Below, one piece after another: positions 1 to 64,000 of a stretch of DNA of 64,000 nucleotides. The translations under genes were made by a program, and so were the position numbers. This stretch comes from Chloroflexota bacterium (GTDB lineage Bacteria > Chloroflexota > Limnocylindria > QHBO01). Positions within the stretch are counted from its first letter, which is position 1; each line of letters opens with the position of its first letter. The stretch covers positions 256,346-320,345 of the forward strand of contig JBBDXT010000007.1 in the NCBI GenBank assembly GCA_040902225.1, given 5' to 3'. Below the pieces are notes generated by a model. The model made no database searches. It worked only from the letters and a program-made list of their open reading frames with translations, and was not told where the DNA came from.

Positions 1-414
1 GGCATGCTGCAGCGCGACCCACGCCGCTACGGCGGCCTCTCCGCCTTCGCCGGGCTGGCGGGTCGCGCCCCTGCCCTGGCCGCAGCGATGGCCGTCCTGC
101 TCCTCTCCCTGACCGGGATCCCGCCCACGGTCGGTTTCTTCGCCAAGCTGTACGTGCTCGTGGCGACCGTGGATGCGGGGGTCGCCTGGCTGGCCGTGGC
201 GATCGCCCTGAACGCCGCCCTGGCGGCCTTCTACTACCTGCGTGTCATCGTCTACATGTACATGCGCGAGCCAGAGGCCGATCCGGCGCCGATCGACCGC
301 TCGCCGCTCACAGCCTTTGCGCTTGCGATCTCGGTGGCCGGCGTGCTCCTGCTGGGGCTCTTCCCGGACCCGATCATCAGCTTCCTGCGGGCGTCGGCTG
401 CCAGTCTGCTCTGA
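1..414 (+). CDS. nuoN: NADH-quinone oxidoreductase subunit N, C-terminal fragment (5' end outside window)
   Basis: C-terminal TM helices typical of NuoN/ND2 (LTGIPPTVGFFAKLYVL..., FYYLRV); runs from window edge to TGA at 412-414. Confidence 0.7.
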   Translation, partial: GMLQRDPRRYGGLSAFAGLAGRAPALAAAMAVLLLSLTGIPPTVGFFAKLYVLVATVDAGVAWLAVAIALNAALAAFYYLRVIVYMYMREPEADPAPIDRSPLTAFALAISVAGVLLLGLFPDPIISFLRASAASLL

Positions 415-441
415 GCGGGCCGCCACGGTAGACTCGGGCCG

Positions 442-1128
442 ATGAAGGCCTCCTCCGCGCCGGGAACCGTGCTGCCGCTGCTCCTGGCCGTGGTCGGGGT
501 GGGTCTCATCCTCGCCGGGCAGCTGCCCGTCGACAGGCCGGGAGCCAGCCTGCCGGGGATCCCCGAGCCGAGCGAGGTGGCGGTGGCCACTCCCACTCCC
601 ACGCCGGGTCCCTCGGGGTTCACGCCGGTGCCGACCCCCTCAGCCACCCCCATCCCCGACGATTGGGTGGCCAAGCAGATCGAGATCCCGTCGGTCGCGC
701 TGAACGTGGCGGTCAAGCACGCGACCATCGGTCAGGGGGGCTTTCCGCCCGACGACGCCGCGTACGTTCTCTACCAGAGCTCGGAGCCGGGACGCGGCAC
801 GAGCACATACATCGTCGGGCACGCGCTTCAGCACCTCTTCAAGCGCCTCTGGAACGTGGTCCTGGGAGCGGAGGTCAAGATCCTCATGTCGGACGGGGTC
901 GTGCTGCACTACGTGGTGACGGAGATCCACCCCAACGTCAGCTGTCCCGACGAGCGCGTCCCTGAGATGCCCAACCCGCCGCTCGCCCTCCAGTACCCGC
1001 CGCCGGGCAATTGCCCTGGCGCGGAGTGGGCGAGCCCCACCGACCATGAGCGCCTCACCCTGCAGACGAGCCAGGGCTTCAACCGCAACTGGGGCGAGCT
1101 GATCATCATCGCGGACCCGCTCTTCTAG
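442..1128 (+). CDS. Sortase-fold protein (class E/F-like) with N-terminal TM anchor and Pro/Thr linker; catalytic Cys replaced by Ser (TLQTSQG)
   Basis: TM segment then PTPTPGP linker; conserved sortase motifs YIVGH (His) and LTLQTSQG aligning to TLxTC, followed by Arg-containing strand (GFNRNWGELIIIA). Confidence 0.5.
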   Translation: MKASSAPGTVLPLLLAVVGVGLILAGQLPVDRPGASLPGIPEPSEVAVATPTPTPGPSGFTPVPTPSATPIPDDWVAKQIEIPSVALNVAVKHATIGQGGFPPDDAAYVLYQSSEPGRGTSTYIVGHALQHLFKRLWNVVLGAEVKILMSDGVVLHYVVTEIHPNVSCPDERVPEMPNPPLALQYPPPGNCPGAEWASPTDHERLTLQTSQGFNRNWGELIIIADPLF

Positions 1129-2669
1129 CGGGCGCGACGCCGCCCCTCGACCAGCAGCGCGGGGATCACGGTCAGCACCGCCACCGCCAGCGCGATCTGG
1201 AGGACGAGGCGCAGGACGCCGGCCGCCTCCCCGCGTGACCACGCCTCGAGCAGGTCCACCAGCGCCAGGCTCGAGCGCGGGTCGACCGCAACGAACTCGG
1301 GGTGCCCCAGGCTGGTGACCAGGGCGTCGCGACGCGGCGGGTCGTTGATGAGCGCGGTCAGCTCGTCGATCCGGTTCTGGCCGATGCTGGTCAGAAGCGC
1401 CAGGCCGACGCTCATCCCGATCGTGCGGGTCACCTGCAGCATGGCGCTGGCCACCCCGTACGCGGATGCGCCGGCCGCCTCGACCGCGGCAGTCGCCCGC
1501 GGCGAGACGGTGAGCCCGAATCCGGCGCCGAAGATGGCCAGGTCGCGCTGCAATCGAGCCAGGTCCGTCTCGACCCCCCAGCCGGTTGCGAACCAGAGGC
1601 CGATGATGGTCAGCCCCACTCCGGCGACAGTGGTGAGCCGCTGGCCGACCAGCCCGGACCCCACCCCTCCCACGACGGCTCCGATCGCAATCGCCAGGGT
1701 CAGGGCGGTGAGCGCCGCGGCCGATCGGTCCGCGCCGGCGTTCAGCACGCGGCTGACGAAGACCGGCCCACCGATGATGGCCGTGGCCAGCGTGTAGCCG
1801 GTGAGCAGGCTGACCCCGTTCGAGGCCGCGAAGCGTGCGTCGGCGAAGAGGCGCGGATCGATCAGCGGCGCGGCCTGCCGCAGCTCGCGCAGCACGAACG
1901 CGACCGCGCACAGCGCCGACGCGGCCAACCCTCCCAGCACCAGCGGGTCGCCCCAGCCGCGCTCGCCGGCGAGCGACAACGCTCCGACGCCGGCGACCAG
2001 CGCCACCGACGCCAGCAGCCCAGCCGCCAGGTCCAGCCGGCCGGCGGCGCGCGGCGTCTCCACTCCCCCGGCGACCACGTACAGCAGGAGCAGCACCACC
2101 AGGCCGACCGGCACGTTCAGGAAGAAGATCCATTGCCAGCCGACCACGTCGAGTCCGGGGATCGGCAGCGCCACGTTCAGCAGGACCCATGCGCCGTAGG
2201 CGGGTCCGACCGCCATCCCCACGAAGGTCGCCGCCCCCTCGACCCCCAGCGCCGTCGCTCGCGCCCGGCCGGCGAAGAGGTGGCTGGCCAGGGCCATCGA
2301 GAGCGGGACGAGCGCTCCGCCGCCCAGGCCCTGCACCACCCGCGAGCCGATCAGCCAGGCGAGGCCGGTCTCGGGACCCGCGATGCGCGACAGGCCGGCG
2401 CCCAGGCTGCCGAGGCAGAAGAGTCCGAGGGCGATCAGGTACAGCCGGCGAGCGCCCCACAGGTCGGCGGCCCGCCCGGCCAGCGGCATCGCCACGATGT
2501 AGGCGAGAAGGTAGCCGTTGACGATCCAGCTGGCACGTCCCAGATCGGCCCAGCCGCCAAAGTCGGCGACGATCGAGGGCAGCGCGACGGCGACCACCAT
2601 CAGCTCCGCGCCCCCCAGGAAGACGCCAAGCGAGGCCACCGCCAGGATCCCCCAGGCGGTGAGCTTCAC
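1125..2669 (-). CDS. MFS transporter, DHA2-like (14-TMS drug:H+ antiporter family)
   Basis: Multiple TM helices and MFS motifs (GRAADLWGARRL, LGxxG); GTG start chosen at 2669 (VKLTAWG...) overlapping the upstream permease stop by 4 nt. The ORF-track N-terminal extension is a low-complexity Arg/Gly artefact. Confidence 0.7.
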   Translation of the reverse strand: MKLTAWGILAVASLGVFLGGAELMVVAVALPSIVADFGGWADLGRASWIVNGYLLAYIVAMPLAGRAADLWGARRLYLIALGLFCLGSLGAGLSRIAGPETGLAWLIGSRVVQGLGGGALVPLSMALASHLFAGRARATALGVEGAATFVGMAVGPAYGAWVLLNVALPIPGLDVVGWQWIFFLNVPVGLVVLLLLYVVAGGVETPRAAGRLDLAAGLLASVALVAGVGALSLAGERGWGDPLVLGGLAASALCAVAFVLRELRQAAPLIDPRLFADARFAASNGVSLLTGYTLATAIIGGPVFVSRVLNAGADRSAAALTALTLAIAIGAVVGGVGSGLVGQRLTTVAGVGLTIIGLWFATGWGVETDLARLQRDLAIFGAGFGLTVSPRATAAVEAAGASAYGVASAMLQVTRTIGMSVGLALLTSIGQNRIDELTALINDPPRRDALVTSLGHPEFVAVDPRSSLALVDLLEAWSRGEAAGVLRLVLQIALAVAVLTVIPALLVEGRRRAR

Positions 2670-3385
2670 AGATCGCTGCGCTCGAGCCCCGCCCCGGCCA
2701 ATGCGAGCAGAACGGCTGCCGATGCCAGCGCGGCCCCGGCCGACTGGAGCGCGCCCGCCACCGGGCGAACGGCGGAGTCCAGGTGCGTCAGGAGGCCCAG
2801 GCCGCCGATCGGCAGCGGAAGCGCGCTCAACGGCGCCAGGAAGGCCGCCGCAACCAGCGGGGTGCTGACCGCCACAGCAAGGAGGGTCGCCGGCAGGTTC
2901 GGCAGCGTGGTGCCGATGAGGAGGCCCGCAGCTACGCCGGCCAGGGCGGTCCCTGCGGTTGCCGCCGCGGCCGCGGCGAAGGGGAGCGCGTCGGGCGGTG
3001 CCTCGGCCCGGCCGATGACCGCCAGCCAGGCACCGACTGCACCGAGTGCGAGGCCCGTGATGAGCAGGATGGCGAAGGCCAGGAACCACGAGAAGAGGAC
3101 CGATGCGCGCGGCACGGCGCGCACCGCCATCCAGGCCACCGTTCCGCGGCGGCGCTCATGGGCCATGGTCAGCGCCGCCAGGCCCGACGCAACGCAGATC
3201 GCCGCGCCGGCGGCGACGGCGTACCAGAAGCTGGCCCCGCCGACCGCGGTCTCGCCCGCAAACTCGGGCGGCACCGCGCTGACCAGCATCCCGCCGACCA
3301 CCGGCAGGCCGACCAGGGGGACCAGCCGGAAGCTGATCCACAGCTCGTGCAGCGCCATGCGCGTGAGCGTCCGGAGGCGCCTCAT
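2666..3385 (-). CDS. ABC-2 type transporter permease
   Basis: Six predicted TM helices with ABC-2 E(R)ExGT-like motif (AHERRRGT); translationally coupled (4-nt overlaps) to the ATPase upstream and MFS downstream. Confidence 0.55.
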   Translation of the reverse strand: MRRLRTLTRMALHELWISFRLVPLVGLPVVGGMLVSAVPPEFAGETAVGGASFWYAVAAGAAICVASGLAALTMAHERRRGTVAWMAVRAVPRASVLFSWFLAFAILLITGLALGAVGAWLAVIGRAEAPPDALPFAAAAAATAGTALAGVAAGLLIGTTLPNLPATLLAVAVSTPLVAAAFLAPLSALPLPIGGLGLLTHLDSAVRPVAGALQSAGAALASAAVLLALAGAGLERSDL

Positions 3386-4176
3386 CCGGCCTCCGCGGCG
3401 TTCAGCTCGATGAGCGCGTCGATGCCCCGCCGCGAGAGCGCCAGGCCCCTCTGGTCGAGCTCGTCCACGGAGGCGTGCAGGAGCAGGCGACCCTTACGCA
3501 GGAAGGCGACCTGATTCACCAGCCCCGCCTCGCTGGCCGGGTAGCGGCTCGCAATCACGACGGTGCGCCTCCGACCCTGCATGGTCAGCAGCCGCGCCCG
3601 CTCCTCAGGATCCGCTGCCCGCAGCGGCTCATCCAGGAGGAGCACCTCGGGCTCCGTCAACATCGCCGAGGCGAGGGCGACGCGCTGGGCGAGGGGCTCG
3701 CCCCCGCGTCGAATCGGCTGGTCGAGGTGCACCCCGATCCGATAGTGCTCCGCCACCCCGTCGATCCTGCGCTGGATGTCAGGTGGATCGTATTCGGCGA
3801 TGCGCCCCGCCAGGTCGAGCACTTCGCGCGGCGTCATCCACGGGTAGATCCCCGCCTCCGGACCCACGTAGCCGACGCGTCGCGCCCAGCCCGCCGCGGA
3901 GCTGTCAGGGCGCGCCACGCCCGCCAGCCGCACGATCCCGGACTGCATGCGGGAGAGGCCGGCCAAAATCCGCAGCAGCATTGACGCCGACTGCTCCGGC
4001 TGCGACACGACGAGGAGGCGCGCACCGACGCCGACCACCATGGTCAGGTCATCCAGGAGGCGCTGCCCGCGCTGTCTGCGAGTAACGCCCTCGCACACCA
4101 CCGCTGCGGGCTTGAGCGTGCGAACCGACCGCGAGGCCCACAGCGCGTCGGGCGTGGAACTCGTCAGGGGTCGCAC
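3382..4176 (-). CDS. ABC transporter ATP-binding protein with degenerate Walker A and signature motifs
   Basis: Walker B LLLDEP and Q-loop/H-loop context are present. The Walker A position reads VVSQPEQSAS instead of GxxGxGKS/T, and the signature reads RGGEP instead of LSGGQ. Confidence 0.55.
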   Translation of the reverse strand: MRPLTSSTPDALWASRSVRTLKPAAVVCEGVTRRQRGQRLLDDLTMVVGVGARLLVVSQPEQSASMLLRILAGLSRMQSGIVRLAGVARPDSSAAGWARRVGYVGPEAGIYPWMTPREVLDLAGRIAEYDPPDIQRRIDGVAEHYRIGVHLDQPIRRGGEPLAQRVALASAMLTEPEVLLLDEPLRAADPEERARLLTMQGRRRTVVIASRYPASEAGLVNQVAFLRKGRLLLHASVDELDQRGLALSRRGIDALIELNAAEAG

Positions 4177-4235
4177 CTCCGCCGGCAGTCTAGCACGGGC
4201 GATTCTTGGCCCTTGACGCCCGGCAGGTCAGGGCC

Positions 4236-4280
4236 ATATCATAAGCACCCGCTTATATCAATCCGCATTTGATAAAGAAG
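4236..4280. promoter_or_regulatory. Divergent promoter/operator region with two perfect 6-bp inverted repeats (ATAAGC-N4-GCTTAT; TATCAA-N7-TTGATA)
   Basis: The only AT-rich stretch locally; palindromes lie at 4241-4256 and 4256-4274, immediately upstream of the ArsR-family regulator start. Confidence 0.45.
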
Positions 4281-4289
4281 CACTACGCA

Positions 4290-4652
4290 ATGACGCTTGC
4301 CACAGAGACCCGCGCGGAGCGCGATCTGCGCCGCCTGCGAACCCTCTATCGCGCGCTGGGTGACGAGACCCGGCTGCGGGTCATCAGCCTGCTGGCCGAA
4401 TTCGGCCCGATGCCCGTCAACGAGCTGTCGGCCCGCGTCGTGCTGTCACAGCCACTCATCAGCTGGCACCTGCGCATCCTGCGACTCTCCGACCTGGTCG
4501 AGACGCAGCGCCAGGGCCGCGAGGTGATCTGCCGGCTGCGGACCGCCGCCTTCGAAGAGCTGCACGAGCTGGAGGCACGACTGATCGGCGGGACCTCCGG
4601 CATTGGCATGGCGCGCCCGAACCGCTCCTCCGAGGTGACCGATGTCGGCTAG
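4290..4652 (+). CDS. ArsR/SmtB-family HTH transcriptional regulator
   Basis: HTH_20 signature (RLRVISLLAEFGPMPVNELSARVVLSQPLISWHLRILRLSDLVE). ATG at 4290 preferred over the TTG at 4269. Confidence 0.75.
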   Translation: MTLATETRAERDLRRLRTLYRALGDETRLRVISLLAEFGPMPVNELSARVVLSQPLISWHLRILRLSDLVETQRQGREVICRLRTAAFEELHELEARLIGGTSGIGMARPNRSSEVTDVG

Positions 4653-5331
4653 CCATCCGCAGGCCGGGCAGCTGCCGCGGGGCGGCTCGCTGCTGTCGAA
4701 CCGGCTGAAGGAGGCGGGCAGAGCGCTGCTCGCACCGTTGGTCCGGTTGGCGCAGCGACTCGGCATCACGCCCAATCGGGTCACCGTCATCGGATTCGTG
4801 GTGGTCGCCGTCGCAGCCGGGCTGGTTGCCATGGGGCAGCTCCTGGCCGGCGCGATCATCCTCGTCGCTGGGTCGCTGCTCGACGCGGTCGATGGGGCCC
4901 TGGCCCGCGCCACCGGTGGCAGCACCCCCTTCGGCGGCTTCCTCGACTCGACCCTCGACCGCGCGGCGGAGGCGATCCTGTACGTCGCCATCATCATCTA
5001 CTTCCTGCAGGTCGACGCCGATCCGATCGGGCCCGTGGTCCTGGCGCTCGCCGCCCTGTGCGGCTCGTTCATGGTCAGCTACACGCGAGCCAAGGCCGAG
5101 GCAATCGGCATCTCGGCCGCGGTTGGGCTCGCTCCCCGCACCGAGCGGCTCGTGCTGATCGTGGCCGGCATCGCGCTGGCCGGACTTGGCCTGCAGATCG
5201 GCCTGATCGGCGCCATCGGCATCGTCGCCGCCCTCTCGGCGGCAACCACCATTCAGCGCATCTGGCACGTTCAACGCGAGATGACAGAGTCGCCGACGGC
5301 CGTCGCCGGCGACAGCACAGAGGAGAGATAG
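4642..5331 (+). CDS. CDP-alcohol phosphatidyltransferase; candidate phosphatidylinositol-phosphate synthase (PgsA1-like)
   Basis: CDP-OH P-transferase motif [27 protein letters not shown]; small (229 aa) all-membrane protein directly upstream of ino1 and pimA, as in mycobacterial pgsA1. Confidence 0.7.
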
Positions 5332-5336
5332 CAATC

Positions 5337-6542
5337 GTGGCCAGCACCAATGGCAAGGGCGCCCGCAACGGGCATCGCCCCACGGACGGCAAGATTCGGG
5401 TGGCGATCGTCGGCGTCGGCAACTGCGCCTCGAGCCTGGTCCAGGGTCGCCACTACTACGAGGACGCCAAGGACAACGACCTCGTCCCCGGCCTGATGCA
5501 CGTGAACCTGGGTGGCTACCACATCCGCGACATCGACTTCGTGGCGGCCTTCGACGTCGACAAGACGAAGGTCGGCAAGGATCTGTCCGAGGCGGTCTTC
5601 GCGGGACAGAACAACACCATCAAGTTTTCCGATGTGCCGCACACCGGCGTGACGGTGGACCGCGGCATGACCCACGATGGGCTCGGCAAGTACCTGTCGG
5701 AGGTGATCGAGAAGGCCCCCGGCCCGACCGCGGACGTGGTCGGCATCCTCAAGGACCGCAAGGTCGACGTGATGGTCTCGTTCCTGCCGGTCGGCTCCGA
5801 GCAGGCCACCAAGTGGTACGTCGAGCAGGCGCTCCAGGCGGGCGTCGGCTTCATCAATGCCATCCCGGTCTTCATCGGTCGTGAACCGTACTGGCAGCGG
5901 CGCTTTGCGGAGCGGGGCCTGCCGGTGATCGGCGACGACATCAAGAGCCAGGTCGGCGCCACCATCACCCACCGCGTGCTGACCCGTCTCTTCATGGATC
6001 GTGGCGTGCGGATCGATCGCACCTACCAGCTGAACTTCGGCGGCAACACCGACTTCCTGAACATGCTGGAGCGTGAGCGCCTCGAGTCGAAGAAGATCAG
6101 CAAGACGAACGCCATGACCTCGATGCTCGACTACGAGATCGACGACGACAACGTGCACGTCGGCCCGTCCGACTACGTCCCGTGGCTCAAGGACCGCAAG
6201 TGGTGCCACATCCGCATGGAGGGGACCACCTTCGGCGACGTGCCGCTCAACCTGGAGTTGAAGCTCGAGGTGTGGGACTCCCCGAACAGCGCCGGCGTGA
6301 TCACCGATGCGATCCGCTGCCTGAAGCTGGGCCTGGACCGCGGGCTGGCAGGCACGCTGGTCGGGCCCTCGTCCTACTTCATGAAGAGTCCGCCGCGCCA
6401 GCTGCACGACGACGTGGCCCACGAGCGGGTCGAGGCCTTCATCCGCGGCGACGACAACGAGACGCTGGTCGGCACCGAGACGCCGCCGAAGAGCACGCAG
6501 CGCAAGCTCGTTCCGGCTAAGGCCAAGGCCGCCTTCACCTAG
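5337..6542 (+). CDS. ino1: myo-inositol-1-phosphate synthase (bacterial/archaeal type)
   Basis: Rossmann N-terminus [16 protein letters not shown] and conserved MIPS core ([29 protein letters not shown]). GTG start at 5337, 5 nt after the upstream TAG. Confidence 0.85.
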
Positions 6543-6551
6543 ACTGAGCGG

Positions 6552-7550
6552 GTGTCCAGCACGGCCAGCGCAACTGAGGTCGAGCGCCCACGGGCGGCAG
6601 CGGGCGAGCGGCGTCGGGAGCAGCTCACCTACTGGGGCTATCGGCTCGGCGAGCGGATCATCAACTTCCTGCCGCGTTGGCTGGTCCTCCCGCTCGCGGC
6701 GGCGGCCGGCAATGCGGCGCACGACCTGACCGGAGACAAGCGCGCCGTGGTGCGCGCCAATGTGGCGCATGTCCTGCACCTGCCGGCCGATCACCCGCGC
6801 GTGCGGCGAGCAGCTCGCCGGGCGTTCCGCAACTACGCCAGGTACCTGGCTGACGTCATGCGGCTGAGCACGCTGACGGCCGACGAGGTCGCGAAGCTGG
6901 TCGCCATCGACAACCTCGAGCTGCTCCATGAAGCGCGCGCGACCGAGCGCGGGGTGCTGCTCTGCACGGTCCATGTCGGCGGGATGGACCTGATCGCGCC
7001 AGCGCTGCACCGATTCGGGCACGAGATGCACGTCGTCGCCGACGACACGACCTACGGACGGCTGTACGAGCACCTGCGCGCGATCCGCGCTCGTCACGGG
7101 TTGACCCTGATCGGCTGGCGCAGCCTGCGCGGCCTCTTCCGCGCGCTGAAGGCGGGATCGAACCTCGTCCTCTTCTGCGACGGGGGATACCGCGACGGCG
7201 ACGTGCCGGTCGAGTTCCTGGGCGAGCCGACCACCTTCCCAGCCGGCCCTGCCGCGCTATCGGCCCGATCAGGAGCGCCGATGCTGCCGGTCGCCTGCAG
7301 CCGCCTGCCGAACGACCGATTCCGGACCCGCGGCCTGCCGCTGATCACCGCGGCCAACGACTCCCCGGCGGAGACCTATCGCGCCACCCAGGCGCTCGCC
7401 GACGCACTGGGCAGCGTGATCGCCGAGGATCCCGGCCAGTGGTACATGTTCCGCCCGGTCTGGCCACAGACCGATGCCGATCGCGCGCGGGCGCGCGCTG
7501 CCCTCGATGCGGCGCGCCGCGGCGAGGACTGGACGAAGCCGTCGGCCTGA
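6552..7550 (+). CDS. Lysophospholipid/lipid-A-type acyltransferase (LpxL/HtrB family; PatA-like), HX4D motif
   Basis: LPLAT catalytic motif HVGGMD and a downstream FCDGGYRDG-type block; sits in the PI/PIM operon. Confidence 0.65.
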   Translation: MSSTASATEVERPRAAAGERRREQLTYWGYRLGERIINFLPRWLVLPLAAAAGNAAHDLTGDKRAVVRANVAHVLHLPADHPRVRRAARRAFRNYARYLADVMRLSTLTADEVAKLVAIDNLELLHEARATERGVLLCTVHVGGMDLIAPALHRFGHEMHVVADDTTYGRLYEHLRAIRARHGLTLIGWRSLRGLFRALKAGSNLVLFCDGGYRDGDVPVEFLGEPTTFPAGPAALSARSGAPMLPVACSRLPNDRFRTRGLPLITAANDSPAETYRATQALADALGSVIAEDPGQWYMFRPVWPQTDADRARARAALDAARRGEDWTKPSA

Positions 7551-8443
7551 TGGGAGGCCTGTTGCTGGGCATCGGCCTGCGTGCCGCCGACCTGGTTGCC
7601 CGCCTCCTGCCGCGACGCGCCGCCTACGCGCTGGCAGATCTCGTCGGCTGGGCCTGGTACCGCCTCGCGTCCAGACGCCGGACCCTCGTCGCCGCCAACC
7701 TGGCCCGTGTGAGCGCGGCAATCGGTCGCCCGACCGCCGGTCCCGCCTTCCGTCGGCTGGTGCGCAAGGCGTTCGTCGAGCACGCCCGCTACTACCTCGA
7801 GCTGCTGCGCATCCCCCATGCCTCCATCGAAGAGGTCGGAGCGATGGTCAGCGTCGATGACTGGGAGCGTTGGGAGCCAGTCCTGCGCGGGGGCGTCGTG
7901 ATCGCGACGATGCATTTCGGGAACGCCGAGCCGTACGGTTCGTTCGTCGCCGCCCACGGCCTGCACGCCGTCGTTCCGGTCGAGGAGATTCGACCGAAAG
8001 CCCTCTACGACTTCCTCTTCGCCCGCCGGGCCAGCGGGCGCGGCGTCACGATGGTGCCGCTCTCCCAGGCTCGACGACCGCTGATGGAGGAGCTGCGCAA
8101 GGGCGGCATCGCGGGGGTGGTGGCCGACCGGAATTTTTCCGGTACGGGGCATCCCACCCTCCTGTTCGACGCGCCCACGAGCCTCCCCACCGGCCCGGCA
8201 AGCCTGGCGCTGCTCTCGGGCCGGCCGCTGCTGGTGGCTGCCAGCTGGCGAATCGGCCCGGAGCGGTTCAATGCCCGCGCCTGGCTGATCGAGGCGGAGC
8301 TCAGCGGCGACCGACGCGCCGACACGGCCGCCCTGACCGAGGCGATGGCTCGGCGCATGGAAAAGGCGATCAGCGTCTCGCCCGAGCAGTGGTTCGCCTG
8401 CTTCCAGCCGATCTGGGACGAGAAGAGGTCCCGGCGTGGCTGA
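7550..8443 (+). CDS. Second LpxL/HtrB-family acyltransferase paralog, HX4E variant
   Basis: Motif HFGNAE plus VVADRNFSG block; ATGA start/stop overlap with the upstream acyltransferase at 7548-7552. Confidence 0.6.
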   Translation: MGGLLLGIGLRAADLVARLLPRRAAYALADLVGWAWYRLASRRRTLVAANLARVSAAIGRPTAGPAFRRLVRKAFVEHARYYLELLRIPHASIEEVGAMVSVDDWERWEPVLRGGVVIATMHFGNAEPYGSFVAAHGLHAVVPVEEIRPKALYDFLFARRASGRGVTMVPLSQARRPLMEELRKGGIAGVVADRNFSGTGHPTLLFDAPTSLPTGPASLALLSGRPLLVAASWRIGPERFNARAWLIEAELSGDRRADTAALTEAMARRMEKAISVSPEQWFACFQPIWDEKRSRRG

Positions 8444-9197
8444 CGCGACACCTCTGAGACCACGAAGCGGTGGCGAGCGGGGCCGTGCGGACATGCACCT
8501 GCACACCCTGTACTCGGATGGCGTGATGGAGGTGCAGGCGCTGCTGGACCACGTCGAGCAGGCCACCGACCTCGACCTGATTGCGGTCACCGATCACGAG
8601 CGGATCGACGGGGCGCTGCGCGCGCTGGAGCTGCACGGCGCCGGCGACTATCACTTCGGCCTGATCGTCGGCGAGGAGATCACGACCCGGCGCGGCCATG
8701 TGCTGGCACTCTTCCTGAGCGAGCGCATCCCTGCCCTGCGTCCCCTTGAGGAGACGATCGAGCGGATCCACGCCCAGGGCGGGATCGCCATCGCCGCGCA
8801 CCCGATGGCGCCGCTCACCCCCAGCCTGGGGCGCCGCAGCCTGCTGCGCCTGCACCGCGACCCGGAGGCCAGCCATCGCCTCGACGCCATCGAGATGCTC
8901 AATCCCAGTGTCGCCGGGCGCGCGCGGCGGCCCCACCGCCATGCTCTCAACCAGCTGATGGAGCTCGCCGCCGTCGGCAACTCGGACGCGCACGTGCTCG
9001 AGCACGTGGGGACCGGCTGGACCTGGTTCCGCGGGGCAAGCGCCGAGGACTACCGCAGAGCGATCGCGGACCGCACCACTGAAGCCGAGGGCGAGTACTG
9101 GACCCCCTGGCACAACGTCAGCGTCTACGGGCGGCAGCTGGTCGCCAAGGCACGGCACGTCCGGCATACTCTCCGTCCCACAGGAGAATGGCGATGA
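8436..9197 (+). CDS. PHP-domain metal-dependent phosphoesterase (TrpH/YciV-like)
   Basis: N-terminal HxH motif MHLHTLYSDG; further PHP histidine/aspartate blocks (AVTDHE, IAAHP, NSDAH). Confidence 0.7.
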   Translation: MADATPLRPRSGGERGRADMHLHTLYSDGVMEVQALLDHVEQATDLDLIAVTDHERIDGALRALELHGAGDYHFGLIVGEEITTRRGHVLALFLSERIPALRPLEETIERIHAQGGIAIAAHPMAPLTPSLGRRSLLRLHRDPEASHRLDAIEMLNPSVAGRARRPHRHALNQLMELAAVGNSDAHVLEHVGTGWTWFRGASAEDYRRAIADRTTEAEGEYWTPWHNVSVYGRQLVAKARHVRHTLRPTGEWR

Positions 9198-10411
9198 GTG
9201 AGCCGATCGCTCCGCCGGCGCCCCCGGTCGCGGTCGGTGCGCCGATCCCTGGCGCCCAATCCGTCGCCAATCGGGCCCCGCTGAAGGTCGGGATCGTGAG
9301 CCCGTACGGCTATCCCCACCCCGGCGGCGTCAACGAGCACGTCCGCCACGCCTACGAGGCGATGCGGCGGATGGGCCACGACGCCTGGATCATCACCAGC
9401 AAGTACGGCAAGGAACGGGAGGACGAGGGGCGCGTCATTCGGCTGGGGACCGGCTACGCGTTCCCTGCCAACGGCAGCATGGGCCGCGTCACGCTCGGCT
9501 GGCGCTTCAAGCAGCAGGCGCGCGAGCTCCTCGCCGAGCATCGGTTCGACATCCTGCATTTCCACGAGCCGTTCGTGCCGTTCCTGTCGCCGACCATCCT
9601 CGACCAGTCCGACACCGTCAACGTCGCCACCTTCCACGCCTTTGGCGGGTTCTCGCCGTCGTACTGGGTCGGCAAGTGGTTCGCGGGCCGCCTGGCGGCC
9701 AAGCTCCACGGCCGGATCGCGGTCAGCGGGGCCGCGCGCCACTTCATCAGTCGCTACTTCCCCGGCGACTATCGGATCATCCCCAACGGGGTCGACCTGG
9801 ACCGATTCGCCGATGCGGAGCCGTTCGAGGAGCTTCGGGACGGGACGATCAACATCCTGTTCGTGGGTCGCTTCGAGGAACGCAAGGGCCTCATCCACCT
9901 GCTCCGTGCCTATCACCGCCTGCGCAAGCGCCACGTCGATGCGCGACTGCTGATCATCGGCTCGGGACCCAAGCAGCGCGAGTACCGCCGCTTCGTGGGG
10001 CTGCGCCAGGTGCGCGACGTGGAGTTCCTGGGCCGCGTGTCGGATGACGCCAAGGCGCGCTACTTCGCCAGCTCCGACATCTTCTGCGCGCCGGCGACCG
10101 GCCAGGAGAGCTTCGGGATCGTGCTGCTGGAGGCGATGGCCGCCGGCGTGCCGATCGTCGCATCGGACATCCACGGCTACAAGAACGTGGTGCAGCGCGG
10201 CGTCCAGGGGCTGCTGGTCGAGCCGCGCAACCACCGGGCCCTGGCGGCGGCGCTCTACCGCCTGTCGAACGACGAGGAGCTGCGGCACCGGATGGGTGAG
10301 GAGGGGCGCGCGAAGGCCCCCGAGTACTCCTGGGACCGCGTCACCGAGCAGATCGTCGACTTCTACCGCGAGATCCGGGAGGGGGCGATCAGGACGGGCA
10401 CTCCCCGCTAG
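9188..10411 (+). CDS. pimA: GT4 glycosyltransferase, phosphatidylinositol alpha-mannosyltransferase (PimA-like)
   Basis: N-terminus LKVGIVSPYGYPHPGGVNEHV... parallels PimA (MRIGMVCPYSFDVPGGVQSHV); C-terminal GT-B EX7E region (FCAPATGQESFGIVLLEAMAAGVPIVASD). Confidence 0.75.
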   Translation: MAMSEPIAPPAPPVAVGAPIPGAQSVANRAPLKVGIVSPYGYPHPGGVNEHVRHAYEAMRRMGHDAWIITSKYGKEREDEGRVIRLGTGYAFPANGSMGRVTLGWRFKQQARELLAEHRFDILHFHEPFVPFLSPTILDQSDTVNVATFHAFGGFSPSYWVGKWFAGRLAAKLHGRIAVSGAARHFISRYFPGDYRIIPNGVDLDRFADAEPFEELRDGTINILFVGRFEERKGLIHLLRAYHRLRKRHVDARLLIIGSGPKQREYRRFVGLRQVRDVEFLGRVSDDAKARYFASSDIFCAPATGQESFGIVLLEAMAAGVPIVASDIHGYKNVVQRGVQGLLVEPRNHRALAAALYRLSNDEELRHRMGEEGRAKAPEYSWDRVTEQIVDFYREIREGAIRTGTPR

Positions 10412-11397
10412 AGCGTCTTGCGGTAGACCCGCTCGGTCCGTACCACGCGAAAGCCGCTCGTCTCGTAGACCCCAAGCGCCCCGTTCGCATTCTCCGCGTC
10501 CACGCCGAGACCCGCACTCGTCATGCCCGCGTCGCGCAGGACGCGAAGGCTCTCGGCCACCAGGGCGCGGCCGATCCCCTGTCGCCGCCAGGCGCGACGG
10601 ACGCCGACCGAGCTGAGCCAGCCGCGCCGCACACCAAGCTCGGCGTTCGCTTCCTTGTCGATCCGGTTCAGCACCTGGCCGACGATCTCGTCGCCCTGCC
10701 AGGCGACCACCCACAGGCTCATGTCGCGGCGTGGATCGGACTTCGTCCGCTCGAAGCTTGCCTCGCTGTCGTCGATCGCTCCCCAGTGGTCGCGAAAGAC
10801 CTCGATCTCGGTCTCCCAGATGCGGCGCAGGTGCTCGTCGCGCGCCGGCCGCAGCTCGATCCCCGCGGGGAAGGGCAGCGGCTGAATGTCGTCGAGGGTC
10901 GGGCGCTCCATCTCGTAGTCGTAGCGCACGATCTCGTATCCGTGCCCCTCGAGCAGCGCCAGGCGGCCGGCCTCCGCCTCACTGGCCCAGCTCTGCAGGC
11001 GCTTGTCGACGTCGGGGTGCGCGGCGGCAACCCGCCGCTGTCGCTCCTCGGTCCAGCGCAGGAGCGCGGTCCCCAGGCCGCGGCGCTGCCAGTCGGGATG
11101 CACCTGTCCCCAGACCTGGTAGTTGCGGCCGCCGTCATTGTCCTGTTCCCAGCCGCCCTCGGTATATGCGACCACCGACCCGTTCACCTCCGCGAAGAGC
11201 AGGTCGGCCGCCAGGTCGAGGTTCGTGGGGTGGTCCAGCCAGCTGCTGAACTGCGCCAGTGAGAACCGGTGTGGAATGCCGTTCGCCACCATGCCGGCGT
11301 TGACAAGCTGCGCGATCGCTGCATCGTCAGCCGGGCGCTGGATGCCGCGGAACCGCAGACCGGGGATCGGCGGGGCGTCGGATAGGGTGATCGTCAT
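10408..11397 (-). CDS. Two-domain GNAT N-acetyltransferase (mycothiol synthase MshD-like architecture)
   Basis: Two tandem GNAT cores (QVHPDWQRRGLGTALL...; VGVRRAWRRQGIGRALV). ATG at 11397 overlaps the upstream paralog's stop (ATGA). Confidence 0.65.
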   Translation of the reverse strand: MTITLSDAPPIPGLRFRGIQRPADDAAIAQLVNAGMVANGIPHRFSLAQFSSWLDHPTNLDLAADLLFAEVNGSVVAYTEGGWEQDNDGGRNYQVWGQVHPDWQRRGLGTALLRWTEERQRRVAAAHPDVDKRLQSWASEAEAGRLALLEGHGYEIVRYDYEMERPTLDDIQPLPFPAGIELRPARDEHLRRIWETEIEVFRDHWGAIDDSEASFERTKSDPRRDMSLWVVAWQGDEIVGQVLNRIDKEANAELGVRRGWLSSVGVRRAWRRQGIGRALVAESLRVLRDAGMTSAGLGVDAENANGALGVYETSGFRVVRTERVYRKTL

Positions 11398-12392
11398 GGC
11401 GTGATCTCCATCGGCTTGCGATAGGCGGCCGAGCGTCGGTGGATCTCGAAGCCGGCACGCTGGTAGAGGCCCAGCGCGCCCGTCGGGTTGTCGCTGTCGA
11501 CGCCCAGCATCGCCTCCTCCATTCCAGCCTCGCGCACGCGGACGAGGGCGCGCGCCACCAGGGCCGCTCCGAGCCCACGCCGTCGCCAGGCGCGACGGAC
11601 GAAGACGGTCTCGAGCCACGCGCGCTTCCGTCCGAATTTCTGGTTCTCGTCGGTGTAGATCGCGTTCGTCACCGCTCCAGCGACCTCGTCGCCGTCCCAG
11701 GCGGCGACCCACAGCCCTGGATCGTGATGCGGTGCTGCGAGCCGGGCCTCGAAGGCCGAATATGAGGGGTCGAAGCCGCCCCAGTGATCAGCGAACGCCT
11801 CGACATCGGCATCCCACAGCTGCTTCTGGCTGGCACGGTCAGCGCCGACCGGCCGGATCTCGAGTCCCTCGGGCATCGGCGGCACGTCGATGTCATCGAG
11901 CGGAGCTCGCCGCATCTCGAAGAAGAAGCGCACCTGCTCATAGCCGAGACGGGTGATGAGCTTGACCTTGCTCACATTCAGGTCGTTGGACCACGTGCCG
12001 AAGCCCAGCGGCCGTCCGGCCGACCTCGCGGCGGGGTGCGCCCTGGCGTGCTCCTCCTGCCACGCCACCAGACGCCGCCCGATCCCCCGGCCCTGCCAGT
12101 CGGGGTGCACGTAGCCGCCCAGGCGGAACTCGCGGAGGCCGTCGGTCGTATCGGCCCAATCCACCCACCCATACCCGACCAGCGCGCTGTCCACCTCGGC
12201 CAGGACCACGTTCTGACTCGGGTCGAAGGTCTCGGTCGTGTGACCGAGCCAGTGCTCCAGGTCGGCGACCGTGGTCAGCTCGTCGACGCCATTGGCGACG
12301 TACACCGCGTTGGCGATCGGCGCCATGAGCGCGGCCGGCGCCGTCCCGCCCGTGTGCGTGCGGAGGGAAAGGCCCGGGATCTCGGTCAGCAT
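11394..12392 (-). CDS. Two-domain GNAT N-acetyltransferase, tandem paralog of the downstream gene
   Basis: Same architecture (YVHPDWQGRGIGRRLV...; VFVRRAWRRRGLGAALV); ~45% identity by eye to its neighbour. Start ATG at 12392 directly after the permease stop. Confidence 0.65.
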   Translation of the reverse strand: MLTEIPGLSLRTHTGGTAPAALMAPIANAVYVANGVDELTTVADLEHWLGHTTETFDPSQNVVLAEVDSALVGYGWVDWADTTDGLREFRLGGYVHPDWQGRGIGRRLVAWQEEHARAHPAARSAGRPLGFGTWSNDLNVSKVKLITRLGYEQVRFFFEMRRAPLDDIDVPPMPEGLEIRPVGADRASQKQLWDADVEAFADHWGGFDPSYSAFEARLAAPHHDPGLWVAAWDGDEVAGAVTNAIYTDENQKFGRKRAWLETVFVRRAWRRRGLGAALVARALVRVREAGMEEAMLGVDSDNPTGALGLYQRAGFEIHRRSAAYRKPMEITP

Positions 12393-12394
12393 GG

Positions 12395-13195
12395 CTACCC
12401 CACTCTCTTCAGCTTGCCGGTGCGCTTTGCGTAGCGCTCGGCGCGCCCGAAGGCCCACAGGCCCAGCGGGATGAACACGATCCCCATCAGGACCAGCGGC
12501 CAGACATCGCCGAGCAGATCGGCCACGCCCACGCCGTCGATCAGCCCGGCGCGCGTCGCGTCGAGCACGTAGGTCGCCGGGCTGAAGTTCGAGAGGAACT
12601 GCATCCAGCCGGGGAGCACGTCCACGCTGTAGTAGACGCCGCTGATCAGGAGCAGCACCGACTGCAGCACGAAGGTCATCTGCGCCCCACGCTCGACGTA
12701 CATCAGCGGCAGGATGGCGGTCATGATCCCGATCCCGATGAACGAGACCGAGCCGAGCACCATGAAGACCGCGGCGGTCACGAAGTTGGCGCGTGACAGG
12801 TCGAGCTCGAAGAAGAGGGCGAGCACCACCAGCACCACCACGGTGTGCACGAAGCCGAACGCCACCGCGTAGACCGTCGAGCCCAGCATTTGCGCATAGC
12901 GCCGCACGGGGGCCATGAAGGTGTACTCCAGCGTCCCCTCCCAGCGCTCCCAGCTGACCGTTTCGGCGATGAAGCTGAAGACGACCGACAGGTAGTTCCA
13001 GAAGACGGCGCCGATCACCAGCGTCATCAGCAGCCGGGTGTCGCCCTGCCCCTGTCCGATCAGCGACACGGCCAGCGCGCCCGCCACCGCATAGACCAGG
13101 AAGGCGACCTCCCAACCCCAGTAGCGCTTGGTCAGGTTGAAATTCCGCTCGACAAAGGCGAACGAGGCTTTCAGCTCGCGGGTCATGAGTGCCAT
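12395..13195 (-). CDS. ABC-2 type exporter permease (DrrB-like)
   Basis: Six TM helices, ABC-2 family pattern; follows the ATPase with a 4-nt gap. Confidence 0.7.
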   Translation of the reverse strand: MALMTRELKASFAFVERNFNLTKRYWGWEVAFLVYAVAGALAVSLIGQGQGDTRLLMTLVIGAVFWNYLSVVFSFIAETVSWERWEGTLEYTFMAPVRRYAQMLGSTVYAVAFGFVHTVVVLVVLALFFELDLSRANFVTAAVFMVLGSVSFIGIGIMTAILPLMYVERGAQMTFVLQSVLLLISGVYYSVDVLPGWMQFLSNFSPATYVLDATRAGLIDGVGVADLLGDVWPLVLMGIVFIPLGLWAFGRAERYAKRTGKLKRVG

Positions 13196-13199
13196 CGGT

Positions 13200-14147
13200 C
13201 TAGTCCTCGTCGTCCTTCTCTTCGTCGTCTCCCAGGTCGTCGTCCAGCGAGCGGCCGGTGTAGGTCATGAAGACGCTCTCCATGGTCGGCTCCAGCCCGC
13301 GCTCATCGGCCACCTTGGCCTTCAGCGCCTCGGGCGTGTCCTCGACCACGATCCGCCCGTCGTTGATGATCGCAATCCGGTCGCAGAGCCGATCCGCCTC
13401 CGCCAGGTCGTGCGTGGTCAGCACGATCGTGGCGTCATGGGTGTCGCGCAGCTCCTCGATGAAGGTCTGCACGTCCAGTTTCGACCGCGGGTCGAGACCG
13501 GTCGTCGGCTCGTCCAGGAGCAGCAGGGTCGGGCTGGTCAGCAGCGCCCGCGCGATCGCGACCTTTTGCTGCATCCCCCGGCTCATCTGCTCCAGCGGCC
13601 GGCTGAGTCGCTTCTCGCCGATCCCCAGCCGTGCCAGGATCGAGATCGCCTCCGCTCGGGCGGCCTTCGGCTCCATGCCGTACAGCCGCGCCGCGTAGGC
13701 CAGGTTCTCGAACGGGCTCAGCTTCTTGAAGAAGGCGGCGTCCACGCTCACCCGGTTGATGACGCGCTTGACCGCCATCTCGTCCCGCTCGATGTCGTGG
13801 CCGAAGACCTCGACTTGTCCGGCGTCCAGCGTGAGCAGCGTGCTCACCAGACGGATCAGGGTCGACTTACCGCTCCCGTTCGCGCCCAGCACGCCGTAGA
13901 TCTCGCCCCGGCGGATCCGGATCGTGACGTCGTTCACGGCCATCACCCGCTTGCGCTTGCGCCCGACCACGAACTCCTTGGTGACGTGCTCGACGAGCAG
14001 GGCCAGAACGCCGTCGTCCGAGAGGACGCGGTTCGTGCGCGAAGGCGCCGGCACTGCCGGGCGCATCGCCTCGGTCTTCGGTTGTTCCAGCAGGGTGGTC
14101 ATCTCAGGTTCCTCTGGGTGATCTGTCATCACTCGCTCGATTGTCAT
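13200..14147 (-). CDS. ABC transporter ATP-binding protein (DrrA-like)
   Basis: Walker A GANGSGKST, signature MSRGMQQK, Walker B LLLDEPTTGLD, H-loop TTHD; acidic C-terminal tail. Confidence 0.85.
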   Translation of the reverse strand: MTIERVMTDHPEEPEMTTLLEQPKTEAMRPAVPAPSRTNRVLSDDGVLALLVEHVTKEFVVGRKRKRVMAVNDVTIRIRRGEIYGVLGANGSGKSTLIRLVSTLLTLDAGQVEVFGHDIERDEMAVKRVINRVSVDAAFFKKLSPFENLAYAARLYGMEPKAARAEAISILARLGIGEKRLSRPLEQMSRGMQQKVAIARALLTSPTLLLLDEPTTGLDPRSKLDVQTFIEELRDTHDATIVLTTHDLAEADRLCDRIAIINDGRIVVEDTPEALKAKVADERGLEPTMESVFMTYTGRSLDDDLGDDEEKDDED

Positions 14148-14167
14148 GATTGGCCGATGAAATGGAG

Positions 14168-14197
14168 AGAGCCGCGGGTCCTGCGTGGTCCGCGGCT
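14168..14197 (-). terminator. Stem-loop (9-bp GC stem GAGCCGCGG/CCGCGGCTC) followed on the minus strand by a U-rich tract; putative terminator of the metzincin-domain gene
   Basis: Perfect inverted repeat with 12-nt loop; downstream minus-strand sequence is tctctccatttcat. Confidence 0.35.
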
Positions 14198-14619
14198 CTT
14201 GCTCCTCGCCGGTGGGCGAGCATCAAAAAACCGTGGACCCGATCTGGCCCACGGCTCGTGGCTTGTGCTTGGCGGCCCTGCCGCCATGGCATCAGCTCGA
14301 GGGGGGCGCAGATCTCCCGCCGTCGGCGCCGTTGGTAGGCGTCGTGAGGCGCTCGATTCGGGCGCTGTGCGAGAGTCTCATGGCTAGAACACACGTCCTC
14401 GTTGAGAGGTTGGCCGGGCGGCACCACACAGCGGTAAGGCAAGGTCGGGGCCGCCGCGGGAGTCTACGACCCGGTCTCTGGCGATGTCAAGCCGATTCCG
14501 GGGTAGTAGTTAGAGGCCGTCAAAGTTGCCGCGGCCGGGGGGAGCGGGGGATCGCCGGCCCTGCCGTCATGTGTTTCATGGGCCCACCTAGGCCTTCTGC
14601 GAAGGTGTGGCGGGCAGTA

Positions 14620-16110
14620 CTAGAGGATCGTGGGCTGCGTACCCGTGCCAACCAGGCATTGCGGCATTTGATTCACGATGAAACGCCAAGCGTTGCGAGC
14701 ATCGTCCGAGGTGAAATGGGGTTGGCTCTCCAAGTAGTAATTGGCTAGACCCCAATCCAGCCAGCCCATGTCCGGACGCCACATCACGTTCTGGGGACCC
14801 GCATGGCCGTAATGGCACAGGCCCAAGTAGTGCCCGATCTCGTGTGCCAGGACGTACTGGAATACATAGGACGGCCAGTGATCGCGGTGGAGGACAGCCG
14901 AGCCACGCTCTCCTCCGCTGTTAACCGTGGAGCAGCAGCTGTCGTTTCGATCCGGTGGAGTCGTGCATGAGGCTGCCCGCGTGCCCTCGAGCTGGCTTCG
15001 GCCAACGGTCAGACCGAAGTGCTCGCTGTCGTCGACGAGGTGATAGCGGAAGTTTCCCAGCGTTAGAAGTGTGCACTCCTCGCCAGACTCACCGTTGCGC
15101 AGTTCCTCGCGCACCAGCCACGGACTAATGAACCCATCCGAGAAGCGGAATTCGTCCTCGCCACTGATGTCATGCACCCCGTAATTGTGGAACCACGAGA
15201 AGCGTTCGCTGTCGTTCCATTCCAGCTTGATGCCAAGGTCATGACACCTCTCCGTGGCGATCCGGATTTTCTCGGCGACCGCCTCATCGGACATCGCGTA
15301 GATGCGTATGCGCCCTGTCCGCCCCTGACTATGGATGTAGCGCGAAAGTGTCCAGCGCGTGACCGGGAAGGAGCTCTCGTTCCCCTGCGAATCGACCTCT
15401 TTCACCACCGTGCGCGGTCGCGGTACGAAGTCGGCCGAATCGAAGCTGAGAAGCCGTGACATGGCATAGAGGTCGATTACGCCGCTCTCGTGCCACTGCC
15501 AGAGTGGGGACGTCGCGCTGTCCAGGCGCAGCACTAGGTGCCTAGCTTGAAGGGGTAGACCCCAGCCAGCCCGATCAAGACCGACACGATCGCGGGCCGC
15601 TTGTAGCGCGACGGGATCCGAGCCGAACTTCGTGTTCAGGAGGTCCGAGACGAAGCCACGCAGCGATGACCGATCGTACTTGCCAACTATGCCTCCAATG
15701 ACGTACCCGCCGAAGATGAAGCGAGCCGCATCCACGAGGAAATCGAGGAAATCCATGAAGAGGTTTCCGAATCCTTCGACGACGCCGACGAAGTCGAGCC
15801 GTAAGAGGTCCCCGAAGATGCCAATTACATCCCGAGCGGCATCGAAGAAATCTCCGATGAGATCCTGAGCGCCCTCTAAGAGCCCATCTAGGAATCCGCC
15901 GACAATGTTGCCGGCATTGCAGGCAAAGTCGCCGCCATTGGCGCACAACCAGTCGGTGCCGTCTTCAATCTGGTCCTGTGCCCAATCAATGCCCGTATCG
16001 ACGGCATCGTCCACCGTGTCGACGACCGCATCGGCCGCGTCCTCCACGGCATCGCCGACAGTCGACGCGACTGACGAGACGGCATTCCCGATGTCACTCA
16101 ACCAGCCCAT
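14620..16110 (-). CDS. Signal-less 496-aa protein: N-terminal acidic Gly/Asp/Phe-rich 11-residue-periodic repeat domain plus C-terminal metzincin-type zinc metallopeptidase domain (HEIGHYLGLCH ... NVMW)
   Basis: Extended HExxHxxGxxH motif with downstream Met-turn candidate. Strong RBS GGAGGT 6 nt before ATG 16110. No signal peptide or TM segment. Lower GC than flanks. Confidence 0.7.
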   Translation of the reverse strand: MGWLSDIGNAVSSVASTVGDAVEDAADAVVDTVDDAVDTGIDWAQDQIEDGTDWLCANGGDFACNAGNIVGGFLDGLLEGAQDLIGDFFDAARDVIGIFGDLLRLDFVGVVEGFGNLFMDFLDFLVDAARFIFGGYVIGGIVGKYDRSSLRGFVSDLLNTKFGSDPVALQAARDRVGLDRAGWGLPLQARHLVLRLDSATSPLWQWHESGVIDLYAMSRLLSFDSADFVPRPRTVVKEVDSQGNESSFPVTRWTLSRYIHSQGRTGRIRIYAMSDEAVAEKIRIATERCHDLGIKLEWNDSERFSWFHNYGVHDISGEDEFRFSDGFISPWLVREELRNGESGEECTLLTLGNFRYHLVDDSEHFGLTVGRSQLEGTRAASCTTPPDRNDSCCSTVNSGGERGSAVLHRDHWPSYVFQYVLAHEIGHYLGLCHYGHAGPQNVMWRPDMGWLDWGLANYYLESQPHFTSDDARNAWRFIVNQMPQCLVGTGTQPTIL

Positions 16111-16441
16111 GCGCCGACCTCCGCAAGTGGCCTTTCCCCATTCATCTCAGCTAGGGTCGCCTCTCGTTCATTGAAACTGCGCCCATCCGTGCGGGCCAGG
16201 CACAGCATGTCGCGCAGATTGCGGCGTGGCGAATCCCCGGCGGCACTCTCCCACTTGGGCAGGACCTTGCCGAAAGCGCGCACGTTCCACGTCGCAATCA
16301 ACAGAATTGCGGTCGAGGGTCTTGGGTGGGATCGAGGAGGCGTCCAGGGCTGCCCGCAGCGTGGCGATATCGGCAAGCGCCTTCGCGGGTGCGCCGCTCG
16401 GGAAGCTATCCATGCCAGATCTCCTCCCCTATTGAGCCGGA

Positions 16442-16885
16442 CTAGAGTCGTTCGTCTAGGCTCTGACCGGCGATGAGATAGTCATCGCGCGAGGCGAATT
16501 GCACGAGCAAAATGATCTCGCTATCGCCTGCTTGCCCGCCAGCAAGTCTCCTTTCCAGCAGGAACGTCGGAACCGGTGATCCCTTGATTTCCACGCGTAC
16601 GCCCCACGAGATGTCCAAATCGCTGACCTGCCCGACCTGCCACGTCAGCTCGGACCAATCGACACTCTTGATATCGTCCACGAACGCCGCCATATCGTTG
16701 TCGTAAACAACGTCTTGAGTCTTGGCTGTCAGGTGCTCCCAAGCAGTCGTGGTGTCGCCGGTAGCCAGCGCGCGCATGAAGTCGTCCGCGGCGCCGCTGG
16801 CTAGGTCGGGGCTCCCAATCTGTGCGCACGCGGTTAGTCCAAAGGCGAAAACAAGGATTGTCCCTGCGATTGCGTGACGGCCCAC
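16442..16885 (-). CDS. Lipoprotein, function unknown
   Basis: GTG start with AGGGGG RBS; signal peptide with lipobox LTAC (GRHAIAGTILVFAFGLTAC); low-GC island. Confidence 0.55.
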   Translation of the reverse strand: MGRHAIAGTILVFAFGLTACAQIGSPDLASGAADDFMRALATGDTTTAWEHLTAKTQDVVYDNDMAAFVDDIKSVDWSELTWQVGQVSDLDISWGVRVEIKGSPVPTFLLERRLAGGQAGDSEIILLVQFASRDDYLIAGQSLDERL

Positions 16886-16895
16886 GGTTAACCCC

Positions 16896-18080
16896 CTATT
16901 GCCAGCCAGCCCGGGACCAGTAGACGTCATTCTGCAGGACGTCGCTCACGCCTGGATTCTGCCGCTTGAAATCTGCGATTGACAAGTCGACGAGATACAC
17001 GTAGCCGCTCGCCTCCAAGCGTTCAAGCGTCGCGAGGTCGGGCACGGTCACATTGGCTGACACGATACCCATGACGCCGACATTGGCCTCGCTCGCCTCC
17101 TCATCGACCCATTCGGGATTCGCCCCTGGCCGCGTCATGACATATGTCACTCTGAGGCCATTGGCATCCGGCTCGGTCACGAATTCCAGATCCGCCACCG
17201 AAACGCCGAGCGCTTCGAAGTCTAAGAACTCGCTCCAAGTGAGCGGGTATGCGAATGTGACCACGCCGTCGGCAGGCCCGAGGTTACTTGTGGTGCGTGC
17301 GAGTTCACGCGTGCCGCGAGCATATGAAATGAGGCCACTGCCTAACTGCGCCGCGAGGTGCACATCCCCATCAGCGGCAAGAGTCGCTGTGTAAGGCCTT
17401 CCATTCGCGACTCTTAGGCTCGCGACATCCTGTGTCGCGGGCGCCGATTCGGGGGGAGCGATCGCGGCGAATTGGGAGTTGGAGGGATAGTAGGTGTCGG
17501 TGTCGTTCGGCAGAGGGGTGTTGCAGCAGTGGGTATCCCACTTGTCGCAGAAGAACGGGCAACCCGCCGTCGAGAGATTTTCGAAGTACTCGAGGTGCCC
17601 ACCATCGGGGTCGTACCTGCAGCAGACCTGGTTCCCGTTGACGTAGTAGGTGTACGAGTGTGACCAACGGACGGAGCTGTAGTACCACGTGTTCGCAGCG
17701 GGGAACGAATTGCTTTCTGAGACGATCTCGGCCTCGTCGTCTTTCGAGTCGCCGTTGTCGTCATCGAGATCCGTGTACGGGTTCAGGATAGTGGTGCCGA
17801 AAAGATAGGCTTCGACGTTGTGATTAAAGTCAGTTTGGTCGATGGTGAACTTGATGCCGTTGGCTTGGTTTGTCCGCTGGTGGGGCGCGTTGGTGGAGTT
17901 CCAAATCATGTAGATCCGCGCCCTGAACGAATCGTCCGTGGTTTTTCGGGTGAACGGGTAGCTATACACGTCGTATTCTTCGTAACTCCACCAGTCGTCG
18001 GTTTCGTGGTTCGCCGACACAGGGCTGCTGAGCGCGGCGCCGACGAAGATTGCCGCAGCAAACACTCGCAGTAGTCGCAC
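16896..18080 (-). CDS. Secreted Tyr/Asn/Trp- and Cys-rich protein, function unknown
   Basis: GTG start with AAGGAG RBS; Sec signal peptide RLLRVFAAAIFVGAALSSPVSA; CC/CxxC clusters; atypical composition and low GC. Confidence 0.55.
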   Translation of the reverse strand: MRLLRVFAAAIFVGAALSSPVSANHETDDWWSYEEYDVYSYPFTRKTTDDSFRARIYMIWNSTNAPHQRTNQANGIKFTIDQTDFNHNVEAYLFGTTILNPYTDLDDDNGDSKDDEAEIVSESNSFPAANTWYYSSVRWSHSYTYYVNGNQVCCRYDPDGGHLEYFENLSTAGCPFFCDKWDTHCCNTPLPNDTDTYYPSNSQFAAIAPPESAPATQDVASLRVANGRPYTATLAADGDVHLAAQLGSGLISYARGTRELARTTSNLGPADGVVTFAYPLTWSEFLDFEALGVSVADLEFVTEPDANGLRVTYVMTRPGANPEWVDEEASEANVGVMGIVSANVTVPDLATLERLEASGYVYLVDLSIADFKRQNPGVSDVLQNDVYWSRAGWQ

Positions 18081-18099
18081 GGGTTGCTCCTTTACCGGC

Positions 18100-18300
18100 G
18101 AGGGCGTTCGAGTAGTAGTCGTAGGTGCTGGACTTGGCGAACAGCAAGATGTACTCATGGCCGGTTACCGGGCGGTCCAAGACAGGCTCTGGCATGTGGG
18201 CGCGAGTTTCACGGAGCAGCTGCCCATCTTCATCATCCGGGAGCGGGCGCTGTTTCGACCAGATGATCATGGAGCGGAGCCACAGTCCCCGCTTTTGCAC
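18100..18300 (-). pseudogene. Remnant of an N4/N6 DNA methyltransferase gene (PF01555-like fragment)
   Basis: About 65 codons matching the post-DPPY region of amino-MTases (MIIWSKQ ... HEYILLFAKSSTYDY); no upstream catalytic motifs, and no methylase-like sequence downstream. Confidence 0.5.
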
Positions 18301-18394
18301 AGCCTGCGCAACGAGGAATGGAATTAGTGTCAGATCCTTGTCCTTGAGTCTGCGATCGTGCGCCGAGCAATCCCGGCCTTCTCGTCATCCTTAA

Positions 18395-18943
18395 GGTTCC
18401 ACACGTTCTGGGGCCCTCGCGCTCGCCACCGGGGGAGCCGTCGCGCTGGCGGCACAGCGGGGCTACTTCGACCAGAACCTCCTCGCCGGGGCGTGGCGGC
18501 TCTGGCCGCTGATCCTGGTCGCCATCGGCTTCTCGATCCTTGTCTCGAGGGGAATGCCGCAAGCTTCACCCTCAATCCCAAAGATGGCTGCGGGGGCCGC
18601 CGCCTGGGAAGTGCCATACGTGGCGGGCGGCGTCGCGGAGTACCTGGACGTCGTGATGTGGATCGTTGTGCCGTTCGGGCCAGGGCCGGCCGACACCGCC
18701 GTGGGTCAGCCGGCCGCAGCCGGCGCAGATCCGGTCACGAGCTGGAATGCACAGCCGCACCGCACAGAGCGCCGCTCAGGGAGCGGGTCGAGGATCTTCG
18801 GGCTGATCCTGATCGGGCTCGGCCTGTACTTCCTCGCGCGGGAGTACCTGCCCGGGGTCGACTTCGATCGGCTCTGGCCGCTGCGGCTCGTCATGCTCGG
18901 CGTGATCCTCCTGTACGGAGCGATCCGGAGCCGCCCAGCCTGA
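18395..18943 (+). pseudogene. Small membrane protein with two WPL-type TM hairpin repeats (DUF5668/LiaF-TM-like), apparently 5'-truncated at the island boundary
   Basis: Open frame from TAA at 18392 with no canonical start before ATG 18554. Repeats GAWRLWPLILVAIGFSIL and DRLWPLRLVMLGVILL. Its 3' 168 nt overlap the tail of the giant GT-C gene on the other strand. Confidence 0.3.
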
Positions 18944-21900
18944 AGTATCCGACCCCGAGCCGACGCTGCTCGCGGCTGCTCGCCGAGCGGCAATGAAGTC
19001 TCGCCCGAAGAGTGCAAAGGCTGCCGCACCCAGCGAGACGACCAGGCCGATCGCCAGCTTGACGCTGTCGGCGCTGAGCAGCTGACCGCGAGGGCCCTGC
19101 GGCGGATCGGGGAACTGGAACGCGTAGTTCCACGGGGCCAGGGCGCGGGCCGCGTTGATGTACCAGTCCGGCATGGCGAGCGCGGACCCGAGCGGGAAGA
19201 TGAGGAGCCCGGCGACCACGGCGAGGACCAGGAAGGCGATCGCCAGGGACCGATAGGCCCACGTCCGGAGGCCCTCGTCCACCACGTACGCCACCGCGAT
19301 CATGGCGATCAGGACGGCGGTGAAATAGTGGTAGTGGAAGGTCGCCCGCTCGATCCGGGTCCAGGGCAGGTACTGGAGCACGAACGCGGCGACGAGGAGG
19401 GTGAGGGCGAGCGATCGGCGACGCCAGGCCTGCACCGCGCACCACAGGATGGCCGGGATGCCGGCCCAGAACAGGATCGGGTTGCCGCCGTTGTAGATGA
19501 CCGCCATCTCGCGGTTGTCGTACGAGTGGCTGTAGAACCAGACCGGCTTCAGGTCGAGCGGCCAGCTCCACCACGGCGAGGCGGCCGGATGCCCGGCCTG
19601 CAGGCCGAAGTGGTAGCCGAACATCTGCGACTGCATCTCGTCCAGCGACCAGCCGTAGCCGGGGCCCAGCTTTTCGATCGAGATGCCGTGCCCCAGCTGG
19701 AGATACGGGATGTAGGCGACGAAGTAGATGAGCAGCGGAACCACCAGCAGGCAGGCCCCGACCCATGGCCAGGCGAAGCCAGCCATCTCGCCGGGGATGT
19801 ACCAGCGCCGGTCGCTGCTCGGCTCCCGGAGGGAGCGCCACGCTCGAGCGAGGAGCAGCAGACCCGCCACCGCCAACATGATCCAGGCGGGCCAGGCGGC
19901 CTGCGCCCCGCGCGCCAGGAAGGCAAAGAGGAACTCGACCGCGCTGCGTGGCTCCCGACCCTCCACGGTCGAATAGGCGATCGCGAAGGCCAGGCCGATC
20001 CCCCCTCCCACCACCCCGATCGGTGGGAGCGCCAGGATGTCCATCGGCGAGAGCTGAATCGGCCGCCGCCAGACCAGCAGCAGCGCCACGGCAAGCGCCA
20101 GGAAGCACACCACCAGGAACGGCCACGGGGCGCCAAAGCCCGCCACGACCGTGATGAAGGCGATCCCCGCCACCAGGAAGAATCTGCCGAATTGCGATCG
20201 GGCCAGCACCAGCACCCACAGCCCGATCAGCGCGTACCAACCCACCCACTTGCTCGCCGCGGCCAGGCCGATCAGGACGCCGACCAGCGGCAGCGCCCAC
20301 CAGGCGCTGCGCGCCCATCGGCCTGACCAGACCTGCCAGAAGAGCGCATAGCCGGCCAAGATGAAGGTCGCCACGAAGATGTCGTTCATCGAGATCCGGC
20401 TCATGACGTAGCTCATCCCGTCGAAGGCCACGAACAGGGCCGCCAGCACCGCGATGCGCCGGCGCGGGAAGAGGGTCGCGGCGAACAGGTAGATGATCCC
20501 GACCAGCGCGGCTCCGAATACGATCCCCGCCAGGCGCCAGGCGAAGGCATTGCTGCCCGCGTCGATCGACACCAGCCGGCTTGGTCCGCCAGCTCCCTCG
20601 TCGGTCGAGACCAGCAGCAAGCCATGGTCGTCCCCCTGGGCCTCGTCGGAGATGTCGAAGGCCATGGCCAGGGCCTCGCCCGGGAGGACGGTCGTGTCGA
20701 AGGCGGCAAAGCCGGCGCTCTGCGTGCCGCCGTTGCCAAGCGGCGAGACGGCCCATACGACCGGCTCATCCGTCCGCTCCCGCACCCCCGCGACGTAGAC
20801 GATGTTGGCCACCTGCTGCCAGCCGATCGCCACCGCCGGACCTGGCAGCGGGACCGTGTCGATCAGCTGCGCGCTCTCATCGAAGACGCTGAGCCCGCCA
20901 AGGACAGGCCCGTGCTCGTCGTCAGCCGGCAGCGGGCCGAGGGGGACCCAGACCTGGAGGTTCTTGCCGCTCCCCTGCACCAGCAGCGGGCCTACCGGGG
21001 TCGAGGGAAGCGCGATCTTGCCATCCGAGCCGACGTCGGTCTCGGGTCTCAGCGTGCCGCCGTCGAGCACGATCAGTCCCGAGCCCGCCCGGTCGACCGC
21101 TACCACCCGCGGGTCGGCGACCTCGCCCGATCCCCCCGGTACGTAGCCGACTCCGGTCGCCACGAGGTCGGAGCTGGCCAGCTCGACGCCCGTCTCCCGC
21201 TCGATCTCGACGATCCCGTTGGGTCCGAGGAAGAGGATCACCGTCTCTCCGTTGGGGACCACGATCTGCGTCACCGCCGCCAGGCCGGTCTCGATCTGGG
21301 CGACGCCGGGCGGTGGACCGCGCTCGCCGAGCTGGCCCAGGAAGGCGGTCATGTCGTAGGCGGACACCGCGCCGCCCGAAGCCAGCCCCACCAGGAGCCG
21401 GTCGCCATCCTCGTCATACGCCATGCTGGCCACCGGGCCCTGGGCGCTCCAGGAAGAGACCTGCTCGCCGGTCAGCACCTCCCGCGCCGTGATCACCTCG
21501 TCTCCGGCCGTGGTGAAGACGATCGACTTCGGTCGGGTCTGCGCCGTCCGCTGCGGAGCGATGGCGATGGCCGTGGCGGGGGCCTCGAGATCGGTCCCGC
21601 CGACGACCTTGTTGGGGTCCGCCACCAAGATCCCGGCGGCGATCAGGTATTTCGCCAGCGGCGGATGAGTCCACTCATACGTGTCACGGGTCCAGCCCTC
21701 CTGCCAGTCGGCCAGCCACTCGGTCGCGGTGCGCGCGTGGTAGACCTCGTCGAAATGGGTGTGCCGCGGCAGCTCCAGGCGCCACAGCCGGAACAGGAAG
21801 GCGGCAAGGATCAGCGTCGCCAGCAGGAGCAGGTCGAGCCGGTCCAGGCGTCGCCGAGGCTCTTCGACGTAGGTCGGATCGCGGCGCAGCCCGGCGGGGA

Positions 21901-23482
21901 GGCGCCATCGCCGAGGCGCCGCGGCGCCCTCGGGCGTGACCGCGGGTGCAGCCACGGGCGCCGAAACGAGCGGCCCCCTTTCGGTCCGCGCGCGTTGCAC
22001 CCCTCCCTCTTGCCGGACGCCCAGCGCCATCTCCGCCGCCCGGACCAGCAGCCAGGCCAGCGCGATCACGATCATCAGCGAGAGGAGGTAGATGCCGGTG
22101 TCGTTGAAGACGACCGTCGCCAGAACCGGGTCGCGCGGCATCGGCTCACGGAAGAGGCCCGGGTTCATGGGATGGTCGCCGCCGGCGAACGAGAAGTCGG
22201 TGGTGTAGAGCCAATAGACGTTCGAGAAGAACGAGAGGGTCAGCACGAAGTAGAGCGCCGCCCATTTCCAGGATCGGGCCACCAGCGGGGCGGCCAGCGC
22301 CAGCGCCGGGAAGAGATAGCGCTCGTGCACGCGGGTCGGCAGCGCGAAGAAGGCGACGGCCAGCACCAGGGCGCACACCAGGATGCCGGCGGGGTCGTCG
22401 CGGCGCGCGACGGTCCACAGCGCAACCAGGGCGGCGATGCCGAAGAGGCCTGCCCCCACGAGCTGCCAGCTGATCGGTGTCGAGCCAATCACGAAGGCGA
22501 TGCCCGATCCATCGGCGCAGGTGGGCGGAAGGGTGTCGCAGCCCCAGCGGTACGCATCGCCCAGGCCAGTCCACGGGTTGCGCCACAGGTTGAAGGCGTT
22601 GATGGTCAGGCCCTTGTAGGTGTTGCTCGCCGCGATGAAGCGGTCGACCAGGCTCAGGTTCGGATCGGCGGGTGCCCAGATGGCAAGGCGGAAGGGCAGG
22701 ATGACCAGGACCAAAGTGCCGAGGCCGGTCGCCAGCGAGGTGAGGATCCTGATCGGATCCGCTCGGCCGGCCTGATCCGGGTCGGATGAGCGGCCGAAGA
22801 GATGGCGCTTGATGCCGACCACCGCGACCAGTGGAATCAGGAAGCCGAACTGGAACTTGACCAGCATGGCGAGCACGGCGCCAGCCGCCGCGGCCTCGGT
22901 CCAGCCGCGAGCGAGCATGTAAAGCGTCGCCAGCACCACGAGCGTGCCGACCGAGTCGACCTGGCCCCAGACCGCGGAGTCGAAGATGGTTCCAGGGTTG
23001 AAGAGATAGATGACAACCGCCACCAGGCCAAGCCGCTCGCCGCTCCACGACCCCAGCCATCCGTCTCCGTAGCGGCGCGCGTAAAGGAAGAGGAGCCAGG
23101 CGACGCCAGCGTCGCCGAGGATCCCCGGCACCTTGACCAGGCCCGGCGTGATCGAGAGCCCGAAGACCGGCCGCAGCAGCTCGCCGATGCCCCCGAGCAG
23201 CCACAGCACGTACATGTAGCCGGGTGGGTAGTCCGCCAGGTAGCCGGGCTGGTAGAACTGGCCGGGCCCTTGGGCGGACATGCGGGCGGCCCAGATGGCG
23301 AAGTCGCCGACGTCCACGCGAAAGCCGGAGAACGGCAGGTACGGCCCGGCGATGACGGCGCGCAGCAGCACGCCGAGGACGATCAGGATGACGACCAGGG
23401 TCGCGGGATCGAGCGGCAGGCCGCGTTCGATTGGCCTCGCGCCCCGCTCCCTGACGGAGTCGCGGGTCATCGGTGACGGCAC
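18776..23482 (-). CDS. 1568-aa polytopic membrane protein: N-terminal GT-C-like domain fused to a Pmt-family (GT39) protein O-mannosyltransferase carrying a ~430-aa insertion in periplasmic loop 1
   Basis: Pmt hallmarks HFDEVYHARTA and HPPLAKYLIAAG, then after the insertion AWRLAGIVFGAAL... VAFDGMSYVMSRISMNDIF (compare Mtb Pmt LICDGVSFVTARTALLDGF) and C-terminal 4TMC region (FYSHSYDNREMAVIYNGGNPILFW). More than 20 predicted TM helices; acidic disordered tail. Confidence 0.7.
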   Translation of the reverse strand: MPSPMTRDSVRERGARPIERGLPLDPATLVVILIVLGVLLRAVIAGPYLPFSGFRVDVGDFAIWAARMSAQGPGQFYQPGYLADYPPGYMYVLWLLGGIGELLRPVFGLSITPGLVKVPGILGDAGVAWLLFLYARRYGDGWLGSWSGERLGLVAVVIYLFNPGTIFDSAVWGQVDSVGTLVVLATLYMLARGWTEAAAAGAVLAMLVKFQFGFLIPLVAVVGIKRHLFGRSSDPDQAGRADPIRILTSLATGLGTLVLVILPFRLAIWAPADPNLSLVDRFIAASNTYKGLTINAFNLWRNPWTGLGDAYRWGCDTLPPTCADGSGIAFVIGSTPISWQLVGAGLFGIAALVALWTVARRDDPAGILVCALVLAVAFFALPTRVHERYLFPALALAAPLVARSWKWAALYFVLTLSFFSNVYWLYTTDFSFAGGDHPMNPGLFREPMPRDPVLATVVFNDTGIYLLSLMIVIALAWLLVRAAEMALGVRQEGGVQRARTERGPLVSAPVAAPAVTPEGAAAPRRWRLPAGLRRDPTYVEEPRRRLDRLDLLLLATLILAAFLFRLWRLELPRHTHFDEVYHARTATEWLADWQEGWTRDTYEWTHPPLAKYLIAAGILVADPNKVVGGTDLEAPATAIAIAPQRTAQTRPKSIVFTTAGDEVITAREVLTGEQVSSWSAQGPVASMAYDEDGDRLLVGLASGGAVSAYDMTAFLGQLGERGPPPGVAQIETGLAAVTQIVVPNGETVILFLGPNGIVEIERETGVELASSDLVATGVGYVPGGSGEVADPRVVAVDRAGSGLIVLDGGTLRPETDVGSDGKIALPSTPVGPLLVQGSGKNLQVWVPLGPLPADDEHGPVLGGLSVFDESAQLIDTVPLPGPAVAIGWQQVANIVYVAGVRERTDEPVVWAVSPLGNGGTQSAGFAAFDTTVLPGEALAMAFDISDEAQGDDHGLLLVSTDEGAGGPSRLVSIDAGSNAFAWRLAGIVFGAALVGIIYLFAATLFPRRRIAVLAALFVAFDGMSYVMSRISMNDIFVATFILAGYALFWQVWSGRWARSAWWALPLVGVLIGLAAASKWVGWYALIGLWVLVLARSQFGRFFLVAGIAFITVVAGFGAPWPFLVVCFLALAVALLLVWRRPIQLSPMDILALPPIGVVGGGIGLAFAIAYSTVEGREPRSAVEFLFAFLARGAQAAWPAWIMLAVAGLLLLARAWRSLREPSSDRRWYIPGEMAGFAWPWVGACLLVVPLLIYFVAYIPYLQLGHGISIEKLGPGYGWSLDEMQSQMFGYHFGLQAGHPAASPWWSWPLDLKPVWFYSHSYDNREMAVIYNGGNPILFWAGIPAILWCAVQAWRRRSLALTLLVAAFVLQYLPWTRIERATFHYHYFTAVLIAMIAVAYVVDEGLRTWAYRSLAIAFLVLAVVAGLLIFPLGSALAMPDWYINAARALAPWNYAFQFPDPPQGPRGQLLSADSVKLAIGLVVSLGAAAFALFGRDFIAARRAAASSVGSGSDTSGWAAPDRSVQEDHAEHDEPQRPEPIEVDPGQVLPREEVQAEPDQDQPEDPRPAP

Positions 23483-23586
23483 CTCGCTATCGGCGCCTGG
23501 GTGTGTCGTACGCCAACGTGGGCCGGAGTATACATCCGGGTTTCGGACGCCCCCGAACCACGGTCGGTTGCGCTAGGGTACCGACC

Positions 23587-24339
23587 GTGACCGATTCCGA
23601 GCCCTCCGCCCGGCCGCGCCTGACCTTCTTCTTCCCGGCCTACAACGAGGAGGAGAACATCGCGCGGACCGTCGGGCTGGCACTCTCGCAGATCGGTCCG
23701 GTGGTCCCTTCGATCGAGGTCCTGGCGATCGACGATGGCTCGACCGACCAGACGCCGGCGCTCGCCGACGCCCTGGCCGCGGCCGACCCGCGCGTGCGGG
23801 TTCACCACCAGCCGAACCGCGGCTACGGCGGGGCCATCAAGGCGGGCTTCGAGCAGGCACGCGGCGAGCTGATCTGCTTCTCGGACGGCGACCTCCAGTT
23901 CGACCTGCGCGAGATGAGCCGGCTCCTGGAGCGGCTGGCGGACGAGCGGAAGCCGGTCGACGCGGTGATCGGCTTCCGGATCAAGCGTCGCGACCCGTTC
24001 CACCGCATCTTCATCGCCAAGACCTACAACGCGATCGTGTCGGTCGCCTTCGGCCTGCGCGTGCGCGACATCGACTGCGCCATGAAGCTCTTCCGGCGGG
24101 AGGTCTTCGAGGGTTTGCGCCTGGATGCCGAGGGGCCGTTCCTGTCGGCCGAGCTGCTCATCAAGCTGCGTGCGCGGGGGGTCCGCACGGCGCAGGTCGG
24201 TGTCAATCACTTCCCCCGCGCTGCCGGCACCAATACCGGGGCCAGCTTCAAGAAGATTCTGCGCACCTTCCGTGACCTGGCCAGGCTGCGCTGGGACCTG
24301 TGGACGAAGCGCGACGAGGTTCTCGGCCGCCGCGTCTGA
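23587..24339 (+). CDS. GT2 polyprenol-phosphate mannose synthase (Ppm1/DPM1-like)
   Basis: FFFPAYNEEENI, AIDDGSTDQT, DGD and QxRR-type blocks of DPM1-family GT2. GTG at 23587 preferred over the long N-terminal extension. Confidence 0.75.
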   Translation: MTDSEPSARPRLTFFFPAYNEEENIARTVGLALSQIGPVVPSIEVLAIDDGSTDQTPALADALAAADPRVRVHHQPNRGYGGAIKAGFEQARGELICFSDGDLQFDLREMSRLLERLADERKPVDAVIGFRIKRRDPFHRIFIAKTYNAIVSVAFGLRVRDIDCAMKLFRREVFEGLRLDAEGPFLSAELLIKLRARGVRTAQVGVNHFPRAAGTNTGASFKKILRTFRDLARLRWDLWTKRDEVLGRRV

Positions 24340-24389
24340 GGCCGCCGCGTCTGAGGCCGGCGCAGCTGTGGCCGGCGCAGCTGTGGCCG

Positions 24390-24920
24390 TCAGGCCCCCT
24401 GCTCCTCGCTGGGCGGACCCTTCTCCCCACCCTCCAGGTCGACGTCGAGCGAGTTGACGAACTCGCGGAAGATGGCGAGGCTCTCATCGTGCACGTCGCC
24501 GGGTTCGGCGCGGTCTGGCTCCACCCCGGCCTCGTCGAGGACCCGCTCATCCACGTAGATGGTCGACCCGGTGCGCACCGCCACCGCGATCGCATCGCTG
24601 GTCCGGGAGTCGATCTCGGCCTCCCCGCCGTCGGCGGTCTCGACGTAGAGCCGCGCGTGGAAGGTGCCGTCCGTCACGTGCGTGATGACGACACGGCTGA
24701 TGCTGGAGTTCAGGGCGGCCACGATGCTGACGAGCAGATCGTGGGTCAGCGGGCGCTCCGCGTTGAGGCCCTGCAGACGCATGGCGATGGCGTTGGCCTC
24801 TGACGGGCCGATCCAGATCGGCAGATACCGCTCCCGGTCGGACTCCTTCAGGATGACCACGTGCTGGCTCGAGAGCATGTGCACGCGAACGCTTTCGACG
24901 ACCATCTCGATCAGCCTCAC
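24390..24920 (-). CDS. Bifunctional nuclease family protein (BFN/DUF151)
   Basis: Family-defining blocks RYLPIWIGPSEANAI, RPLTHDLL and SDAIAVAVRTGSTIYV. Confidence 0.75.
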   Translation of the reverse strand: MRLIEMVVESVRVHMLSSQHVVILKESDRERYLPIWIGPSEANAIAMRLQGLNAERPLTHDLLVSIVAALNSSISRVVITHVTDGTFHARLYVETADGGEAEIDSRTSDAIAVAVRTGSTIYVDERVLDEAGVEPDRAEPGDVHDESLAIFREFVNSLDVDLEGGEKGPPSEEQGA

Positions 24921-24939
24921 CGACCGATTCTAGATGAGG

Positions 24940-27162
24940 CTACTCGAGGACGACTCGGACGATCCGTGTCGGCGTCAGCAGGTACGCGACCGGTGGGCCG
25001 TCGGCGACCGAGGCAACGCTGAAGGCCCGCACCTCGTCCAGCAGCGCGGCCTCCGCGCCGCTGCGTGGCGCGAGCCATTGGCGCAGGAACGAGCCGTCGG
25101 CACGCTGGTAGGAGAGAATCCGCGCATGCGCCGCGTCGTAGACGTAGAAGGTCTCGCGGTCGCCGATCGTCGCACCGTCAAGAAGGCGGTAGTCGAGGTT
25201 GGGGCGGAGAGACCCGTCCGGCGGCGCGTCGAGGGAATAGTCCTCCTGCGCAAGCGGCGTCCCGAAGTTGACGCGCGTCACGGTGCGGGCCTGCAGCAGC
25301 CACAGGTTGGCATCCGCGAACATGTCGCGGGCCTGGGCGACGGGCAGATCCGGGCGCTCGACGAGGTACGACTCGGGTGGGCTCGGGTAGCGGACCGGGA
25401 TCACGTCGCCAGGGGTCCACTTGAGCACGTCGCCCCCACCCCCATCGACCAGGTACAGGTTGAAGATCTCCAGTGGTGGCCGATGCTGGAGTGCGGTCAG
25501 CAGCCGGCTCTCCGTTGAGACGGCACCCAGGCCGGGCAGCCCGATCGGATGCGCGACCTGCTCGACGAGGTCGAAGCGCCACGCCTGCCGGGCGCGATCC
25601 AGCAGCACCACGTCGGTCGCCGCGGTGGCGATCATCCACGGGGCCCCGGCCGTCACGCCGTCGAGGTCCTGTCCTGCCCGATACAGGACGGCCGCCTCCC
25701 CGCTCGCCGGATCCACCCGGATCACACGCCCGTGACCGACCTCGGCGACCCACAACGAGCCGTCGCTGGCCATCACCATGTCGACCGGATCGGTGGCGGT
25801 GAAGGCGGCCGCAAGGTCGGCCACGGTGGTGCTGTCGAGGAGGCGCCCCACCGCGAAGATCGTGTCCAGGCCGCGCTCGATGCGGCCCCGCAGCGGGTCG
25901 AGCGAGGCCGGGGCGACGCCTGCCTCAGAGGCTCGTTCGATGGCGGCGAGCGAGTCGGTCAGGAGCGTGGCTGCACGCGTCGGGTCGCGGTCGATCAGGT
26001 CCCGCCCGTCGACCCTTTCGTCGACCGTGCCGACCAGCTCATGCGCCTCGGCGATGGCGGCCCGCGCGATCGAGGCTCGCAGGATGGCGTCGGTCGGACG
26101 CGGGTTCGGGAGGCTGGCAACACTCGCGCCGACCGCCAGCAGGGCCGCCACGGCGGCGATCCCGAGCAGCCCGCGACGGCGGCGACGCCCCTCTTCGCGC
26201 AGCGCGGTGCGGGGGATGCTGGTCGGATAGCGCGCGCGGCGGCGGGGCACGAAGGCGAGCGCCATGTTGACCCCCACCAGGAGGCCGCGTGCCAGCGCGC
26301 GCTGGCCGGCGTCGATGGCATCGCCGCCCCGGTGCAGAAGGTGCCCGATCGCATCGGCCAGCGGGACCGGGCTGCGGTCCGGGAGTCCGGCCAGCTCCTC
26401 GTGCGGATGAACCGGCTCGAGCTGGTGGGTGGCGGCCGTCGCCGCCAGCTCGATCAGCTCGATCGCCAGCAGCCCGTCGGAGCCCTGGCCGCCCCGGATC
26501 TGGAAGAGCTGGTGCAGGTGCTCGACCGCTGCTGCCGGGCGGAGCGTGGCCAGGGCGCGCTGCACCTCGTCGACCCCGACCACCTGGGCCACGTTGCGCG
26601 ACACGAGCGCCACCCGGTCGCCCGCCGCGAGCTCGCCCTCCCAGGTGTACGGCTTGATCTCGAGCGTCTCCCCGAGCGAGTCGGCAACCCGGCGCTCGCG
26701 GACCCGCGGATCCTCCGCATCCACGGACGGGGGAGGCGGCAGCTCGAACATCCGCTCGTCCCGCACGATGACCGCGGCGGCTGGCCCGAGCTTGGCCACG
26801 TGCCCCTCCCGCCCACGAACCACCAGGGCCACGATGCTCACCCCTCCACGTCGGGTGAGCCCGAGCCGAGTTCGCTGGTGGTAGAGGAGCCGGTTGGCGG
26901 CGGAGAGCGCCTTGCTGATCGCTCCCGTCGCGCCCGCGGAAAGGTCGTAGTAGTAGTCGCGCTCGATCGTCTCCAGAGCCTCGGCCGCGGCGCGGCCCAG
27001 CGCCGGATCGGCGCCGGTGACCTGCGCGAGGAGGAAGAGGCTGCCCTTGGTGCGCACCTCTGACCCGGTCGTGGGCTCGCGAAATCGAACCAGGTCGAGC
27101 GCGTCGGAGGCGCGTTCCTCGCCGGCCAACAGGCCGATGCGGGTGGCCAGGCGGTTGCTCAT
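24940..27162 (-). CDS. Single-pass membrane protein: cytoplasmic domain with weak PP2C-like features lacking catalytic acidic residues, TM helix, and extracytoplasmic beta-propeller (NHL/SMP-30-like) domain
   Basis: ATG at 27162 (MSNRLATR); PP2C-like strand patterns (GVSIVALVVRG, GDRVALVSRNVAQVV) without metal-binding Asp; TM LLGIAAVAALLAVGASVA; propeller-like repeats (VASDGSLWVAEVGHGRVIRVDPASG). Confidence 0.4.
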   Translation of the reverse strand: MSNRLATRIGLLAGEERASDALDLVRFREPTTGSEVRTKGSLFLLAQVTGADPALGRAAAEALETIERDYYYDLSAGATGAISKALSAANRLLYHQRTRLGLTRRGGVSIVALVVRGREGHVAKLGPAAAVIVRDERMFELPPPPSVDAEDPRVRERRVADSLGETLEIKPYTWEGELAAGDRVALVSRNVAQVVGVDEVQRALATLRPAAAVEHLHQLFQIRGGQGSDGLLAIELIELAATAATHQLEPVHPHEELAGLPDRSPVPLADAIGHLLHRGGDAIDAGQRALARGLLVGVNMALAFVPRRRARYPTSIPRTALREEGRRRRRGLLGIAAVAALLAVGASVASLPNPRPTDAILRASIARAAIAEAHELVGTVDERVDGRDLIDRDPTRAATLLTDSLAAIERASEAGVAPASLDPLRGRIERGLDTIFAVGRLLDSTTVADLAAAFTATDPVDMVMASDGSLWVAEVGHGRVIRVDPASGEAAVLYRAGQDLDGVTAGAPWMIATAATDVVLLDRARQAWRFDLVEQVAHPIGLPGLGAVSTESRLLTALQHRPPLEIFNLYLVDGGGGDVLKWTPGDVIPVRYPSPPESYLVERPDLPVAQARDMFADANLWLLQARTVTRVNFGTPLAQEDYSLDAPPDGSLRPNLDYRLLDGATIGDRETFYVYDAAHARILSYQRADGSFLRQWLAPRSGAEAALLDEVRAFSVASVADGPPVAYLLTPTRIVRVVLE

Positions 27163-27203
27163 CGGGGAATCCGGACTCGAGCGAGGGACGGCGACGGGCC
27201 CGA

Positions 27204-27554
27204 TTATAGGGAGCGGCCACCCCCCGAACGAGCCACCGAAACGGTGACCCGGGTGAGGACGATCGTCGCCCCCGGACGCCCGTCCATGCGCTGGTTGGTG
27301 GCCGCCATGAGGGCCTCGGCGCGCAGCCCGAGCTCTTGCGCGAGGATCGGCTCGGACGCCTCCACCTGGGCGGTCCCGGCGCGGACGGTGATCAGGCGCG
27401 ACGAGAGGCTGTCGCGCTCGAGCCCGGCGGCGGTGACCGCCTCCTGCCACGCCAGCCGCGCCTGGGCCAGCGCGATCTGCTCGGCGGCACCGGGACCCAT
27501 GCAGGCGAGCAGGGCTCGCTGCACCGCACTGGCGGCCTCCTCGGTGCGGCTCAT
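27204..27554 (-). CDS. DUF721 domain protein (DciA-like helicase-loader candidate) downstream of recF
   Basis: Size and position (recF-DUF721, 4-nt overlap) typical of actinobacterial DciA; sequence compatible with DUF721. Confidence 0.55.
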   Translation of the reverse strand: MSRTEEAASAVQRALLACMGPGAAEQIALAQARLAWQEAVTAAGLERDSLSSRLITVRAGTAQVEASEPILAQELGLRAEALMAATNQRMDGRPGATIVLTRVTVSVARSGGGRSL

Positions 27555-28729
27555 GCCACGCGCGGCGCCTGCGAGAGGCGTCCCTCACCGGCCTGCCAGA
27601 TCGTGACGCCCCTGCGCCCGGCGGGGAGGGTCGCCAGGTCCGCCATCGTGACCAGCACCTGGCCTCGATCCAGGAGCAGCGACAGCGACCGGTCGGAGCG
27701 CTCCGCGTCGAGCTCGGAGAAGATGTCGTCCAGCAGCACGATCGGGGTCGGGGCGCCATCGGCCCCCAGCAGGTCGGTCTCGGCCAGCTTCAGGGCCAGG
27801 ATGATCGTGCGCTGCTGCCCCCGGCTGGCATGCGTCGCCACCTCGCGACCGGCGAGCTCGACCCGCAGGTCGTCGCGGTGTGGCCCGACCAAGGAGACGC
27901 CGTTCCACAGCTCCTTCTCCCGAGCCTGGCTGATCCGTCGGCGGTAGGCCGCCTCGAGCTCCTCGATCGGTGGGGCCGCAGCGGTCGCCGCGGGCCGTTC
28001 CGGCCAGGCGTCCTTGAGCGTGTCGGCGTAGGTGACACGAACCTGTTCGCCGCGCTCGTCGACGGGAGCCACCGCGTCATGCAGCCCGGGGATCCGAGCC
28101 GCGAGGTCGGCCACCAGGTCCAGCCGCGCGGCCATCACCCGCGCCCCGACCAGCGCGAGCTGCTCGTCCCAGAAGGTGAGGTTGTCGGCCGTCGCCTCCT
28201 CGCGGCGGATGGCACGCAACAGAGCGTTGCGCTGGGCGAGGATCCGCCCCAGCTCGGCCAGGTCGGGTGCCGCCGCGCGGTGGCGCTGCGCCAGGATTGC
28301 GTCCATGAACCGACGGCGCTCGGAGGGGGCGCCCACCAGGAGGAGCATCTCCTCCGGCCGGAAGAGGACGACGCGGACGGTATCGCCGATGGTCGAGGCC
28401 CGCCTGGGCAGGCCATTGACGGTGACCCGCTTGCGGATCTCGGGGGGTGCGTCCTCGGCGGGGATCAGCAGCTCCACCCGCGAGGTCGAGGCACCCTGCG
28501 GGTCGGACAGGTCGAGCCGGACGCGGGCAAATGGCCGGGAGTGGCGCACCAGCTCGGCGTCCGATCCCGCCCGATGCGAGCGCCCCGTCACGGCGACGAA
28601 GACTGCCTCGAGCAGATTGGTCTTGCCGGCGCCGTTCGGGCCGGCCACGATCGTCATGCCGGGTTCCGGGTGGAGCTCCGCGCTGGCGTAGCTGCGGAAG
28701 TCCTCGAGGACGAGTCGGGTCAGGCGCAC
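27551..28729 (-). CDS. recF: DNA replication and repair protein RecF
   Basis: Walker A GPNGAGKTNLLEA, SMC-like signature and Walker B LLDDIFSELD. Confidence 0.9.
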   Translation of the reverse strand: MRLTRLVLEDFRSYASAELHPEPGMTIVAGPNGAGKTNLLEAVFVAVTGRSHRAGSDAELVRHSRPFARVRLDLSDPQGASTSRVELLIPAEDAPPEIRKRVTVNGLPRRASTIGDTVRVVLFRPEEMLLLVGAPSERRRFMDAILAQRHRAAAPDLAELGRILAQRNALLRAIRREEATADNLTFWDEQLALVGARVMAARLDLVADLAARIPGLHDAVAPVDERGEQVRVTYADTLKDAWPERPAATAAAPPIEELEAAYRRRISQAREKELWNGVSLVGPHRDDLRVELAGREVATHASRGQQRTIILALKLAETDLLGADGAPTPIVLLDDIFSELDAERSDRSLSLLLDRGQVLVTMADLATLPAGRRGVTIWQAGEGRLSQAPRVA

Positions 28730-28763
28730 CGCTCTGCTCCGGCCACCAGCCTGGCGGCCCTCC

Positions 28764-29888
28764 CTAGGATGCGGTCCGGACCGGCATGATCACGTGCACG
28801 TAGTCCTCCTTGCCGACCCCGCGGATGACACCCGGGGCAAGCGGACCGGAGAGCTCCAAGGCCGCCTGCTCGGCTCCCAGGTTGCTCAGCACGTCGATCA
28901 GGTAGCGCGCATTGAAGGCGATGCTGGTCGGCTGGCCCTCGACGCTGGCCTCCAGCGCATCGGCTGCATCTCCGACATCAGCTGCATGAGCGGTGATCGC
29001 GACCCCCTCCGACGCCTCGCCCCCGATCTCGATCTTCACGATGTTGGCGCTGTCACGAGCGAAGATGCTTGCCCGCCGCGCTCCGGCCAGGAACGCCTCC
29101 CGGTCCAGCACGGCGCGGCTGGTGTGCCCGGTCGGGATCACCGGCTCGTAGTTGGGGAACTGCCCCTCGATCAACCGGCTGACCAGGTCGATCCCGTTCA
29201 CGTGAAACAGGATCTGGCTCTTGTTCGGCGTCACGGTGATCTCGATCGACTCGTCGGAGTCCGGCATGATCCGCACCAGCTCCGCGTAGGAGCGAGCCGG
29301 CACCACAATCGTGATCTCGGGCGTGACCGGCTTGGCAAGCTCCAGGCTGCGCACCGCGATGCGGTAGTTATCCGCAGCCGCAAGCGTCATCCGGTCTCCG
29401 GCCAGCCGGGTCAGCACCCCGGTGAGGATCGGGCGGCTCTCGTCGCTGGCCGCCGCGAAGACGACCTCGCCCAGGGCCTCGCGCAGGGTCCGCGAGTCCG
29501 CACTGCTGATCGGCGTGTCGCCAATGGCGGCCACGACCGGAAACTCATCGGCCTCGATCCCCTTGATCGAGGAGCGACTCCCGCCACAGGTGACCTTGAG
29601 CGTTCGGTCCTTGGCCGAGAACTGGAGGTCGATGCGCTGGTTCGGGAGCGACGAGACGAGCTCCGTCAGGAGCTTGGCCGGGACCGTGATCTCGCCTTCA
29701 TCGGCCACCTTGCCCGGGACCCAGCAGTTGATGCCGATCTCGAGATTGGTGGCGGTCAGCTTGAGGCCGGCGTTCTCGGTCTTGAGCAGGACATTGGCCA
29801 GCACCGGAAGGGTGGCCCTGCTGCTGACGGCTCGACCCACCACCCCCAGGCCGCGCGCCAGGTTCTCCTGCATGACCGATACGTTCAT
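28764..29888 (-). CDS. dnaN: DNA polymerase III beta sliding clamp
   Basis: Three-domain clamp, conserved N-terminus (LARGLGVVGRAVSSRATLPVLANVLL); start at MNVSV (29888) or upstream ATG 29912. Confidence 0.9.
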   Translation of the reverse strand: MNVSVMQENLARGLGVVGRAVSSRATLPVLANVLLKTENAGLKLTATNLEIGINCWVPGKVADEGEITVPAKLLTELVSSLPNQRIDLQFSAKDRTLKVTCGGSRSSIKGIEADEFPVVAAIGDTPISSADSRTLREALGEVVFAAASDESRPILTGVLTRLAGDRMTLAAADNYRIAVRSLELAKPVTPEITIVVPARSYAELVRIMPDSDESIEITVTPNKSQILFHVNGIDLVSRLIEGQFPNYEPVIPTGHTSRAVLDREAFLAGARRASIFARDSANIVKIEIGGEASEGVAITAHAADVGDAADALEASVEGQPTSIAFNARYLIDVLSNLGAEQAALELSGPLAPGVIRGVGKEDYVHVIMPVRTAS

Positions 29889-29912
29889 TCCGACCTCATC
29901 CTTGACGACCAT

Positions 29913-30208
29913 TGGTTCTCCACTGGCCTGTGCGTCACTCTATGAAACCAAGAGAAGGATACTCATCCGCAGCCGTCCCTAGTAGGCGTGTGGACGATGT
30001 GGATCGTCACGCACGTCCGTGCTTGGCCGCGGTGCCGATAACAGCCTCCCGTCGGTGGGCATCCGTCCTCGTGGTGAGCCCTTGCTGTGGATGGCTCGCC
30101 CCACCCGGTTGACAACCCTCCCGTCTGCGTCCGGCGACCCGGCAGCTTCGTCCACGTCGAGCGACATTTCTCCACCGTCCTGGCCAGGTTCTCCACGGAC
30201 GGCAGGCG
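29913..30208. other. Candidate oriC: dnaA-dnaN spacer with cluster of DnaA-box-like 9-mers and an AT-richer stretch
   Basis: TGTGGACGA, TGTGGATCG (tandem, 29988-30006), TGTGGATGG (30086-30094), and TTCTCCAC(T/C/G) at 29918, 30166 and 30188; AT-rich segment 29940-29970. Confidence 0.5.
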
Positions 30209-31549
30209 TCACTCGGAGTAGATCATCTCCCGCACCGCGCTCACCTCGCGGCGCATCTCGTCATTCTCGGCCAGCTCCCGCGCGATCTTGTCGTAGGCAT
30301 GCAGGACGGTCGAGTGGTCTCGCCCCCCGAGCTCGGCGCCGATCCGCAGCAGGGAGATGTCGGTCTCCTCGCGGATCAGGTACATCGCGATCTGGCGCGG
30401 CACGACGATCGCCTTGTCGCGCTTCGACGAGCGCAGCTGGTCGAGGTTGACGCCGTAGTAGTCAGCCACCGCGCGCACGATGCGCTGTGGTGTGATGGAG
30501 CGCTTCTTGGGGTTGTACATGACGTTCGACAGGACCGCGCTGGCCAGCTCGTTGTTGATCGGCATGCCCGACATCGAGGCGTAGGCGACGACCCGGTTGA
30601 GCGCCCCCTCCAGCTCGCGGACGTTGCTCACCACCTTGCGCGCGATGAACTCGATCACCTCGGCCGGGATCAGGTTCAGCTGGTCCTCGGCCTTGCTGCG
30701 CAGGATCGCGATGCGGGTCTCGAGGTCCGGCGGCGTCAGGTCGGCGATGAGGCCCCACTCGAACCGTGAGCGGAGCCGCTCCTCCAGGGTGGTGATCGCC
30801 TTCGGCGGCCGGTCGCTGGACAGGACGATCTGCTTGCCTGCCTCGTGGATGGTGTTGAAGGTGTGGAAGAACTCCTCCTGCGTCCGCTCGCGCTCGGCGA
30901 TGAACTGGATGTCGTCGATCAGCAGCACGTCGATGCGGCGATAGCGGTTGCGGAAGTCCTCCATCTTCTGCTCGCGGATCGAGTTGATGAAGTCGTTGGT
31001 GAACTTCTCGCTGGTCGCGTACAGGATCCGCTTGCGCGGGAACTTGACCGCCACCGCGTTGCCGATGGCGTGCATCAGATGGGTCTTGCCGAGGCCCACG
31101 CCGCCGTACAGGAAGAGCGGGTTATAGGCGTGACCGGGCCGCTCGGCGACCGAGAGGGCCGCGGCGTGCGCCAGGCGATTGGCACTGCCCACGATGAAGT
31201 TGCTGAAGGCGTAGCGCCCGTTCAGGTTGACCGTATTGCCGCCGGCCGAGGCCGGGGGGAGCGGGAGCGCCTGGTCGTCGGACTGGGCGGGCACCGGGCC
31301 GGGGGCATCGGCCACCACGAACTCGACCTGGACCGACCCGCCCACCACCCGGGCGAGGGTCTGGCTGATCAGGGTTCGATATCGGTTGTCGAGCCAGTCG
31401 CGGGCAAAGCCGTTCGGGGCTGCGATGCGATAGCGGTTCTCGTCGAGGTCTACGAGCGACGTGTCCTTCAGCCAGGTCTCGAAGTTGGCCGGGGAAAGAG
31501 AGACCTGCAGCTCACCCAGGACGGCACGCCATACCTGCTTCGCATCCAT
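30209..31549 (-). CDS. dnaA: Chromosomal replication initiator DnaA
   Basis: AAA+ Walker [16 protein letters not shown], sensor motifs, C-terminal DnaA signature ([28 protein letters not shown]); start ATG 31549 (MDAKQVW). Confidence 0.92.
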
Positions 31550-31728
31550 CGATAGCCAACTCCCAATCGATTGAGCCGCGGCGTTCCGGCACCGGTTGAG
31601 GACCTCCCTCGGGGCGCACGGGACCCGGTCAGATGGGCGCGGGCCTCGGGGGTCGCGGTAGTGTAGCAGCACCCTTTCGGGACCGGCAATGGATTAGTTC
31701 AAGTTGCCGTCGCTCCGGGGTTGGAGGT

Positions 31729-31758
31729 TTGACACTCCGCTCGACGCGTCGCTAGAAT
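31729..31758 (+). promoter_or_regulatory. Sigma70-type promoter candidate for the rpmH-rnpA-yidD-yidC-jag operon
   Basis: TTGACA (31729-34), 18-nt spacer, TAGAAT (31753-58). Confidence 0.4.
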
Positions 31759-31878
31759 CGCCGGGCAGAGCGAGACGGGCCGCACCACACGGCCATCGCG
31801 TCAGGCTGGCGAAGACGCCAGCCATTCTTGTGTTATCGACCCCGATCGCCGCCGCTGAACGAGGACAGTCACGCACTC

Positions 31879-32013
31879 ATGAAGAGGACCTACCAGCCCA
31901 AGAAGCGCGCCCGGAAGCGGGAACACGGCTTCCGCGCTCGCATGGCTTCGAAGGGTGGTCGCCGCGTGCTTGCCCGTCGTCGGGCGAAGGGGCGCGAGAA
32001 GCTCAGCGCCTGA
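31879..32013 (+). CDS. rpmH: 50S ribosomal protein L34
   Basis: [22 protein letters not shown]... Confidence 0.95.
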
Positions 32014-32030
32014 CGGCGTAGAGGACCGAG

Positions 32031-32366
32031 GTGCCGCCCCTTGAGATGCTTCGGCGCAAGGCGGACTTCGACGCGATTGGTCGCCACGGGACGGTTCGCT
32101 CCAGTCGGCTCCTGGTCCTGCGATCGATGCGGACCTCGGGGTCGAGGACGAGGATCGGGCTGAGCACCCCGCGATCGCTCGGCGGCGCGGTCCAGCGCAA
32201 TCGGGTGAGGCGTCGGCTGCGCGACCTGCTCCGCGAGCAGCTGAACGCCACGGAAGGGGGCCTGGACCTGTTGCTGATCGCGCGATCGGAGGCAGGGACA
32301 GCAAGCTACTCGGAGCTGCGGGAGGCATTGCGATCGCTCCTCGAGCGATCGGGAATCGGTGGATGA
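32031..32366 (+). CDS. rnpA: Ribonuclease P protein component
   Basis: Basic RnpA motif ([14 protein letters not shown]); position after rpmH. Confidence 0.85.
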
Positions 32367-32569
32367 GGAAGATCGGGCTCGGGCTGATCATCGCGTACCA
32401 GCGGCTCTTCGCATGGCTGCCGCCCAGCTGCCGCTATACGCCGAGCTGCTCGCAGTACACCTACCAGGCCATCGAGCGCTACGGCCTCCTTCGCGGGTCC
32501 TGGATGGGTGCCCGCCGCATCGGCCGCTGTCATCCGATGCACCCGGGTGGCTATGACCCGGTCCGCTAG
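32363..32569 (+). CDS. yidD: Membrane protein insertion efficiency factor YidD
   Basis: [10 protein letters not shown]...[13 protein letters not shown] signature. Confidence 0.9.
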
Positions 32570-32584
32570 AGAGAGCACCAGACC

Positions 32585-33757
32585 TTGACACTCATCGGCG
32601 CCGGGTTCCTGGGGATAGAGCACTTCACGCCCCCGTGGGATGTCTTCTTCCTGCCCCTCTTCAACCTGCTGATCGCGTCGTATCGGATCATCTTCAGCGA
32701 CTTCGCGCTCGCGATCATCGTCTTCACGATCGTCATCCGCACGCTGCTGGCCCCGCTCTTCGTGCGCCAGATCAACTCCCAGAAAGAGATGCAGCGTATG
32801 GCGCCCCTCATCCGCGAGGTGAACCGCAAGCACAAGGGCAACCGGACCAAGATCGCCGAGGAGACGCAGGCGCTCTACCGGGAGCATGGGGTCAACCCGG
32901 CCGCCGGCTGCCTGCCGGTCGTGGCTCAGCTGCCGCTCCTGTTTGCGCTCTACCAGGCGCTCATCCGCGCCTCGAACGTGGTCACGCTGTCGGTCAAGGA
33001 CGCGGCGTCGGACACTTTCAGCCAGCTGCAGGCGGCGCTCCCCGGCATCGTCAAGATCGCCGACATCAAGGACGCGGCCGGCGCCATCACCCAGGTCCAG
33101 TACGCGGCGCCGGTTGTCGGCAGCGGTGCCACCTGCAGCCTGGCGCAGTTCGAGGTCGACCCCTTCAAGAGCTTCCTGCCCCTGAACTGCCAGCTGATCG
33201 ATCCTCTGAAGCTGATCGAGCCGATCAATACGCACGTCTCGTGGCTCCTGAACCTCGACCTGGCGCAAATCGACAACAAGTTCGGGTTCATCATCCCGGG
33301 CCTCGGCTTCACGATCTCCGCCCTGGCCATTCTGGCCGGGATCCTGCAGTTCATCCAGGTCCGCATGACCAGCCCCAAGCCGGTCGCCGACGACCCCACC
33401 TCGTCGACCACCAACACCATGACCTACCTCTTCCCGCTGCTGACGATCTGGTGGGGCGGCCTCTTCCCGAGCGGCCTGATCCTGTATTGGATCGTGTACA
33501 CCGCCTACCTGGTCGTGCAGCAGTTCCGGATCATGGGCTGGGGCAACCTCTTCCCGCTCTTCGGCTGGCAGCCGGGCTTCGCGCCTGCGCCGGAGACCGG
33601 GCTCGTCAGCCGACCGGCGCGCGACCCCACCGAGCCAGACAAGGCGGCGACCAACACCGCGACGCCGCCCAACCCACGTCCCGCTGGCACGCCGGGTGGC
33701 ACCAGCCGCCCCGCGTCCCGCTCGACCAAGAAGAGACGCCGAGGACGAAGACGATGA
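32585..33757 (+). CDS. yidC: Membrane protein insertase YidC (short Gram-positive type)
   Basis: 60-kDa inner-membrane protein core (VIRTLLAPLF, LPVVAQLPLLFALYQAL, basic C-tail). Confidence 0.9.
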   Translation: MTLIGAGFLGIEHFTPPWDVFFLPLFNLLIASYRIIFSDFALAIIVFTIVIRTLLAPLFVRQINSQKEMQRMAPLIREVNRKHKGNRTKIAEETQALYREHGVNPAAGCLPVVAQLPLLFALYQALIRASNVVTLSVKDAASDTFSQLQAALPGIVKIADIKDAAGAITQVQYAAPVVGSGATCSLAQFEVDPFKSFLPLNCQLIDPLKLIEPINTHVSWLLNLDLAQIDNKFGFIIPGLGFTISALAILAGILQFIQVRMTSPKPVADDPTSSTTNTMTYLFPLLTIWWGGLFPSGLILYWIVYTAYLVVQQFRIMGWGNLFPLFGWQPGFAPAPETGLVSRPARDPTEPDKAATNTATPPNPRPAGTPGGTSRPASRSTKKRRRGRRR

Positions 33758-34752
33758 CATTCCGAGAGTTCACCGGCAAGAACGTCGAAGAAGCGATCCG
33801 CACCGCGATGAAGGAATACAGCGCGGAGCTCGCCGAGCTCGACATCGAGATCCTGTCCCAGGGGAACCGCGGCATCCTTGGGGTCGGAGGCGAGGAGGCA
33901 CGCATCCTGGCCGCACCGAAGTCCGCGGTCGCGGCCGCCGAGACGGTGCGCGACACGTCTCACGAGCCTCCGGAGCCGATGGAGCCGATGGCGCCGATAG
34001 CGCCGGCAGGCGAACCCAGCCTGCCCAGCGCCGATCAGCCCGCCGAGGGCGAGCCGATGAGCGAGCAGCTCGCCGACCTCGGACGCTCCGAGGCACCTCC
34101 GCGTCGCGATGCAGGGGGCCGATCCCGCGGTGGGCGCGGGCGGTCGGACCGCGACACGCGCGGCGGGCGTGGCGATCGCCCCTTCCGCGAGAGACCACCG
34201 CGCGCGCCACGCGAGCCACGCGAGGACAGGCCGCCGCGCGAGCCCGCCCCCTTCATCCCCGGCAAGCCGCTCGACGAGCTGTCAGAGAAGGAGCGCGGCA
34301 CGCTGGCGGAGGCGAAGGGCGTGCTCGAGGAGCTCCTGCGCTTGATGGAGGTGCCGGGCACGGTCGAGGTTGCGACCGGCGGTGAGACGGCGCGTCTCAA
34401 CGTACGCGGCTCGGACCTGGGCGTGTTGATCGGCCGGCGCGGCGAGAAGCTGGCCAGCCTCCAGCACATCGTCAATCTGATCGTGGCAAAGAAGGAAGGC
34501 GAGTATCACCGCATCGCGGTGGATGTCGAGAACTACCGCGGCCGACGCGAGGAGCAGCTTCGCGACGTCGCCGATCGGGCCGCCAAGCGAGTCCTCCAGA
34601 CGGGCAAGATCATCCAGCTGGAGCCGATGCCCGCGATCGAGCGCCGCATCGTGCACATGGCGCTGGTCGAGAACCCCCAGGTTCGCACCCAGAGCGTTGG
34701 AGTCGAGCCGAACCGGCGGATCGTGATCCTGCCTGCCACCAAGGTCGAATAG
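33754..34752 (+). CDS. jag: Jag/KhpB RNA-binding protein (Jag_N, KH and R3H domains)
   Basis: ATGA overlap with the yidC stop; Jag_N MTFREFTGKNVEEAI, Arg/Gly-rich linker, KH/R3H C-terminus. Confidence 0.85.
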   Translation: MTFREFTGKNVEEAIRTAMKEYSAELAELDIEILSQGNRGILGVGGEEARILAAPKSAVAAAETVRDTSHEPPEPMEPMAPIAPAGEPSLPSADQPAEGEPMSEQLADLGRSEAPPRRDAGGRSRGGRGRSDRDTRGGRGDRPFRERPPRAPREPREDRPPREPAPFIPGKPLDELSEKERGTLAEAKGVLEELLRLMEVPGTVEVATGGETARLNVRGSDLGVLIGRRGEKLASLQHIVNLIVAKKEGEYHRIAVDVENYRGRREEQLRDVADRAAKRVLQTGKIIQLEPMPAIERRIVHMALVENPQVRTQSVGVEPNRRIVILPATKVE

Positions 34753-34765
34753 CCGGACGATCATC

Positions 34766-35209
34766 ATGGGGAGCGCCGCAGCGCCGCTGAATGCCGTCCG
34801 CGCCATCGGACGGCTCGACGTGGGTGGCCCGTGGATCGGCTTTGGCTACCGAGCTGGTGCGAGCCGCATCGTGGTGGAGGTCGTAGACGCCATGCGTGAC
34901 GCTTCCGCGGACCAGGATCTTGTCCTCGCGCTCGCGATCGCCTACTTCGCCGAGGCCCTTGACGACGCACCGCCGGACCTCGAGGCCACCCAGTCGGATA
35001 TGTCCGCCCTGGTGCGCCATGTGATGGGGGCAGAGGCGGATCCGGCGCGCCACGCGCTGCTGGGTGAGGCGATGGACGCCATCGACGACGGGCTCGCCGG
35101 GGATGCGGTGGCCGAGAAGCTGCAGGCCGCCAGGTCAGCGCGGGACGGCACAGTCGACCCGATTGAGCTCCTGTCGATGCGGGCTCAGGAGATCGCCGCC
35201 GGGGGCTAA
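34766..35209 (+). CDS. Hypothetical acidic protein
   Basis: Clean ORF directly after jag; no recognisable motif. Confidence 0.4.
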   Translation: MGSAAAPLNAVRAIGRLDVGGPWIGFGYRAGASRIVVEVVDAMRDASADQDLVLALAIAYFAEALDDAPPDLEATQSDMSALVRHVMGAEADPARHALLGEAMDAIDDGLAGDAVAEKLQAARSARDGTVDPIELLSMRAQEIAAGG

Positions 35210-35775
35210 GCCCTCGGATCGTCCTCCGACCGCTCGCCGCCCATCGGCTCATTCATGGAGTCTGACATCGGCTCGGCCATCGGCGGCGACATCGGCTCGG
35301 CGGGCGGGGCCGGTGGGGCAGGCGGTGCAGCGGGGGGAGCGGGGGGAGCGGGGGGTGCCGGAGGTGCTGTGCCGGCCGTGCCGAGATTGAACTTGCCGCC
35401 CTCGGACTGGAACTCCCGCCAGCTCGCCCAGCCCATCAGGAGGCCGCCGGCGGTGCTGAGGAGGAGGCCGACGAACCACAGGCCGCCGTACAGGGCGAAC
35501 GCCCCCAAGACGGTGAGGATCGCGAGGAGCGACAGGACCGCTGCGATCCCGGCGACGCCGCCCACGATCAGCATCAGGCTGCCCTTTGAGCCCGGGAGCG
35601 TCGTGGTCGGCGAGAACTGCGGCAGGAAGACGACGATGAGCATGGCGACGCCGGTCAGCAGCGTGAACGTCCCCCCGCCACCGAAGCTCAATATCGCACC
35701 GACAATGGCTGCCACGGCACCGATTGCCGCCAGCTTTTCGTTCGATCCGAGCTTGGAGAAGTCCATCTGAGTCAA
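35206..35775 (-). CDS. Membrane protein with C-terminal (PAPP)n repeat tail, paralog A
   Basis: N-terminus MDFSKLGSNEKLAAIGAVAAIVGAI; four TM helices; tail GTAPPAPPAPPAPPAAPPAPPAPPAEP. Confidence 0.55.
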   Translation of the reverse strand: MTQMDFSKLGSNEKLAAIGAVAAIVGAILSFGGGGTFTLLTGVAMLIVVFLPQFSPTTTLPGSKGSLMLIVGGVAGIAAVLSLLAILTVLGAFALYGGLWFVGLLLSTAGGLLMGWASWREFQSEGGKFNLGTAGTAPPAPPAPPAPPAAPPAPPAPPAEPMSPPMAEPMSDSMNEPMGGERSEDDPRA

Positions 35776-35873
35776 ACGCCTCCCTATGTCATCGCGGCGA
35801 CGATGCGTGGAGCGCGCTGGGCGTGCCGCTTGGCCGCGACCTTAGCACAGGCAGGGGCCGCTTCATAGGCAGA

Positions 35874-36380
35874 TCAGGCCTGGTCGTCATCTCGGTAGGT
35901 CGGTGCGTCGACCGGCGGCTCGCTGGGTGGCGACGCGGAAGGAGGTGCTGCCGGCGCTTGCGCCGCGGACGACGCGCCGGACGAGCCCATCTGGAACTTG
36001 CCACCCTCGGCCTGGAATGCCAGCCAGCCAGCCCAGCCCATGACCAGGGCACCGGCCACGGCGCTCAGGAAGAGGAGCGACGAGAGGTCAAAGCCCTCGA
36101 ATGTGAAGCTGAAGGTCGACAGGAGGACGTATGCCATGAGCAGGGCCGCCAGGCCGCCGACGACGACCATCAGGGTCCCCTTGTTGCCCGGGAGCTTGGT
36201 GCCGGGCGACATCTGGGGCAGGAAGATCACGACGAGCATCGCGAGCGCGAGGATCGCGCCAAGCCAGGTCACGCCCCAGTGACCGGGGTAGCTCGATGCT
36301 GCCACGACGGCGCCGATGAGGGTCGCCACAGCACCGTACACCGCCAGCTTTTCCGATGCGCTGAGCTTGGAGAGATCCAT
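35874..36380 (-). CDS. Membrane protein, paralog B of the preceding gene
   Basis: MDLSKLSASEKLAVYGAVATLIGAV, same topology and C-terminal W..FQ.EGGKF..G block. Confidence 0.55.
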   Translation of the reverse strand: MDLSKLSASEKLAVYGAVATLIGAVVAASSYPGHWGVTWLGAILALAMLVVIFLPQMSPGTKLPGNKGTLMVVVGGLAALLMAYVLLSTFSFTFEGFDLSSLLFLSAVAGALVMGWAGWLAFQAEGGKFQMGSSGASSAAQAPAAPPSASPPSEPPVDAPTYRDDDQA

Positions 36381-36530
36381 GATCCCACGCCTCCATCACC
36401 CGCGGCCGGAGCAGGAATCTGGGCGTGCCGCGTGCAGGCACGTTAGCACAGGGAACAGGCCGCCCAGCGAGATGAATGCGACCGCATAACCGGCTGGTTG
36501 CTTCCGGGAGGAGGCGTGGCGGCGGAGTGT

Positions 36531-36895
36531 TGGTGGAGATGGGGGAGAATCGAACTCCCCGTCCAGAACCGAGTCGCCGGGAACGTACTACAGATATTTC
36601 CGGCCTATTTCGAGCTTCGCCTGCGGGCCCCCGACCGGCGGGGTGCTCCGCTCGCTATCCGGCTGACCTTGCGGCCCTTTGACGCCACTCACCGGAGTCG
36701 GCGGCGCCGCATCTCGCCTTGTGACGCCTTCACGGCCCGGCGAGAGAGGGCCGTGTCGGCGCTCGTCGCTACTTAGGCGGCGAGAGCGTAACTATTCTTG
36801 CCAGTTACTGGCTTGCCCGCGGTTTTACGAGGCCATGCGGGCGACCTCGACCTGCAGTTCCCGGTCCCTGAGCCCTGTCGAAACCTGACATCCCC
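36531..36895 (-). ncRNA. ssrA: tmRNA (SsrA), tag reading frame ...GKNSYALAA-stop
   Basis: 5' end GGGGAUGUCAGGUUUCGACAGGG; 3' tRNA-like end GGGGAGUUCGAUUCUCCCCAUCUCCACCA; internal ORF ending UAC GCU CUC GCC GCC UAA; adjacent smpB. Confidence 0.85.
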
Positions 36896-36949
36896 ACGGA
36901 CCGATCGAGCATGCATGGTAGCACGGGCCTGCCACGAGCTCGATCGCCG

Positions 36950-37408
36950 CTACATCCGCACGCGCTCCTTGGTCGACCGCTCGAGCTCGCGACGTGCATC
37001 CCGCTCGGCGATGGTGCGGCGCTTGTCGTACGCCTTCTTGCCCCGCGCCACCCCGATCTCGAGCTTTGCCATCCCGTTTCGGATGTACAGCTTGAGTGGG
37101 ACGAGGGTGAATCCCTTGGCCTGGGTTCGCCCGACCAGCTCGGCGATCTGGTCCCGGTGCAGGAGGAGCTTCCGGGTCCGCGTGGGCTCGTGGTTGTTGC
37201 GGTTCCCCTGCTCGTACGGGGCGATGTGCGCGCCGATCAGCCACGCCTCCCCCTTTTCGATCCGCGCGTATGCCTCGGCGAGGTTGACGCGGCCGGCGCG
37301 GATGGACTTGATCTCGGTCCCGGTCAGCGCGATGCCGGCCTCGAGCGTCTCATCGACGGCGTACTCGTGGCGGGCGCGGCGGTTGACGGCGACAGTCTTA
37401 TCGGGCAT
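36950..37408 (-). CDS. smpB: SsrA-binding protein SmpB
   Basis: [11 protein letters not shown]...LLLHRDQI family signature. Confidence 0.92.
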
Positions 37409-37606
37409 CGGAACCTGCGTGAGGGGAACCTGCGTGAGGTCGAGAAAGGAAAGAGCCGACCGTATCGGCCGGCTCTCTCGTCGCTACCACGCGAAGGGGT
37501 GCTAGCGCACCGCCTCGGTGGTGGCGTGACAGGAACTACTCACTGCACACCACCTCCTTTCGTTGCGCGGGATGCTAGCAGTCGGCCGGCCACCATGCAA
37601 TGCCCG

Positions 37607-38920
37607 CTACGCGGCGGCCCGCATCCGGGGGAGAGAGGCGGCGGGTGCCGTCAGCTCGGTGATGGCCCGGTCGAGAATCGGGTCCTGGTCAGGCGGTGTT
37701 TCGTCGGGAACCTCGACCGCGATGTCCGGCTGCACGCCGTTCGGCGCGACCGAGCCGTGGTCCGGAGTGAACCAGCGCGAGATGGTGATCCGAACGCCGC
37801 TGTGGTCGACCAGCTCGGTCCAGACCTGGACCGTGTTCTTGCCGTAGGTCGGCTGGCCGATGATCACACCGCGGCCGGTCTCCTTGATGGCCGCCGCCAC
37901 GATCTCGGATGCCGATGCGCTTCCACCGTTCACGAGCACCGCCAGAGGCAGTTCTGGATCGGTCGCGAGCCCGTCGGCTTTGGCCTCCCAGCGCTTCGTC
38001 TCGCCGCCGGACGACTCCTGGGTGAAGATCAACCCGGAGCCGATGAACTCCGAGGCGACCTCTTGGGCGGCATCGATATAGCCACCCGGGTTGTCCCGCA
38101 GGTCGAAGATGATCGAGTTGGCGCCGTCGTCGAGGAGCGCACCGAGGGCCGTCCGGAATTCATCCGCACTCCGCTGGCTGAAGCCGTGCAGGGCGACGTA
38201 GCCGATCTTGCCCGCTAGCATCCTGCTGCTGACCTCACGCTGGACGATCTTCGCCCGAGTGATGGTGAGGTCGAACGTTCGCTCCCCGCGCCGCAGCGTC
38301 AGGGTGACCTTGGTCCCCGGCTCGCCGCGGACCTTGCCGACCTGGTCCTGGAGGGTGGACCCGTTGACGCTCTCGCCATCCACCGCCAGCACGATGTCGC
38401 CCGAGCGCAGCCCGGCAGCCTCGGCCGGGGAGTCGGCCAGCGGCGCCACGACCACCAGGACGCAGGTCTCGGAGAGCTGCGTGCAAGCCGCCAGGTCATC
38501 GGGATTCTCGGTGTTCTTGACCGACATCTCGACGCCGATCCCGGTGAACTCGCCCGAGAGCGAGCCGAGCGCACGCTGGTACTCGTCGGGGGACATGTAG
38601 CCGCTGAAGGGATCCTTGACTCCGTATTCGAAGAGCCCGCGAATGGCGCCCTCGGCCAGCTGCGTGTCGTCCAGCTTGTCGACGAACTGCTCCTTGAGCT
38701 TGTCGTATGCCTCGCACAGGGCCGCGAACGCCTCGGTCGGGGCGGCGCACGTCCCATCCCGGCTCGCCCCGCCGGCGGCGAGGTAGCCACCCGCGAAGAG
38801 AAGCGAGCCAAGCAGGCTGGCCAGGAGCAGCGAGACGATCCACGTGGCCGGGGACGAGCCTCGAACGGCCGGGCGCTCGGGCGGCGTGGTGGGCAGCGGG
38901 GCAGGGATCTGGTCGCTCAT
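37607..38920 (-). CDS. ctpA: Carboxyl-terminal processing protease (S41A) with PDZ domain
   Basis: N-terminal TM anchor, PDZ (GLRSGDIVLAVDG), S41 catalytic blocks (LVNGGSASASEIVAAA; TYGKNTVQ). Confidence 0.85.
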   Translation of the reverse strand: MSDQIPAPLPTTPPERPAVRGSSPATWIVSLLLASLLGSLLFAGGYLAAGGASRDGTCAAPTEAFAALCEAYDKLKEQFVDKLDDTQLAEGAIRGLFEYGVKDPFSGYMSPDEYQRALGSLSGEFTGIGVEMSVKNTENPDDLAACTQLSETCVLVVVAPLADSPAEAAGLRSGDIVLAVDGESVNGSTLQDQVGKVRGEPGTKVTLTLRRGERTFDLTITRAKIVQREVSSRMLAGKIGYVALHGFSQRSADEFRTALGALLDDGANSIIFDLRDNPGGYIDAAQEVASEFIGSGLIFTQESSGGETKRWEAKADGLATDPELPLAVLVNGGSASASEIVAAAIKETGRGVIIGQPTYGKNTVQVWTELVDHSGVRITISRWFTPDHGSVAPNGVQPDIAVEVPDETPPDQDPILDRAITELTAPAASLPRMRAAA

Positions 38921-38998
38921 CGGCGGCGGAGTGTAGCACCGGCCGGCGGGCGCCCGGTTACGCCTCCATTATGTTTCGCTTATCGCAGCTGCGGCACA

Positions 38999-39892
38999 TC
39001 ACGTGGACGAGGACAGGTTGGCACGCACGCTGATCCAGCTGCCCACCGCTCCCACCCCCAGGCCCACGCCCAGGATGACCGCCGAGAGGACCGCCAGGAA
39101 GTCCGTGCTGACCGCGGTCGGCATCTGGAAGACGCGCACCATGATCGGCTTGATCGGCTCCCAGGCAACCGCCACCAGGATGATGGTGACGACCGCGCCG
39201 ATGACGCCGCACAGGATCCCCTCCAGGATGAACGGCCAGCGAATGAACGAGTCGCTGGCCCCCACCAGGCGCATGATCTCGATCTCGCCGCTGCGGCTGT
39301 AGACGGCGATCCGGATCATGTTCACGATCATGAACAGCACGGTGAGGCCGACCAGCGCGAGGGCGATGAACCCGACCGTGCGGACGTAGCCGATGATCGA
39401 GAGGAGCTTCGCGTAGTCGACCTGGCGGGTGGTGATGCGTTCGACCTCCGATCGCTCGCCCAGCGCACCCTGGACAGACTCGGCGAAGTTCGGATCCGTC
39501 AGCGAGATCTCGACGCTGGCGTACAGGCTGATCGGGGCGCCACCCAGGTCGAGCGTCAGCCCCTGCTGGCGATAGAACTCCTTGAGCCGATCGAGCGCCA
39601 TTTCCGGACTGATGTACTCGGCCTCGCTCACCCCGGGCAGGGCCCGGATGTCGGCCAGCAGGCCGTCGAGCTCGGGCTGTTGCAGATCGTCCTGGAGGCG
39701 GGCGGTGACACCGACCTTGCTCTCGATGTACTGCAGCCCGCTGTCCAGGCCGGCCAGCACGATCAGCAGCCCTGATAGGAGGACCAGCATCAGGACAACC
39801 GTCGAGGTCGCGGCAAGGCTCATCATCGCGTTGCGCCAGAAGCCCTGCCAGGCGCGGACCACCGAGAAGGCGATGAAGCGCACGAGTCGCAT
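38999..39892 (-). CDS. ftsX: Cell division permease-like protein FtsX
   Basis: Four TM helices, FtsX extracellular domain; adjacent ftsE. Confidence 0.88.
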   Translation of the reverse strand: MRLVRFIAFSVVRAWQGFWRNAMMSLAATSTVVLMLVLLSGLLIVLAGLDSGLQYIESKVGVTARLQDDLQQPELDGLLADIRALPGVSEAEYISPEMALDRLKEFYRQQGLTLDLGGAPISLYASVEISLTDPNFAESVQGALGERSEVERITTRQVDYAKLLSIIGYVRTVGFIALALVGLTVLFMIVNMIRIAVYSRSGEIEIMRLVGASDSFIRWPFILEGILCGVIGAVVTIILVAVAWEPIKPIMVRVFQMPTAVSTDFLAVLSAVILGVGLGVGAVGSWISVRANLSSST

Positions 39893-39895
39893 CGG

Positions 39896-40636
39896 CTAGT
39901 ACTCGCGCTCGTACGCCGCGCCGGACTCGTCGCGGACCAGGGTGCCGTGTTCGAGCGCCAGGACGCGACGGCGCATGGCGTTCACGATCTCCTGGTTGTG
40001 GGTCGCCATCAGCACGGTGGTGCCCATCGCGTTGATCTGGATCAGGAGCTGGATCAGGTCCCAGCTGGTGACGGGATCCAGGTTGCCGGTCGGCTCGTCC
40101 GCGATCAGCATCGCCGGATCGTGGACCAGTGCGCGCGCGATGGCGGTGCGCTGCTGCTCGCCGCCCGAGAGCTGGGCCGGCAGGTGCTCGTCATGCTCGT
40201 GCAGGCCGACCAGGCTCAGGAGCCGCGGCACCCGGTACCGGATCTCCGCGCTCGACGCGCCGGTCACCTCCAGGGCAAAGGCGACATTCTCGTACACCGT
40301 CTTGGCGGGCAGCAGCCGGAAGTCCTGGAAGACGATCCCGATCCGACGCCGGAGCGAGGGGACCTGGCTGCGCCGCATCGTCGACAGGTCGCGGCCCGCC
40401 ACCACGACGCGGCCGGCCGTGGGCAACTGCTCGCGGATGAGGAGGCGGATGAAGGTGCTCTTGCCGGCTCCCGACGGGCCGACCAGGAAGACGAAATCGC
40501 CCTCGGGAATGCTCACGTTCACGTCGACCAGCGCGACCTTGCCGTTGGGATAGGTCATCCCGACGTCCACCATGCTGATCACCGGCTCGACCGCCTCCGG
40601 GACCGCCACGTAGGGGAGCCGCAGCGCGTCGGTCAT
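39896..40636 (-). CDS. ftsE: Cell division ATP-binding protein FtsE
   Basis: Walker [29 protein letters not shown]. Confidence 0.9.
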
Positions 40637-41749
40637 GTTGCCGCCACCTCACCGATCCGCGAGCGCAGGTAGCCCTCGATGAAGGCGTCCAGGTCGCCGT
40701 CCAGGACGGCGCTGGGATTCGAGGTCTCCACGCCGGTGCGCAGGTCCTTGACCATGGTGTAGGGCTGCAGCACGTAGCTGCGGATCTGGTTCCCCCAGCC
40801 AGCCTCGACGTGCTCTCCGCGCAGCCGCGCCATCTCCGCCTCGCGCTCCTCCTCGGCGCGCTCGACCAGCTTGGCACGCAGCACCGCCATCCCCCGCTCC
40901 CGGTTCTGGATCTGGCTGCGCTCGTTCTGGCAGGTGACCACGATCCCGGTTGGCAGGTGGGTGATGCGCACCGCAGAGTCGGTCTTGTTGACGTGCTGCC
41001 CGCCGGCCCCGGATGCCCGATAGGTGTCGACCTTCAGGTCGCGCTCGTCGATCTCGATCGCCGCGTCCTCGGGGACCTCGGGCATCACTTCCACCAGCGC
41101 GAAGCTGGTGTGGCGGCGGTTCTGAGAGTCGAACGGGCTGATGCGCACCAGCCGATGCACCCCGCGCTCGCTGCGCAGGCGACCGTAGGCCCAGCGACCG
41201 TCGATGGCGACCGTGACGCTCTTCAAGCCGGCCTCCTCGCCCTCGGTCTGGTCGAGGATCTCGGTCCGATACTTGTTTCGCTCCGCCCAGCGCAGGTACA
41301 TGCGCAGCAGCATCTCCGCCCAGTCCTGGCTCTCCGTCCCGCCCGCGCCGGCATGGACCGATACGATCGCCGGCCGCTCGTCGTAGGGCTCCGAGAGCAG
41401 GAGACGCCCCTCCATCCGGTTCCAGTCGGCGCTGAGGCCGGCGAGGTCCCGCTCGAGGTCGGCAGCCAGCTCGGCCCCTCCATCGGGCTCCGCTGCCGCC
41501 AACTCCGCCATCTCGGCCAGTGCGCCGGCTCGGGCGCCGAGCTCCTGCCAGGCACCGATCTCCTCGCGCAGCTCATCGGCACGGCGCAGCACCGTCTGTG
41601 CCGCAGCGGGATCGTCCCAGAAGCCGGGTTCGGAGGATCGCGAGGTCAGCTCCGCGAGCTCGAGTTCCTTGGCGGGCAGGTCAAAGGCGCACCGCCGTGT
41701 CGGCCACGAGGCGCGCCAGCCGGAGCGCCTCGTCCTTAATTGCGTCCAA
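40633..41749 (-). CDS. prfB: Peptide chain release factor 2, with programmed +1 frameshift (CTT TGA C at 41686-41680) and probable TTG start
   Basis: Short frame-0 segment (TTG)DAIKDEALRLARLVADTAVRL-UGA, then +1 frame DLPAKELELAELTS... through the SPF and GGQ motifs (RASGAGGQHVNKT). Confidence 0.85.
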
Positions 41750-42035
41750 GGGCCGACACCATGGGGAGCTCCATCTCCGTCAACCGCACGCTCTTGCTGC
41801 GCACCCTCGCCGGGTTCACGCAGGGACAGTAGTCCTTGCGCGGGCACGAGCCGCAGTTGCCGTCGCAGTCGAGGGTCATGGCGTAGCTGCAGCGCATGCA
41901 GTCGCGCTCGCAGACGATGAGGTCTTCGTAGGGGAGGGAGGGGTCTCGGAAGCGGGTGACCAGCGGCAGCTCGGTCGTCTGAGGGGTGGAGGTGAGGGTC
42001 TCGGAACCTCGACGAGGGGTGGTCAGCTGCTTCAC
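41736..42035 (-). CDS. Small Cys-rich protein (~99 aa; CxxxCxxC ... CxxxCxxC ... CPC), unknown function
   Basis: GTG start preceded by AAGAGGAGG + 4 nt; eight Cys in 35 residues; sits between secA stop and prfB start, overlapping the prfB 5' end by 14 nt. Confidence 0.4.
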   Translation of the reverse strand: MKQLTTPRRGSETLTSTPQTTELPLVTRFRDPSLPYEDLIVCERDCMRCSYAMTLDCDGNCGSCPRKDYCPCVNPARVRSKSVRLTEMELPMVSALGRN

Positions 42036-42139
42036 GTAGCCTCCTCTTGCGAGAAATCGCGAGGTCATTAGGCCTCGCGATCCTGAGCACGTATCGTACC
42101 CGGTCTGAGCGGGTTCGCCAACCCCCAAGTCAGGCGTCT

Positions 42140-45016
<2,877 letters not shown>

Positions 45017-45064
45017 CTCAGAGTTCGAGTATATCCGGAAGGACCGATCAGTCCCGATCGGCGG

Positions 45065-46099
45065 TCAGCCCTCGGCGGCGGCCGCCGGCGAATCCTCCGG
45101 TTCCTCGCCCGCTGCGTGGCTGCCCCAGAAGGTCATCTCCTCCACCAGCTGGACCTCGGACGAGAAGAGTGCGCCCACGCTCTCGCCGCGGTGGATGCGC
45201 TTGATCGCCTCACCGAAGAGCGGCGCGATCGACAGGACGGTGACCTTGTCGCGGTTCGCGCCGGCCGGGAGCGGGATCGTGTCGGTGACGATCACCTCCG
45301 TCAGCGGGCTGGCCTCGATGTGGTCCAGCGACCGGTTCGAGAAGACGCCGTGGGTGGCGCAGGAGTAGATGGCGACTGCCCCCTCCGCCACCAGCGCGGA
45401 GACAGCCTCGAGCAGCGACCCCGCGGTGTCGATCTCATCGTCGATGATCACCGCCGTCTTCCCGGCCACCTCGCCGATGATGTTCATCAGCTCGGTCTTG
45501 TCCTCGTTGCCGACGCGGCGCTTCTCGACGATTGCCAGCGGGGCCCGGAGGATCTCGGCGAAGTTGCGGGCCTTCTTGGCGAAGCCCAGCTCGCTGACGA
45601 CGACGACGTCATCCAGGGCCTTGTCGCGGATGTAGCGCGAGAGGATGTTGACCGCGGTCAGCTCGTCGACTGGGATGCTGAAGAAGCCCTGGATCTGGCC
45701 CTGGTGGAGGTCCATGGTGAGGACCCGATCCGCCCCGGCCACGGTCAGCATGTCGGCGACCAGGCGCGCCGTGATCGGCACGCGTGGCTGGTCCTTCTTG
45801 TCAGAGCGCCCGTAGGCGTAGTAGGGCATCACGGCGGTGATCCGCCCGGCGCTCGCCCGCTTGAAGGCGTCGATCATGATCAGCAGCTCCATGACGGAGT
45901 CGTTGACCGGGCGCGAGGTCGGCTGCACCAGGAAGACGTCCTGCTCGCGCACGTTCTCCATGACGCGCACGAAGATGTTGTCGTTGGCGAACTTGAAGAC
46001 CTCGGCCTTGCCGAGCTCTGTGCGGAGGTAGCGGCAGATCTGTTCGGCGAGCGGCCTGTTGGCGTTGCCGGCGTAGATGCTGAACTCGTCGGCGTACAC
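45065..46099 (-). CDS. prs: Ribose-phosphate pyrophosphokinase
   Basis: PRPP synthetase signature and PRPP-binding loop (VIIDDEIDTAGSL). Confidence 0.9.
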   Translation of the reverse strand: MYADEFSIYAGNANRPLAEQICRYLRTELGKAEVFKFANDNIFVRVMENVREQDVFLVQPTSRPVNDSVMELLIMIDAFKRASAGRITAVMPYYAYGRSDKKDQPRVPITARLVADMLTVAGADRVLTMDLHQGQIQGFFSIPVDELTAVNILSRYIRDKALDDVVVVSELGFAKKARNFAEILRAPLAIVEKRRVGNEDKTELMNIIGEVAGKTAVIIDDEIDTAGSLLEAVSALVAEGAVAIYSCATHGVFSNRSLDHIEASPLTEVIVTDTIPLPAGANRDKVTVLSIAPLFGEAIKRIHRGESVGALFSSEVQLVEEMTFWGSHAAGEEPEDSPAAAAEG

Positions 46100-46157
46100 T
46101 CGGATCTCCGGTGCGGCTGGTCTCCCGGACCCGATTCTAGCCGCTCCGCGCCCTTTC

Positions 46158-48677
46158 TCAGCCCTCGGTTTCCGCGTCCTCGTCCACGACTGGCGGGCGA
46201 TCGTCCACGAAGACGGCGATCGAGACGATCCGATCGCCCTCGCCGGGCTTCATGACGGTCACCCCTCGCGACGCACGACGGTAGCGGTTCACGCTGCTGA
46301 CCTCGGTGCGCAGGATCGTCCCCTCCTCGGTGATCAGCATCAGCTCCTCGTCCTCGCGGCCCACGACGCGCACGGCCGCCACTTTGCCCGTATCGGCGTT
46401 CAGTGAGTTGGCGATCACCCCACCGGTGGCGCGATGCTTGACCGGGAAGTCGTCGAGCATGGTGCGCTTGCCGTAGCCCTGCTCGGTGACCACCAGCAGC
46501 TCGGCGGAGGGAGCGACCACCTCCATGCCGATCACTTCGTCGTCGCCGCGCAGCCGGATCCCGGTCACGCCACGGGTGTCGCGCCCCATCGGCCTGACCT
46601 CCGTCTCGTGGAAGCGGGCGGCCTGTCCGTTGCGGGTGGCGAGGATGATGTCGTTCTCCCCATCGGTGAGCCCCACCCAGCGCAGCTCGTCGCCCTCCAC
46701 CAGGCTGATGGCGATGAGCCCGTTGCTGCGGATCTTGGCGTACTCGGCCAGCGAGGTCTTCTTGATCATCCCGCCGCGAGTGGCCATCGCCATGTAGTGA
46801 TCGGCCTCGAACTGGGGGATGGTGATGATGGCGCTGACGTACTCGCCCTGGTCGACCATCACGCCGGGCAGGTTGATGATCGGCAGCCCCTTCGCCTGGC
46901 GGCTCGCCTCGGGAAGGGTGTGAACCTTGGTGATGAAGACGCGCCCGCGGTTGGTGAAGAAGAGGATGTTGTCGTGGGTGTTCGCCACCATGAGGTGCCT
47001 CACGGCGTCCTCTTCGCGGGTGATCATGGCCAGCTTCCCCTTGCCGCCGCGGCGCTGGGAGCGGAAGGTGCCGATCTGCTGGCGCTTGATGTAGCCGCGC
47101 TGCGAGAGGGTGACGACGACGTCCTCGGCGGCCACCAGGTCCTCTGCGGTCAGCTCCCGGTTGGCATCCGACTCGATCCGTGTCTTGCGGTCGTCCCCGT
47201 ACTTGCGGATCAGCTCCTCGAGCTCGTCGCGGATCGCGGTGAGGACCTTGCGCGGGTTGGCGAGCAGGTCCTCGAGCTCCGCGATCAAGCGGATCACGCT
47301 TTCGTACTCGTCCTCGATCTTCTTGCGCTCGAGGGCGGCCAGCCGGCGCAGCTGCATCTCGAGGATGGCGTTGGCCTGCGCCTCGCTGAGCTTGAATCGC
47401 TGCACCAGCGCCGATCGCGCGGCATCGGTGTCGGCTGAGGCTCGGATCGTCTTGATCACCTCGTCGAGGTTGTCGAGCGCGATCTTCAGGCCCTCGAGGA
47501 TGTGCGCCCGCTCGCGGGCGCGGGCAAGGTCGAACTCGGTCCGGCGCCGGACGATCTCGCGCCGATAGGCGATGTAGTGCTCGAGCATCCGCTTCAGGCC
47601 GAGCGTCTGCGGCTGCCCGTCCACCAGCGCCAGCACGTTGGCGCTGAAGCTCGTCTGCAGCGCGGTGTGCTTGAAGAGCTGCTGCATCACGGTATGCGGT
47701 GACCCGTCACGCTTGATCTCGACGACGATGCGCATCCCCGTCCTGTCGCTTTCGTCGCGAATGTCGCTGACGTCGGTGATCCGCTTCCCGCTGACCAACT
47801 CGGCCATCTTCTCGATCAGGGTCGTCTTGTTGACCTGGTACGGGAGCTCTGTGATGACCACCGAGATGCGTCCGCGAGCGTCCTCCTCGAAGGCGACCTG
47901 GCCGCGGATCACCACCCGCCCACGCCCGGTGGCGTACATGTGGCGGATGACGTCGACCCGCTCCTTCTCGCCGGTGAGGCTGTTGCGCTGGTCCTCGACG
48001 CGGAAGATCGTGCCGCCCGTGGGGAAGTCCGGCCCATGCACGATCTCGCACAGGTCGTCGACGGTGATGTCGGGATTGTCGATCAGCTCGATCACCGCGC
48101 GGCAGATCTCGGTCAGGTTGTGCGGCGGGATGTTGGTCGCCATCCCGACCGCGATCCCGGAGCTCCCGTTGATCAGCAGGTTGGGCAGCCGCGCGGGAAG
48201 GACCGTCGGCTCACGAAGGCGGCCGTCGTAGTTGTCGACGAAGTCGACCGTCTCCTTCTCGATGTCGGCCAGCATCTCGTCGCTGATCGCGGTCAGGCGA
48301 GCCTCGGTGTAGCGATAGGCGGCCGCCGGGTCGCCGTCGATCGACCCGAAGTTGCCCTGGCCGTCGACCAGTGGGTAGCGGAGGCTGAAGTCCTGCGCCA
48401 TGCGCACGAGGGCGTCGTACAGCGCCACGTCGCCGTGCGGGTGATACTTGGCGAGCGCGTCACCCACGACCCCCGCGCACTTGCGATAGGCCGATGTCGA
48501 GCGAAGGCCCATCTCGTGCATCGTGTACAGGATTCGGCGATGCACCGGCTTGAGCCCGTCGCGGACGTCGGGCAGCGCCCGCGCGACGATGACGCTCATC
48601 GCGTAGTCGATGTAGGCCGATCGCATCTCGTCCTCGATCGAGACACGCCGCACGGCGTCGGTCCGGTCTGAATCCAT
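46158..48677 (-). CDS. gyrA: DNA gyrase subunit A
   Basis: Active-site region AMRYTEARL with Tyr, QRDR (HPHGD), C-terminal beta-pinwheel repeats. Confidence 0.95.
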
Positions 48678-48720
48678 CGGCTCGGCTACTCCTGTTCGCC
48701 TGTCGCTTTTGTCGCCGTCG

Positions 48721-49257
48721 TCATTCGCGGCGAGCCCCGGCCGCGGTCACATCGGCGGGCATGCCATATCGGGTCTTGAGCTCGGCCTTGACGGACGGGC
48801 TCGCTCCCAGGAAGCGGCCGTGGCCCTCGGCGATCAGGCGGCCGTCCGACCCTCGAACCTCGCCGCTGACCTGGTAGATCCGGCGCCGCCGCTCGGTCAC
48901 CCAGCCGCGCGCGGTGAGGGGCTCGCCCGGGTTCGCGGGCGAGCGATAACGGACCGAGATCTCGGCCGTGACCGCCCATGAGTCGAAGCTGGACGGTGCC
49001 CAGGCCATCACCTCGTCGAGCAGGGTCGCCAGCAGCCCGCCGTGGACCTTCTCCTCCCACCCGACATAGTTCGGGCCTGGAGTCCACGTGGTGCTGGCCG
49101 TGCCCTCGCCAAGCTCGATCGCCAGGTGCATGCCGATCTGATTCGTGCCGCCACACGCGAAGCAGTTGTGGTCTGCGAACGCGTAGCGTCGGCCGTCGGT
49201 GCCCTCGATCAGCCGGCTGCTGCCGATCGTTGCCGCCTTGCCGTTCGCCGTGCTCAC
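48721..49257 (-). CDS. Hotdog-fold thioesterase (PaaI family-like)
   Basis: Hotdog core [17 protein letters not shown]; small size. Confidence 0.55.
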
Positions 49258-49502
49258 CAGCGGTCATCCTCATCGTCCCAGAAGCTCTCGGCGCCGAACT
49301 CGTCGGTGCGCGATGGTCGGAGGCAATGGGCGGCGATGGCCAGCGCGAAGGCGTGGCTGACCGCATATCCATCGCGCAGGAAGTTGACGGCGTCGCGGCG
49401 CTCCCCCACGCCGTTCGCCTCGAGCAGGGCGCACCAGTCCTCGAGCTTGCGGCCGGTCTTTCCCTCGACCTGGCGAATGTCGGCAACGTGTCGGCTTGGC
49501 AT
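49254..49502 (-). CDS. DUF4287 domain protein
   Basis: Small conserved protein matching the DUF4287 pattern (GKTGRKLEDWCALLEANG...RDGYAVSHAFA). Confidence 0.5.
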   Translation of the reverse strand: MPSRHVADIRQVEGKTGRKLEDWCALLEANGVGERRDAVNFLRDGYAVSHAFALAIAAHCLRPSRTDEFGAESFWDDEDDRW

Positions 49503-49522
49503 GGTTCTGGCATCGGCTCCGT

Positions 49523-52348
<2,826 letters not shown>

Positions 52349-52356
<8 letters not shown>

Positions 52357-53116
52357 GCGCCGTGACCTCGGCCGCCAGACGCCCGTATGCATCGGCACCC
52401 CGCGAGGATGGATCGTAGATCGCAATCGGCACGCCGTGGCTGGGCGCCTCGGACAGGCGGACGCTGCGCGGGACGACGGTGTCGTACACCGCCCCCTCGA
52501 GATGGCGACGAACCTCCGCAGCGACCTGCACCGCCAGCCTCGTTCGGCCGTCGTACATGGTGAGCAGCACGCCATCGATCTCCAGGCGTGGGTTGAGCGC
52601 CTCCCGCACCATGCGGATCGTATTCACCAACTGGCTCAGTCCCTCAAGCGCGTAATACTCGGTCTGGATCGGGATCAGGACCCCGTCCGCGGCAGTGAGG
52701 GCGTTCACCGTCAGGAGCCCGAGCGAGGGCGGGCAGTCGATGAGCACCCTGTCATATCGTTGACCCAGGTCAGCCAGGCTGGCCGAGAGCCGATGCTCGC
52801 GCGCCGGCAGGCCGACCAGCTCGACCTCTGCGCCCGACAGGGCCAGCGCGGCTGGCACCAGGTCGAGCCCGGGAACCGATGTTCCGACCACCAGCTCGCT
52901 GATTGGGACCCGGTCGATGAGAGCGTCGTATACGGACCGATCGAGCGACCTTCGGTCGACCCCGAGGCCGCTCGTTGCGTTTCCCTGCGGGTCAAGGTCG
53001 ATGACCAGGGTCGAGGTTCCGGAGAGGGCGAGATACGCCGCCAGGTTGACGACGGTCGTCGTCTTGCCAACGCCGCCCTTCTGGTTGGTACATGCCGTGA
53101 CCCTGATCGCCGGCAC
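52349..53116 (-). CDS. parA: Chromosome partitioning ATPase ParA (Soj)
   Basis: Deviant Walker A KGGVGKTTT. Confidence 0.92.
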
Positions 53117-53202
53117 TCCGCTGCGAGTTCGAAATGGGCCGCCTCATTCTACCAGTCGAGACCCTTATCGAAGGCTTATCGCGACGTTATGGAGGCTCGA
53201 AA

Positions 53203-53216
53203 GTTTCACGTGAAAC
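53203..53216. promoter_or_regulatory. parS centromere-like site (GTTTCACGTGAAAC)
   Basis: Perfect 14-bp palindrome matching the core of the consensus tGTTTCACGTGAAACa, 90 bp upstream of the parA start. Confidence 0.7.
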
Positions 53217-53313
53217 GACACTTCCGCGCCTCGGACGAGCCAGCACCCTCGGTATACTCGCAAGGCCGCCCGTTTGGAGCCCCAGCCGTCGCCGAGCCGG
53301 TCGAGGAACGCAG

Positions 53314-53811
53314 ATCAGCTACGCCACTCTCCTCCTCGCAATCCTGATCGGGATCCTGCACGCCGCAGTTGCTCCCGTTCTCGTCATCGGCGACGTGCAT
53401 CCGAACCTCATCCTGGTGGCCGTCGTGCTGGTCACCGTGTTGAATGGCTTCGGACCCGGGGTGGCATGGGCCTTCGTCGGCGGCTTGACCGCAAACCTGC
53501 TGATTCGAGAGCCGCTCGGCAGCCTCCCCCTCGCCCTCCTGCTGGTCGCCGCGGCGGTCGCCGGGGGCGAACGCCTCCTCGGTCGCCTGTCGTGGGGATA
53601 CCCCCTCGCATCGGTGGCGGTCGGCTCGCTCATCGTCGACACGATCAGCGTCGGGATCCTGCAGATGGTGGACCTGCCGCTGTCCGGCGGCTTTCCCATG
53701 CAACGGATCATCGCCGCCTCGCTTCTGAACACGGCGATTGCCGCGATCGTCCTCCCCCCGACTCGGATCCTGTTGGCGCGCGCCGGTTCTGCGGAGACGG
53801 GGGCATGGTGA
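53314..53811 (+). CDS. mreD: Rod shape-determining membrane protein MreD-like (start uncertain; possibly ATC 53314 with GAGGAA RBS)
   Basis: Small polytopic membrane protein immediately upstream of pbp2-rodA. No ATG, GTG or TTG precedes the first TM helix in frame. Confidence 0.45.
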   Translation: MSYATLLLAILIGILHAAVAPVLVIGDVHPNLILVAVVLVTVLNGFGPGVAWAFVGGLTANLLIREPLGSLPLALLLVAAAVAGGERLLGRLSWGYPLASVAVGSLIVDTISVGILQMVDLPLSGGFPMQRIIAASLLNTAIAAIVLPPTRILLARAGSAETGAW

Positions 53812-53818
53812 TCGGCTG

Positions 53819-55723
53819 ATGGCCGATCTCGAGGGCACCCCAGATGCTCGGCCATCGCGCGCCCGCTTCGTGGCGGCCACCGTGATCGCCGTGCTCCTGT
53901 TTGGCGTTCTCGCGGGGCGCCTCTTCCAGCTGCAGGTGGTGGACGGCTCCCGGTATGCGGCCCAGGCCGTGGCGGGACGCACGATCGAGATGCCTATTCG
54001 CGCCTCGCGCGGCCTCATCTTCGATCGGGAGGGCCGGCCGATCGCCGTCAACACCCCCTCCTGGACGCTCTATGGCCGACCGGCCGACCTCCCCACCACG
54101 AAGTCCGCCCGCGACGCCGTGCTTGCGCGCGCCGCGCGCCTATCGGGTGTCGATCTCAGCACGCTCCTTCGGCGCCTGGTCGCATTCCGCGGATCGCCGT
54201 TCGAGCTCGTCCCGCTTGGCACGGAGATCGGCCGTGAGGCCGCACTGCTGATCGCGGAGGAGCAGGAGCAGTTGCCCGGGATCAGCGTGGGGGCCGATGC
54301 GAGGCGAGAGTACCTCGACGAGACGGGGGCGCGAAACGGTGAGCTGCTTGCGCACCTGCTCGGGTACACCGGACCTGTGTCGCACGGCGAGCTCGAGGAT
54401 CTCTCAGCCGTCGGGTACCTTCGCGACGACGTCATCGGCCGCGACGGTGTCGAGGCGAGCTATGAGGAGGAGCTTCGGGGCACATACGGCAGCGAGTTGC
54501 TCGAGCGCGACCCAGGCGGCCGGCCGGTAAAGGTGCTCGAGCGGGTCAGCGATCCGATCCCTGGCAGGAACCTGATGCTGACGATTGATGCCAGGATGCA
54601 GCGAATCGCAACCGAGACGCTGAAGTGGGGACTCGATGCGGCCGGGGTCGCACAGGGGGTCACGATCGTGATGAACCCCCAGACGGGCGAGATCCTGGCG
54701 ATGGTCTCGCTGCCGACGTACGACAACGGCAAGTTTGCCGCGGGGATCTCCGCGGAGGACTACGGCGCCTACCTAAGCGATCCCACCAAGCCGCTGCGTA
54801 ACCACGCCATCGCCGACATCTATCCGCCGGGATCGACCTTCAAGCTGGTGACCGGGCTGGCCGCGCTCGACGAGGCGGTGACCACTGTCTCTCGGCGCTG
54901 GCCCACGTACGGCTGCTACCAGATCCCCGATGCGCCGGCCGGGCAGTGCCTCTTCGACTGGAACCGCATCGGCTTCGGGCCGCTGAGCATCGTCGACGCA
55001 TATGCCAAGAGCTCCGACACGTTCTTCTACCAGATGGCCGTGGCGCTCGGGGTCGAGCGGCTGGGCGGATGGGCGCAGGAGCTTGGCTTCGGCGAGGAGA
55101 GCGGGCTGCGGCTCCCGAGTGAGGCCGCCGGGACGGTCATCAGCAAGGCATGGGCCCAGTCGCAGGGACGCCCTGATGTCTTCACCGGGGAGCTAGCCAT
55201 GGCCGGCATCGGGCAGAACGCCATTGCGGTCACTCCGCTGCAGTTGTTGAACGCGTACGCGGCGGTCGCGAACGGCGGTCACCTGATGCGACCGATGATC
55301 GCGCGTGGCGAGACGGACGGAGAGGGAAATCTGGTGCGCACCTACGCACCTGAGCTGATCCGCGACGTGGCCGCGAGTCCGGAGGACCTGCGCACGATGC
55401 GGATCGGCGCTCGCGAGGTGATCACCACGGGGCATGCGACCAACATCGGTGCTCTCCGGGTGCCCGGAGCGCTCTCCGGGAAGACGGGTACCGCCGAGTT
55501 CGGGACCCCGACGAGTCAGGGGGTCCTCCCCTTCCACTCGTGGTTCGTCGCCTACCTTCCCTCCAAGGCCGGAGCGACGGACGCGGATCTCGCGATCGTG
55601 ACCTTCACCTACGCGGCCGTGGTCCGGGGGAATGTCTCGCTCGAAGTCGTGAAGTACTTCCTGCAGGAATACTTCAACCTCGACCAGGACCTGCGACGCG
55701 AGTTCCAGGTCAATGCGAACTGA
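53819..55723 (+). CDS. mrdA: Penicillin-binding protein 2 (elongasome transpeptidase)
   Basis: N-terminal TM, dimerisation domain, transpeptidase SxxK (STFK), SxN (SSD region) and KTG (KTGTA) motifs. Confidence 0.85.
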   Translation: MADLEGTPDARPSRARFVAATVIAVLLFGVLAGRLFQLQVVDGSRYAAQAVAGRTIEMPIRASRGLIFDREGRPIAVNTPSWTLYGRPADLPTTKSARDAVLARAARLSGVDLSTLLRRLVAFRGSPFELVPLGTEIGREAALLIAEEQEQLPGISVGADARREYLDETGARNGELLAHLLGYTGPVSHGELEDLSAVGYLRDDVIGRDGVEASYEEELRGTYGSELLERDPGGRPVKVLERVSDPIPGRNLMLTIDARMQRIATETLKWGLDAAGVAQGVTIVMNPQTGEILAMVSLPTYDNGKFAAGISAEDYGAYLSDPTKPLRNHAIADIYPPGSTFKLVTGLAALDEAVTTVSRRWPTYGCYQIPDAPAGQCLFDWNRIGFGPLSIVDAYAKSSDTFFYQMAVALGVERLGGWAQELGFGEESGLRLPSEAAGTVISKAWAQSQGRPDVFTGELAMAGIGQNAIAVTPLQLLNAYAAVANGGHLMRPMIARGETDGEGNLVRTYAPELIRDVAASPEDLRTMRIGAREVITTGHATNIGALRVPGALSGKTGTAEFGTPTSQGVLPFHSWFVAYLPSKAGATDADLAIVTFTYAAVVRGNVSLEVVKYFLQEYFNLDQDLRREFQVNAN

Positions 55724-55726
55724 CCG

Positions 55727-56863
55727 ATGAGCGCTGCAACAGCAACCTTTGTTGAGATGACGAAGGCCCAGCGTTGGCGGGCCTTCGACTGGCAGCTGCT
55801 CCTCTATGTGCTGCTGCTGGTCGGATTCGGCATGGTGATGGGCTTTTCGGCCAACTACCAGGCGATCGGTGGCGACGGTGGGCTTTCCCAGACGGTCAAG
55901 ACCCTCATCTGGACGGGCATCGGCCTCACCCTCTTCTTCGTCGCCGCGAGCATTGACTACCACTGGCTGCAGACGTTCGCGACTCCGATCTACCTGGTCG
56001 TACTTGGCCTCCTGCTGGCGACCGTGCTGGTCGGGAGGAATCTGTTCGGGGCGCAGATGTCGATCACAGTGGCCGGCATCGACTTCCAGTTCAGCGAGAT
56101 CAGTAAGGTGCTGATGATCGTGGTGCTGGCCGCCTTCCTCGCATCGCGTCGAGAACGGATCGGTCGGCTCAGCACGATCGTCGGTGCGGCCCTGCTGATT
56201 GCGCTGCCGACGTACCTCGTTTATCGACAGCCCGACCTCGGAACCGCCCTCGTGTTCGTGGCAATTCTGCTTGGCATGCTATTTATGAGCGGGGCCGGGA
56301 TCGGCTGGCTGGCGCTCCTTGGCGGGACGACCGTGACCGTGGCGCCGATCGCCGTGGCCGCGCTCCAGGAGTACCAGCGACAGAGGCTCTTCTGCTTCCT
56401 GGATCCCTCCGCGGATCCGCAGGGGGCCTGCTACCAGGTGGTGCAGGCGCTGAATGCCGTGGGATCCGGCGGGCTGCTGGGCCAGGGCCTGACCGCCGGA
56501 CGGCAGAACCAGCTGGGCTTCCTGCCGGTGCAGTCCACCGACTTCATCTTCACTGTGGTCGCGGAGGAGCTCGGCTTCATCGGCGGGATGATCCTGCTGG
56601 GGCTCTTCGCGCTCTTGATCTGGCGCGTGCTCAGCATCGGCTGGGGAGCGCGGGACGCGTTCGGAGCGAACATCGCCGCGGGCCTCGCGAGCCTGCTCCT
56701 GTTCCAGATCACGGTGAACATCGGCATGGTGACGGGGATCATGCCCGTGACCGGCATCCCGCTGCCGTTCATCACCTACGGAGGCTCTTCGATGATCTCG
56801 TTACTGTTCGCGATGGGCCTCCTCCAGTCGGTCCGCGTGCACTCCTGGAAGCCGACCTTCTGA
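55727..56863 (+). CDS. rodA: SEDS-family peptidoglycan glycosyltransferase RodA
   Basis: FtsW/RodA/SpoVE topology and motifs (QPDLGTALVF, TDFIF, GIPLPFITYGGSS). Confidence 0.85.
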   Translation: MSAATATFVEMTKAQRWRAFDWQLLLYVLLLVGFGMVMGFSANYQAIGGDGGLSQTVKTLIWTGIGLTLFFVAASIDYHWLQTFATPIYLVVLGLLLATVLVGRNLFGAQMSITVAGIDFQFSEISKVLMIVVLAAFLASRRERIGRLSTIVGAALLIALPTYLVYRQPDLGTALVFVAILLGMLFMSGAGIGWLALLGGTTVTVAPIAVAALQEYQRQRLFCFLDPSADPQGACYQVVQALNAVGSGGLLGQGLTAGRQNQLGFLPVQSTDFIFTVVAEELGFIGGMILLGLFALLIWRVLSIGWGARDAFGANIAAGLASLLLFQITVNIGMVTGIMPVTGIPLPFITYGGSSMISLLFAMGLLQSVRVHSWKPTF

Positions 56864-56887
56864 CCGCGCGGTACCATCGCGGCACCG

Positions 56888-57601
56888 ATGATCACTAGAA
56901 GCACCGATCAGCCTCGCCAGCGCTGGCAGATCCTGTTCGCTCGCCGCCACCCCGCCCTGCGAATCCGGCAGGCGGAGCTCCTCACCGAATTCGAGCGCGC
57001 GTTTCGCGAGGCCGGCCTCCCGCTGGCAACGTCCAACGCGCAGCATCCGCGACCCAGGCTGAAGTTCGCCGCCAACCTGCCGGTCGGCATCGAGCTGCGC
57101 GGGGAGGTGCTGGAGGCGTATTTCGACGACCTGGTGCCGATCGACCGGATCCAGGCCGCCGCAGAGCTGCTCCCCGAGGGGATCGAGGTGGTCGACGCGC
57201 GCGAGGTGTGGCACGGCTTCCCGTCAGCCGCGTCCCAGCTGCGAGCCGCTGAGTACGAGGTGGAGGTCCGCAACGGGCCGGAGCTGACCAGCGATGCCCT
57301 GCGCGGAGCAGTGGTCAGGCTCCTGGCTGCTCGTCAGCTTCCCGGAATGCGGCGGAGAGGTGAGAGCGAGCGGCGCGCCGATGCGGGGCCTCGCGACCTT
57401 CGCCCGCTCCTGGAGGACGCGGAGGTGCTGGAGGTGGACGAGGAGGCGCATCGGGGCAAGCTGCGGCTGGTGCTGCGCCTCGATGCGAGTGGTGCCGGCA
57501 GGCCGGAGGACGTCGTGGGTGCCCTCGACCTGCCCCTGCGTGCAGGCCCGGCTGTCCGCACGCGCCTCCTCTTCGTTGACACTCCCCCGATCGCCCGGTA
57601 G
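56888..57601 (+). CDS. TIGR03936/DUF2344 family protein
   Basis: N-terminal pattern RFAKRGPLRFLSHLDLMRAFERAFR-like (ILFARRHPALRIRQAELLTEFERAFREAGLPLATSNAQHPRPRLKFAANLPVG); commonly encoded next to rplU. Confidence 0.6.
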   Translation: MITRSTDQPRQRWQILFARRHPALRIRQAELLTEFERAFREAGLPLATSNAQHPRPRLKFAANLPVGIELRGEVLEAYFDDLVPIDRIQAAAELLPEGIEVVDAREVWHGFPSAASQLRAAEYEVEVRNGPELTSDALRGAVVRLLAARQLPGMRRRGESERRADAGPRDLRPLLEDAEVLEVDEEAHRGKLRLVLRLDASGAGRPEDVVGALDLPLRAGPAVRTRLLFVDTPPIAR

Positions 57602-57705
57602 ACTCGCCGTCCCCCGGCGTATCGTCTGGCCGCTTCGCCGTGCGTGGGTCGGCTTCGGTCGGCCCGTCGGTTGCAGTCCATTTCAGAGCTCCCCGGGAGA
57701 TGATC

Positions 57706-58224
57706 ATGTACGCCGTCCTCAGCAGCGGCGGAAAGCAATATCGGGTCGAGGCCGGCACCACGCTCATGCTCGAGCGTCTTGACGGCAGACCCGGCGAGGC
57801 CGGCGCCAAGGTCACCTTCGATCGCGTTCTGCTCATCGGCGATGGCGACGACGTCACGATCGGGACGCCAACCGTGGCGGGCGCCTCGGTGAGCGCGACG
57901 GTCCTGGGCGAGGCGCTGGGACCCAAGCTGGTCATCTTCAAGTTCAAGCAGAAGGTCAAGTACCGTCGGCGCACCGGGCACCGGCAGCACATGACACGTG
58001 TTCGGATCGACACGATCAACCCGACGGCGGTCAGGAAGCCGACCGCGAAGGCCGATGCGAGCGAGGCCCCGATGAAGGCCGGGGACGTCGCGGAGAAGCC
58101 CGCGGCGCGGACGGCGAGGCCGAGGACGAGGAAGGTGGCGGTGGCCGAGCCCGCAGTTGAGAAGGCGGCCGAGAAGCCGAAGGCTCGCCGAGCGGCGAAG
58201 CCCAAGCCGAAGGCAGAGGAGTAA
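57706..58224 (+). CDS. rplU: 50S ribosomal protein L21 with Lys/Ala-rich C-terminal extension
   Basis: MYAVLSSGGKQYRVEAG...HRQHMTRVRI. Confidence 0.92.
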   Translation: MYAVLSSGGKQYRVEAGTTLMLERLDGRPGEAGAKVTFDRVLLIGDGDDVTIGTPTVAGASVSATVLGEALGPKLVIFKFKQKVKYRRRTGHRQHMTRVRIDTINPTAVRKPTAKADASEAPMKAGDVAEKPAARTARPRTRKVAVAEPAVEKAAEKPKARRAAKPKPKAEE

Positions 58225-58230
58225 CGACTG

Positions 58231-58500
58231 ATGGCACACAAGAAGGCAGGCAGCTCAAGCCGAAACGGTCGCGACTCTGCCGGGCAGCGGCTCGGCGTCA
58301 AGCGCGGCGACGGCCAGCAGGTCAACGCTGGCACGATCATCGTTCGCCAGCGGGGGAGTACATTCAATCCGGGGGAGAACGTGGGCATGGGGCGCGACTA
58401 CACCCTGTTCGCCACAAGCGAGGGGACCGTCAAGTTCAGCCACGCGACGCGTAGGAAGAAGCGCGTCAGCGTCATCAGTTCAGAAACAACAGCGGCCTAG
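58231..58500 (+). CDS. rpmA: 50S ribosomal protein L27
   Basis: [25 protein letters not shown]. Confidence 0.95.
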
Positions 58501-58528
58501 GCGGCCGCGGGATCCCAGGAGCCAAGCC

Positions 58529-58741
58529 ATGAAGGCCGACATTCATCCGCAGTACCATCAGGCGCAGGTTCACTGCGTCTGCGGGACCACGTTCACGGTC
58601 GGCTCGACCGTGGAGTCGATCCGAGTCGAGGTCTGCGCCAATTGCCACCCGTTCTACACCGGTACCCAGAACATCGTCGACACCGCCGGCCAGGTCGAGC
58701 GGTTCCAGCGACGCATGGAGCGATCGCAGCGCGAGTCGTGA
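58529..58741 (+). CDS. rpmE: 50S ribosomal protein L31 (zinc-ribbon type, CxxC...CxxC)
   Basis: [10 protein letters not shown]...CVCGTT...[10 protein letters not shown]. Confidence 0.92.
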
Positions 58742-58877
58742 CGTGCGCCGCCACCTGACCGGGTGGCGGTGGCGCCTCGCCCCCCATCTCCTGTTTCTGG
58801 TCCCCGAGCTGCTGGCCGCCGCCGGCCCGTTCGTGATCACCTCGATCGCGCGCGCCGGTGAGCGGCCTCGTTTCCGG

Positions 58878-59774
58878 ATGCCCGACTTCTTCTATGGCGG
58901 GCAGGCTCTGATCGAGGGGGTCATGATGCGCGGCCGCACGACCGTGGCCATGAGCGTCCGACCGCCCTCCGGCGAGATCCGGACCTACAGTGAGCCACTC
59001 CCCGGGGCGATGGCTCGCGGCAGGTGGGTCAAGGTGCCATTCGCCCGTGGCGTCCTGGTCCTCTACGAGGCGCTGGTGATCGGCACGCGCATGCTGATGC
59101 GCTCGGCGGCGATCGCGGCCGAGGGCGAGGACATCCAGATCGGGAAGGGCACCATGGCCGTGACGATGGTGATCTCGATCGGGTTCGCGATTGGCCTCTT
59201 CTTCGTCCTGCCGCTCTTCCTTTCGACCTTCGCGGAGCGAGCCACGACCAGCGACCTGCTCGCCAACCTGGCCGAGGGGGGAATTCGCCTGGCCGTGTTC
59301 GTCGCCTACATCTGGCTGATCGGGCGCATGGCCGAGGTTCGTCGCGTGTTCGCCTATCACGGGGCGGAGCACAAGGCCATCAGCGCCCACGAGGCTCAGC
59401 GTCCGCTGACGCCCGGGGAGGTCGATCGCTTCAGCACGGCCCACACGCGCTGCGGCACGACCTTCCTGCTGATCGTGGTGGTCATCAGCATCTTCTTCTT
59501 CGGCCTTATCCCCCGGGCCGGCGTACCGCTCCCGCTCCTCTTCCTGTCGCGGATCGTGCTGGTCCCCTTCATTGCCGCCTTCGCCTACGAGCTCGTGCGA
59601 TTCGGGGCGAGCCACTATGGCAACCGCGTTGTCCGCGCCATCTACGCCCCCGGCCTCTGGCTGCAGGCGCTCACCACCCGACCCCCGGACCACAGCATGC
59701 TGGAGGTGAGCATCGCGTCGCTCGAATCATGCCTGGCGTCGGATCGCGAGGCGGCGCTTCCGGCGAACCCGTGA
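58878..59774 (+). CDS. DUF1385 domain membrane protein (YqhQ-like)
   Basis: FYGGQALIEGVMMRG start block and GAEHKAI motif; conserved neighbour of prfA. Confidence 0.7.
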   Translation: MPDFFYGGQALIEGVMMRGRTTVAMSVRPPSGEIRTYSEPLPGAMARGRWVKVPFARGVLVLYEALVIGTRMLMRSAAIAAEGEDIQIGKGTMAVTMVISIGFAIGLFFVLPLFLSTFAERATTSDLLANLAEGGIRLAVFVAYIWLIGRMAEVRRVFAYHGAEHKAISAHEAQRPLTPGEVDRFSTAHTRCGTTFLLIVVVISIFFFGLIPRAGVPLPLLFLSRIVLVPFIAAFAYELVRFGASHYGNRVVRAIYAPGLWLQALTTRPPDHSMLEVSIASLESCLASDREAALPANP

Positions 59775-60850
59775 TCGATCGACTGCGCCAGATCGAGTCG
59801 ACCTACGACGCGGTCGTCGCGGAGATGGCGACGCCGGCGGCGGCCAGCGACCCGGCACGCCTGCAGGCGCTGGGTCGAGAGCTCTCCCGCCTGGAGCCGG
59901 TGGTGGAGGCGATCCGCGCCTGGTCCGCGGTCCGGGATGAGCTGGAGGCGACGCGGTCGATGGCGCATGACCCCGACGAGGAGGTGCGCGCCATGGCGCG
60001 CGAGGAGCTGGCCGCGCTCGAGGCTCGTGAGCAGGTCATCGACCAGGACCTGCGCCGGCTGCTGGTCCCGCGCGACCCGAATGACGATCGAGACGTGATC
60101 CTGGAGGTCCGCGCCGGGACCGGCGGCGACGAGGCCGCCCTGTTTGCCGGCGACCTGTACCGCATGTACGCCCGCTATGCCGAGCGGAGGCGCTGGAAGT
60201 TCGACCTGATCTCCGTCAGCGAGGGCGGCGGCGGCGGGGTGAAGGAGGCGATCGCCGAGATCGCCGGCCAGGGGGCCTACTCGCGCCTGAAGTTCGAGAG
60301 CGGCGTGCACCGCGTGCAGCGGGTGCCGACAACCGAGGCGGCGGGCCGGATCCACACGTCGACCGCAACCGTCAGCATCCTGCCTGAGGCCGATGAGGTC
60401 GAGATCCAGATCCCTGACAAGGACCTCCGGATTGACGTCTACCGATCGAGCGGGCCGGGCGGGCAGAGCGTCAACACCACCGACAGCGCGGTGCGCATCA
60501 CGCACCTGCCGAGCGGGCTGGTGGTGGCCATCCAGGATGAGAAGAGCCAGCACAAGAACAAGGCCAAGGCGCTGGCCGTCCTCCGCGCTCGGCTGCTGGA
60601 ACTGGAGCAGTCAAGGCAGGCCGAGGAACGCGGCGACCAGCGCCGGTCCCAGGTGGGCAGCGGTGAGCGCGCCGAGAAGATCCGCACCTACAACTTTCCC
60701 GACGACCGGGTCACCGACCATCGCGTCGGTGTCACCGTGCACAACCTGCCCGGCCTGCTCGAGGGTGATCTCGACCGGTTGATCGAGCCACTGGCTGAGG
60801 CCGATCAGGCCGCGCGCCTCGCGCGGATCGGCGCCGATGACACCCTCTGA
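59771..60850 (+). CDS. prfA: Peptide chain release factor 1
   Basis: PxT-type tripeptide region and GGQ (RSSGPGGQSVNTTDSAVRITHLP); GTG start overlapping the upstream stop. Confidence 0.92.
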   Translation: MIDRLRQIESTYDAVVAEMATPAAASDPARLQALGRELSRLEPVVEAIRAWSAVRDELEATRSMAHDPDEEVRAMAREELAALEAREQVIDQDLRRLLVPRDPNDDRDVILEVRAGTGGDEAALFAGDLYRMYARYAERRRWKFDLISVSEGGGGGVKEAIAEIAGQGAYSRLKFESGVHRVQRVPTTEAAGRIHTSTATVSILPEADEVEIQIPDKDLRIDVYRSSGPGGQSVNTTDSAVRITHLPSGLVVAIQDEKSQHKNKAKALAVLRARLLELEQSRQAEERGDQRRSQVGSGERAEKIRTYNFPDDRVTDHRVGVTVHNLPGLLEGDLDRLIEPLAEADQAARLARIGADDTL

Positions 60851-61763
60851 GTCAGTGGCGGGAGCGGTGCTGCCCCAGGCCAGCGCCGGCCGCCTCGTGG
60901 CGGCAACCGCGTTCTCGCTGCGAGCCGCCGGGATTCCCTCGCCGCGCCTGGATGCCGAGCTCCTGGTTGGACATGCCTTCGGCCGCGATCGCGCCTGGCT
61001 GCATGCCCACCCCGACGCCGAGCTGGGCCCACGAGAAGCCAGCCTGCTGGCAGGATGGATCGAGCGGCGTGCTGCAGGCGAGCCGATTGCCTATATCCGC
61101 GGCTTCAAGGAATGGCTCTCGCTGCGAATCGCGACCGACGCCCGAGCCCTCATTCCGCGTCCGGAGACGGAGCTGCTGGTCGAGGCCGCCATCGGCGAGA
61201 TCGCCGCGCATCTGGTCCGAGGCGAGGAGACGGTGCAGGCCTGGGAGGTGGCGACCGGGAGTGGTGCGGTCGCCCTCGCCATCGCGCTGCGCTTCCGAAC
61301 CGCTATCGCGCTCGGGCGGCTTCGCCTCGCGGCCAGCGACCTGTCGGCAGAGGCGCTCGAGCTCGCCTCGGAGAACCTGGCAGCGCACGGGGTGGGAGGC
61401 ACGGTGACGCTCGCGTGCGGCGACCTGCTCGAGCCGGCGGCGTTGCGCGATGGTCGGGCCGACCTGCTCATCGCCAACCTGCCGTACCTGACCAGCGCCC
61501 AGGTCGAGACCGGCAAGGGCTCGCTCGCCTGGGAGCCGCGGCGCGCCCTCGACGGTGGAGTCGATGGCCTCGACCTGCTGCGGCGGCTCATCAACGATCT
61601 CCCCACAGCCATCGCCTCCGACGGGGCGGCGCTGCTGGAGATCGGGGAGGGACAGGCTGCGCCCGTCCGCGAGATGCTGGCGGCGCTCCCGTCGAGGACC
61701 TCGGTCACCACCCTGCTGGACCTCGCGGGCATCGAGCGAGTCGTCCGCGTGGCGTTCGTCTGA
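60837..61763 (+). CDS. prmC: Release factor glutamine N5-methyltransferase PrmC/HemK
   Basis: SAM-binding VATGSGAVALAIA and NLPY substrate motif. Confidence 0.85.
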   Translation: MTPSESVAGAVLPQASAGRLVAATAFSLRAAGIPSPRLDAELLVGHAFGRDRAWLHAHPDAELGPREASLLAGWIERRAAGEPIAYIRGFKEWLSLRIATDARALIPRPETELLVEAAIGEIAAHLVRGEETVQAWEVATGSGAVALAIALRFRTAIALGRLRLAASDLSAEALELASENLAAHGVGGTVTLACGDLLEPAALRDGRADLLIANLPYLTSAQVETGKGSLAWEPRRALDGGVDGLDLLRRLINDLPTAIASDGAALLEIGEGQAAPVREMLAALPSRTSVTTLLDLAGIERVVRVAFV

Positions 61764-61766
61764 CTG

Positions 61767-62372
61767 ATGGCCGATCGGCTGACGGGCGACCAGGCTGGCA
61801 TCGCCCGCGCGGCGGAGCTGCTGCGGGCGGGGGAGCTGGTCGCATTCCCGACAGACACCGTGTACGGCATCGGCTGCCGGATCGGAGACCCCGCCGCGCT
61901 GGCGCGCATCTTCACCGCCAAGCGGCGTGACCCGGAGAAGGCCATCCCATGGCTGGTGGCGTCCCGCGCCGAGGTGGCCGGGTCGGGGTTCCGGGTCGAC
62001 GATCGCGCACTCCAGCTCGCCGAGCGCTTCTGGCCCGGCGCCCTGACCCTGGTGCTCCCGGCGGTGGACGGGGGCGCAACGCAGGCCTTCCGGGTTCCGG
62101 CGCACGACGTGGCGCTCTCACTCCTGGCGGCAACCGGACCGATGGCCGTGACCAGCGCCAACCGATCGGGCGAGCCGGAGACCCTCGATGCGGACGACGT
62201 GGCCATCGCGTTCGCCGATTCGGAGGAGCCGTCCGCCATCCTCGATGGGGGACGGGTGCCGGGCGGGGTGGCCTCGTCGGTGCTGGACCTGAGCGGCCCC
62301 GTGGCGCGGATGTTGCGCGAGGGTGCCGTGTCCCGCGCCGAGGTCGAGGGGCTGATCGGGCCGATAGACTAG
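61767..62372 (+). CDS. tsaC: L-threonylcarbamoyladenylate synthase (YrdC/TsaC family)
   Basis: YrdC fold motifs (VAFPTDTVYGIGC; PGALTLVLP; SANRSGEP). Confidence 0.85.
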   Translation: MADRLTGDQAGIARAAELLRAGELVAFPTDTVYGIGCRIGDPAALARIFTAKRRDPEKAIPWLVASRAEVAGSGFRVDDRALQLAERFWPGALTLVLPAVDGGATQAFRVPAHDVALSLLAATGPMAVTSANRSGEPETLDADDVAIAFADSEEPSAILDGGRVPGGVASSVLDLSGPVARMLREGAVSRAEVEGLIGPID

Positions 62373-62379
62373 CGGCGCC

Positions 62380-62832
62380 ATGCGCGTCGCCATCGGCTCC
62401 GACCATGCCGGCTTCGCCCTCAAGGGTGAGCTCTGCAGCCTGCTCGACGAGCTGCGGGTCGAGTACCGCGACTTCGGGACCTTCTCCGCCGATGCCGTCG
62501 ACTACCCCGATTTCGTGGCACCGGTGGCCAGGGCCGTCTCCCGCGGCGACTACGAGCTGGGGATCGTCATTGGCGGAAGCGGGACCGGCGAGGCGATCGT
62601 CGCCAACAAGGTGCGCGGCATCCGCTGCGTCCAGGCCACCAACCCCGTGGTTGCCCGCCTGGCGCGCGAGCATAACGACGCGAACGTGATCGCCTTCGGC
62701 GCTCGCATCATCGGCACCGAGGTGGCCAAGGCCTGCCTCCGCGAGTTCCTGTCAAGCCAGTTCGCGGGTGGTCGCCACATCGCTCGGCTGGAGAAGCTGG
62801 CGAAGATCGAGGCGGAGGAGGCGGGGCGCTGA
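62380..62832 (+). CDS. rpiB: Ribose-5-phosphate isomerase B
   Basis: RpiB/LacA/LacB fold (MRVAIGSDHAGF, GIVIGGSGTGEAI, catalytic Cys in GIRCV). Confidence 0.88.
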   Translation: MRVAIGSDHAGFALKGELCSLLDELRVEYRDFGTFSADAVDYPDFVAPVARAVSRGDYELGIVIGGSGTGEAIVANKVRGIRCVQATNPVVARLAREHNDANVIAFGARIIGTEVAKACLREFLSSQFAGGRHIARLEKLAKIEAEEAGR

Positions 62833-64000
62833 GCCTTGCCCTCGACGATCGCGATCGGTCGATCCTGTCCGGTGCGGCCGGAGACGGCGCCGCCCTGGCG
62901 ATGCGCCTGGTGGTGCGAACGGCCGAGGTCCTGGGTGCCGAGCGCCTGATCCCGATCACGCGGGCCCACGTCGATTCCTGCCTGTACCACGGCGAGGCGA
63001 CGATCGACTTCGCGGAGCGGCTGATTCACGGCGGCGCCCAGGTGACCGTCCCGACCACGCTGAACGTCGGCGGGGTCGACCTGCTGCACCCGGAGCTGTG
63101 GCGCGGCGATCCGGTGATCGCTGAACGCGGGCGTCTGCTGATGGGCCATTACCGGTCGCTCGGCTGCCAGCCAACCTATACCTGCGCTCCCTACCAGCTG
63201 GCCGATGCGCGGCCGTCGTTCGGCGAGCAGGTGGCATGGGCCGAGTCGAACGCCATCGTCTTCTGCAACAGCGTGCTGGGTGCGCGGACGGAGCGTTACG
63301 GCGACTTCACCGATATCGCCTGCGCGATCACCGGCCGGGTCCCCGATGCCGGCCTCCACCGAACCGACGCCCGGCGTGCCGTGCTGGTCCTGCGGCTCGG
63401 GCCGGATGTCCCTGCCGCCCTGCTGGAGGACGACTCCCTCTACCCGGTGCTCGGGATCGTCCTCGGCAGGCGGGCGGGGAGTCGGGTGGGGGTCGTCGCC
63501 GGCCTGCCGTCCGGCCTTTCGGAGGAGCGATTGAAGGCCCTCGGCGCGGCCGCCGCCTCATCGGGCGCGGTCGCGATGTTCCACGCCATCGGCTCGACAC
63601 CCGAGGCGCCGACCCTGGATGCGGCGCTCCAGGGCCGTGAGCCGGAGGAGGTCTTGCAGGTCGGCATGGCCGAGCTGCGCAGCGCGCATGACGAGCTCAC
63701 GACCGCGCAGGGCGGTGCCCCGCCCGAAACGCCGATCGGCACTGTCTCGCTCGGAACCCCGCACGCGTCGCTGGGCGAGCTGCGCGCGGTGGAGCGCGAG
63801 CTGGCGGGTGCCCGTCCCGCGCCCGGCGTCGAGCTGCTGGTGTCCACCGCGCGGACGCTCCTGGCGGAAGCGGAGGGGGAGGGCCTCGCCGGGCGTCTCC
63901 GCTCGCTGGGGGTCGAGCTGCTGGTCGATACGTGCAGCTACATCGCGCCGATCCTGCGCCCGAGCCCGCTGCCCGCGATGACCGATTCGGGGAAGTGGGC
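62829..64000 (+). CDS. Aconitase-X catalytic-domain (DUF521) family protein, 3' end beyond window; start codon unresolved
   Basis: Frame has no stop to window end and so is absent from the ORF track. AcnX N-terminal pattern (AMRLVVRTAEVLGAERLIPITRAHVDSCLYHG). Confidence 0.55.
   Translation, partial: MSLALDDRDRSILSGAAGDGAALAMRLVVRTAEVLGAERLIPITRAHVDSCLYHGEATIDFAERLIHGGAQVTVPTTLNVGGVDLLHPELWRGDPVIAERGRLLMGHYRSLGCQPTYTCAPYQLADARPSFGEQVAWAESNAIVFCNSVLGARTERYGDFTDIACAITGRVPDAGLHRTDARRAVLVLRLGPDVPAALLEDDSLYPVLGIVLGRRAGSRVGVVAGLPSGLSEERLKALGAAAASSGAVAMFHAIGSTPEAPTLDAALQGREPEEVLQVGMAELRSAHDELTTAQGGAPPETPIGTVSLGTPHASLGELRAVERELAGARPAPGVELLVSTARTLLAEAEGEGLAGRLRSLGVELLVDTCSYIAPILRPSPLPAMTDSGKW

Follow-up and report, generated by a model that had tools for sequence, protein, structure and literature searches.

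A probable mosaic of horizontally acquired DNA carrying a leaderless metzincin gene at a strain-variable locus in Limnocylindria

In this study we describe the gene content, composition and probable history of a low-GC islet within a 64-kb window, by which we mean the whole stretch of Chloroflexota DNA that was analysed. The islet lies between an ABC-2/GNAT operon and a large glycosyltransferase gene, and holds three intact minus-strand genes together with gene fragments. The features are the following, in window coordinates:

14,148-14,531, minus strand: promoter and leader of the ABC-2/GNAT operon, 66% GC, belonging to the backbone and not to the islet (leader alignment, promoter scan, RNAalifold)
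14,532-18,405, no strand: probable foreign low-GC islet in its refined extent, 3.87 kb, 60.1% GC (homology break and composition)
14,532-16,194, minus strand: putative single-gene insertion of the metzincin, the proposed younger layer, with its own 85-nt upstream region (Shine-Dalgarno GGAGG) and a downstream region of about 88 nt
14,620-16,110, minus strand: leaderless metzincin of 496 aa, motif HEIGHYLGLCH (residues 423-433), invariant Met443
about 16,179-16,413, minus strand: frameshifted N-terminal stub of an endonuclease/exonuclease/phosphatase-family (EEP) gene, LLIATWNVRAFG... (tblastn, two frames)
16,442-16,885, minus strand: lipoprotein of 147 aa with signal and lipobox LTAC; Cys35 invariant in 8 homologues
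16,896-18,080, minus strand: Sec-secreted protein of 394 aa, start GTG at 18,080, signal MRLLRVFAAAIFVGAALSSPVSA; 15 homologue clusters
18,108-18,300, minus strand: remnant of a type II N6/N4 DNA methyltransferase gene, about 60 codons from its interior (Pfam and PADLOC)
18,406-18,550, plus strand: remnant of a LiaF-like/toastrack membrane-protein gene, codons 12-56 of about 319 (blastn, tblastn; Pfam for the intact homologue in L009)
18,554-18,943, plus strand: degraded PspC-like gene (Pfam; tblastn with the L009 and L014 PspC proteins, residues 42-152 only)
18,776-23,482, minus strand: GT-C/PMT-family glycosyltransferase of 1568 aa, the conserved right flank (Pfam PMT, PMT_4TMC)

Both flanks are found throughout the relatives. 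The GT-C glycosyltransferase shows 55-95% identity across 80 genomes, and the order from its gene to the ABC ATPase, permease and GNAT genes is kept in about 50 Limnocylindria loci. On the other side, a conserved promoter (TTGACA-18-TAGACT at 14,490-14,461, minus strand), predicted by a promoter scan, would drive the ABC-2/GNAT operon. Its 5' leader of about 310 nt contains a conserved leader ORF of 28-30 codons and an intrinsic terminator, as judged from alignment, RNAalifold and an ORF check. This leader can be aligned in 51 loci, all of them from the scan of Limnocylindria/Chloroflexota genomes except L008. Between GT-C and ABC/GNAT, the roughly 50 relatives carry only a PspC/LiaF-like gene pair, nothing, or unrelated cargo. 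The spacer usually measures 1.7-2.0 kb at host GC (about 30 of the 50 loci), and in the closest genomes (L017, L025 and L011) just 368-491 bp separate GT-C from the ABC leader, which answers the question raised in the preliminary description of whether the two adjoin each other elsewhere. None of the 80 reference Limnocylindria genomes carries any of the three islet genes, while other relatives hold different cargo at the same spot, such as a TetR gene with a PPDK_N/PEP-utilizer enzyme or low-GC3 ORFans. The gap between the ABC/GNAT leader and the LiaF-like/PspC-like pair is a strain-variable hotspot in Limnocylindria.

The composition of the islet differs from that of its surroundings. GC content is 60.7% in 14,150-18,394 against 68.9% for the remaining window, and this is the GC minimum among all 4.2-kb stretches of the window. 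The drop is real but shorter than first reported, and milder than the 45-58% given for it, as 100-nt bins across the region span 51% to 69%. The three intact genes have GC3 values of 0.73, 0.69 and 0.74, compared with 0.89-0.94 for the ABC, GT-C and other backbone genes, and tetranucleotide distance peaks at 14,501, about 4.9 sd over the window mean. In the encoded proteins Asn, Tyr, Trp, Phe, Ser and Thr are over-represented, whereas Arg, Ala and Pro are scarce. Atypical codon and amino-acid usage had been noted before, and foreign origin had been proposed; the latter is upheld by the low GC3, by the tetranucleotide outlier and by the absence from the locus in all 80 reference genomes. Starting in the ABC gene, homology to relatives continues to about 14,493-14,538 and is found again from 18,406, and the islet therefore extends from 14,532 to 18,405. 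Of the extent given earlier (14,150-18,394), the left 380 nt align to relatives and are conserved backbone. Only some 80-90 bp lie between the two flanks in L021 and L023.

The resident genes at the right boundary are damaged. The preliminary description had noted a truncated small membrane-protein gene here, and we can extend this observation: both the start and the 3' 260 codons of the LiaF-like gene are gone, and the adjoining PspC-like gene is degraded as well. The latter has lost most of its PspC domain and kept a C-terminal LiaI/LiaF-type transmembrane segment; it is convergent with the GT-C gene and overlaps its end. In 52 related loci both genes are intact. Two further fragments lie within the islet. 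The methyltransferase fragment suspected at the right end is confirmed by Pfam N6_N4_Mtase (positions 68-114 of 221, E 9e-5) and PADLOC MTase_II (E 4.9e-9). It is specific to the window: relatives that share the neighbouring gene pair lack it, and L009 has unrelated sequence in the equivalent interval. The EEP stub, which had been overlooked, was found with a 145-aa homologue from L008 that matches Pfam Exo_endo_phos positions 1-49 of 225 (E 4.4e-5). Its break points differ among the window, L092, L091 and L008, and the homology shared with these relatives ends in the window at 16,195 (L008-L010, L091) or 16,246 (L092).

The secreted protein and the lipoprotein form a pair. The former was predicted earlier to be a Sec-secreted Cys/Tyr-rich protein; Sec-type secretion and the richness in Tyr stand, together with Asn, Trp and Thr, but Cys accounts for just 1.5% of residues, and the start was reset to the GTG listed above. 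It consists of a beta-rich N-domain with conserved HNVEAY, DDDNGD and CDKWDTH motifs and an alpha/beta C-domain, and its AF2 model (pLDDT 59.8) is confident at residues ~220-385 only. No family match was obtained in Pfam, NCBIfam, PHROG or PADLOC. The lipoprotein, called as such before, is supported by its invariant lipobox cysteine, and its start was likewise moved, to GTG 16,885. This codon lies 10 nt past the stop of the upstream secreted-protein gene and is preceded by the Shine-Dalgarno sequence GGGGG, and the lipoprotein is predicted to be translationally coupled to that gene. The lipoprotein family search gave nothing beyond a weak Rv0361_Cterm match (E 0.006). Shine-Dalgarno sequences are visible at all three intact genes, as had been noted.

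The leaderless metzincin-domain gene was also recognised correctly. The protein combines an N-terminal helical bundle (residues 2-176) with a catalytic domain (~185-490), and the AF2 model reaches a pLDDT of 85.6. His423, Glu424, His427, Gly430, His433 and Met443 are invariant in the family alignment, conservation is strong at the extreme N-terminus, and the catalytic domain has six nearly invariant cysteines. These cysteines would fit an extracytoplasmic protein, yet a signal peptide is absent from every homologue. The NCBI record of the protein, P0001, is labelled 'partial'. The zinc motif HEXXHXXGXXH and the invariant downstream Met are also found in pappalysins (M43; ulilysin, mirolysin) and adamalysins/ADAMs (M12B; atrolysin C, fragilysin), but sequence identity to these is just 12-20%, and the Pfam/NCBIfam models M10, M12B, M54 and BF0631 cover no more than the 20-40 residues around the motif, with scores below their thresholds. 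In metzincin families the third His is typically followed by Asp, Ser, Glu or Pro; here the position is Tyr or variable. Where pappalysins and adamalysins have a signal peptide and prodomain, this protein has a unique helical bundle of about 175 residues, and unlike theirs its gene is solitary. Archaemetzincins (M54) are known cytosolic, leaderless metzincins with the Cys4 signature HEXXHXXGXXHCX4C...CXXC. The islet protein resembles them in being leaderless and in having several conserved cysteines near the catalytic motif, and Pfam M54 weakly matches one homologue, P0037 (E 0.01). It differs in having no Cys4 signature as such, a much larger catalytic domain and the extra helical domain. The protein is a zinc endopeptidase of the metzincin clan with an intact catalytic motif; it would be an active, autonomously regulated protease, and the helical bundle, which has four to five helices and is specific to the family, may act as an intramolecular latency or targeting module. 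The cargo gene represents a rare, uncharacterised zinc protease family.

We consider it likely that 14,532-18,405 is a mosaic of pieces that were acquired horizontally in at least three separate events at the hotspot. The older layer would be the secreted-protein/lipoprotein module with the EEP stub, which a few relatives from metagenomes carry in the same place with divergence about equal to that of the backbone. L008-L010 and L092 have the pair here, and L006, L007 and L091 have it in other settings, beside integrase/resolvase (L007) or HEPN genes (L091), so that it behaves as a mobile pair. The younger layer would be the 1.66-kb metzincin insertion, which may have taken the place of the remaining nuclease gene. 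At the site of this insertion L092 has just 334 unrelated bp before the ABC leader, and L008 has a BNR-like gene of 396 aa and an M23/FG-GAP gene of 490 aa. Loss of the metzincin in L092, rather than insertion in the window lineage, is formally equivalent. The methyltransferase stub would mark another insertion, since deleted, and the same rearrangements would have destroyed the LiaF-like gene and left its PspC-like neighbour disabled. This order of events is read from a handful of short, phylogenetically unplaced metagenome contigs. Searches agreed with the preliminary description that no integrase or other mobility gene and no tRNA lie in the islet, and that no convincing flanking repeats or target-site duplication surround it; given these absences, the most probable route of entry is illegitimate or homology-facilitated recombination, and not site-specific integration. 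Like genomic islets at hotspots between core genes, the islet has foreign composition, varies in presence among close relatives, shares its site with different cargo by lineage, and contains gene stubs beside damaged resident genes. Integrase, tRNA target, direct repeats and IS elements are all missing, which places it outside the classical definition of a genomic island. Such a patchwork would be ordinary genome flux.

The role of the metzincin could be a different one. It might act as a toxin, either secreted without a leader or contact-dependent, or as an anti-phage/abortive-infection effector, with a membrane-active or secretion-targeting helical bundle. The family's spread is sporadic and cross-phylum (Chloroflexota, Gammaproteobacteria, Streptomyces and a distant haloarchaeal member), some copies adjoin IS110 or Mu-transposase genes, and structural neighbours of the model are mostly extracellular proteases or toxins, for example fragilysin. 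The conserved N-terminus and cysteines would also fit, as would the weak similarity of residues 4-160 to phage tape-measure proteins (phrog_58, E 2.4e-7), but this last match may be explained by Ala/Gly/Val/Asp-rich helical composition alone. Polymorphic toxin systems with metallopeptidase toxin domains (Zhang et al. 2012, PMC3482391) similarly place a non-catalytic N-terminal region before a C-terminal metallopeptidase and show sporadic, HGT-like distribution. In contrast to them, the N-domain here is not common to other toxin domains: its 64 matches in 1.84 billion representatives always show this one architecture. Pfam shows no recognisable trafficking domain, PADLOC gives no match, and the seven genomic contexts (the window and six unrelated ones) have no neighbour in common, be it an immunity, chaperone or secretion gene. 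We regard such a role as unlikely.

Still less probable is the single cassette of the preliminary description, left by one R-M-carrying mobile element. The three genes would then be a functional unit, in which envelope or immunity proteins accompany a protease effector or toxin. The genes do share strand and similar GC3, a methyltransferase stub lies at one end, and an integrase and a resolvase lie near the pair in L007. However, L092, L008-L010, L091, L006 and L007 carry the pair but no metzincin, the metzincin occurs without the pair in its six other contexts, its segment is separately bounded within the broken EEP gene, and the methyltransferase stub is missing from pair-bearing relatives. 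This independent distribution of the parts largely refutes the idea, including the R-M residue and the envelope partnership; the left 380 nt are moreover backbone.

It is very improbable that these are native, lineage-specific genes whose low GC only reflects unusual amino-acid composition. The residue biases described above and the retention of the pair at one locus in L008-L010 and L092 would agree with it, but GC3 values and presence/absence patterns already contradict the idea: the deficit is greatest at synonymous third positions (15-25 points), the pair in L008 and L009 shows it too (GC3 0.71-0.72 vs 0.92-0.96 for their own backbone), the genes are absent from the reference genomes, and the pair is compositionally 'at home' in the ~59-64% GC contigs L006 and L007, its GC3 in L006, L007 and L091 matching that of the hosts. 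A chimeric join of reads from another metagenome organism, which the MAG source and the 'partial' NCBI label might suggest, is hardly credible, as L008-L010 and L092 hold partial islet versions between the same flanks and L093, an independent Logan assembly of 13.8 kb, reproduces the gene order exactly between GT-C and GT4, including a full-length metzincin at the centre.

The lower-GC DNA between the ABC-2/GNAT operon and the giant GT-C glycosyltransferase gene was initially seen as a single effector cassette, possibly from an R-M element. Our results do not bear this out, and show a patchwork of three layers that occupies a hotspot and in which decayed genes flank and interrupt the intact ones. 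Its foreign origin, also proposed in the preliminary description, holds on both counts, atypical composition and absence from close relatives, and we consider the horizontal origin of the island well supported.

In a sliding-window profile the GC content falls from ~0.69-0.72 to 0.55-0.62 across roughly 14.5-18.4 kb, and in tetranucleotide usage no part of the window deviates more strongly than the island region (about 4.9 sd). The stretch first delimited, 14150-18394, has a GC content of 60.7% compared with 68.9% in the remainder of the window, and is the lowest-GC 4.2-kb stretch in the 64 kb. The drop itself was therefore seen correctly, but its size, given as 45-58% GC, was overstated, as no 100-nt bin falls below 51%. 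The GC3 values of the three intact island genes are 0.73, 0.69 and 0.74, whereas backbone genes, among them GT-C and the ABC genes, have values of 0.89-0.94; the GC drop is therefore not an amino-acid effect. When the region is compared with relatives by blastn, backbone homology extends from the ABC gene to window positions 14,493-14,538 and begins again from 18,406, and these points are only about 80-90 bp apart in two relative loci, L021 and L023. From these homology limits we place the island at 14,532-18,405 (3.87 kb, 60.1% GC). The core of the earlier extent thus stands, but its left part, 14,148-14,531, is taken up by the promoter and leader of the ABC operon, which are conserved. The earlier gene inventory largely holds, with three intact genes, all on the minus strand. 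The features of the region are the following:

14148-14531, minus strand: ABC-2/GNAT promoter and leader of about 310 nt, alignable in 51 fetched loci
14620-16110, minus strand: metzincin gene, 496 aa with HEIGHYLGLCH
about 16179-16413: EEP (endonuclease/exonuclease/phosphatase) nuclease stub, a frameshifted N-terminal piece overlooked in the preliminary description
start GTG 16885, minus strand: lipoprotein gene, 147 aa, signal and lipobox ...FGLTAC
16896-18080, minus strand: secreted-protein gene, GTG start after AAGGAG, 394 aa, Sec-type signal
18108-18300: type II N6/N4 methyltransferase stub of about 60 codons

The DNA-methyltransferase fragment noted earlier is indeed present, as a remnant found by both Pfam (E 9e-5, 22.9 bits against a threshold of 26.7 bits) and the PADLOC model MTase_II (E 4.9e-9). 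It covers only positions 68-114 of the 221 positions of the PF01555 profile, and is not a complete domain with SAM-binding and (D/S)PP(Y/F) motifs. The small membrane-protein gene described as truncated at the right boundary is LiaF-like, and only its codons 12-56 remain (18,416-18,550), while the neighbouring PspC-like gene is without most of its PspC domain. The window genome appears to have lost a resident LiaF-like/PspC-like envelope-stress-type module, of which a 45-codon remnant and a truncated ORF are left at 18406-18943 on the plus strand.

For the analysis of synteny the last 599 aa of the GT-C protein served as query in a scan of 185,579 species genomes, and we compared the resulting 80 loci with the window proteins by tblastn. 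These loci are mostly labelled as Limnocylindria, Chloroflexia or Chloroflexota MAGs, with labels of other phyla in five cases. About 50 of the 80 keep the gene order GT-C, ABC ATPase, ABC-2 permease, GNAT, so the question raised earlier, whether the ABC-GNAT operon directly adjoins the GT-C gene elsewhere, can be answered positively. GT-C and the ABC ATPase are typically set apart by a spacer of 1.7-2.0 kb (about 30 of 50 loci) with a host-like GC of 67-71%, which contains a PspC-like gene (about 150 aa) and a LiaF-like/toastrack gene (about 320 aa), both of which are intact in 52 loci. L017, L025 and L011 have a spacer of just 368-491 bp; L011 and L017 are the closest relatives, with an ABC ATPase 95% identical to that of the window (87% in L025). 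Homologues of the metzincin, the lipoprotein and the secreted protein are found by tblastn in none of the 80 loci; the island proteins do match a Chloroflexota MAG at 100% identity.

Several relatives carry other cargo at this place. In L014, L032, L044, L079 and L089 the stretch from the LiaF-like gene to the ABC leader holds a TetR regulator and a PPDK_N/PEP-utilizer enzyme of roughly 730 aa, in both orientations and with host-like GC3, and low-GC3 ORFs without a Pfam match are found in L015, L018, L055, L063 and L080. Since the cargo at one place differs among relatives, we regard the site as a hotspot. The PPDK_N/PEP-utilizer enzyme resembles rifampicin phosphotransferase or PEP synthase. 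In L015, the interval 13388-16072 holds three ORFs with a GC3 of 0.72-0.78 and no Pfam match; one of them begins ...YLWDRNFGLPQL..., and its likeness to the C-terminal region of Rhs/YD-repeat proteins is an impression only.

The island resembles a classical genomic island in its atypical composition and its absence from close relatives, but differs from one in being without an integrase or recombinase, a tRNA/tmRNA target and flanking direct repeats. Our searches gave the same outcome as the earlier reading by eye: the window contains no tRNA, the island no ORF of integrase size, and the flanking direct or inverted repeats sought yielded only imperfect matches of 12-25 nt, which are at chance level. 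The Rfam search of the island gave no match. The sole Rfam match in the window is a tmRNA gene 18 kb from the island and unrelated to it (36531-36895, minus strand, RF00023, 133.9 bits). A 15-nt near-identical direct repeat, CACGTTCTGGGG[A/C]CC, is found at 18402-18416, on the right junction of the island and inside the LiaF-like remnant. The other copy, at 14785-14799, lies within the metzincin gene and codes for GPQNV there. The repeat could represent microhomology, though it is within chance expectation.

The layering of the island can be read from short metagenome contigs, which were found via the island proteins. L009 and L010, at about 79% nucleotide identity, have the order GT-C, intact PspC-like and LiaF-like genes, secreted-protein gene, lipoprotein gene and a 145-aa EEP stub. 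In L008 the EEP stub is followed by a BNR-like gene of 396 aa, an M23/FG-GAP gene of 490 aa and then the ABC leader. L092 has GT-C, the gene pair of secreted protein and lipoprotein, the EEP stub, 334 unrelated bp and the ABC leader, and is without the metzincin. Window position 16,195 is where the homology of this shared layer stops in L008-L010 and L091; for L092 the limit is 16,246. The breakpoint in the EEP gene differs from lineage to lineage. From these differences in gene content and breakpoints we conclude that the metzincin segment, 14,532-16,194, is a separate single-gene insertion, which includes 85 nt of sequence upstream of the gene and about 88 nt beyond its end. The methyltransferase stub is missing from the equivalent interval of L009, and so marks a third event. 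One concern with such a patchwork is that it could be an assembly chimera, but an independent Logan assembly (L093) reproduces the full gene order of the window, which argues against this. We correct the picture of one exotic effector cassette to that of layered, unrelated acquisitions and decayed stubs at a recombination hotspot. This is everyday accessory-genome turnover, documented in Limnocylindria, an uncultured class of soil and freshwater.

The nucleotide identity of the pair to L008 and L092 is about 80%, which is the backbone level (78-86%), and its GC3 in L008 and L009 is 0.71-0.72 compared with 0.92-0.96 in their own backbone. Taken together, this identity and this GC3 deficit suggest that the pair was probably acquired before these lineages split, and that its composition has yet to drift toward that of the host. 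In other contexts the GC3 of the pair matches that of the neighbouring genes. It adjoins a phage-type integrase and a resolvase in L007, lies beside a HEPN gene in L091, and occurs in another context also in L006. The lipoprotein start, GTG 16885, lies 3' of an SD GGGGG and 10 nt past the stop of the upstream gene. The two genes are thus translationally coupled and, in seven loci, strictly co-occur, which suggests an envelope module of two components on mobile DNA. A homologue of the secreted protein on a JGI contig of 1746 bp (P0074) has the C-terminal end of Cas1 (roughly 54 residues, Pfam E 3.5e-7) joined to a part of the secreted protein, 76% identical, which suggests a further rearrangement beside this gene, adjoining a CRISPR-Cas locus, in a relative.

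No family for either protein was found in Pfam, NCBIfam, PHROGs or PADLOC. The lipoprotein has sub-threshold matches to NCBIfam Rv0361_Cterm (E 0.006, marginal) and to two PHROG families (E 0.04-0.1). Its predicted signal ends in ...ILVFAFGLTAC, in agreement with the lipobox pattern [LVI][ASTVI][GAS]C, and the lipobox Cys with the preceding L-(T/A)-(A/G) is kept in eight homologues of 36-86% identity. Conserved HNVEAY, DDDNGD.K.DE.EIVSE and CDKWDTH motifs lie in the beta-rich N-domain of the secreted protein; its alpha/beta C-domain is the sole part that is confidently modelled. In our view novelty in the island is limited to this envelope pair and an uncharacterised stand-alone metzincin family.

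The 496-aa protein is a bona fide metzincin clan member that falls outside all curated families tested, a conclusion based on its motif, alignment and model and on its sub-threshold family scores. Its residues 423-433, HEIGHYLGLCH, match the extended zinc-binding motif HEXXHXXGXXH/D, and an alignment of 37 homologues shows no variation at H423, E424, H427, G430 and H433. M443 (QNVM), invariant in the metzincin alignment A1, would be the conserved Met downstream of the third His. In A1 conservation runs over the full length, and six nearly invariant Cys are found in the catalytic half. The AF2 model is confident (pLDDT 85.6, pTM 0.88); in it, four or five long helices form a bundle at residues 2-176, and an alpha/beta domain comes next. 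The protein is predicted to have the metzincin catalytic fold, which is defined by a five-stranded sheet, an active-site helix and a C-terminal helix. Membership in M10, M12B, M54 or TIGR03952 was rejected, as no score reaches a curated family threshold (in bits, 17.2 against 24 for Peptidase_M10, 16.7 against 22 for Reprolysin_4, 14.9 against 24.2 for DUF4953 and 15.4 against 208 for TIGR03952), and the matches span only about 18-45 residues around the zinc motif.

The metzincin homologues form 64 clusters of 40-53% identity, apart from the exact match in the source MAG. Most are unlabelled metagenome proteins; where labels are present they name Chloroflexota, Gammaproteobacteria, Streptomyces and, at 26% identity, a haloarchaeon. 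Their annotations read 'hypothetical protein' or, in a single automatic case, 'Matrixin', and our literature searches yielded nothing on this family in particular. The precomputed annotation of one homologue, P0037, gives PF27499, an accession missing from our local Pfam copy, and a recent Pfam release may already define a family for part of these homologues. This family of stand-alone, leaderless metzincins, whose structure is confidently modelled, is rare, with about 60 clusters among billions of proteins, and is spread across phyla; it may deserve follow-up.

The N-terminal bundle weakly matches tape-measure proteins in PHROG (E 2.4e-7); composition may account for this hit. A search with residues 1-180 against 1.84 billion representatives found only 64 proteins, nearly all of about 490-540 aa with the same architecture, or fragments. 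This single-architecture result rules out a promiscuous or shuffled trafficking domain, and the bundle is private to the metzincin family. In polymorphic toxins and toxin-immunity modules a trafficking N-domain is recombined with various toxin domains at the C-terminus, and an immunity gene lies alongside. The 496-aa protein has neither feature; no conserved neighbour of its gene is seen in seven genomic contexts. Among the PADLOC-DB defence models, none matches the three intact island proteins, and the methyltransferase stub alone gives a hit. In our reading the protein is probably an active zinc endopeptidase, with the bundle as a putative intramolecular latency or targeting domain, and nothing in our data ties it functionally to the neighbouring secreted-protein and lipoprotein genes. 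It seems quite improbable to us that it is a new kind of leaderless metzincin traded horizontally as a stand-alone weapon or defence effector without a secretion or immunity partner, the Gly/Ala/Val/Asp-rich bundle being a membrane-active self-delivery or latency device.

At the left edge of the island, the ABC-2/GNAT leader follows a promoter of the form TTGACA-18-TAGACT. It contains an invariant hairpin, an SD followed by an ORF of 28-30 codons, a perfectly conserved intrinsic terminator, CCGTGGGCC-AGATC-GGGTCCACGG then T6, and a second hairpin. The ORF is found in all 16 aligned relatives; its indels come in multiples of three, and its C-terminal residues (D/G)GRS(A/V)P are conserved. The 5' arm of the terminator can pair with an invariant block, GGGAGATCTG(C/T)GCCC. 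The leader matches no Rfam family, and looks like a candidate leader-peptide transcription attenuator of the ABC-2/GNAT operon; as a conserved element upstream of this operon it may deserve follow-up.

Follow-up and report, generated by a model that had tools for sequence, protein, structure and literature searches.

The question raised by this locus is what a predicted metalloprotease with a long helical N-terminal region does when it lacks any recognizable secretion signal. The gene lies in the 64,000-nucleotide stretch of DNA analyzed here (the window). Its complete coding sequence occupies 14620..16110 on the minus strand and specifies 496 amino acids and a stop codon; the product is predicted to be a metzincin that lacks a leader and carries a helical module at its N-terminus (N-module). 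In ORF calling, the ATG at 16110 is the first start codon past the upstream stop, and a Shine-Dalgarno-like GGAGG (16118..16122, minus strand) was read 7 nt 5′ of this ATG. Rfam detected no riboswitch or leader RNA upstream of the gene.

The catalytic metzincin domain (approximately residues 180-490; 14641..15573, minus strand) comprises a β-sheet, the active-site helix and a C-terminal helix. A previous analysis by eye (the sequence-only reading) had reported the motif HExxHxxGxxH and a plausible Met-turn. Both were borne out in the zinc-motif region, HEIGHYLGLCHYGHAGPQNVM, which is the translation of 14782-14844 on the minus strand. HEIGHYLGLCH corresponds to residues 423-433 and lies within the extended zinc-binding motif H423-E-I-G-H427-Y-L-G-L-C-H433-Y-G-H436 (14803..14844, minus strand). 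The sequence after H433 is YGHAGPQNVM, so that the candidate Met-turn Met, M443 (14782..14784, minus strand), is located 10 residues past the third zinc His. In 33 aligned homologs, every His, Glu, and Gly of the extended motif was invariant, among them H423, E424, H427, G430, H433, and H436, and so was M443. AlphaFold2 (AF2) predicted a metzincin fold (full-length pTM 0.87), as the earlier proposal required, and the closest folds to the catalytic domain were ulilysin, adamalysin, and fragilysin. The motif, the downstream Met and the predicted fold are those of the metzincin clan (MA(M)). As modeled, the active site HExxHxxGxxH...M is intact within a predicted metzincin fold.

Assignment to a known family was then considered. 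The window protein had no match to Peptidase_M43 (Pfam) at E ≤ 1, the family summary had none at E ≤ 0.01, and a PDB profile search yielded no ulilysin or mirolysin match. The scores for M10 (17.2 bits vs 24) and Reprolysin_4 (16.7 vs 22) were below the Pfam gathering thresholds and covered the motif region only. Across 33 members, the best E-value for M10/Reprolysin-type models was 1.7e-4. The absence of a family-level match in the profile searches is in line with the earlier remark that this combination was not recognized from a described peptidase family. Judged from these profiles, the predicted zinc protease belongs to a previously undescribed metzincin family.

Directly past the third His, adamalysins have Asp and matrixins have Ser; in the present family, this position is variable. 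The matches to adamalysins/ADAMs, fragilysin, and B. fragilis metalloprotease II (M12B, M10C) were sub-threshold in Pfam and spanned approximately 20-45 residues. These enzymes all possess signal peptides, whereas the window protein does not. The archaemetzincins (PDB 2x7m, 3zvs, 3lmc) are single-domain proteins of about 180 aa without an N-module, and their defining HExxHxxGxxHCx4CxM...CxxC motif is missing from the window protein. They possess a second, Cys4 zinc site. In the window protein, no Cx4C follows H433; among the four invariant Cys residues (382, 392, 393, and 432), which may bind zinc, one precedes the third His and the others are 40-50 residues upstream. In ulilysin, the Met is located about 52 residues past the third His, as compared with 10 in the window protein. 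Ulilysin and the other lower pappalysins (MEROPS M43B; PDB 2cki, 2j83) show only 12-17% identity to the window protein, which has a 160-residue acidic helical N-module instead of a signal peptide or short Cys-switch prosegment. Furthermore, lower pappalysins have Tyr at Met+2 (PMC11674741); this position is R445 in the window protein and T/R/S across the family.

The sequence-only reading had also stated that the protein has neither a signal peptide nor a TM helix. Neither was found: the highest 19-residue Kyte-Doolittle mean was 1.63 (residues 124-142), and this most hydrophobic stretch includes D127 and the invariant R130. No family member possesses a signal peptide. The protein start, MG[FW]x[SE]DxGNAVSS, is kept across the metzincin family; the homolog at the Thermoplasmatota locus also opens with the MGF... 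signature. At the Bradyrhizobium, Gemmatimonadota, and Flagellimonas loci, in-frame stops occur 16-36 codons 5′ of the start. Thus, a hidden leader is impossible there. Residues 1-20 (16051..16110, minus strand) form a conserved signature, MGWLSDIGNAVSS, which also occurs in a sister family carrying DUF4157. Their pLDDT was low (41-55) in both AF2 runs, on the full-length protein and on the N-module alone. N-myristoylation at the MGxxxS-like sequence was rejected on inspection of the N-terminus, because Trp or Phe follows the Gly and Asp occupies a position where the PROSITE-type consensus wants a small residue.

About 83 full-length homologs were found, at 40-53% identity. They are distributed patchily over at least eight bacterial phyla or classes, both diderm and monoderm, and two archaeal phyla. 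With so wide a range, no single dedicated secretion system can serve all members. All-versus-all BLAST of the ORFs at 14 non-redundant loci showed that the protease is the only conserved gene; no immunity, T7SS, chaperone, or ABC exporter partner is shared, and this neighborhood comparison had been suggested at the outset. Small ORFs adjoining the protease in three loci were dismissed as partners, being unrelated. An ABC transporter downstream in the window was likewise dismissed: its GC3 is native and it is not found beside homologs. The window gene and two unrelated genes lie in a compositionally foreign islet (14400..18400) with GC of 0.55-0.63 and GC3 of 0.69-0.73, in contrast to 0.80-0.95 in almost all other window genes. 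At the islet borders, only short chance repeats were seen, with no tRNA and no integrase. No match was obtained for anti-phage defence in PADLOC or for phage or plasmid carriage in IMG/VR, INPHARED, and PLSDB, neither this family nor the sister family being present in viral contigs or annotated phage/plasmid records. A viral fold library gave nothing significant. In the explanation that we prefer below, the gene is a stand-alone, horizontally mobile one.

The N-module (residues 1-165; 15616..16110, minus strand) is acidic and Gly-rich, and its helices are 11/3-periodic. Fourier analysis of hydrophobicity over residues 1-145 gave one sharp peak at a period of 3.68 (power 225, vs 34 ± 11 in shuffles), and the power at period 11 itself was about 7. 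Thus, the region shows a phase-coherent 11/3 (hendecad) amphipathic helix pattern, with a polar face that is strongly acidic and rich in Gly, and not an 11-residue sequence repeat. Of the 11-residue periodicity described in the sequence-only reading, the hydrophobicity pattern stands and the repeat does not. When the sequence was laid out in 11 columns, hydrophobic residues fell at positions 4, 7/8, and 11 through 13 rows. The peak was present at 3.67-3.75 in all 33 homologs. Pairwise identity in the N-module (35-44%) is comparable with that in the catalytic domain (40-53%). Residues 1-145 contain 27 D/E and 4 K/R, the N-domain has 23 Gly, and helices 2-3 (residues 66-143) show a Gly-zipper-like φ-φ-(D/E)-G pattern. 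When Asp/Glu were treated as protonated, the Wimley-White octanol scale made residues 67-143 favorable for the membrane throughout (minimum −9.1 kcal/mol, vs −0.8 kcal/mol charged). However, a catalytic-domain control behaved alike, and these energetics were rejected as specific support for acid-triggered insertion, with which they are compatible only.

The helices had earlier been likened to the 11-mer helices of apolipoproteins, perilipins, and LEA proteins. Like these, they keep up an 11/3 hydrophobic periodicity for more than 100 residues, and this part of the comparison held. The expected family profile match and interface basic residues were not found: three of the 33 members had weak Pfam Perilipin matches (best E 1.3e-4) but the window protein had none, and the N-module, almost devoid of Lys/Arg, is not class-A amphipathic. 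It also differs in having no period-11 sequence repeat, a narrow hydrophobic stripe in helix 1, and a predicted compact hairpin bundle packed on the enzyme.

The distribution of Cys residues bears on where the protease acts. C56 and C64 (CANGGDFAC; 15919..15945, minus strand) flank the H1/H2 hairpin turn, where they likely form a disulfide staple, as suggested by their co-occurrence: among 83 sequences, 52 have both, 31 have neither, and none has a single one, with 5 parsimony changes per column. For C346/C485, the numbers were 70 with both, 3 with one, and 10 with neither (7 parsimony events per column). Two more Cys pairs are clade-specific. In addition, members P0016 and P0078 have gained C-terminal He_PIG and CarboxypepD_reg domains. 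Since several Cys pairs come and go jointly, as disulfide partners would, and extracellular-type domains have been added in some members, we infer that the protease works outside the cytoplasm. The first option of the sequence-only reading was an intracellular protease held by an amphipathic N-module at the cytoplasmic membrane face or on a lipid or polymer body. The repeated and almost always coincident gain and loss of paired Cys, the extracellular-type additions and the nearest fold relatives, which are secreted enzymes, speak against this location. Moreover, a strongly anionic N-module with hardly any basic residues would bind poorly to the cytoplasmic face of the membrane, which is itself anionic, and a rare, patchy, horizontally transferred gene of foreign composition resembles a conflict or toxin gene more than a housekeeping regulator. 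We consider an intracellular role unlikely. As a whole, the earlier interpretation is supported in part.

The N-module is not confined to metzincins. In P0129, P0136, and P0194, MGWL[SE]D.GNA and the same helices are followed by a C-terminal PF13699 eCIS_core domain. The N-module HMM scored 37.4 bits on 122 of these sister proteins and 5.7 bits on their reversed sequences, so the homology is directional. On this profile evidence, the N-module shares homology, down to its extreme N-terminus, with the N-terminal part of the DUF4157/eCIS_core zincin family. The Pfam label PF27499 is assigned to P0037 and to several proteins of this sister family. The P0129 family, with at least 171 cluster representatives of about 320-350 aa, resembles the metzincin family in opening with MGWLSDIGNA..., in having an acidic first helix and helices rich in Gly, in its stand-alone genes without conserved neighbors (3 loci), in its similarly broad phylum range, and in that all members are uncharacterized. 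It differs in its C-terminus, a minimal HExxH zincin (PF13699) and no metzincin, in its period (3.63 vs 3.68 in the window protein), and in being less acidic (median 13 D/E vs 8 K/R) with a median of one Cys. A profile search with the N-terminal signature for a third architecture returned frameshifted or truncated fragments only. Occurring on two unrelated zinc-peptidase families, the N-module is, by sequence comparison, a distinct, conserved, and portable unit, and it looks as if it serves latency or membrane targeting.

AF2 predicted four long helices in the N-module (H1, 2-58; H2, 60-103; H3, 107-132; H4, 135-162), in agreement with the proposed helical N-domain. The same helices appeared with or without the catalytic domain, and the pTM decreased from 0.87 for the full-length protein to 0.53 for the N-module alone. 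This fits packing of the N-module against the protease. Metzincins are nearly all synthesized as zymogens whose prosegment is N-terminal and, in the pappalysins, helical; in the metzincins closest in structure, it is such helical prosegments at the N-terminus that block the cleft (PMC11674741). The N-module might then be simply a large prosegment or intramolecular chaperone for zincins without a membrane role, its periodicity reflecting a straight, non-supercoiled bundle. The compact full-length model, the accompaniment of two different zincins, and the best PDB sequence matches, which are soluble designed helical-repeat bundles (E 2e-4), are in line with this idea. It leaves unexplained, however, the strictly conserved extreme N-terminus and the Gly-zipper-like pattern of helices 2-3, it does not account for the exit of a leaderless enzyme with disulfide-type Cys pairs, and 160 residues far exceed the pappalysin prosegments. 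We regard it as rather improbable in this pure form. Latency is common to this idea and to our preferred explanation, so that the two overlap.

The helices also recall phage tape measure proteins (TMPs). The N-module matched tape-measure PHROGs (phrog_58, E 2.4e-7), and its profile matched hundreds of long multi-repeat proteins, 3 of 8 checked carrying PF10145 PhageMin_Tail. TMPs likewise have long helices, 11-residue periodicity, and small or hydrophobic residues. However, TMPs scored 57.8 bits under the N-module profile and 37.0 bits when reversed (64% kept; the real set consisted of top scorers), and pairwise alignments gave about 20% identity in many registers. Most of the similarity survives reversal and so does not establish homology, and with the reversal and shuffle controls the relation was reduced to a mostly class-level likeness. 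PhageMin_Tail did not match the window protein or its family. TMP repeats are basic or neutral (NAIK-type), whereas those of the window protein are acidic (DAVD-type), and TMPs are 800-3000 aa (the class, about 600-3000 aa) and encoded with tail genes, in contrast to 496 aa and none nearby.

These likenesses raise the idea that the protein is an orphan, carried as cargo by an injection machine of the phage-tail type (eCIS, T6SS, or tailocin) whose genes lie elsewhere in the genome, with the N-module packing the protein into the tube lumen and the metzincin as the injected effector. DUF4157, carried by the homologous sister family, is highly specific to eCIS loci (PMC8213781); it is absent from the window protein and its neighbors and was seen only in that family. 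The published cargo layout is an N-terminal loading sequence, an optional DUF4157, and an effector (bioRxiv 10.64898/2026.05.27.728243), and in the Streptomyces CIS effector Tme, DUF4157 and a toxin are combined with a region that is related to tape measures and contains TM helices (PMC11126660); Tme likewise associates tape-measure-like helices with a zincin, DUF4157. In addition, eCIS cargo lacks Sec signals, and eCIS occur in bacteria and archaea, as does the metzincin family. Against this, 88% of known eCIS toxins are encoded within ten genes of the eCIS operon (PMC11297309), but no tail or CIS gene was present within 8-10 kb at 17 loci (14 metzincin, 3 sister) or in the 64-kb window, and both families are missing from the viral and plasmid collections described above. 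The N-terminus also misfits the loading-signal features: residues 1-35, which should be hydrophilic, have Kyte-Doolittle values adding up to about +12 by hand calculation (−36.9 in Pdp1), the charge of residues 6-21 is −2 and not positive, and the region is predicted to be helical, not disordered. Only an aromatic residue within the first 8 (W3) agrees. Disulfide-type Cys pairs would be unexpected in a cargo that sits unfolded in the tube and, once injected, meets a reducing cytoplasm. Such a cargo role is therefore doubtful in our judgment.

The explanation that we prefer, at a probability of roughly 40%, is a stand-alone, horizontally mobile pro-metzincin of an undescribed family, whose N-module serves latency, non-Sec exit, and membrane engagement. 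Inside the producer, the N-module helices would pack against one another and against the protease, burying their hydrophobic stripes. The enzyme would thus be kept soluble and latent, as other metzincins are by prosegments at their N-terminus; in the N-module, E23, which is invariant, or D106, a loop residue, could block the zinc. Exit without Sec might occur by lysis, in vesicles, or through the membrane activity of the N-module itself. Low pH, cations, or a surface would then neutralize the acidic face, and the Gly-zipper-like helices 2-3 would engage the membrane and place or release the protease there. The order of parts would be that in the C-terminal part of the phage T5 TMP pb2, where a helical rod is followed by a hydrophobic membrane-inserting segment and a zinc peptidase (PMC10038345), although the pb2 peptidase is muralytic and not a metzincin. 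A bolder version, which we hold to be quite improbable, is that the N-module suffices by itself for membrane translocation, independently of any secretion system: an acidic, Gly-zipper hendecad helical hairpin, soluble when charged, would insert when neutralized, or be pulled outward by the membrane potential, and move zincins out of the producer or into a target cell. It would explain why two unrelated zincin families, always stand-alone and leaderless, share the module across diderm and monoderm bacteria and archaea.

Few proteases have been studied as thoroughly as the metzincins, and still no curated model matches this family of about 83 full-length sequences, which departs from the customary layout with a signal peptide, a short prosegment, and the catalytic domain. 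The role of the N-module bears on how leaderless, seemingly disulfide-bonded proteins exit prokaryotic cells, on what the enigmatic DUF4157/eCIS_core does, and on whether tape-measure-like helices serve generally as a membrane-crossing device. The N-module could also be of use as a latency or delivery tag, and the enzyme could provide a new protease specificity.

The protease is encoded by a 496-aa ORF at 14620-16110 on the minus strand, with an ATG start preceded at 7 nt by GGAGG, and its zinc motif HEIGHYLGLCHYGHAGPQNVM is encoded at 14782-14844. A database search gave about 60 full-length homologs of 490-525 aa with 40-53% identity, all annotated as 'hypothetical' and almost none with a Pfam label. 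H423, E424, H427, G430, H433, H436 and M443 (numbering of the window protein) were invariant in a 33-sequence alignment. The HExxHxxGxxH motif and the Met of the candidate Met-turn proposed in the sequence-only reading are conserved in the family. Among species-representative genomes, carriers were found in Bradyrhizobium, Gammaproteobacteria, Gemmatimonadota, Flagellimonas beolgyonensis KCTC 23501, Saprospiraceae, Bizionia, Actinomycetota and one Thermoplasmatota archaeon; the database search added Streptomyces, Chloroflexota and Halobium.

The extreme N-terminus is also conserved in the alignment (consensus MGxxSDxGNAVSS), and in three of the loci the conserved Met-Gly start has in-frame stops 16-36 codons ahead of it. 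In Streptomyces sp. NPDC001858 (locus L006, about 9900-10000), the deposited 464-aa protein (P0040) starts ~30 residues late; its ORF extends upstream to a GTG and then reads (M)GWLSSIGNG..., the signature of the metzincin family. Therefore, the missing signal peptide, first noticed in the window protein, characterises the family as a whole and does not stem from faulty annotation. A different start that would remove the N-terminal domain was not found among the homologs.

The N-module (residues 1-165) consists of acidic, Gly-rich helices ahead of the catalytic domain; residues 1-145 contain 27 Asp/Glu, 4 Lys/Arg and 23 Gly. The hydrophobicity of residues 1-145 gave a single sharp Fourier peak at a period of 3.68 (power 225 vs 34 ± 11 in shuffles) with negligible power at period 11, and a peak at 3.67-3.75 was detected in 33 of 33 homologs. 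In an 11-column layout, hydrophobic residues occupied positions 4, 7/8 and 11 across 13 rows, and this hendecad register persisted through helix breaks. The 11-residue periodicity reported from the sequence thus holds in the sense that one continuous amphipathic helix has 11/3 geometry; it is no 11-mer sequence repeat. Inspection shows a narrow 4-4-3 hydrophobic stripe along helix 1, on a surface otherwise made of Asp/Glu/Thr/Ala, and a glycine-zipper-like phi-phi-(D/E)-G pattern in helices 2-3. No convincing TM helix was present in the N-module, as had been stated before; the most hydrophobic stretch (124-142) is borderline and includes the invariant R130.

AF2 predicted the same four helices (2-58, 60-103, 107-132 and 135-162) with the full protein and with the N-module alone. 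The pTM was 0.87 for the full protein vs 0.53 for the N-module alone, whose alignment was shallower, and this fall fits a model in which the N-module packs against the protease. Since the N-module is as conserved as the catalytic domain (pairwise identity 35-44% vs 40-53%), it is not a disordered linker. That it serves purely as a prosegment seems quite unlikely. A distant subfamily with ~25% identity (P0063, P0064 and locus L015 of a Bizionia MAG) differs in ~130 N-terminal residues: its acidic helices follow a basic helix, a cluster of Cys (CNKWFCW...) and a segment of ~45 residues that is very hydrophobic and punctuated by Lys, an arrangement that suggests that this branch is stably embedded in the membrane. 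In the haloarchaeal member P0062, the hydrophobic start is shorter.

When the N-module profile was searched against 1.84 billion representative proteins, it recovered the metzincin family and proteins of about 335 aa (P0129, P0136 and P0194) that have the start MGWL[SE]D.GNA and the Gly-rich helices in common with it. Their C-terminus is a different zincin, PF13699 eCIS_core (formerly DUF4157), with HECTH, HECVH or HESTH. This sister family comprises at least 171 cluster representatives, in Rhizobiales, Gammaproteobacteria, Bacteroidia, Myxococcota and Chloroflexi. The median N-module HMM score of sister sequences was 37.4 bits vs 5.7 bits when they were reversed. Because the similarity is directional in this control, the N-modules of the two families are homologous. 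A search for a third architecture with the N-terminal signature alone gave only frameshifted fragments. The precomputed Pfam label PF27499 is attached to P0037 of the metzincin family and to P0129, P0253, P0280, P0298 and P0312 of the sister family, and may already model the common N-module; it did not appear when P0037 and P0129 were scanned against Pfam locally. At two loci (L020 and L021), a sister-family gene seen on 26 contigs is split by a frameshift, or as a pseudogene, into a 98-aa ORF (10001-10297) and an adjacent 86-aa ORF; the JGI label of the fragment, 'phage-related protein', possibly stems from tape-measure-like similarity.

The N-module matched PHROGs of phage tape measure proteins (TMPs; phrog_58, E 2.4e-7), and its profile also matched hundreds of 900-3300-aa proteins, in 5-11 stretches each; PF10145 PhageMin_Tail was present in 3 of 8 checked. 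The matched stretches are 11-mer repeats, which Pfam also labels Apolipoprotein-, ApoLp-III-, Phasin-, Perilipin- or Baculo_PEP_C-like, and pairwise alignments with the N-module showed about 20% identity in many alternative registers. TMPs scored 57.8 bits with the N-module HMM, a value inflated by their choice as top scorers, and kept 37.0 bits when reversed. Homology to TMPs was therefore downgraded to a class-level likeness: the N-module is taken as an acidic version of the same structural class as the TMP helical repeats. Two published proteins offer an instructive analogy. In T5 pb2, a coiled-coil is followed by a hydrophobic stretch of 46 residues, a proposed membrane channel, and then by a metallopeptidase with muralytic activity (PMC10038345). 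The Streptomyces CIS effector Tme carries DUF4157 and a toxin together with a TMP-related region that includes TM helices (PMC11126660).

Cys coupling was counted over 83 metzincin-family members, with changes counted on the tree. C56 and C64, on either side of the H1/H2 hairpin turn, are both present in 52 members, both absent in 31 and never single (5 changes per column). C346 and C485 occur together in 70, are both absent in 10 and are single in 3 (7 changes per column). Two further pairs, C376/C434 and C484/C-terminal Cys, are clade-specific; their coupling is perfect but goes back to single events. Since the paired Cys are gained and lost together, they appear to behave like disulfide partners. 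This coupling, the extracellular-type domains added at the C-terminus (He_PIG in P0016, CarboxypepD_reg in P0078) and the fact that all close fold relatives are secreted point to action outside the cytoplasm. However, the four invariant Cys (C382, C392, C393 and C432) could form a Zn(Cys)4 site like that of the intracellular archaemetzincins, and sister-family proteins have a median of one Cys. An intracellular membrane-associated protease is considered unlikely. A hydrophobic tail like P-x-[IVL]-[ILVE] (PVIL, PIIL, PIVIE...) ends 26 of the 83 members, and the window protein has a PTIL tail (residues 492-496); such a tail may serve in docking or recognition. Other members have longer C-terminal extensions with Cys.

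In long-contig neighbourhoods of the protease homologs, no secretion system, phage tail, CIS or immunity-like partner was detected, and transposases or integrases lie near several of them. All-vs-all ORF comparison of 14 non-redundant loci left the protease as the sole conserved gene; the neighbourhood check suggested earlier thus yielded no partner. At the three sister-family loci, too, the gene stands alone. Neither family was found in IMG/VR viral contigs, annotated phage records or plasmid records, and PADLOC gave no match. The main rival explanation, an orphan cargo of a tail-like injection particle, draws on the DUF4157 link of the sister family and on the published cargo layout. However, CIS genes are absent at 17 loci, whereas 88% of known eCIS toxins lie within 10 genes of the operon; published eCIS signal features are matched poorly, and the disulfide signal in the protease family also argues against it. 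We regard this cargo role as improbable.

In the window, the ~4-kb region around the gene has a G+C of 0.55-0.63 vs about 0.68-0.72 in the remainder, and its three genes have a GC3 of 0.69-0.73 vs 0.80-0.95 for nearly every other gene. Thus, the protease lies in a small islet of foreign composition, within ordinary chromosome (dnaA, dnaN, gyrA, secA and tmRNA are near). The other islet genes, both on the minus strand and overlapping by 35 nt, are a 162-aa lipoprotein-like ORF (16442-16930; lipobox-like LTACAQ, weak Rv0361-family match, E 0.005) and a 420-aa ORF (16896-18158), which matches no family and has several Cys and a hydrophobic stretch at its N-terminus. No protease homolog has either gene nearby, and no repeats bound the islet. 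A partial protein 100% identical to the protease is on a record from a Chloroflexota MAG. A 112-aa ORF (17962-18300, minus strand) runs in a different frame over the start of the 420-aa gene; it weakly matches a DNA methyltransferase (phrog_67, E 0.0017) and may be a mobile-element remnant at the islet edge. The ABC-2 permease and ATPase pair immediately downstream of the protease on the same strand (12395-14147) is probably unrelated, because its GC3 is native (0.91-0.94) and no such pair was found beside homologs. Also on the minus strand are a 1568-aa ORF (18776-23482) with PMT-type protein-O-mannosyltransferase domains confined to its C-terminal third and a 939-aa ORF (24940-27759) without a Pfam match at E<=1e-5, both of native GC3. 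The tmRNA (36531-36895, minus strand) is full-length by Rfam (133.9 bits); ARAGORN reported neither tmRNA nor tRNA over the 64-kb window.

Our tentative reading, with a probability of roughly 0.4, is a leaderless pro-metzincin whose N-module gives latency and then membrane engagement after non-Sec release. The N-module would keep the enzyme soluble and latent by packing its hydrophobic stripes on itself and on the protease; the protein would be released by a route without Sec; and, once its acidic face is neutralised, the N-module would engage a membrane, in a pb2-like order of parts. With Asp/Glu protonated, residues 67-143 became continuously membrane-favourable (-9.1 vs -0.8 kcal/mol), which is only compatible with membrane engagement because the globular domain behaves similarly. 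The combination that the sequence-only reading could not place in a described peptidase family is real and has an undescribed architecture. Rather than a categorically new system, it is a new family of a well-known clan, to which a new, portable module of helices is joined.

Follow-up and report, generated by a model that had tools for sequence, protein, structure and literature searches.

Can one long gene of a Chloroflexota genome encode, in a single polypeptide, a complete machine for protein O-mannosylation? Bacterial protein O-mannosylation is important for the virulence of Mycobacterium tuberculosis and for the integrity of the actinobacterial envelope, and how a bacterial protein O-mannosyltransferase (Pmt) that lacks a MIR domain chooses its substrates has been a puzzle. 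The gene lies in a stretch of 64,000 nucleotides (the window), in which an earlier note, made from the sequence alone, had described it as a Pmt interrupted by a soluble insertion and preceded by a second GT-C-like domain. A recent preprint proposes that substrate choice is the task of a second GT-C protein, separate from the Pmt, and of a propeller that caps the active site (bioRxiv 10.64898/2026.07.15.738315); the parts of this gene are compared with that arrangement below.

An uninterrupted gene conserved in Ca. Limnocylindria

The single 1,568-aa ORF that had been claimed is present: the frame is unbroken on the minus strand (18776..23482) from a GTG at 23482 to the stop codon at 18776–18778. 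Since it agrees with the NCBI protein (P0001, 1,564 aa, 100% identical to the window protein) and with the family consensus 'MTRDSVR', the ATG at 23470, four codons inside the GTG, is the likelier start and would give a product of 1,564 aa. The frame ends in an acidic, Pro-rich low-complexity tail and the stop codon (18776..18991, minus strand; aa 1498–1568, from the translation); this tail is weakly conserved in family alignment A1.

A gene of this composition might also arise when two or three genes are joined by a sequencing or assembly error, and one related locus (L001) has a contig on which the gene is called as two pieces. The split in L001 is, however, a 1-nt frameshift within the last TM helix of the N-terminal domain. 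A search for frameshifts or stops that would break the gene found instead that in 70 of the 81 related loci fetched, each an independent assembly, the frame runs for 1,480 codons or more without a stop; the other 11 are contig-edge truncations, except for L001 and for L075, in which the frame is slightly shorter (1,471 codons). Furthermore, the propeller described below is embedded within the Pmt domain, a position that a boundary between genes cannot explain. An origin of the long frame in a frameshift or a faulty assembly is effectively refuted.

At least 120 full-length homologues (1,500–1,650 aa) were found, with identity down to 53%, and among the species genomes of Ca. Limnocylindria at least 80 carry relatives of nearly full length; in all, 323 species genomes encode a relative. 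A second subfamily, in Ca. Limnocylindrales, has 1,700–1,900 aa and 31–34% identity, with the parts in the same order. The fusion is conserved across the Chloroflexota class Candidatus Limnocylindria, which one published survey treats as known largely from metagenome-assembled genomes. Named matches are all Limnocylindria or Chloroflexota. A few bins are labelled otherwise (Steroidobacteraceae, Methylomirabilota, Zixiibacteriota, Kineosporiaceae, Saccharimonadales, Patescibacteria and Clostridia); since their sequences are highly similar to those of Limnocylindria, we assume that they are mis-binned contigs. Two kinds of candidate for natural gene splitting were set aside: L001 (protein P0152), as fusion/fission evidence, because of its 1-nt frameshift, and the other 'short' relatives because they are contig-edge partials.

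A C-terminal Pmt module divided by an insertion

The proposed Pmt identity, which was to stand or fall with profile matches, was upheld. Pfam PMT (PF02366) matches in two stretches, split by the insertion, with 51.2 bits against a gathering score of 22.7 (53.8 bits after removal of the insertion in silico), and PMT_4TMC (PF16192) matches aa 1282–1429 with 60.2 bits against 32.4, so that both are above cut-off. The motifs quoted in support of this identity were likewise all found: HFDEVYHARTA at aa 576–586, HPPLAKYLIAAG at 606–617 and VAFDGMSYVMSRISMNDIF at 1015–1033.

The first part of the module (21623..21823, minus strand; aa 554–620) comprises TM1 and leads into extracytoplasmic loop 1, with the DE motif and the HPPLAK helix. 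The DE motif, D578-E579 in HFDEVYHAR (nt 21746–21751), is invariant in 36 family members, and the invariant residues of this part in family alignment A1 are D578, E579, H582, R584, H606, P607 and K611. This part aligns with yeast Pmt2 'VWDEAH...HPPLGKML', the DE motif falling over 'WDEAH' of Pmt2. The second part (18992..20548, minus strand; aa 979–1497), delimited from the hydropathy profile, runs from TM2 onwards and contains the SRISMND motif, a Pfam PMT match at aa 977–1127, the PMT_4TMC region and a final extra TM helix. Judged by the PMT and PMT_4TMC matches and the alignment with yeast Pmt2, aa 554–1497 are assigned to a GT39 Pmt with a DE motif, as had been claimed.

The NCBIfam equivalog for actinobacterial Pmt (NF058602) scores 27.1 bits against a cut-off of 800, with a match to aa 1297–1398 only, which places the window protein by sequence as a distant GT39 member without an ortholog-level match to the characterised actinobacterial Pmt. 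A full-length Pfam scan at E ≤ 1 gave no MIR domain, and the sole large soluble domain is the loop-1 propeller. The low equivalog score (27 bits), together with a GT2 neighbour closer to ArnC than to Dol-P-Man synthase, could be taken to mean that the GT39-like module moves another sugar, or that its acceptor is not a protein but, for example, a wall polymer bound by the propeller. However, PMT_4TMC is Pmt-specific, the DE and HPPLxK motifs are invariant and each characterised GT39 enzyme in the cited literature is a protein O-mannosyltransferase, and we consider a departure of this kind very unlikely.

A beta-propeller in loop 1

The insertion (20549..21622, minus strand; aa ~621–978) is a seven-bladed beta-propeller, a toroid of seven four-stranded blades with a velcro closure in which the N- and C-terminal strands share one blade. 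The suggested beta-rich module has thereby been borne out, and its site between HPPL and TM2 was correct, whereas its size is ~360 aa rather than the ~430 claimed. With the insertion removed in silico, alignment with yeast Pmt2 puts the insertion point within loop 1, after the HPPL(G/A)K helix and before TM2. Since the loop enlarged by the propeller bears the DE motif, this insertion point suggests that the propeller lies directly above the Pmt active site.

Propeller repeat families (WD40, YVTN, PQQ and NHL) gave sub-threshold Pfam matches only, of which the best had E 0.004 and 16.9 bits (cut-off 90). Seven-bladed propellers of the YncE/YVTN and WD40 types share 8–15% identity with the window propeller and differ from it in that the latter sits within a loop of a GT-C protein. 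A literature search found no paper on a propeller inside a GT39 chain; the one paper combining GT39 with a propeller has the propeller as a separate subunit.

An N-terminal GT-C domain with candidate catalytic residues

The N-terminal domain (22013..23482, minus strand; aa 1–490) is a polytopic bundle made up entirely of helices; its N-terminus is rich in Arg, and its conserved motifs are DYPPGY, WGQVD, KxQ and PTRVHERY. Its polytopic helical fold matches solved GT-C enzymes, so that the second GT-C-like domain of ~480 residues in the earlier note is a true GT-C fold of ~490 aa. Membership in GT87/DUF2029, also put forward there, was not established: the window protein has no match to Pfam GT87 (PF09594), and by fold the domain is nearest to ALG6, PIG-M and ALG3, not to PimE. 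For this domain Pfam and NCBIfam gave no family above threshold, and a profile search against PDB sequences gave no match even at E ≤ 10. Pfam PIG-U (PF06728) reached 21.8 bits against 24.5, over aa 120–231 only, and 14 of 40 relatives match it weakly. PimE (GT87), ALG6 (GT57), PIG-M (GT50) and ALG3 (GT58) are lipid-phosphate-sugar-dependent GT-C enzymes, to which the window domain is 13–16% identical; unlike them, it is fused to a Pmt and falls below every Pfam family threshold.

A candidate catalytic base is Asp57 (23312..23314, minus strand), which sits on the N-terminal tip of JM1, the first juxtamembrane helix. In the model this helix spans aa 55–71, with D57 at its start, directly after TM1. 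D57 is invariant in family alignments A1 and A2, including standalone homologues at 33–39% identity, and D57, K209, Q211, H386, E387 and R388 are invariant, also in the standalone homologues (~460–570 aa) and the second subfamily (31–34% identity). In PimE, which like ALG6, ArnT and PglB belongs to GT-C_A, the catalytic Asp is at the apex of JM1, and a Lys and a His stabilise the phosphate (PMC12041525). From position and spacing we infer that D57 is analogous to D58 of PimE, and K209 and H386 to K195 and H322, and D57 may likewise correspond to the catalytic Asp of ALG6; by this analogy the domain may have catalytic activity, perhaps in lengthening a glycan chain. A profile–profile alignment of the domain with the Pmt core, placing D57 on the DE motif, was not significant (probability below 1%).

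Alternatively, the N-terminal GT-C could be a pseudo-enzyme without transferase activity of its own, which would serve the Pmt solely as a structural partner in a dimer or as a scaffold that recruits acceptors; such a part has been proposed for ML2687c and yeast Pmt2, and PIG-U plays it in the GPI transamidase. A purely structural role is also plausible since the mycobacterial GT-C partner, ML2687c, is described as having no catalytic residues (bioRxiv 10.64898/2026.07.15.738315). The window domain, in contrast, keeps its candidates: the polar residues D57 at the JM1 tip, K209/Q211 and R384-H386-E387-R388 are invariant down to ~31–39% identity, where a GT-C active site is expected. In addition, the best structural matches (ALG6, PIG-M and ALG3) are active enzymes, and the standalone homologues suggest that the family can work alone. 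We therefore hold an inactive N-terminal domain to be rather doubtful.

The linker joining the two GT-C modules (21824..22012, minus strand; aa 491–553) is Arg-rich, predicted to be cytoplasmic and poorly conserved, its consensus in family alignment A1 being mostly 'x'. In PimE-type GT-Cs the N- and the C-terminus are both cytoplasmic, and MtPMT has a cytosolic N-terminus and a periplasmic C-terminus; together with the Arg-rich N-terminus and linker, these topologies are consistent with one another in the fusion.

A divergent GT2 gene upstream

Upstream of the fusion gene lies a divergent GT2 gene (23587..24339, plus strand; 250 aa, GTG start at 23587) of the polyprenyl-phosphate-sugar synthase type, and this arrangement recurs in 71 of the 81 related loci. 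Its product matches Pfam Glycos_transf_2 at 2.6e-30 and, among PDB sequences, ArnC (2e-17), Pyrococcus furiosus Dol-P-Man synthase (1.7e-12) and GtrB (2e-8); its NCBIfam matches are all far below equivalog cut-offs. With respect to the GDP-mannose specificity of a true Ppm1, the ArnC-type match is slightly above the DPMS-type one, and neither is at equivalog level. The earlier description of a divergent Ppm1-like gene therefore holds for the synteny and the synthase type, the type being ArnC/DPMS/GtrB. The GT2 presumably supplies the lipid-linked donor. The divergent intergenic region (23483..23586, no strand assigned), as read from the sequence, is presumed to contain both promoters; a scan of the locus for promoters and terminators was uninformative, with no match to the sigma-70 consensus, and the promoters are placed from the gene arrangement only.

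A further GT-C gene, TMEM260_N-like, belongs to the cluster in approximately half of the related loci.

Lipoglycan had been named next to protein as a possible target of the locus, and this found no specific support. A related explanation is that two separate enzymes were fused for co-expression or donor sharing, the N-terminal domain acting on a lipid or envelope polysaccharide (cf. PimE and PIMs/lipoglycans) and the Pmt on proteins. PimE-, ALG- and PIG-M-type relatives do use lipid-linked acceptors (PMC12041525), and the TMEM260_N-like gene hints at a broader envelope-glycan pathway. Yet the fusion and its domain order are kept in both subfamilies of the class, independent data show a physical pairing of mycobacterial Pmt with another GT-C and, in Paenibacillus, a fusion of the two (bioRxiv 10.64898/2026.07.15.738315), and PimE (GT87) is itself reported to extend protein O-mannose chains in mycobacteria (PMC12757957). 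Two independent activities in one chain are thus unlikely.

Discussion

It is established that the gene is intact and conserved, as are the folds and family signatures of its three segments, the place of the insertion and the synteny, and we lean slightly towards the gene being a single-polypeptide version of a bacterial protein O-mannosylation machine. Our inferences about the sugar and its acceptor, about what the propeller does and about the catalytic competence of the N-terminal domain are as follows. The divergent GT2 would make the lipid-linked donor at the cytoplasmic face, and the C-terminal GT39 Pmt would take mannose from polyprenyl-phosphate-mannose and attach it, at the outer face of the membrane, to Ser/Thr of proteins that are exported. 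The propeller may hold or select acceptor polypeptides above the active site, a task attributed to the MIR domains of eukaryotic PMTs and, in mycobacteria, to the separate propeller subunit ML0810c/Rv3212. The N-terminal ALG6/PIG-M/PimE-like GT-C, tethered by the cytoplasmic linker, would be the second GT-C protomer, comparable with yeast Pmt2 and ML2687c/Rv0051. Since its Asp at the JM1 tip and its Lys and His are invariant, it is probably active, presumably as a polyprenyl-phosphate-sugar transferase that extends O-linked mannose as PimE does in mycobacteria.

More tentatively, the protein might be a naturally occurring one-chain version of an ancient Terrabacteria O-mannosylation holoenzyme. 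Both GT-Cs would then be active, one initiating and one extending, so that the protein would be a bifunctional dual-GT-C enzyme, and the propeller would be the bacterial functional counterpart of MIR. If true, this would be independent evolutionary proof of a complex of Pmt, GT-C partner and propeller. As the partner GT-C of the window retains active-site-like residues, one may also ask whether the ancestral partner was an elongating enzyme that later degenerated in mycobacteria. A class-wide three-part fusion is classic 'Rosetta-stone' evidence of joint action, from an unrelated phylum and with the propeller put precisely on the loop that bears the catalytic motif. With all parts in one gene, a single construct could serve for the structure of the whole machine by cryo-EM and for its biochemistry; the fusion also suggests an investment in protein O-glycosylation by Ca. 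Limnocylindria.

Comparison with known systems

The actinobacterial Pmts (M. tuberculosis Rv1002c and S. coelicolor Pmt) with Ppm1 have in common with the window protein the GT39 core, the DE motif, PMT_4TMC, the lack of MIR and the predicted dependence on a polyprenyl-phosphate-sugar synthase. Unlike the window protein, they are standalone enzymes of ~500 aa without a large extracytoplasmic domain, and compared with Ppm1 the window GT2 consists of the soluble catalytic domain only and adjoins the transferase gene. The eukaryotic PMT1–PMT2 and Pmt4 dimers (PDB 6P25 and 9E61) resemble the proposed arrangement in that a GT39 catalytic core works in paired GT-C protomers, with a lumenal beta-rich cap over the active site that engages the acceptor. 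Their cap, however, is a beta-trefoil MIR in loop 5/EL4, not a propeller in loop 1, and their partner protomer is another GT39, not an ALG6/PimE-like GT-C. The Paenibacillus GT87-GT39 translational fusion (UniProt V9WAU2; bioRxiv 10.64898/2026.07.15.738315), compared by description, resembles the window protein in joining a second GT-C and a GT39 Pmt in one chain; it is from Bacillota, and the preprint mentions no propeller insertion for it.

The closest counterpart is the mycobacterial Pmt holo-complex proposed in July 2026 from AlphaFold3 models, a pull-down and phenotype correlations: Pmt (ML0192c/Rv1002c), recovered with a GT87-like GT-C (ML2687c/Rv0051) and a periplasmic propeller (ML0810c/Rv3212), and two copies of ML1065/Rv1209 (bioRxiv 10.64898/2026.07.15.738315). 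AlphaFold3 puts its propeller over the DE motif (same preprint). The likeness, which for the N-terminal domain and the propeller is one of description and not of sequence, extends to a GT39 Pmt with a DE motif, a second GT-C, an extracytoplasmic propeller by the active site and a lipid-linked donor. In mycobacteria these are separate subunits, with a DivIVA-like bridging subunit; the window protein is one chain with the propeller spliced into Pmt loop 1, and it has no evident bridging subunit and a covalent linker instead. The mycobacterial propeller is described as membrane-anchored and eight-bladed, and since that of the window is seven-bladed, the two may be convergent. We read the window gene as a fusion of all three mycobacterial-type parts, whose design appears to mirror the multi-subunit complex: a new arrangement of a kind already known.

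The Pmt fusion is a single, intact gene

The minus-strand frame running from a GTG codon at position 23482 to position 18776 is single and uninterrupted over 1,568 codons, as judged from the ORF listing and its translation. Since Pfam PMT and PMT_4TMC both match this frame above threshold, in keeping with the Pmt-family membership proposed in the earlier note, and since an NCBI protein (P0001, 1,564 aa, annotated 'phospholipid carrier-dependent glycosyltransferase [Chloroflexota bacterium]') is 100% identical to it, we consider the frame to be real. Both P0001 and the family consensus begin with MTRDSVR, from which we take the ATG at 23470 as the probable start codon. The G+C content of the fusion-gene region is ∼70%, so that long antisense ORFs are expected as noise. 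One such ORF of 721 codons (20624–22789, plus strand) falls within the fusion gene and is high-G+C noise of a typical kind, not a gene.

A stop-free frame of at least 1,480 codons is present in 70 of the 81 fetched related loci, the exceptions being contig-edge truncations and the loci L001 and L075. In L001 (public contig ERZ25039536:contig_601) two genes are called, one for the N-domain (464 aa) and, after it, one for the Pmt part (1,040 aa). When the sequence was read across the junction (9376–9430), the final TM helix of the N-domain was seen to run on in another frame. A natural split was therefore rejected in favor of a 1-nt frameshift within that helix, probably the result of faulty assembly or of recent pseudogenisation. 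With 70 of 81 loci open and the L001 split explained by a 1-nt frameshift, an artefactual origin of the fusion is excluded, and the view that this is one long gene rather than separate genes joined by a frameshift holds. The observation made in the earlier note is thus confirmed and its interpretation is supported, with the refinements described below.

A beta-propeller is inserted into loop 1 of the Pmt module

The Pmt module (aa 554–620 and 979–1497, minus strand, as are its flanks) comprises TM1, the invariant DE motif D578–E579, the HPPLAK helix, the SRISMND motif and PMT_4TMC. It is preceded by an Arg-rich, poorly conserved linker (aa 491–553) and followed by an acidic, Pro-rich tail (aa 1498–1568). 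When the insertion was deleted in silico, the remaining Pmt sequence aligned to yeast Pmt2 with the cut falling in the loop between 'HPPLGKML...' and TM2, which bears out the proposed location in loop 1. The insertion itself (aa ∼621–978) is ∼360 aa long, shorter than the ∼430 aa first estimated. Its AF2 model (pLDDT 86.8, pTM 0.87) is all-beta with ∼28 strands, consistent with the anticipated beta-rich character. One blade of the propeller is completed jointly by the first two and the last two strands of the insertion, and the N- and C-termini are adjacent, making the propeller well suited to insertion into a loop. Conserved residues cluster in a few inter-strand loops, e.g. GERxPPP, LPADxEH, PLGNGG, FDTT and SDxxQxDDH.

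The chain of PimE-type GT-Cs crosses the membrane in 12 TM helices, starting and ending in the cytoplasm; for MtPMT, experiments placed the N-terminus in the cytosol and the C-terminus in the periplasm (PMC12331936). We infer that the linker is cytoplasmic, with the propeller and the two candidate active sites on the extracytoplasmic side of the membrane. This topology fits the Arg-rich nature of the N-terminus and linker of the window protein.

The N-terminal GT-C domain retains a putative active site

Searches of sequence libraries with the N-domain (aa 1–490) gave only sub-threshold matches (PIG-U, 21.8 bits vs 24.5). Matches of its relatives to PMT_2, GT87 and ALG6/8 were likewise sub-threshold, and the suggested GT87 membership is not established. 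The N-domain profile had no match among PDB sequences, and hhalign against the Pmt core was not significant. An AF2 model built with 40 fused and standalone homologues is all-helical (pLDDT 89.1, pTM 0.89), and its nearest folds are active GT-C transferases, upholding the description of a polytopic, GT-C-like domain.

Residues invariant in the fused and in the 33–39%-identical standalone homologues include D57, D124, D176, E196, K209, Q211, R384, H386, E387, R388 and Y389. D57, K209/Q211 and PTRVHERY are likewise retained in a distant subfamily of 1,700–1,900-aa relatives. In the AF2 model, D57 is at the start of helix 55–71, the first helix after TM1. The catalytic Asp of PimE, ALG6, ArnT and PglB occupies the same position, and in PimE the phosphate is handled by K195 and H322 (PMC12041525); the correspondence to D57 is one of position, not of coordinate superposition. 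A serious alternative is that the N-domain is a pseudo-enzyme or scaffold, as proposed for the mycobacterial protein ML2687c. However, the Asp-Lys-His set is conserved in active-site-like positions down to ∼31–39% identity, and the nearest folds are those of active enzymes. On these grounds we favor a catalytic N-domain, which would probably extend the glycan.

A standalone N-domain homologue, P0239 (545 aa, 36% identity), is encoded within ∼4 kb of rpsF-ssb-rpsR (loci L082, 3744–9638, and L083). Mycobacterium tuberculosis Rv0051 presumably also adjoins rpsF-ssb-rpsR, which could be coincidence or old synteny.

Genomic neighborhood

Divergent from the fusion gene lies a GT2 gene (23587–24339, plus strand, GTG start, 250 aa), which is upstream and divergent in 71 of the 81 loci. 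Because, among solved structures, its product is closest to ArnC (2e-17), Pyrococcus furiosus Dol-P-Man synthase (1.7e-12) and GtrB, it is assigned by sequence to the polyprenyl-phosphate-sugar synthase type. The earlier proposal of a Ppm1-like synthase therefore stands as to enzyme type, with mannose as one candidate sugar.

In 40 of the 81 loci, the more distant ones, an additional TMEM260_N/DUF2723-like GT-C gene of ∼430 aa is located between GT2 and the fusion (L001 6305–7597, minus strand); no counterpart was found anywhere within the 64-kb window. The human protein TMEM260 is a protein O-mannosyltransferase too; by analogy, the pathway may include a third GT-C in some Limnocylindria.

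The upstream block 24390–31672 is syntenic across the class. It contains, all on the minus strand, a bifunctional-nuclease-domain gene (24390–24920), a 939-codon ORF (24940–27759), recF (27551–28729), dnaN (28764–29912) and dnaA (30209–31672), indicating that the locus is origin-proximal. Considering that the 5′ end of the 939-codon ORF overlaps recF, its true start is probably near 'MSNRLATRIG', giving ∼710 aa. A single TM helix and weak matches to NHL/SGL-type propellers mark this ORF, which is conserved beside the cluster in 60 of the 81 loci; two genes from the Pmt fusion, it thus putatively encodes a membrane-anchored extracytoplasmic propeller protein.

Directly downstream of the fusion gene (14600–18500), the G+C content is 55–63%, compared with ∼70% inside it. 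Two minus-strand ORFs in this stretch, coding for a Cys-rich product whose N-terminus is signal-like (16896–18158) and a protein with a zinc-protease-like HEIGHYLGLCH motif (14620–16110), had no tblastn match in the 81 related loci. The stretch is probably a strain-specific island.

The tripartite design is a class-wide trait

A first protein search yielded at least 120 full-length relatives of 1,500–1,650 aa with identities down to 53%, and a scan with one genome per GTDB species found relatives in 323 genomes. In the best 80 of these 323, the relatives are near-full-length (50–92% identity); nearly all are labeled Candidatus Limnocylindria, Chloroflexota or 'uncultured Chloroflexia', and one closed 2.09-Mb chromosome is included. 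The distant 1,700–1,900-aa subfamily, whose named members belong to Ca. Limnocylindrales and Chloroflexota, came to light when the insertion profile was used for an exhaustive HMM search. As Pfam and BLASTP showed the same order of parts at 31–34% identity, the tripartite design is a trait of the class. In two members (P0295 and P0289), PMT Pfam match positions place the loop-1 insertion ∼50–90 aa longer than in the window protein, which could be enough for an eighth blade, as in the eight-bladed mycobacterial ML0810c.

Comparison with the mycobacterial Pmt complex

Mycobacterial Pmt co-purifies with ML2687c/Rv0051, described as GT87-like and as without catalytic residues, and with ML0810c/Rv3212, an eight-bladed periplasmic propeller; AlphaFold3 puts the latter directly above the DE motif, and the authors propose a gatekeeper analogous to MIR domains (bioRxiv 10.64898/2026.07.15.738315, July 2026 preprint). 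The remaining component is a DivIVA-like bridge, ML1065, and Paenibacillus GT39 enzymes translationally fused to a GT87 enzyme are noted (same preprint). MIR domains are absent from bacterial PMTs (PMC12331936), and for mycobacteria, elongation of O-mannose chains by PimE/GT87, following Pmt, has been reported (PMC12757957).

Since one chain holds the three large parts of this complex, with the propeller within the DE-motif loop, we read the window gene, by analogy, as a putative single-chain O-mannosylation machine. In such a machine, the Pmt module would initiate, the propeller would cap the active site and select acceptors, the second GT-C would be the partner protomer and GT2 would supply the donor. 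Alternatively, the N-domain might work independently, with a lipid or a polysaccharide as its acceptor, or the GT39 module might use a non-protein acceptor; we regard both as less likely. The components (GT39 Pmt, GT-C partner, propeller and GT2 donor synthase) are of known kinds and a two-part GT87–GT39 fusion is already mentioned in the literature. Neither the Limnocylindria protein nor a propeller within a GT39 chain was the subject of any paper found in our literature searches, and the three-part fusion with a loop-1 propeller is not described in the literature searched. The fusion is of value mainly as evolutionary evidence, independently obtained, in favor of the recently proposed Pmt holo-complex of bacteria, and as a single-gene experimental handle on it.

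The same three large parts are thus proposed to be separate subunits in mycobacteria but form one chain here, the likeness of the partners being one of description, which either homology or analogy may underlie. The window propeller has seven blades and sits in the loop carrying the catalytic DE motif, whereas ML0810c has a reported eight and is a separate protein. Finally, the GT-C partner keeps its Asp-Lys-His set in the window protein, in contrast to ML2687c as described.
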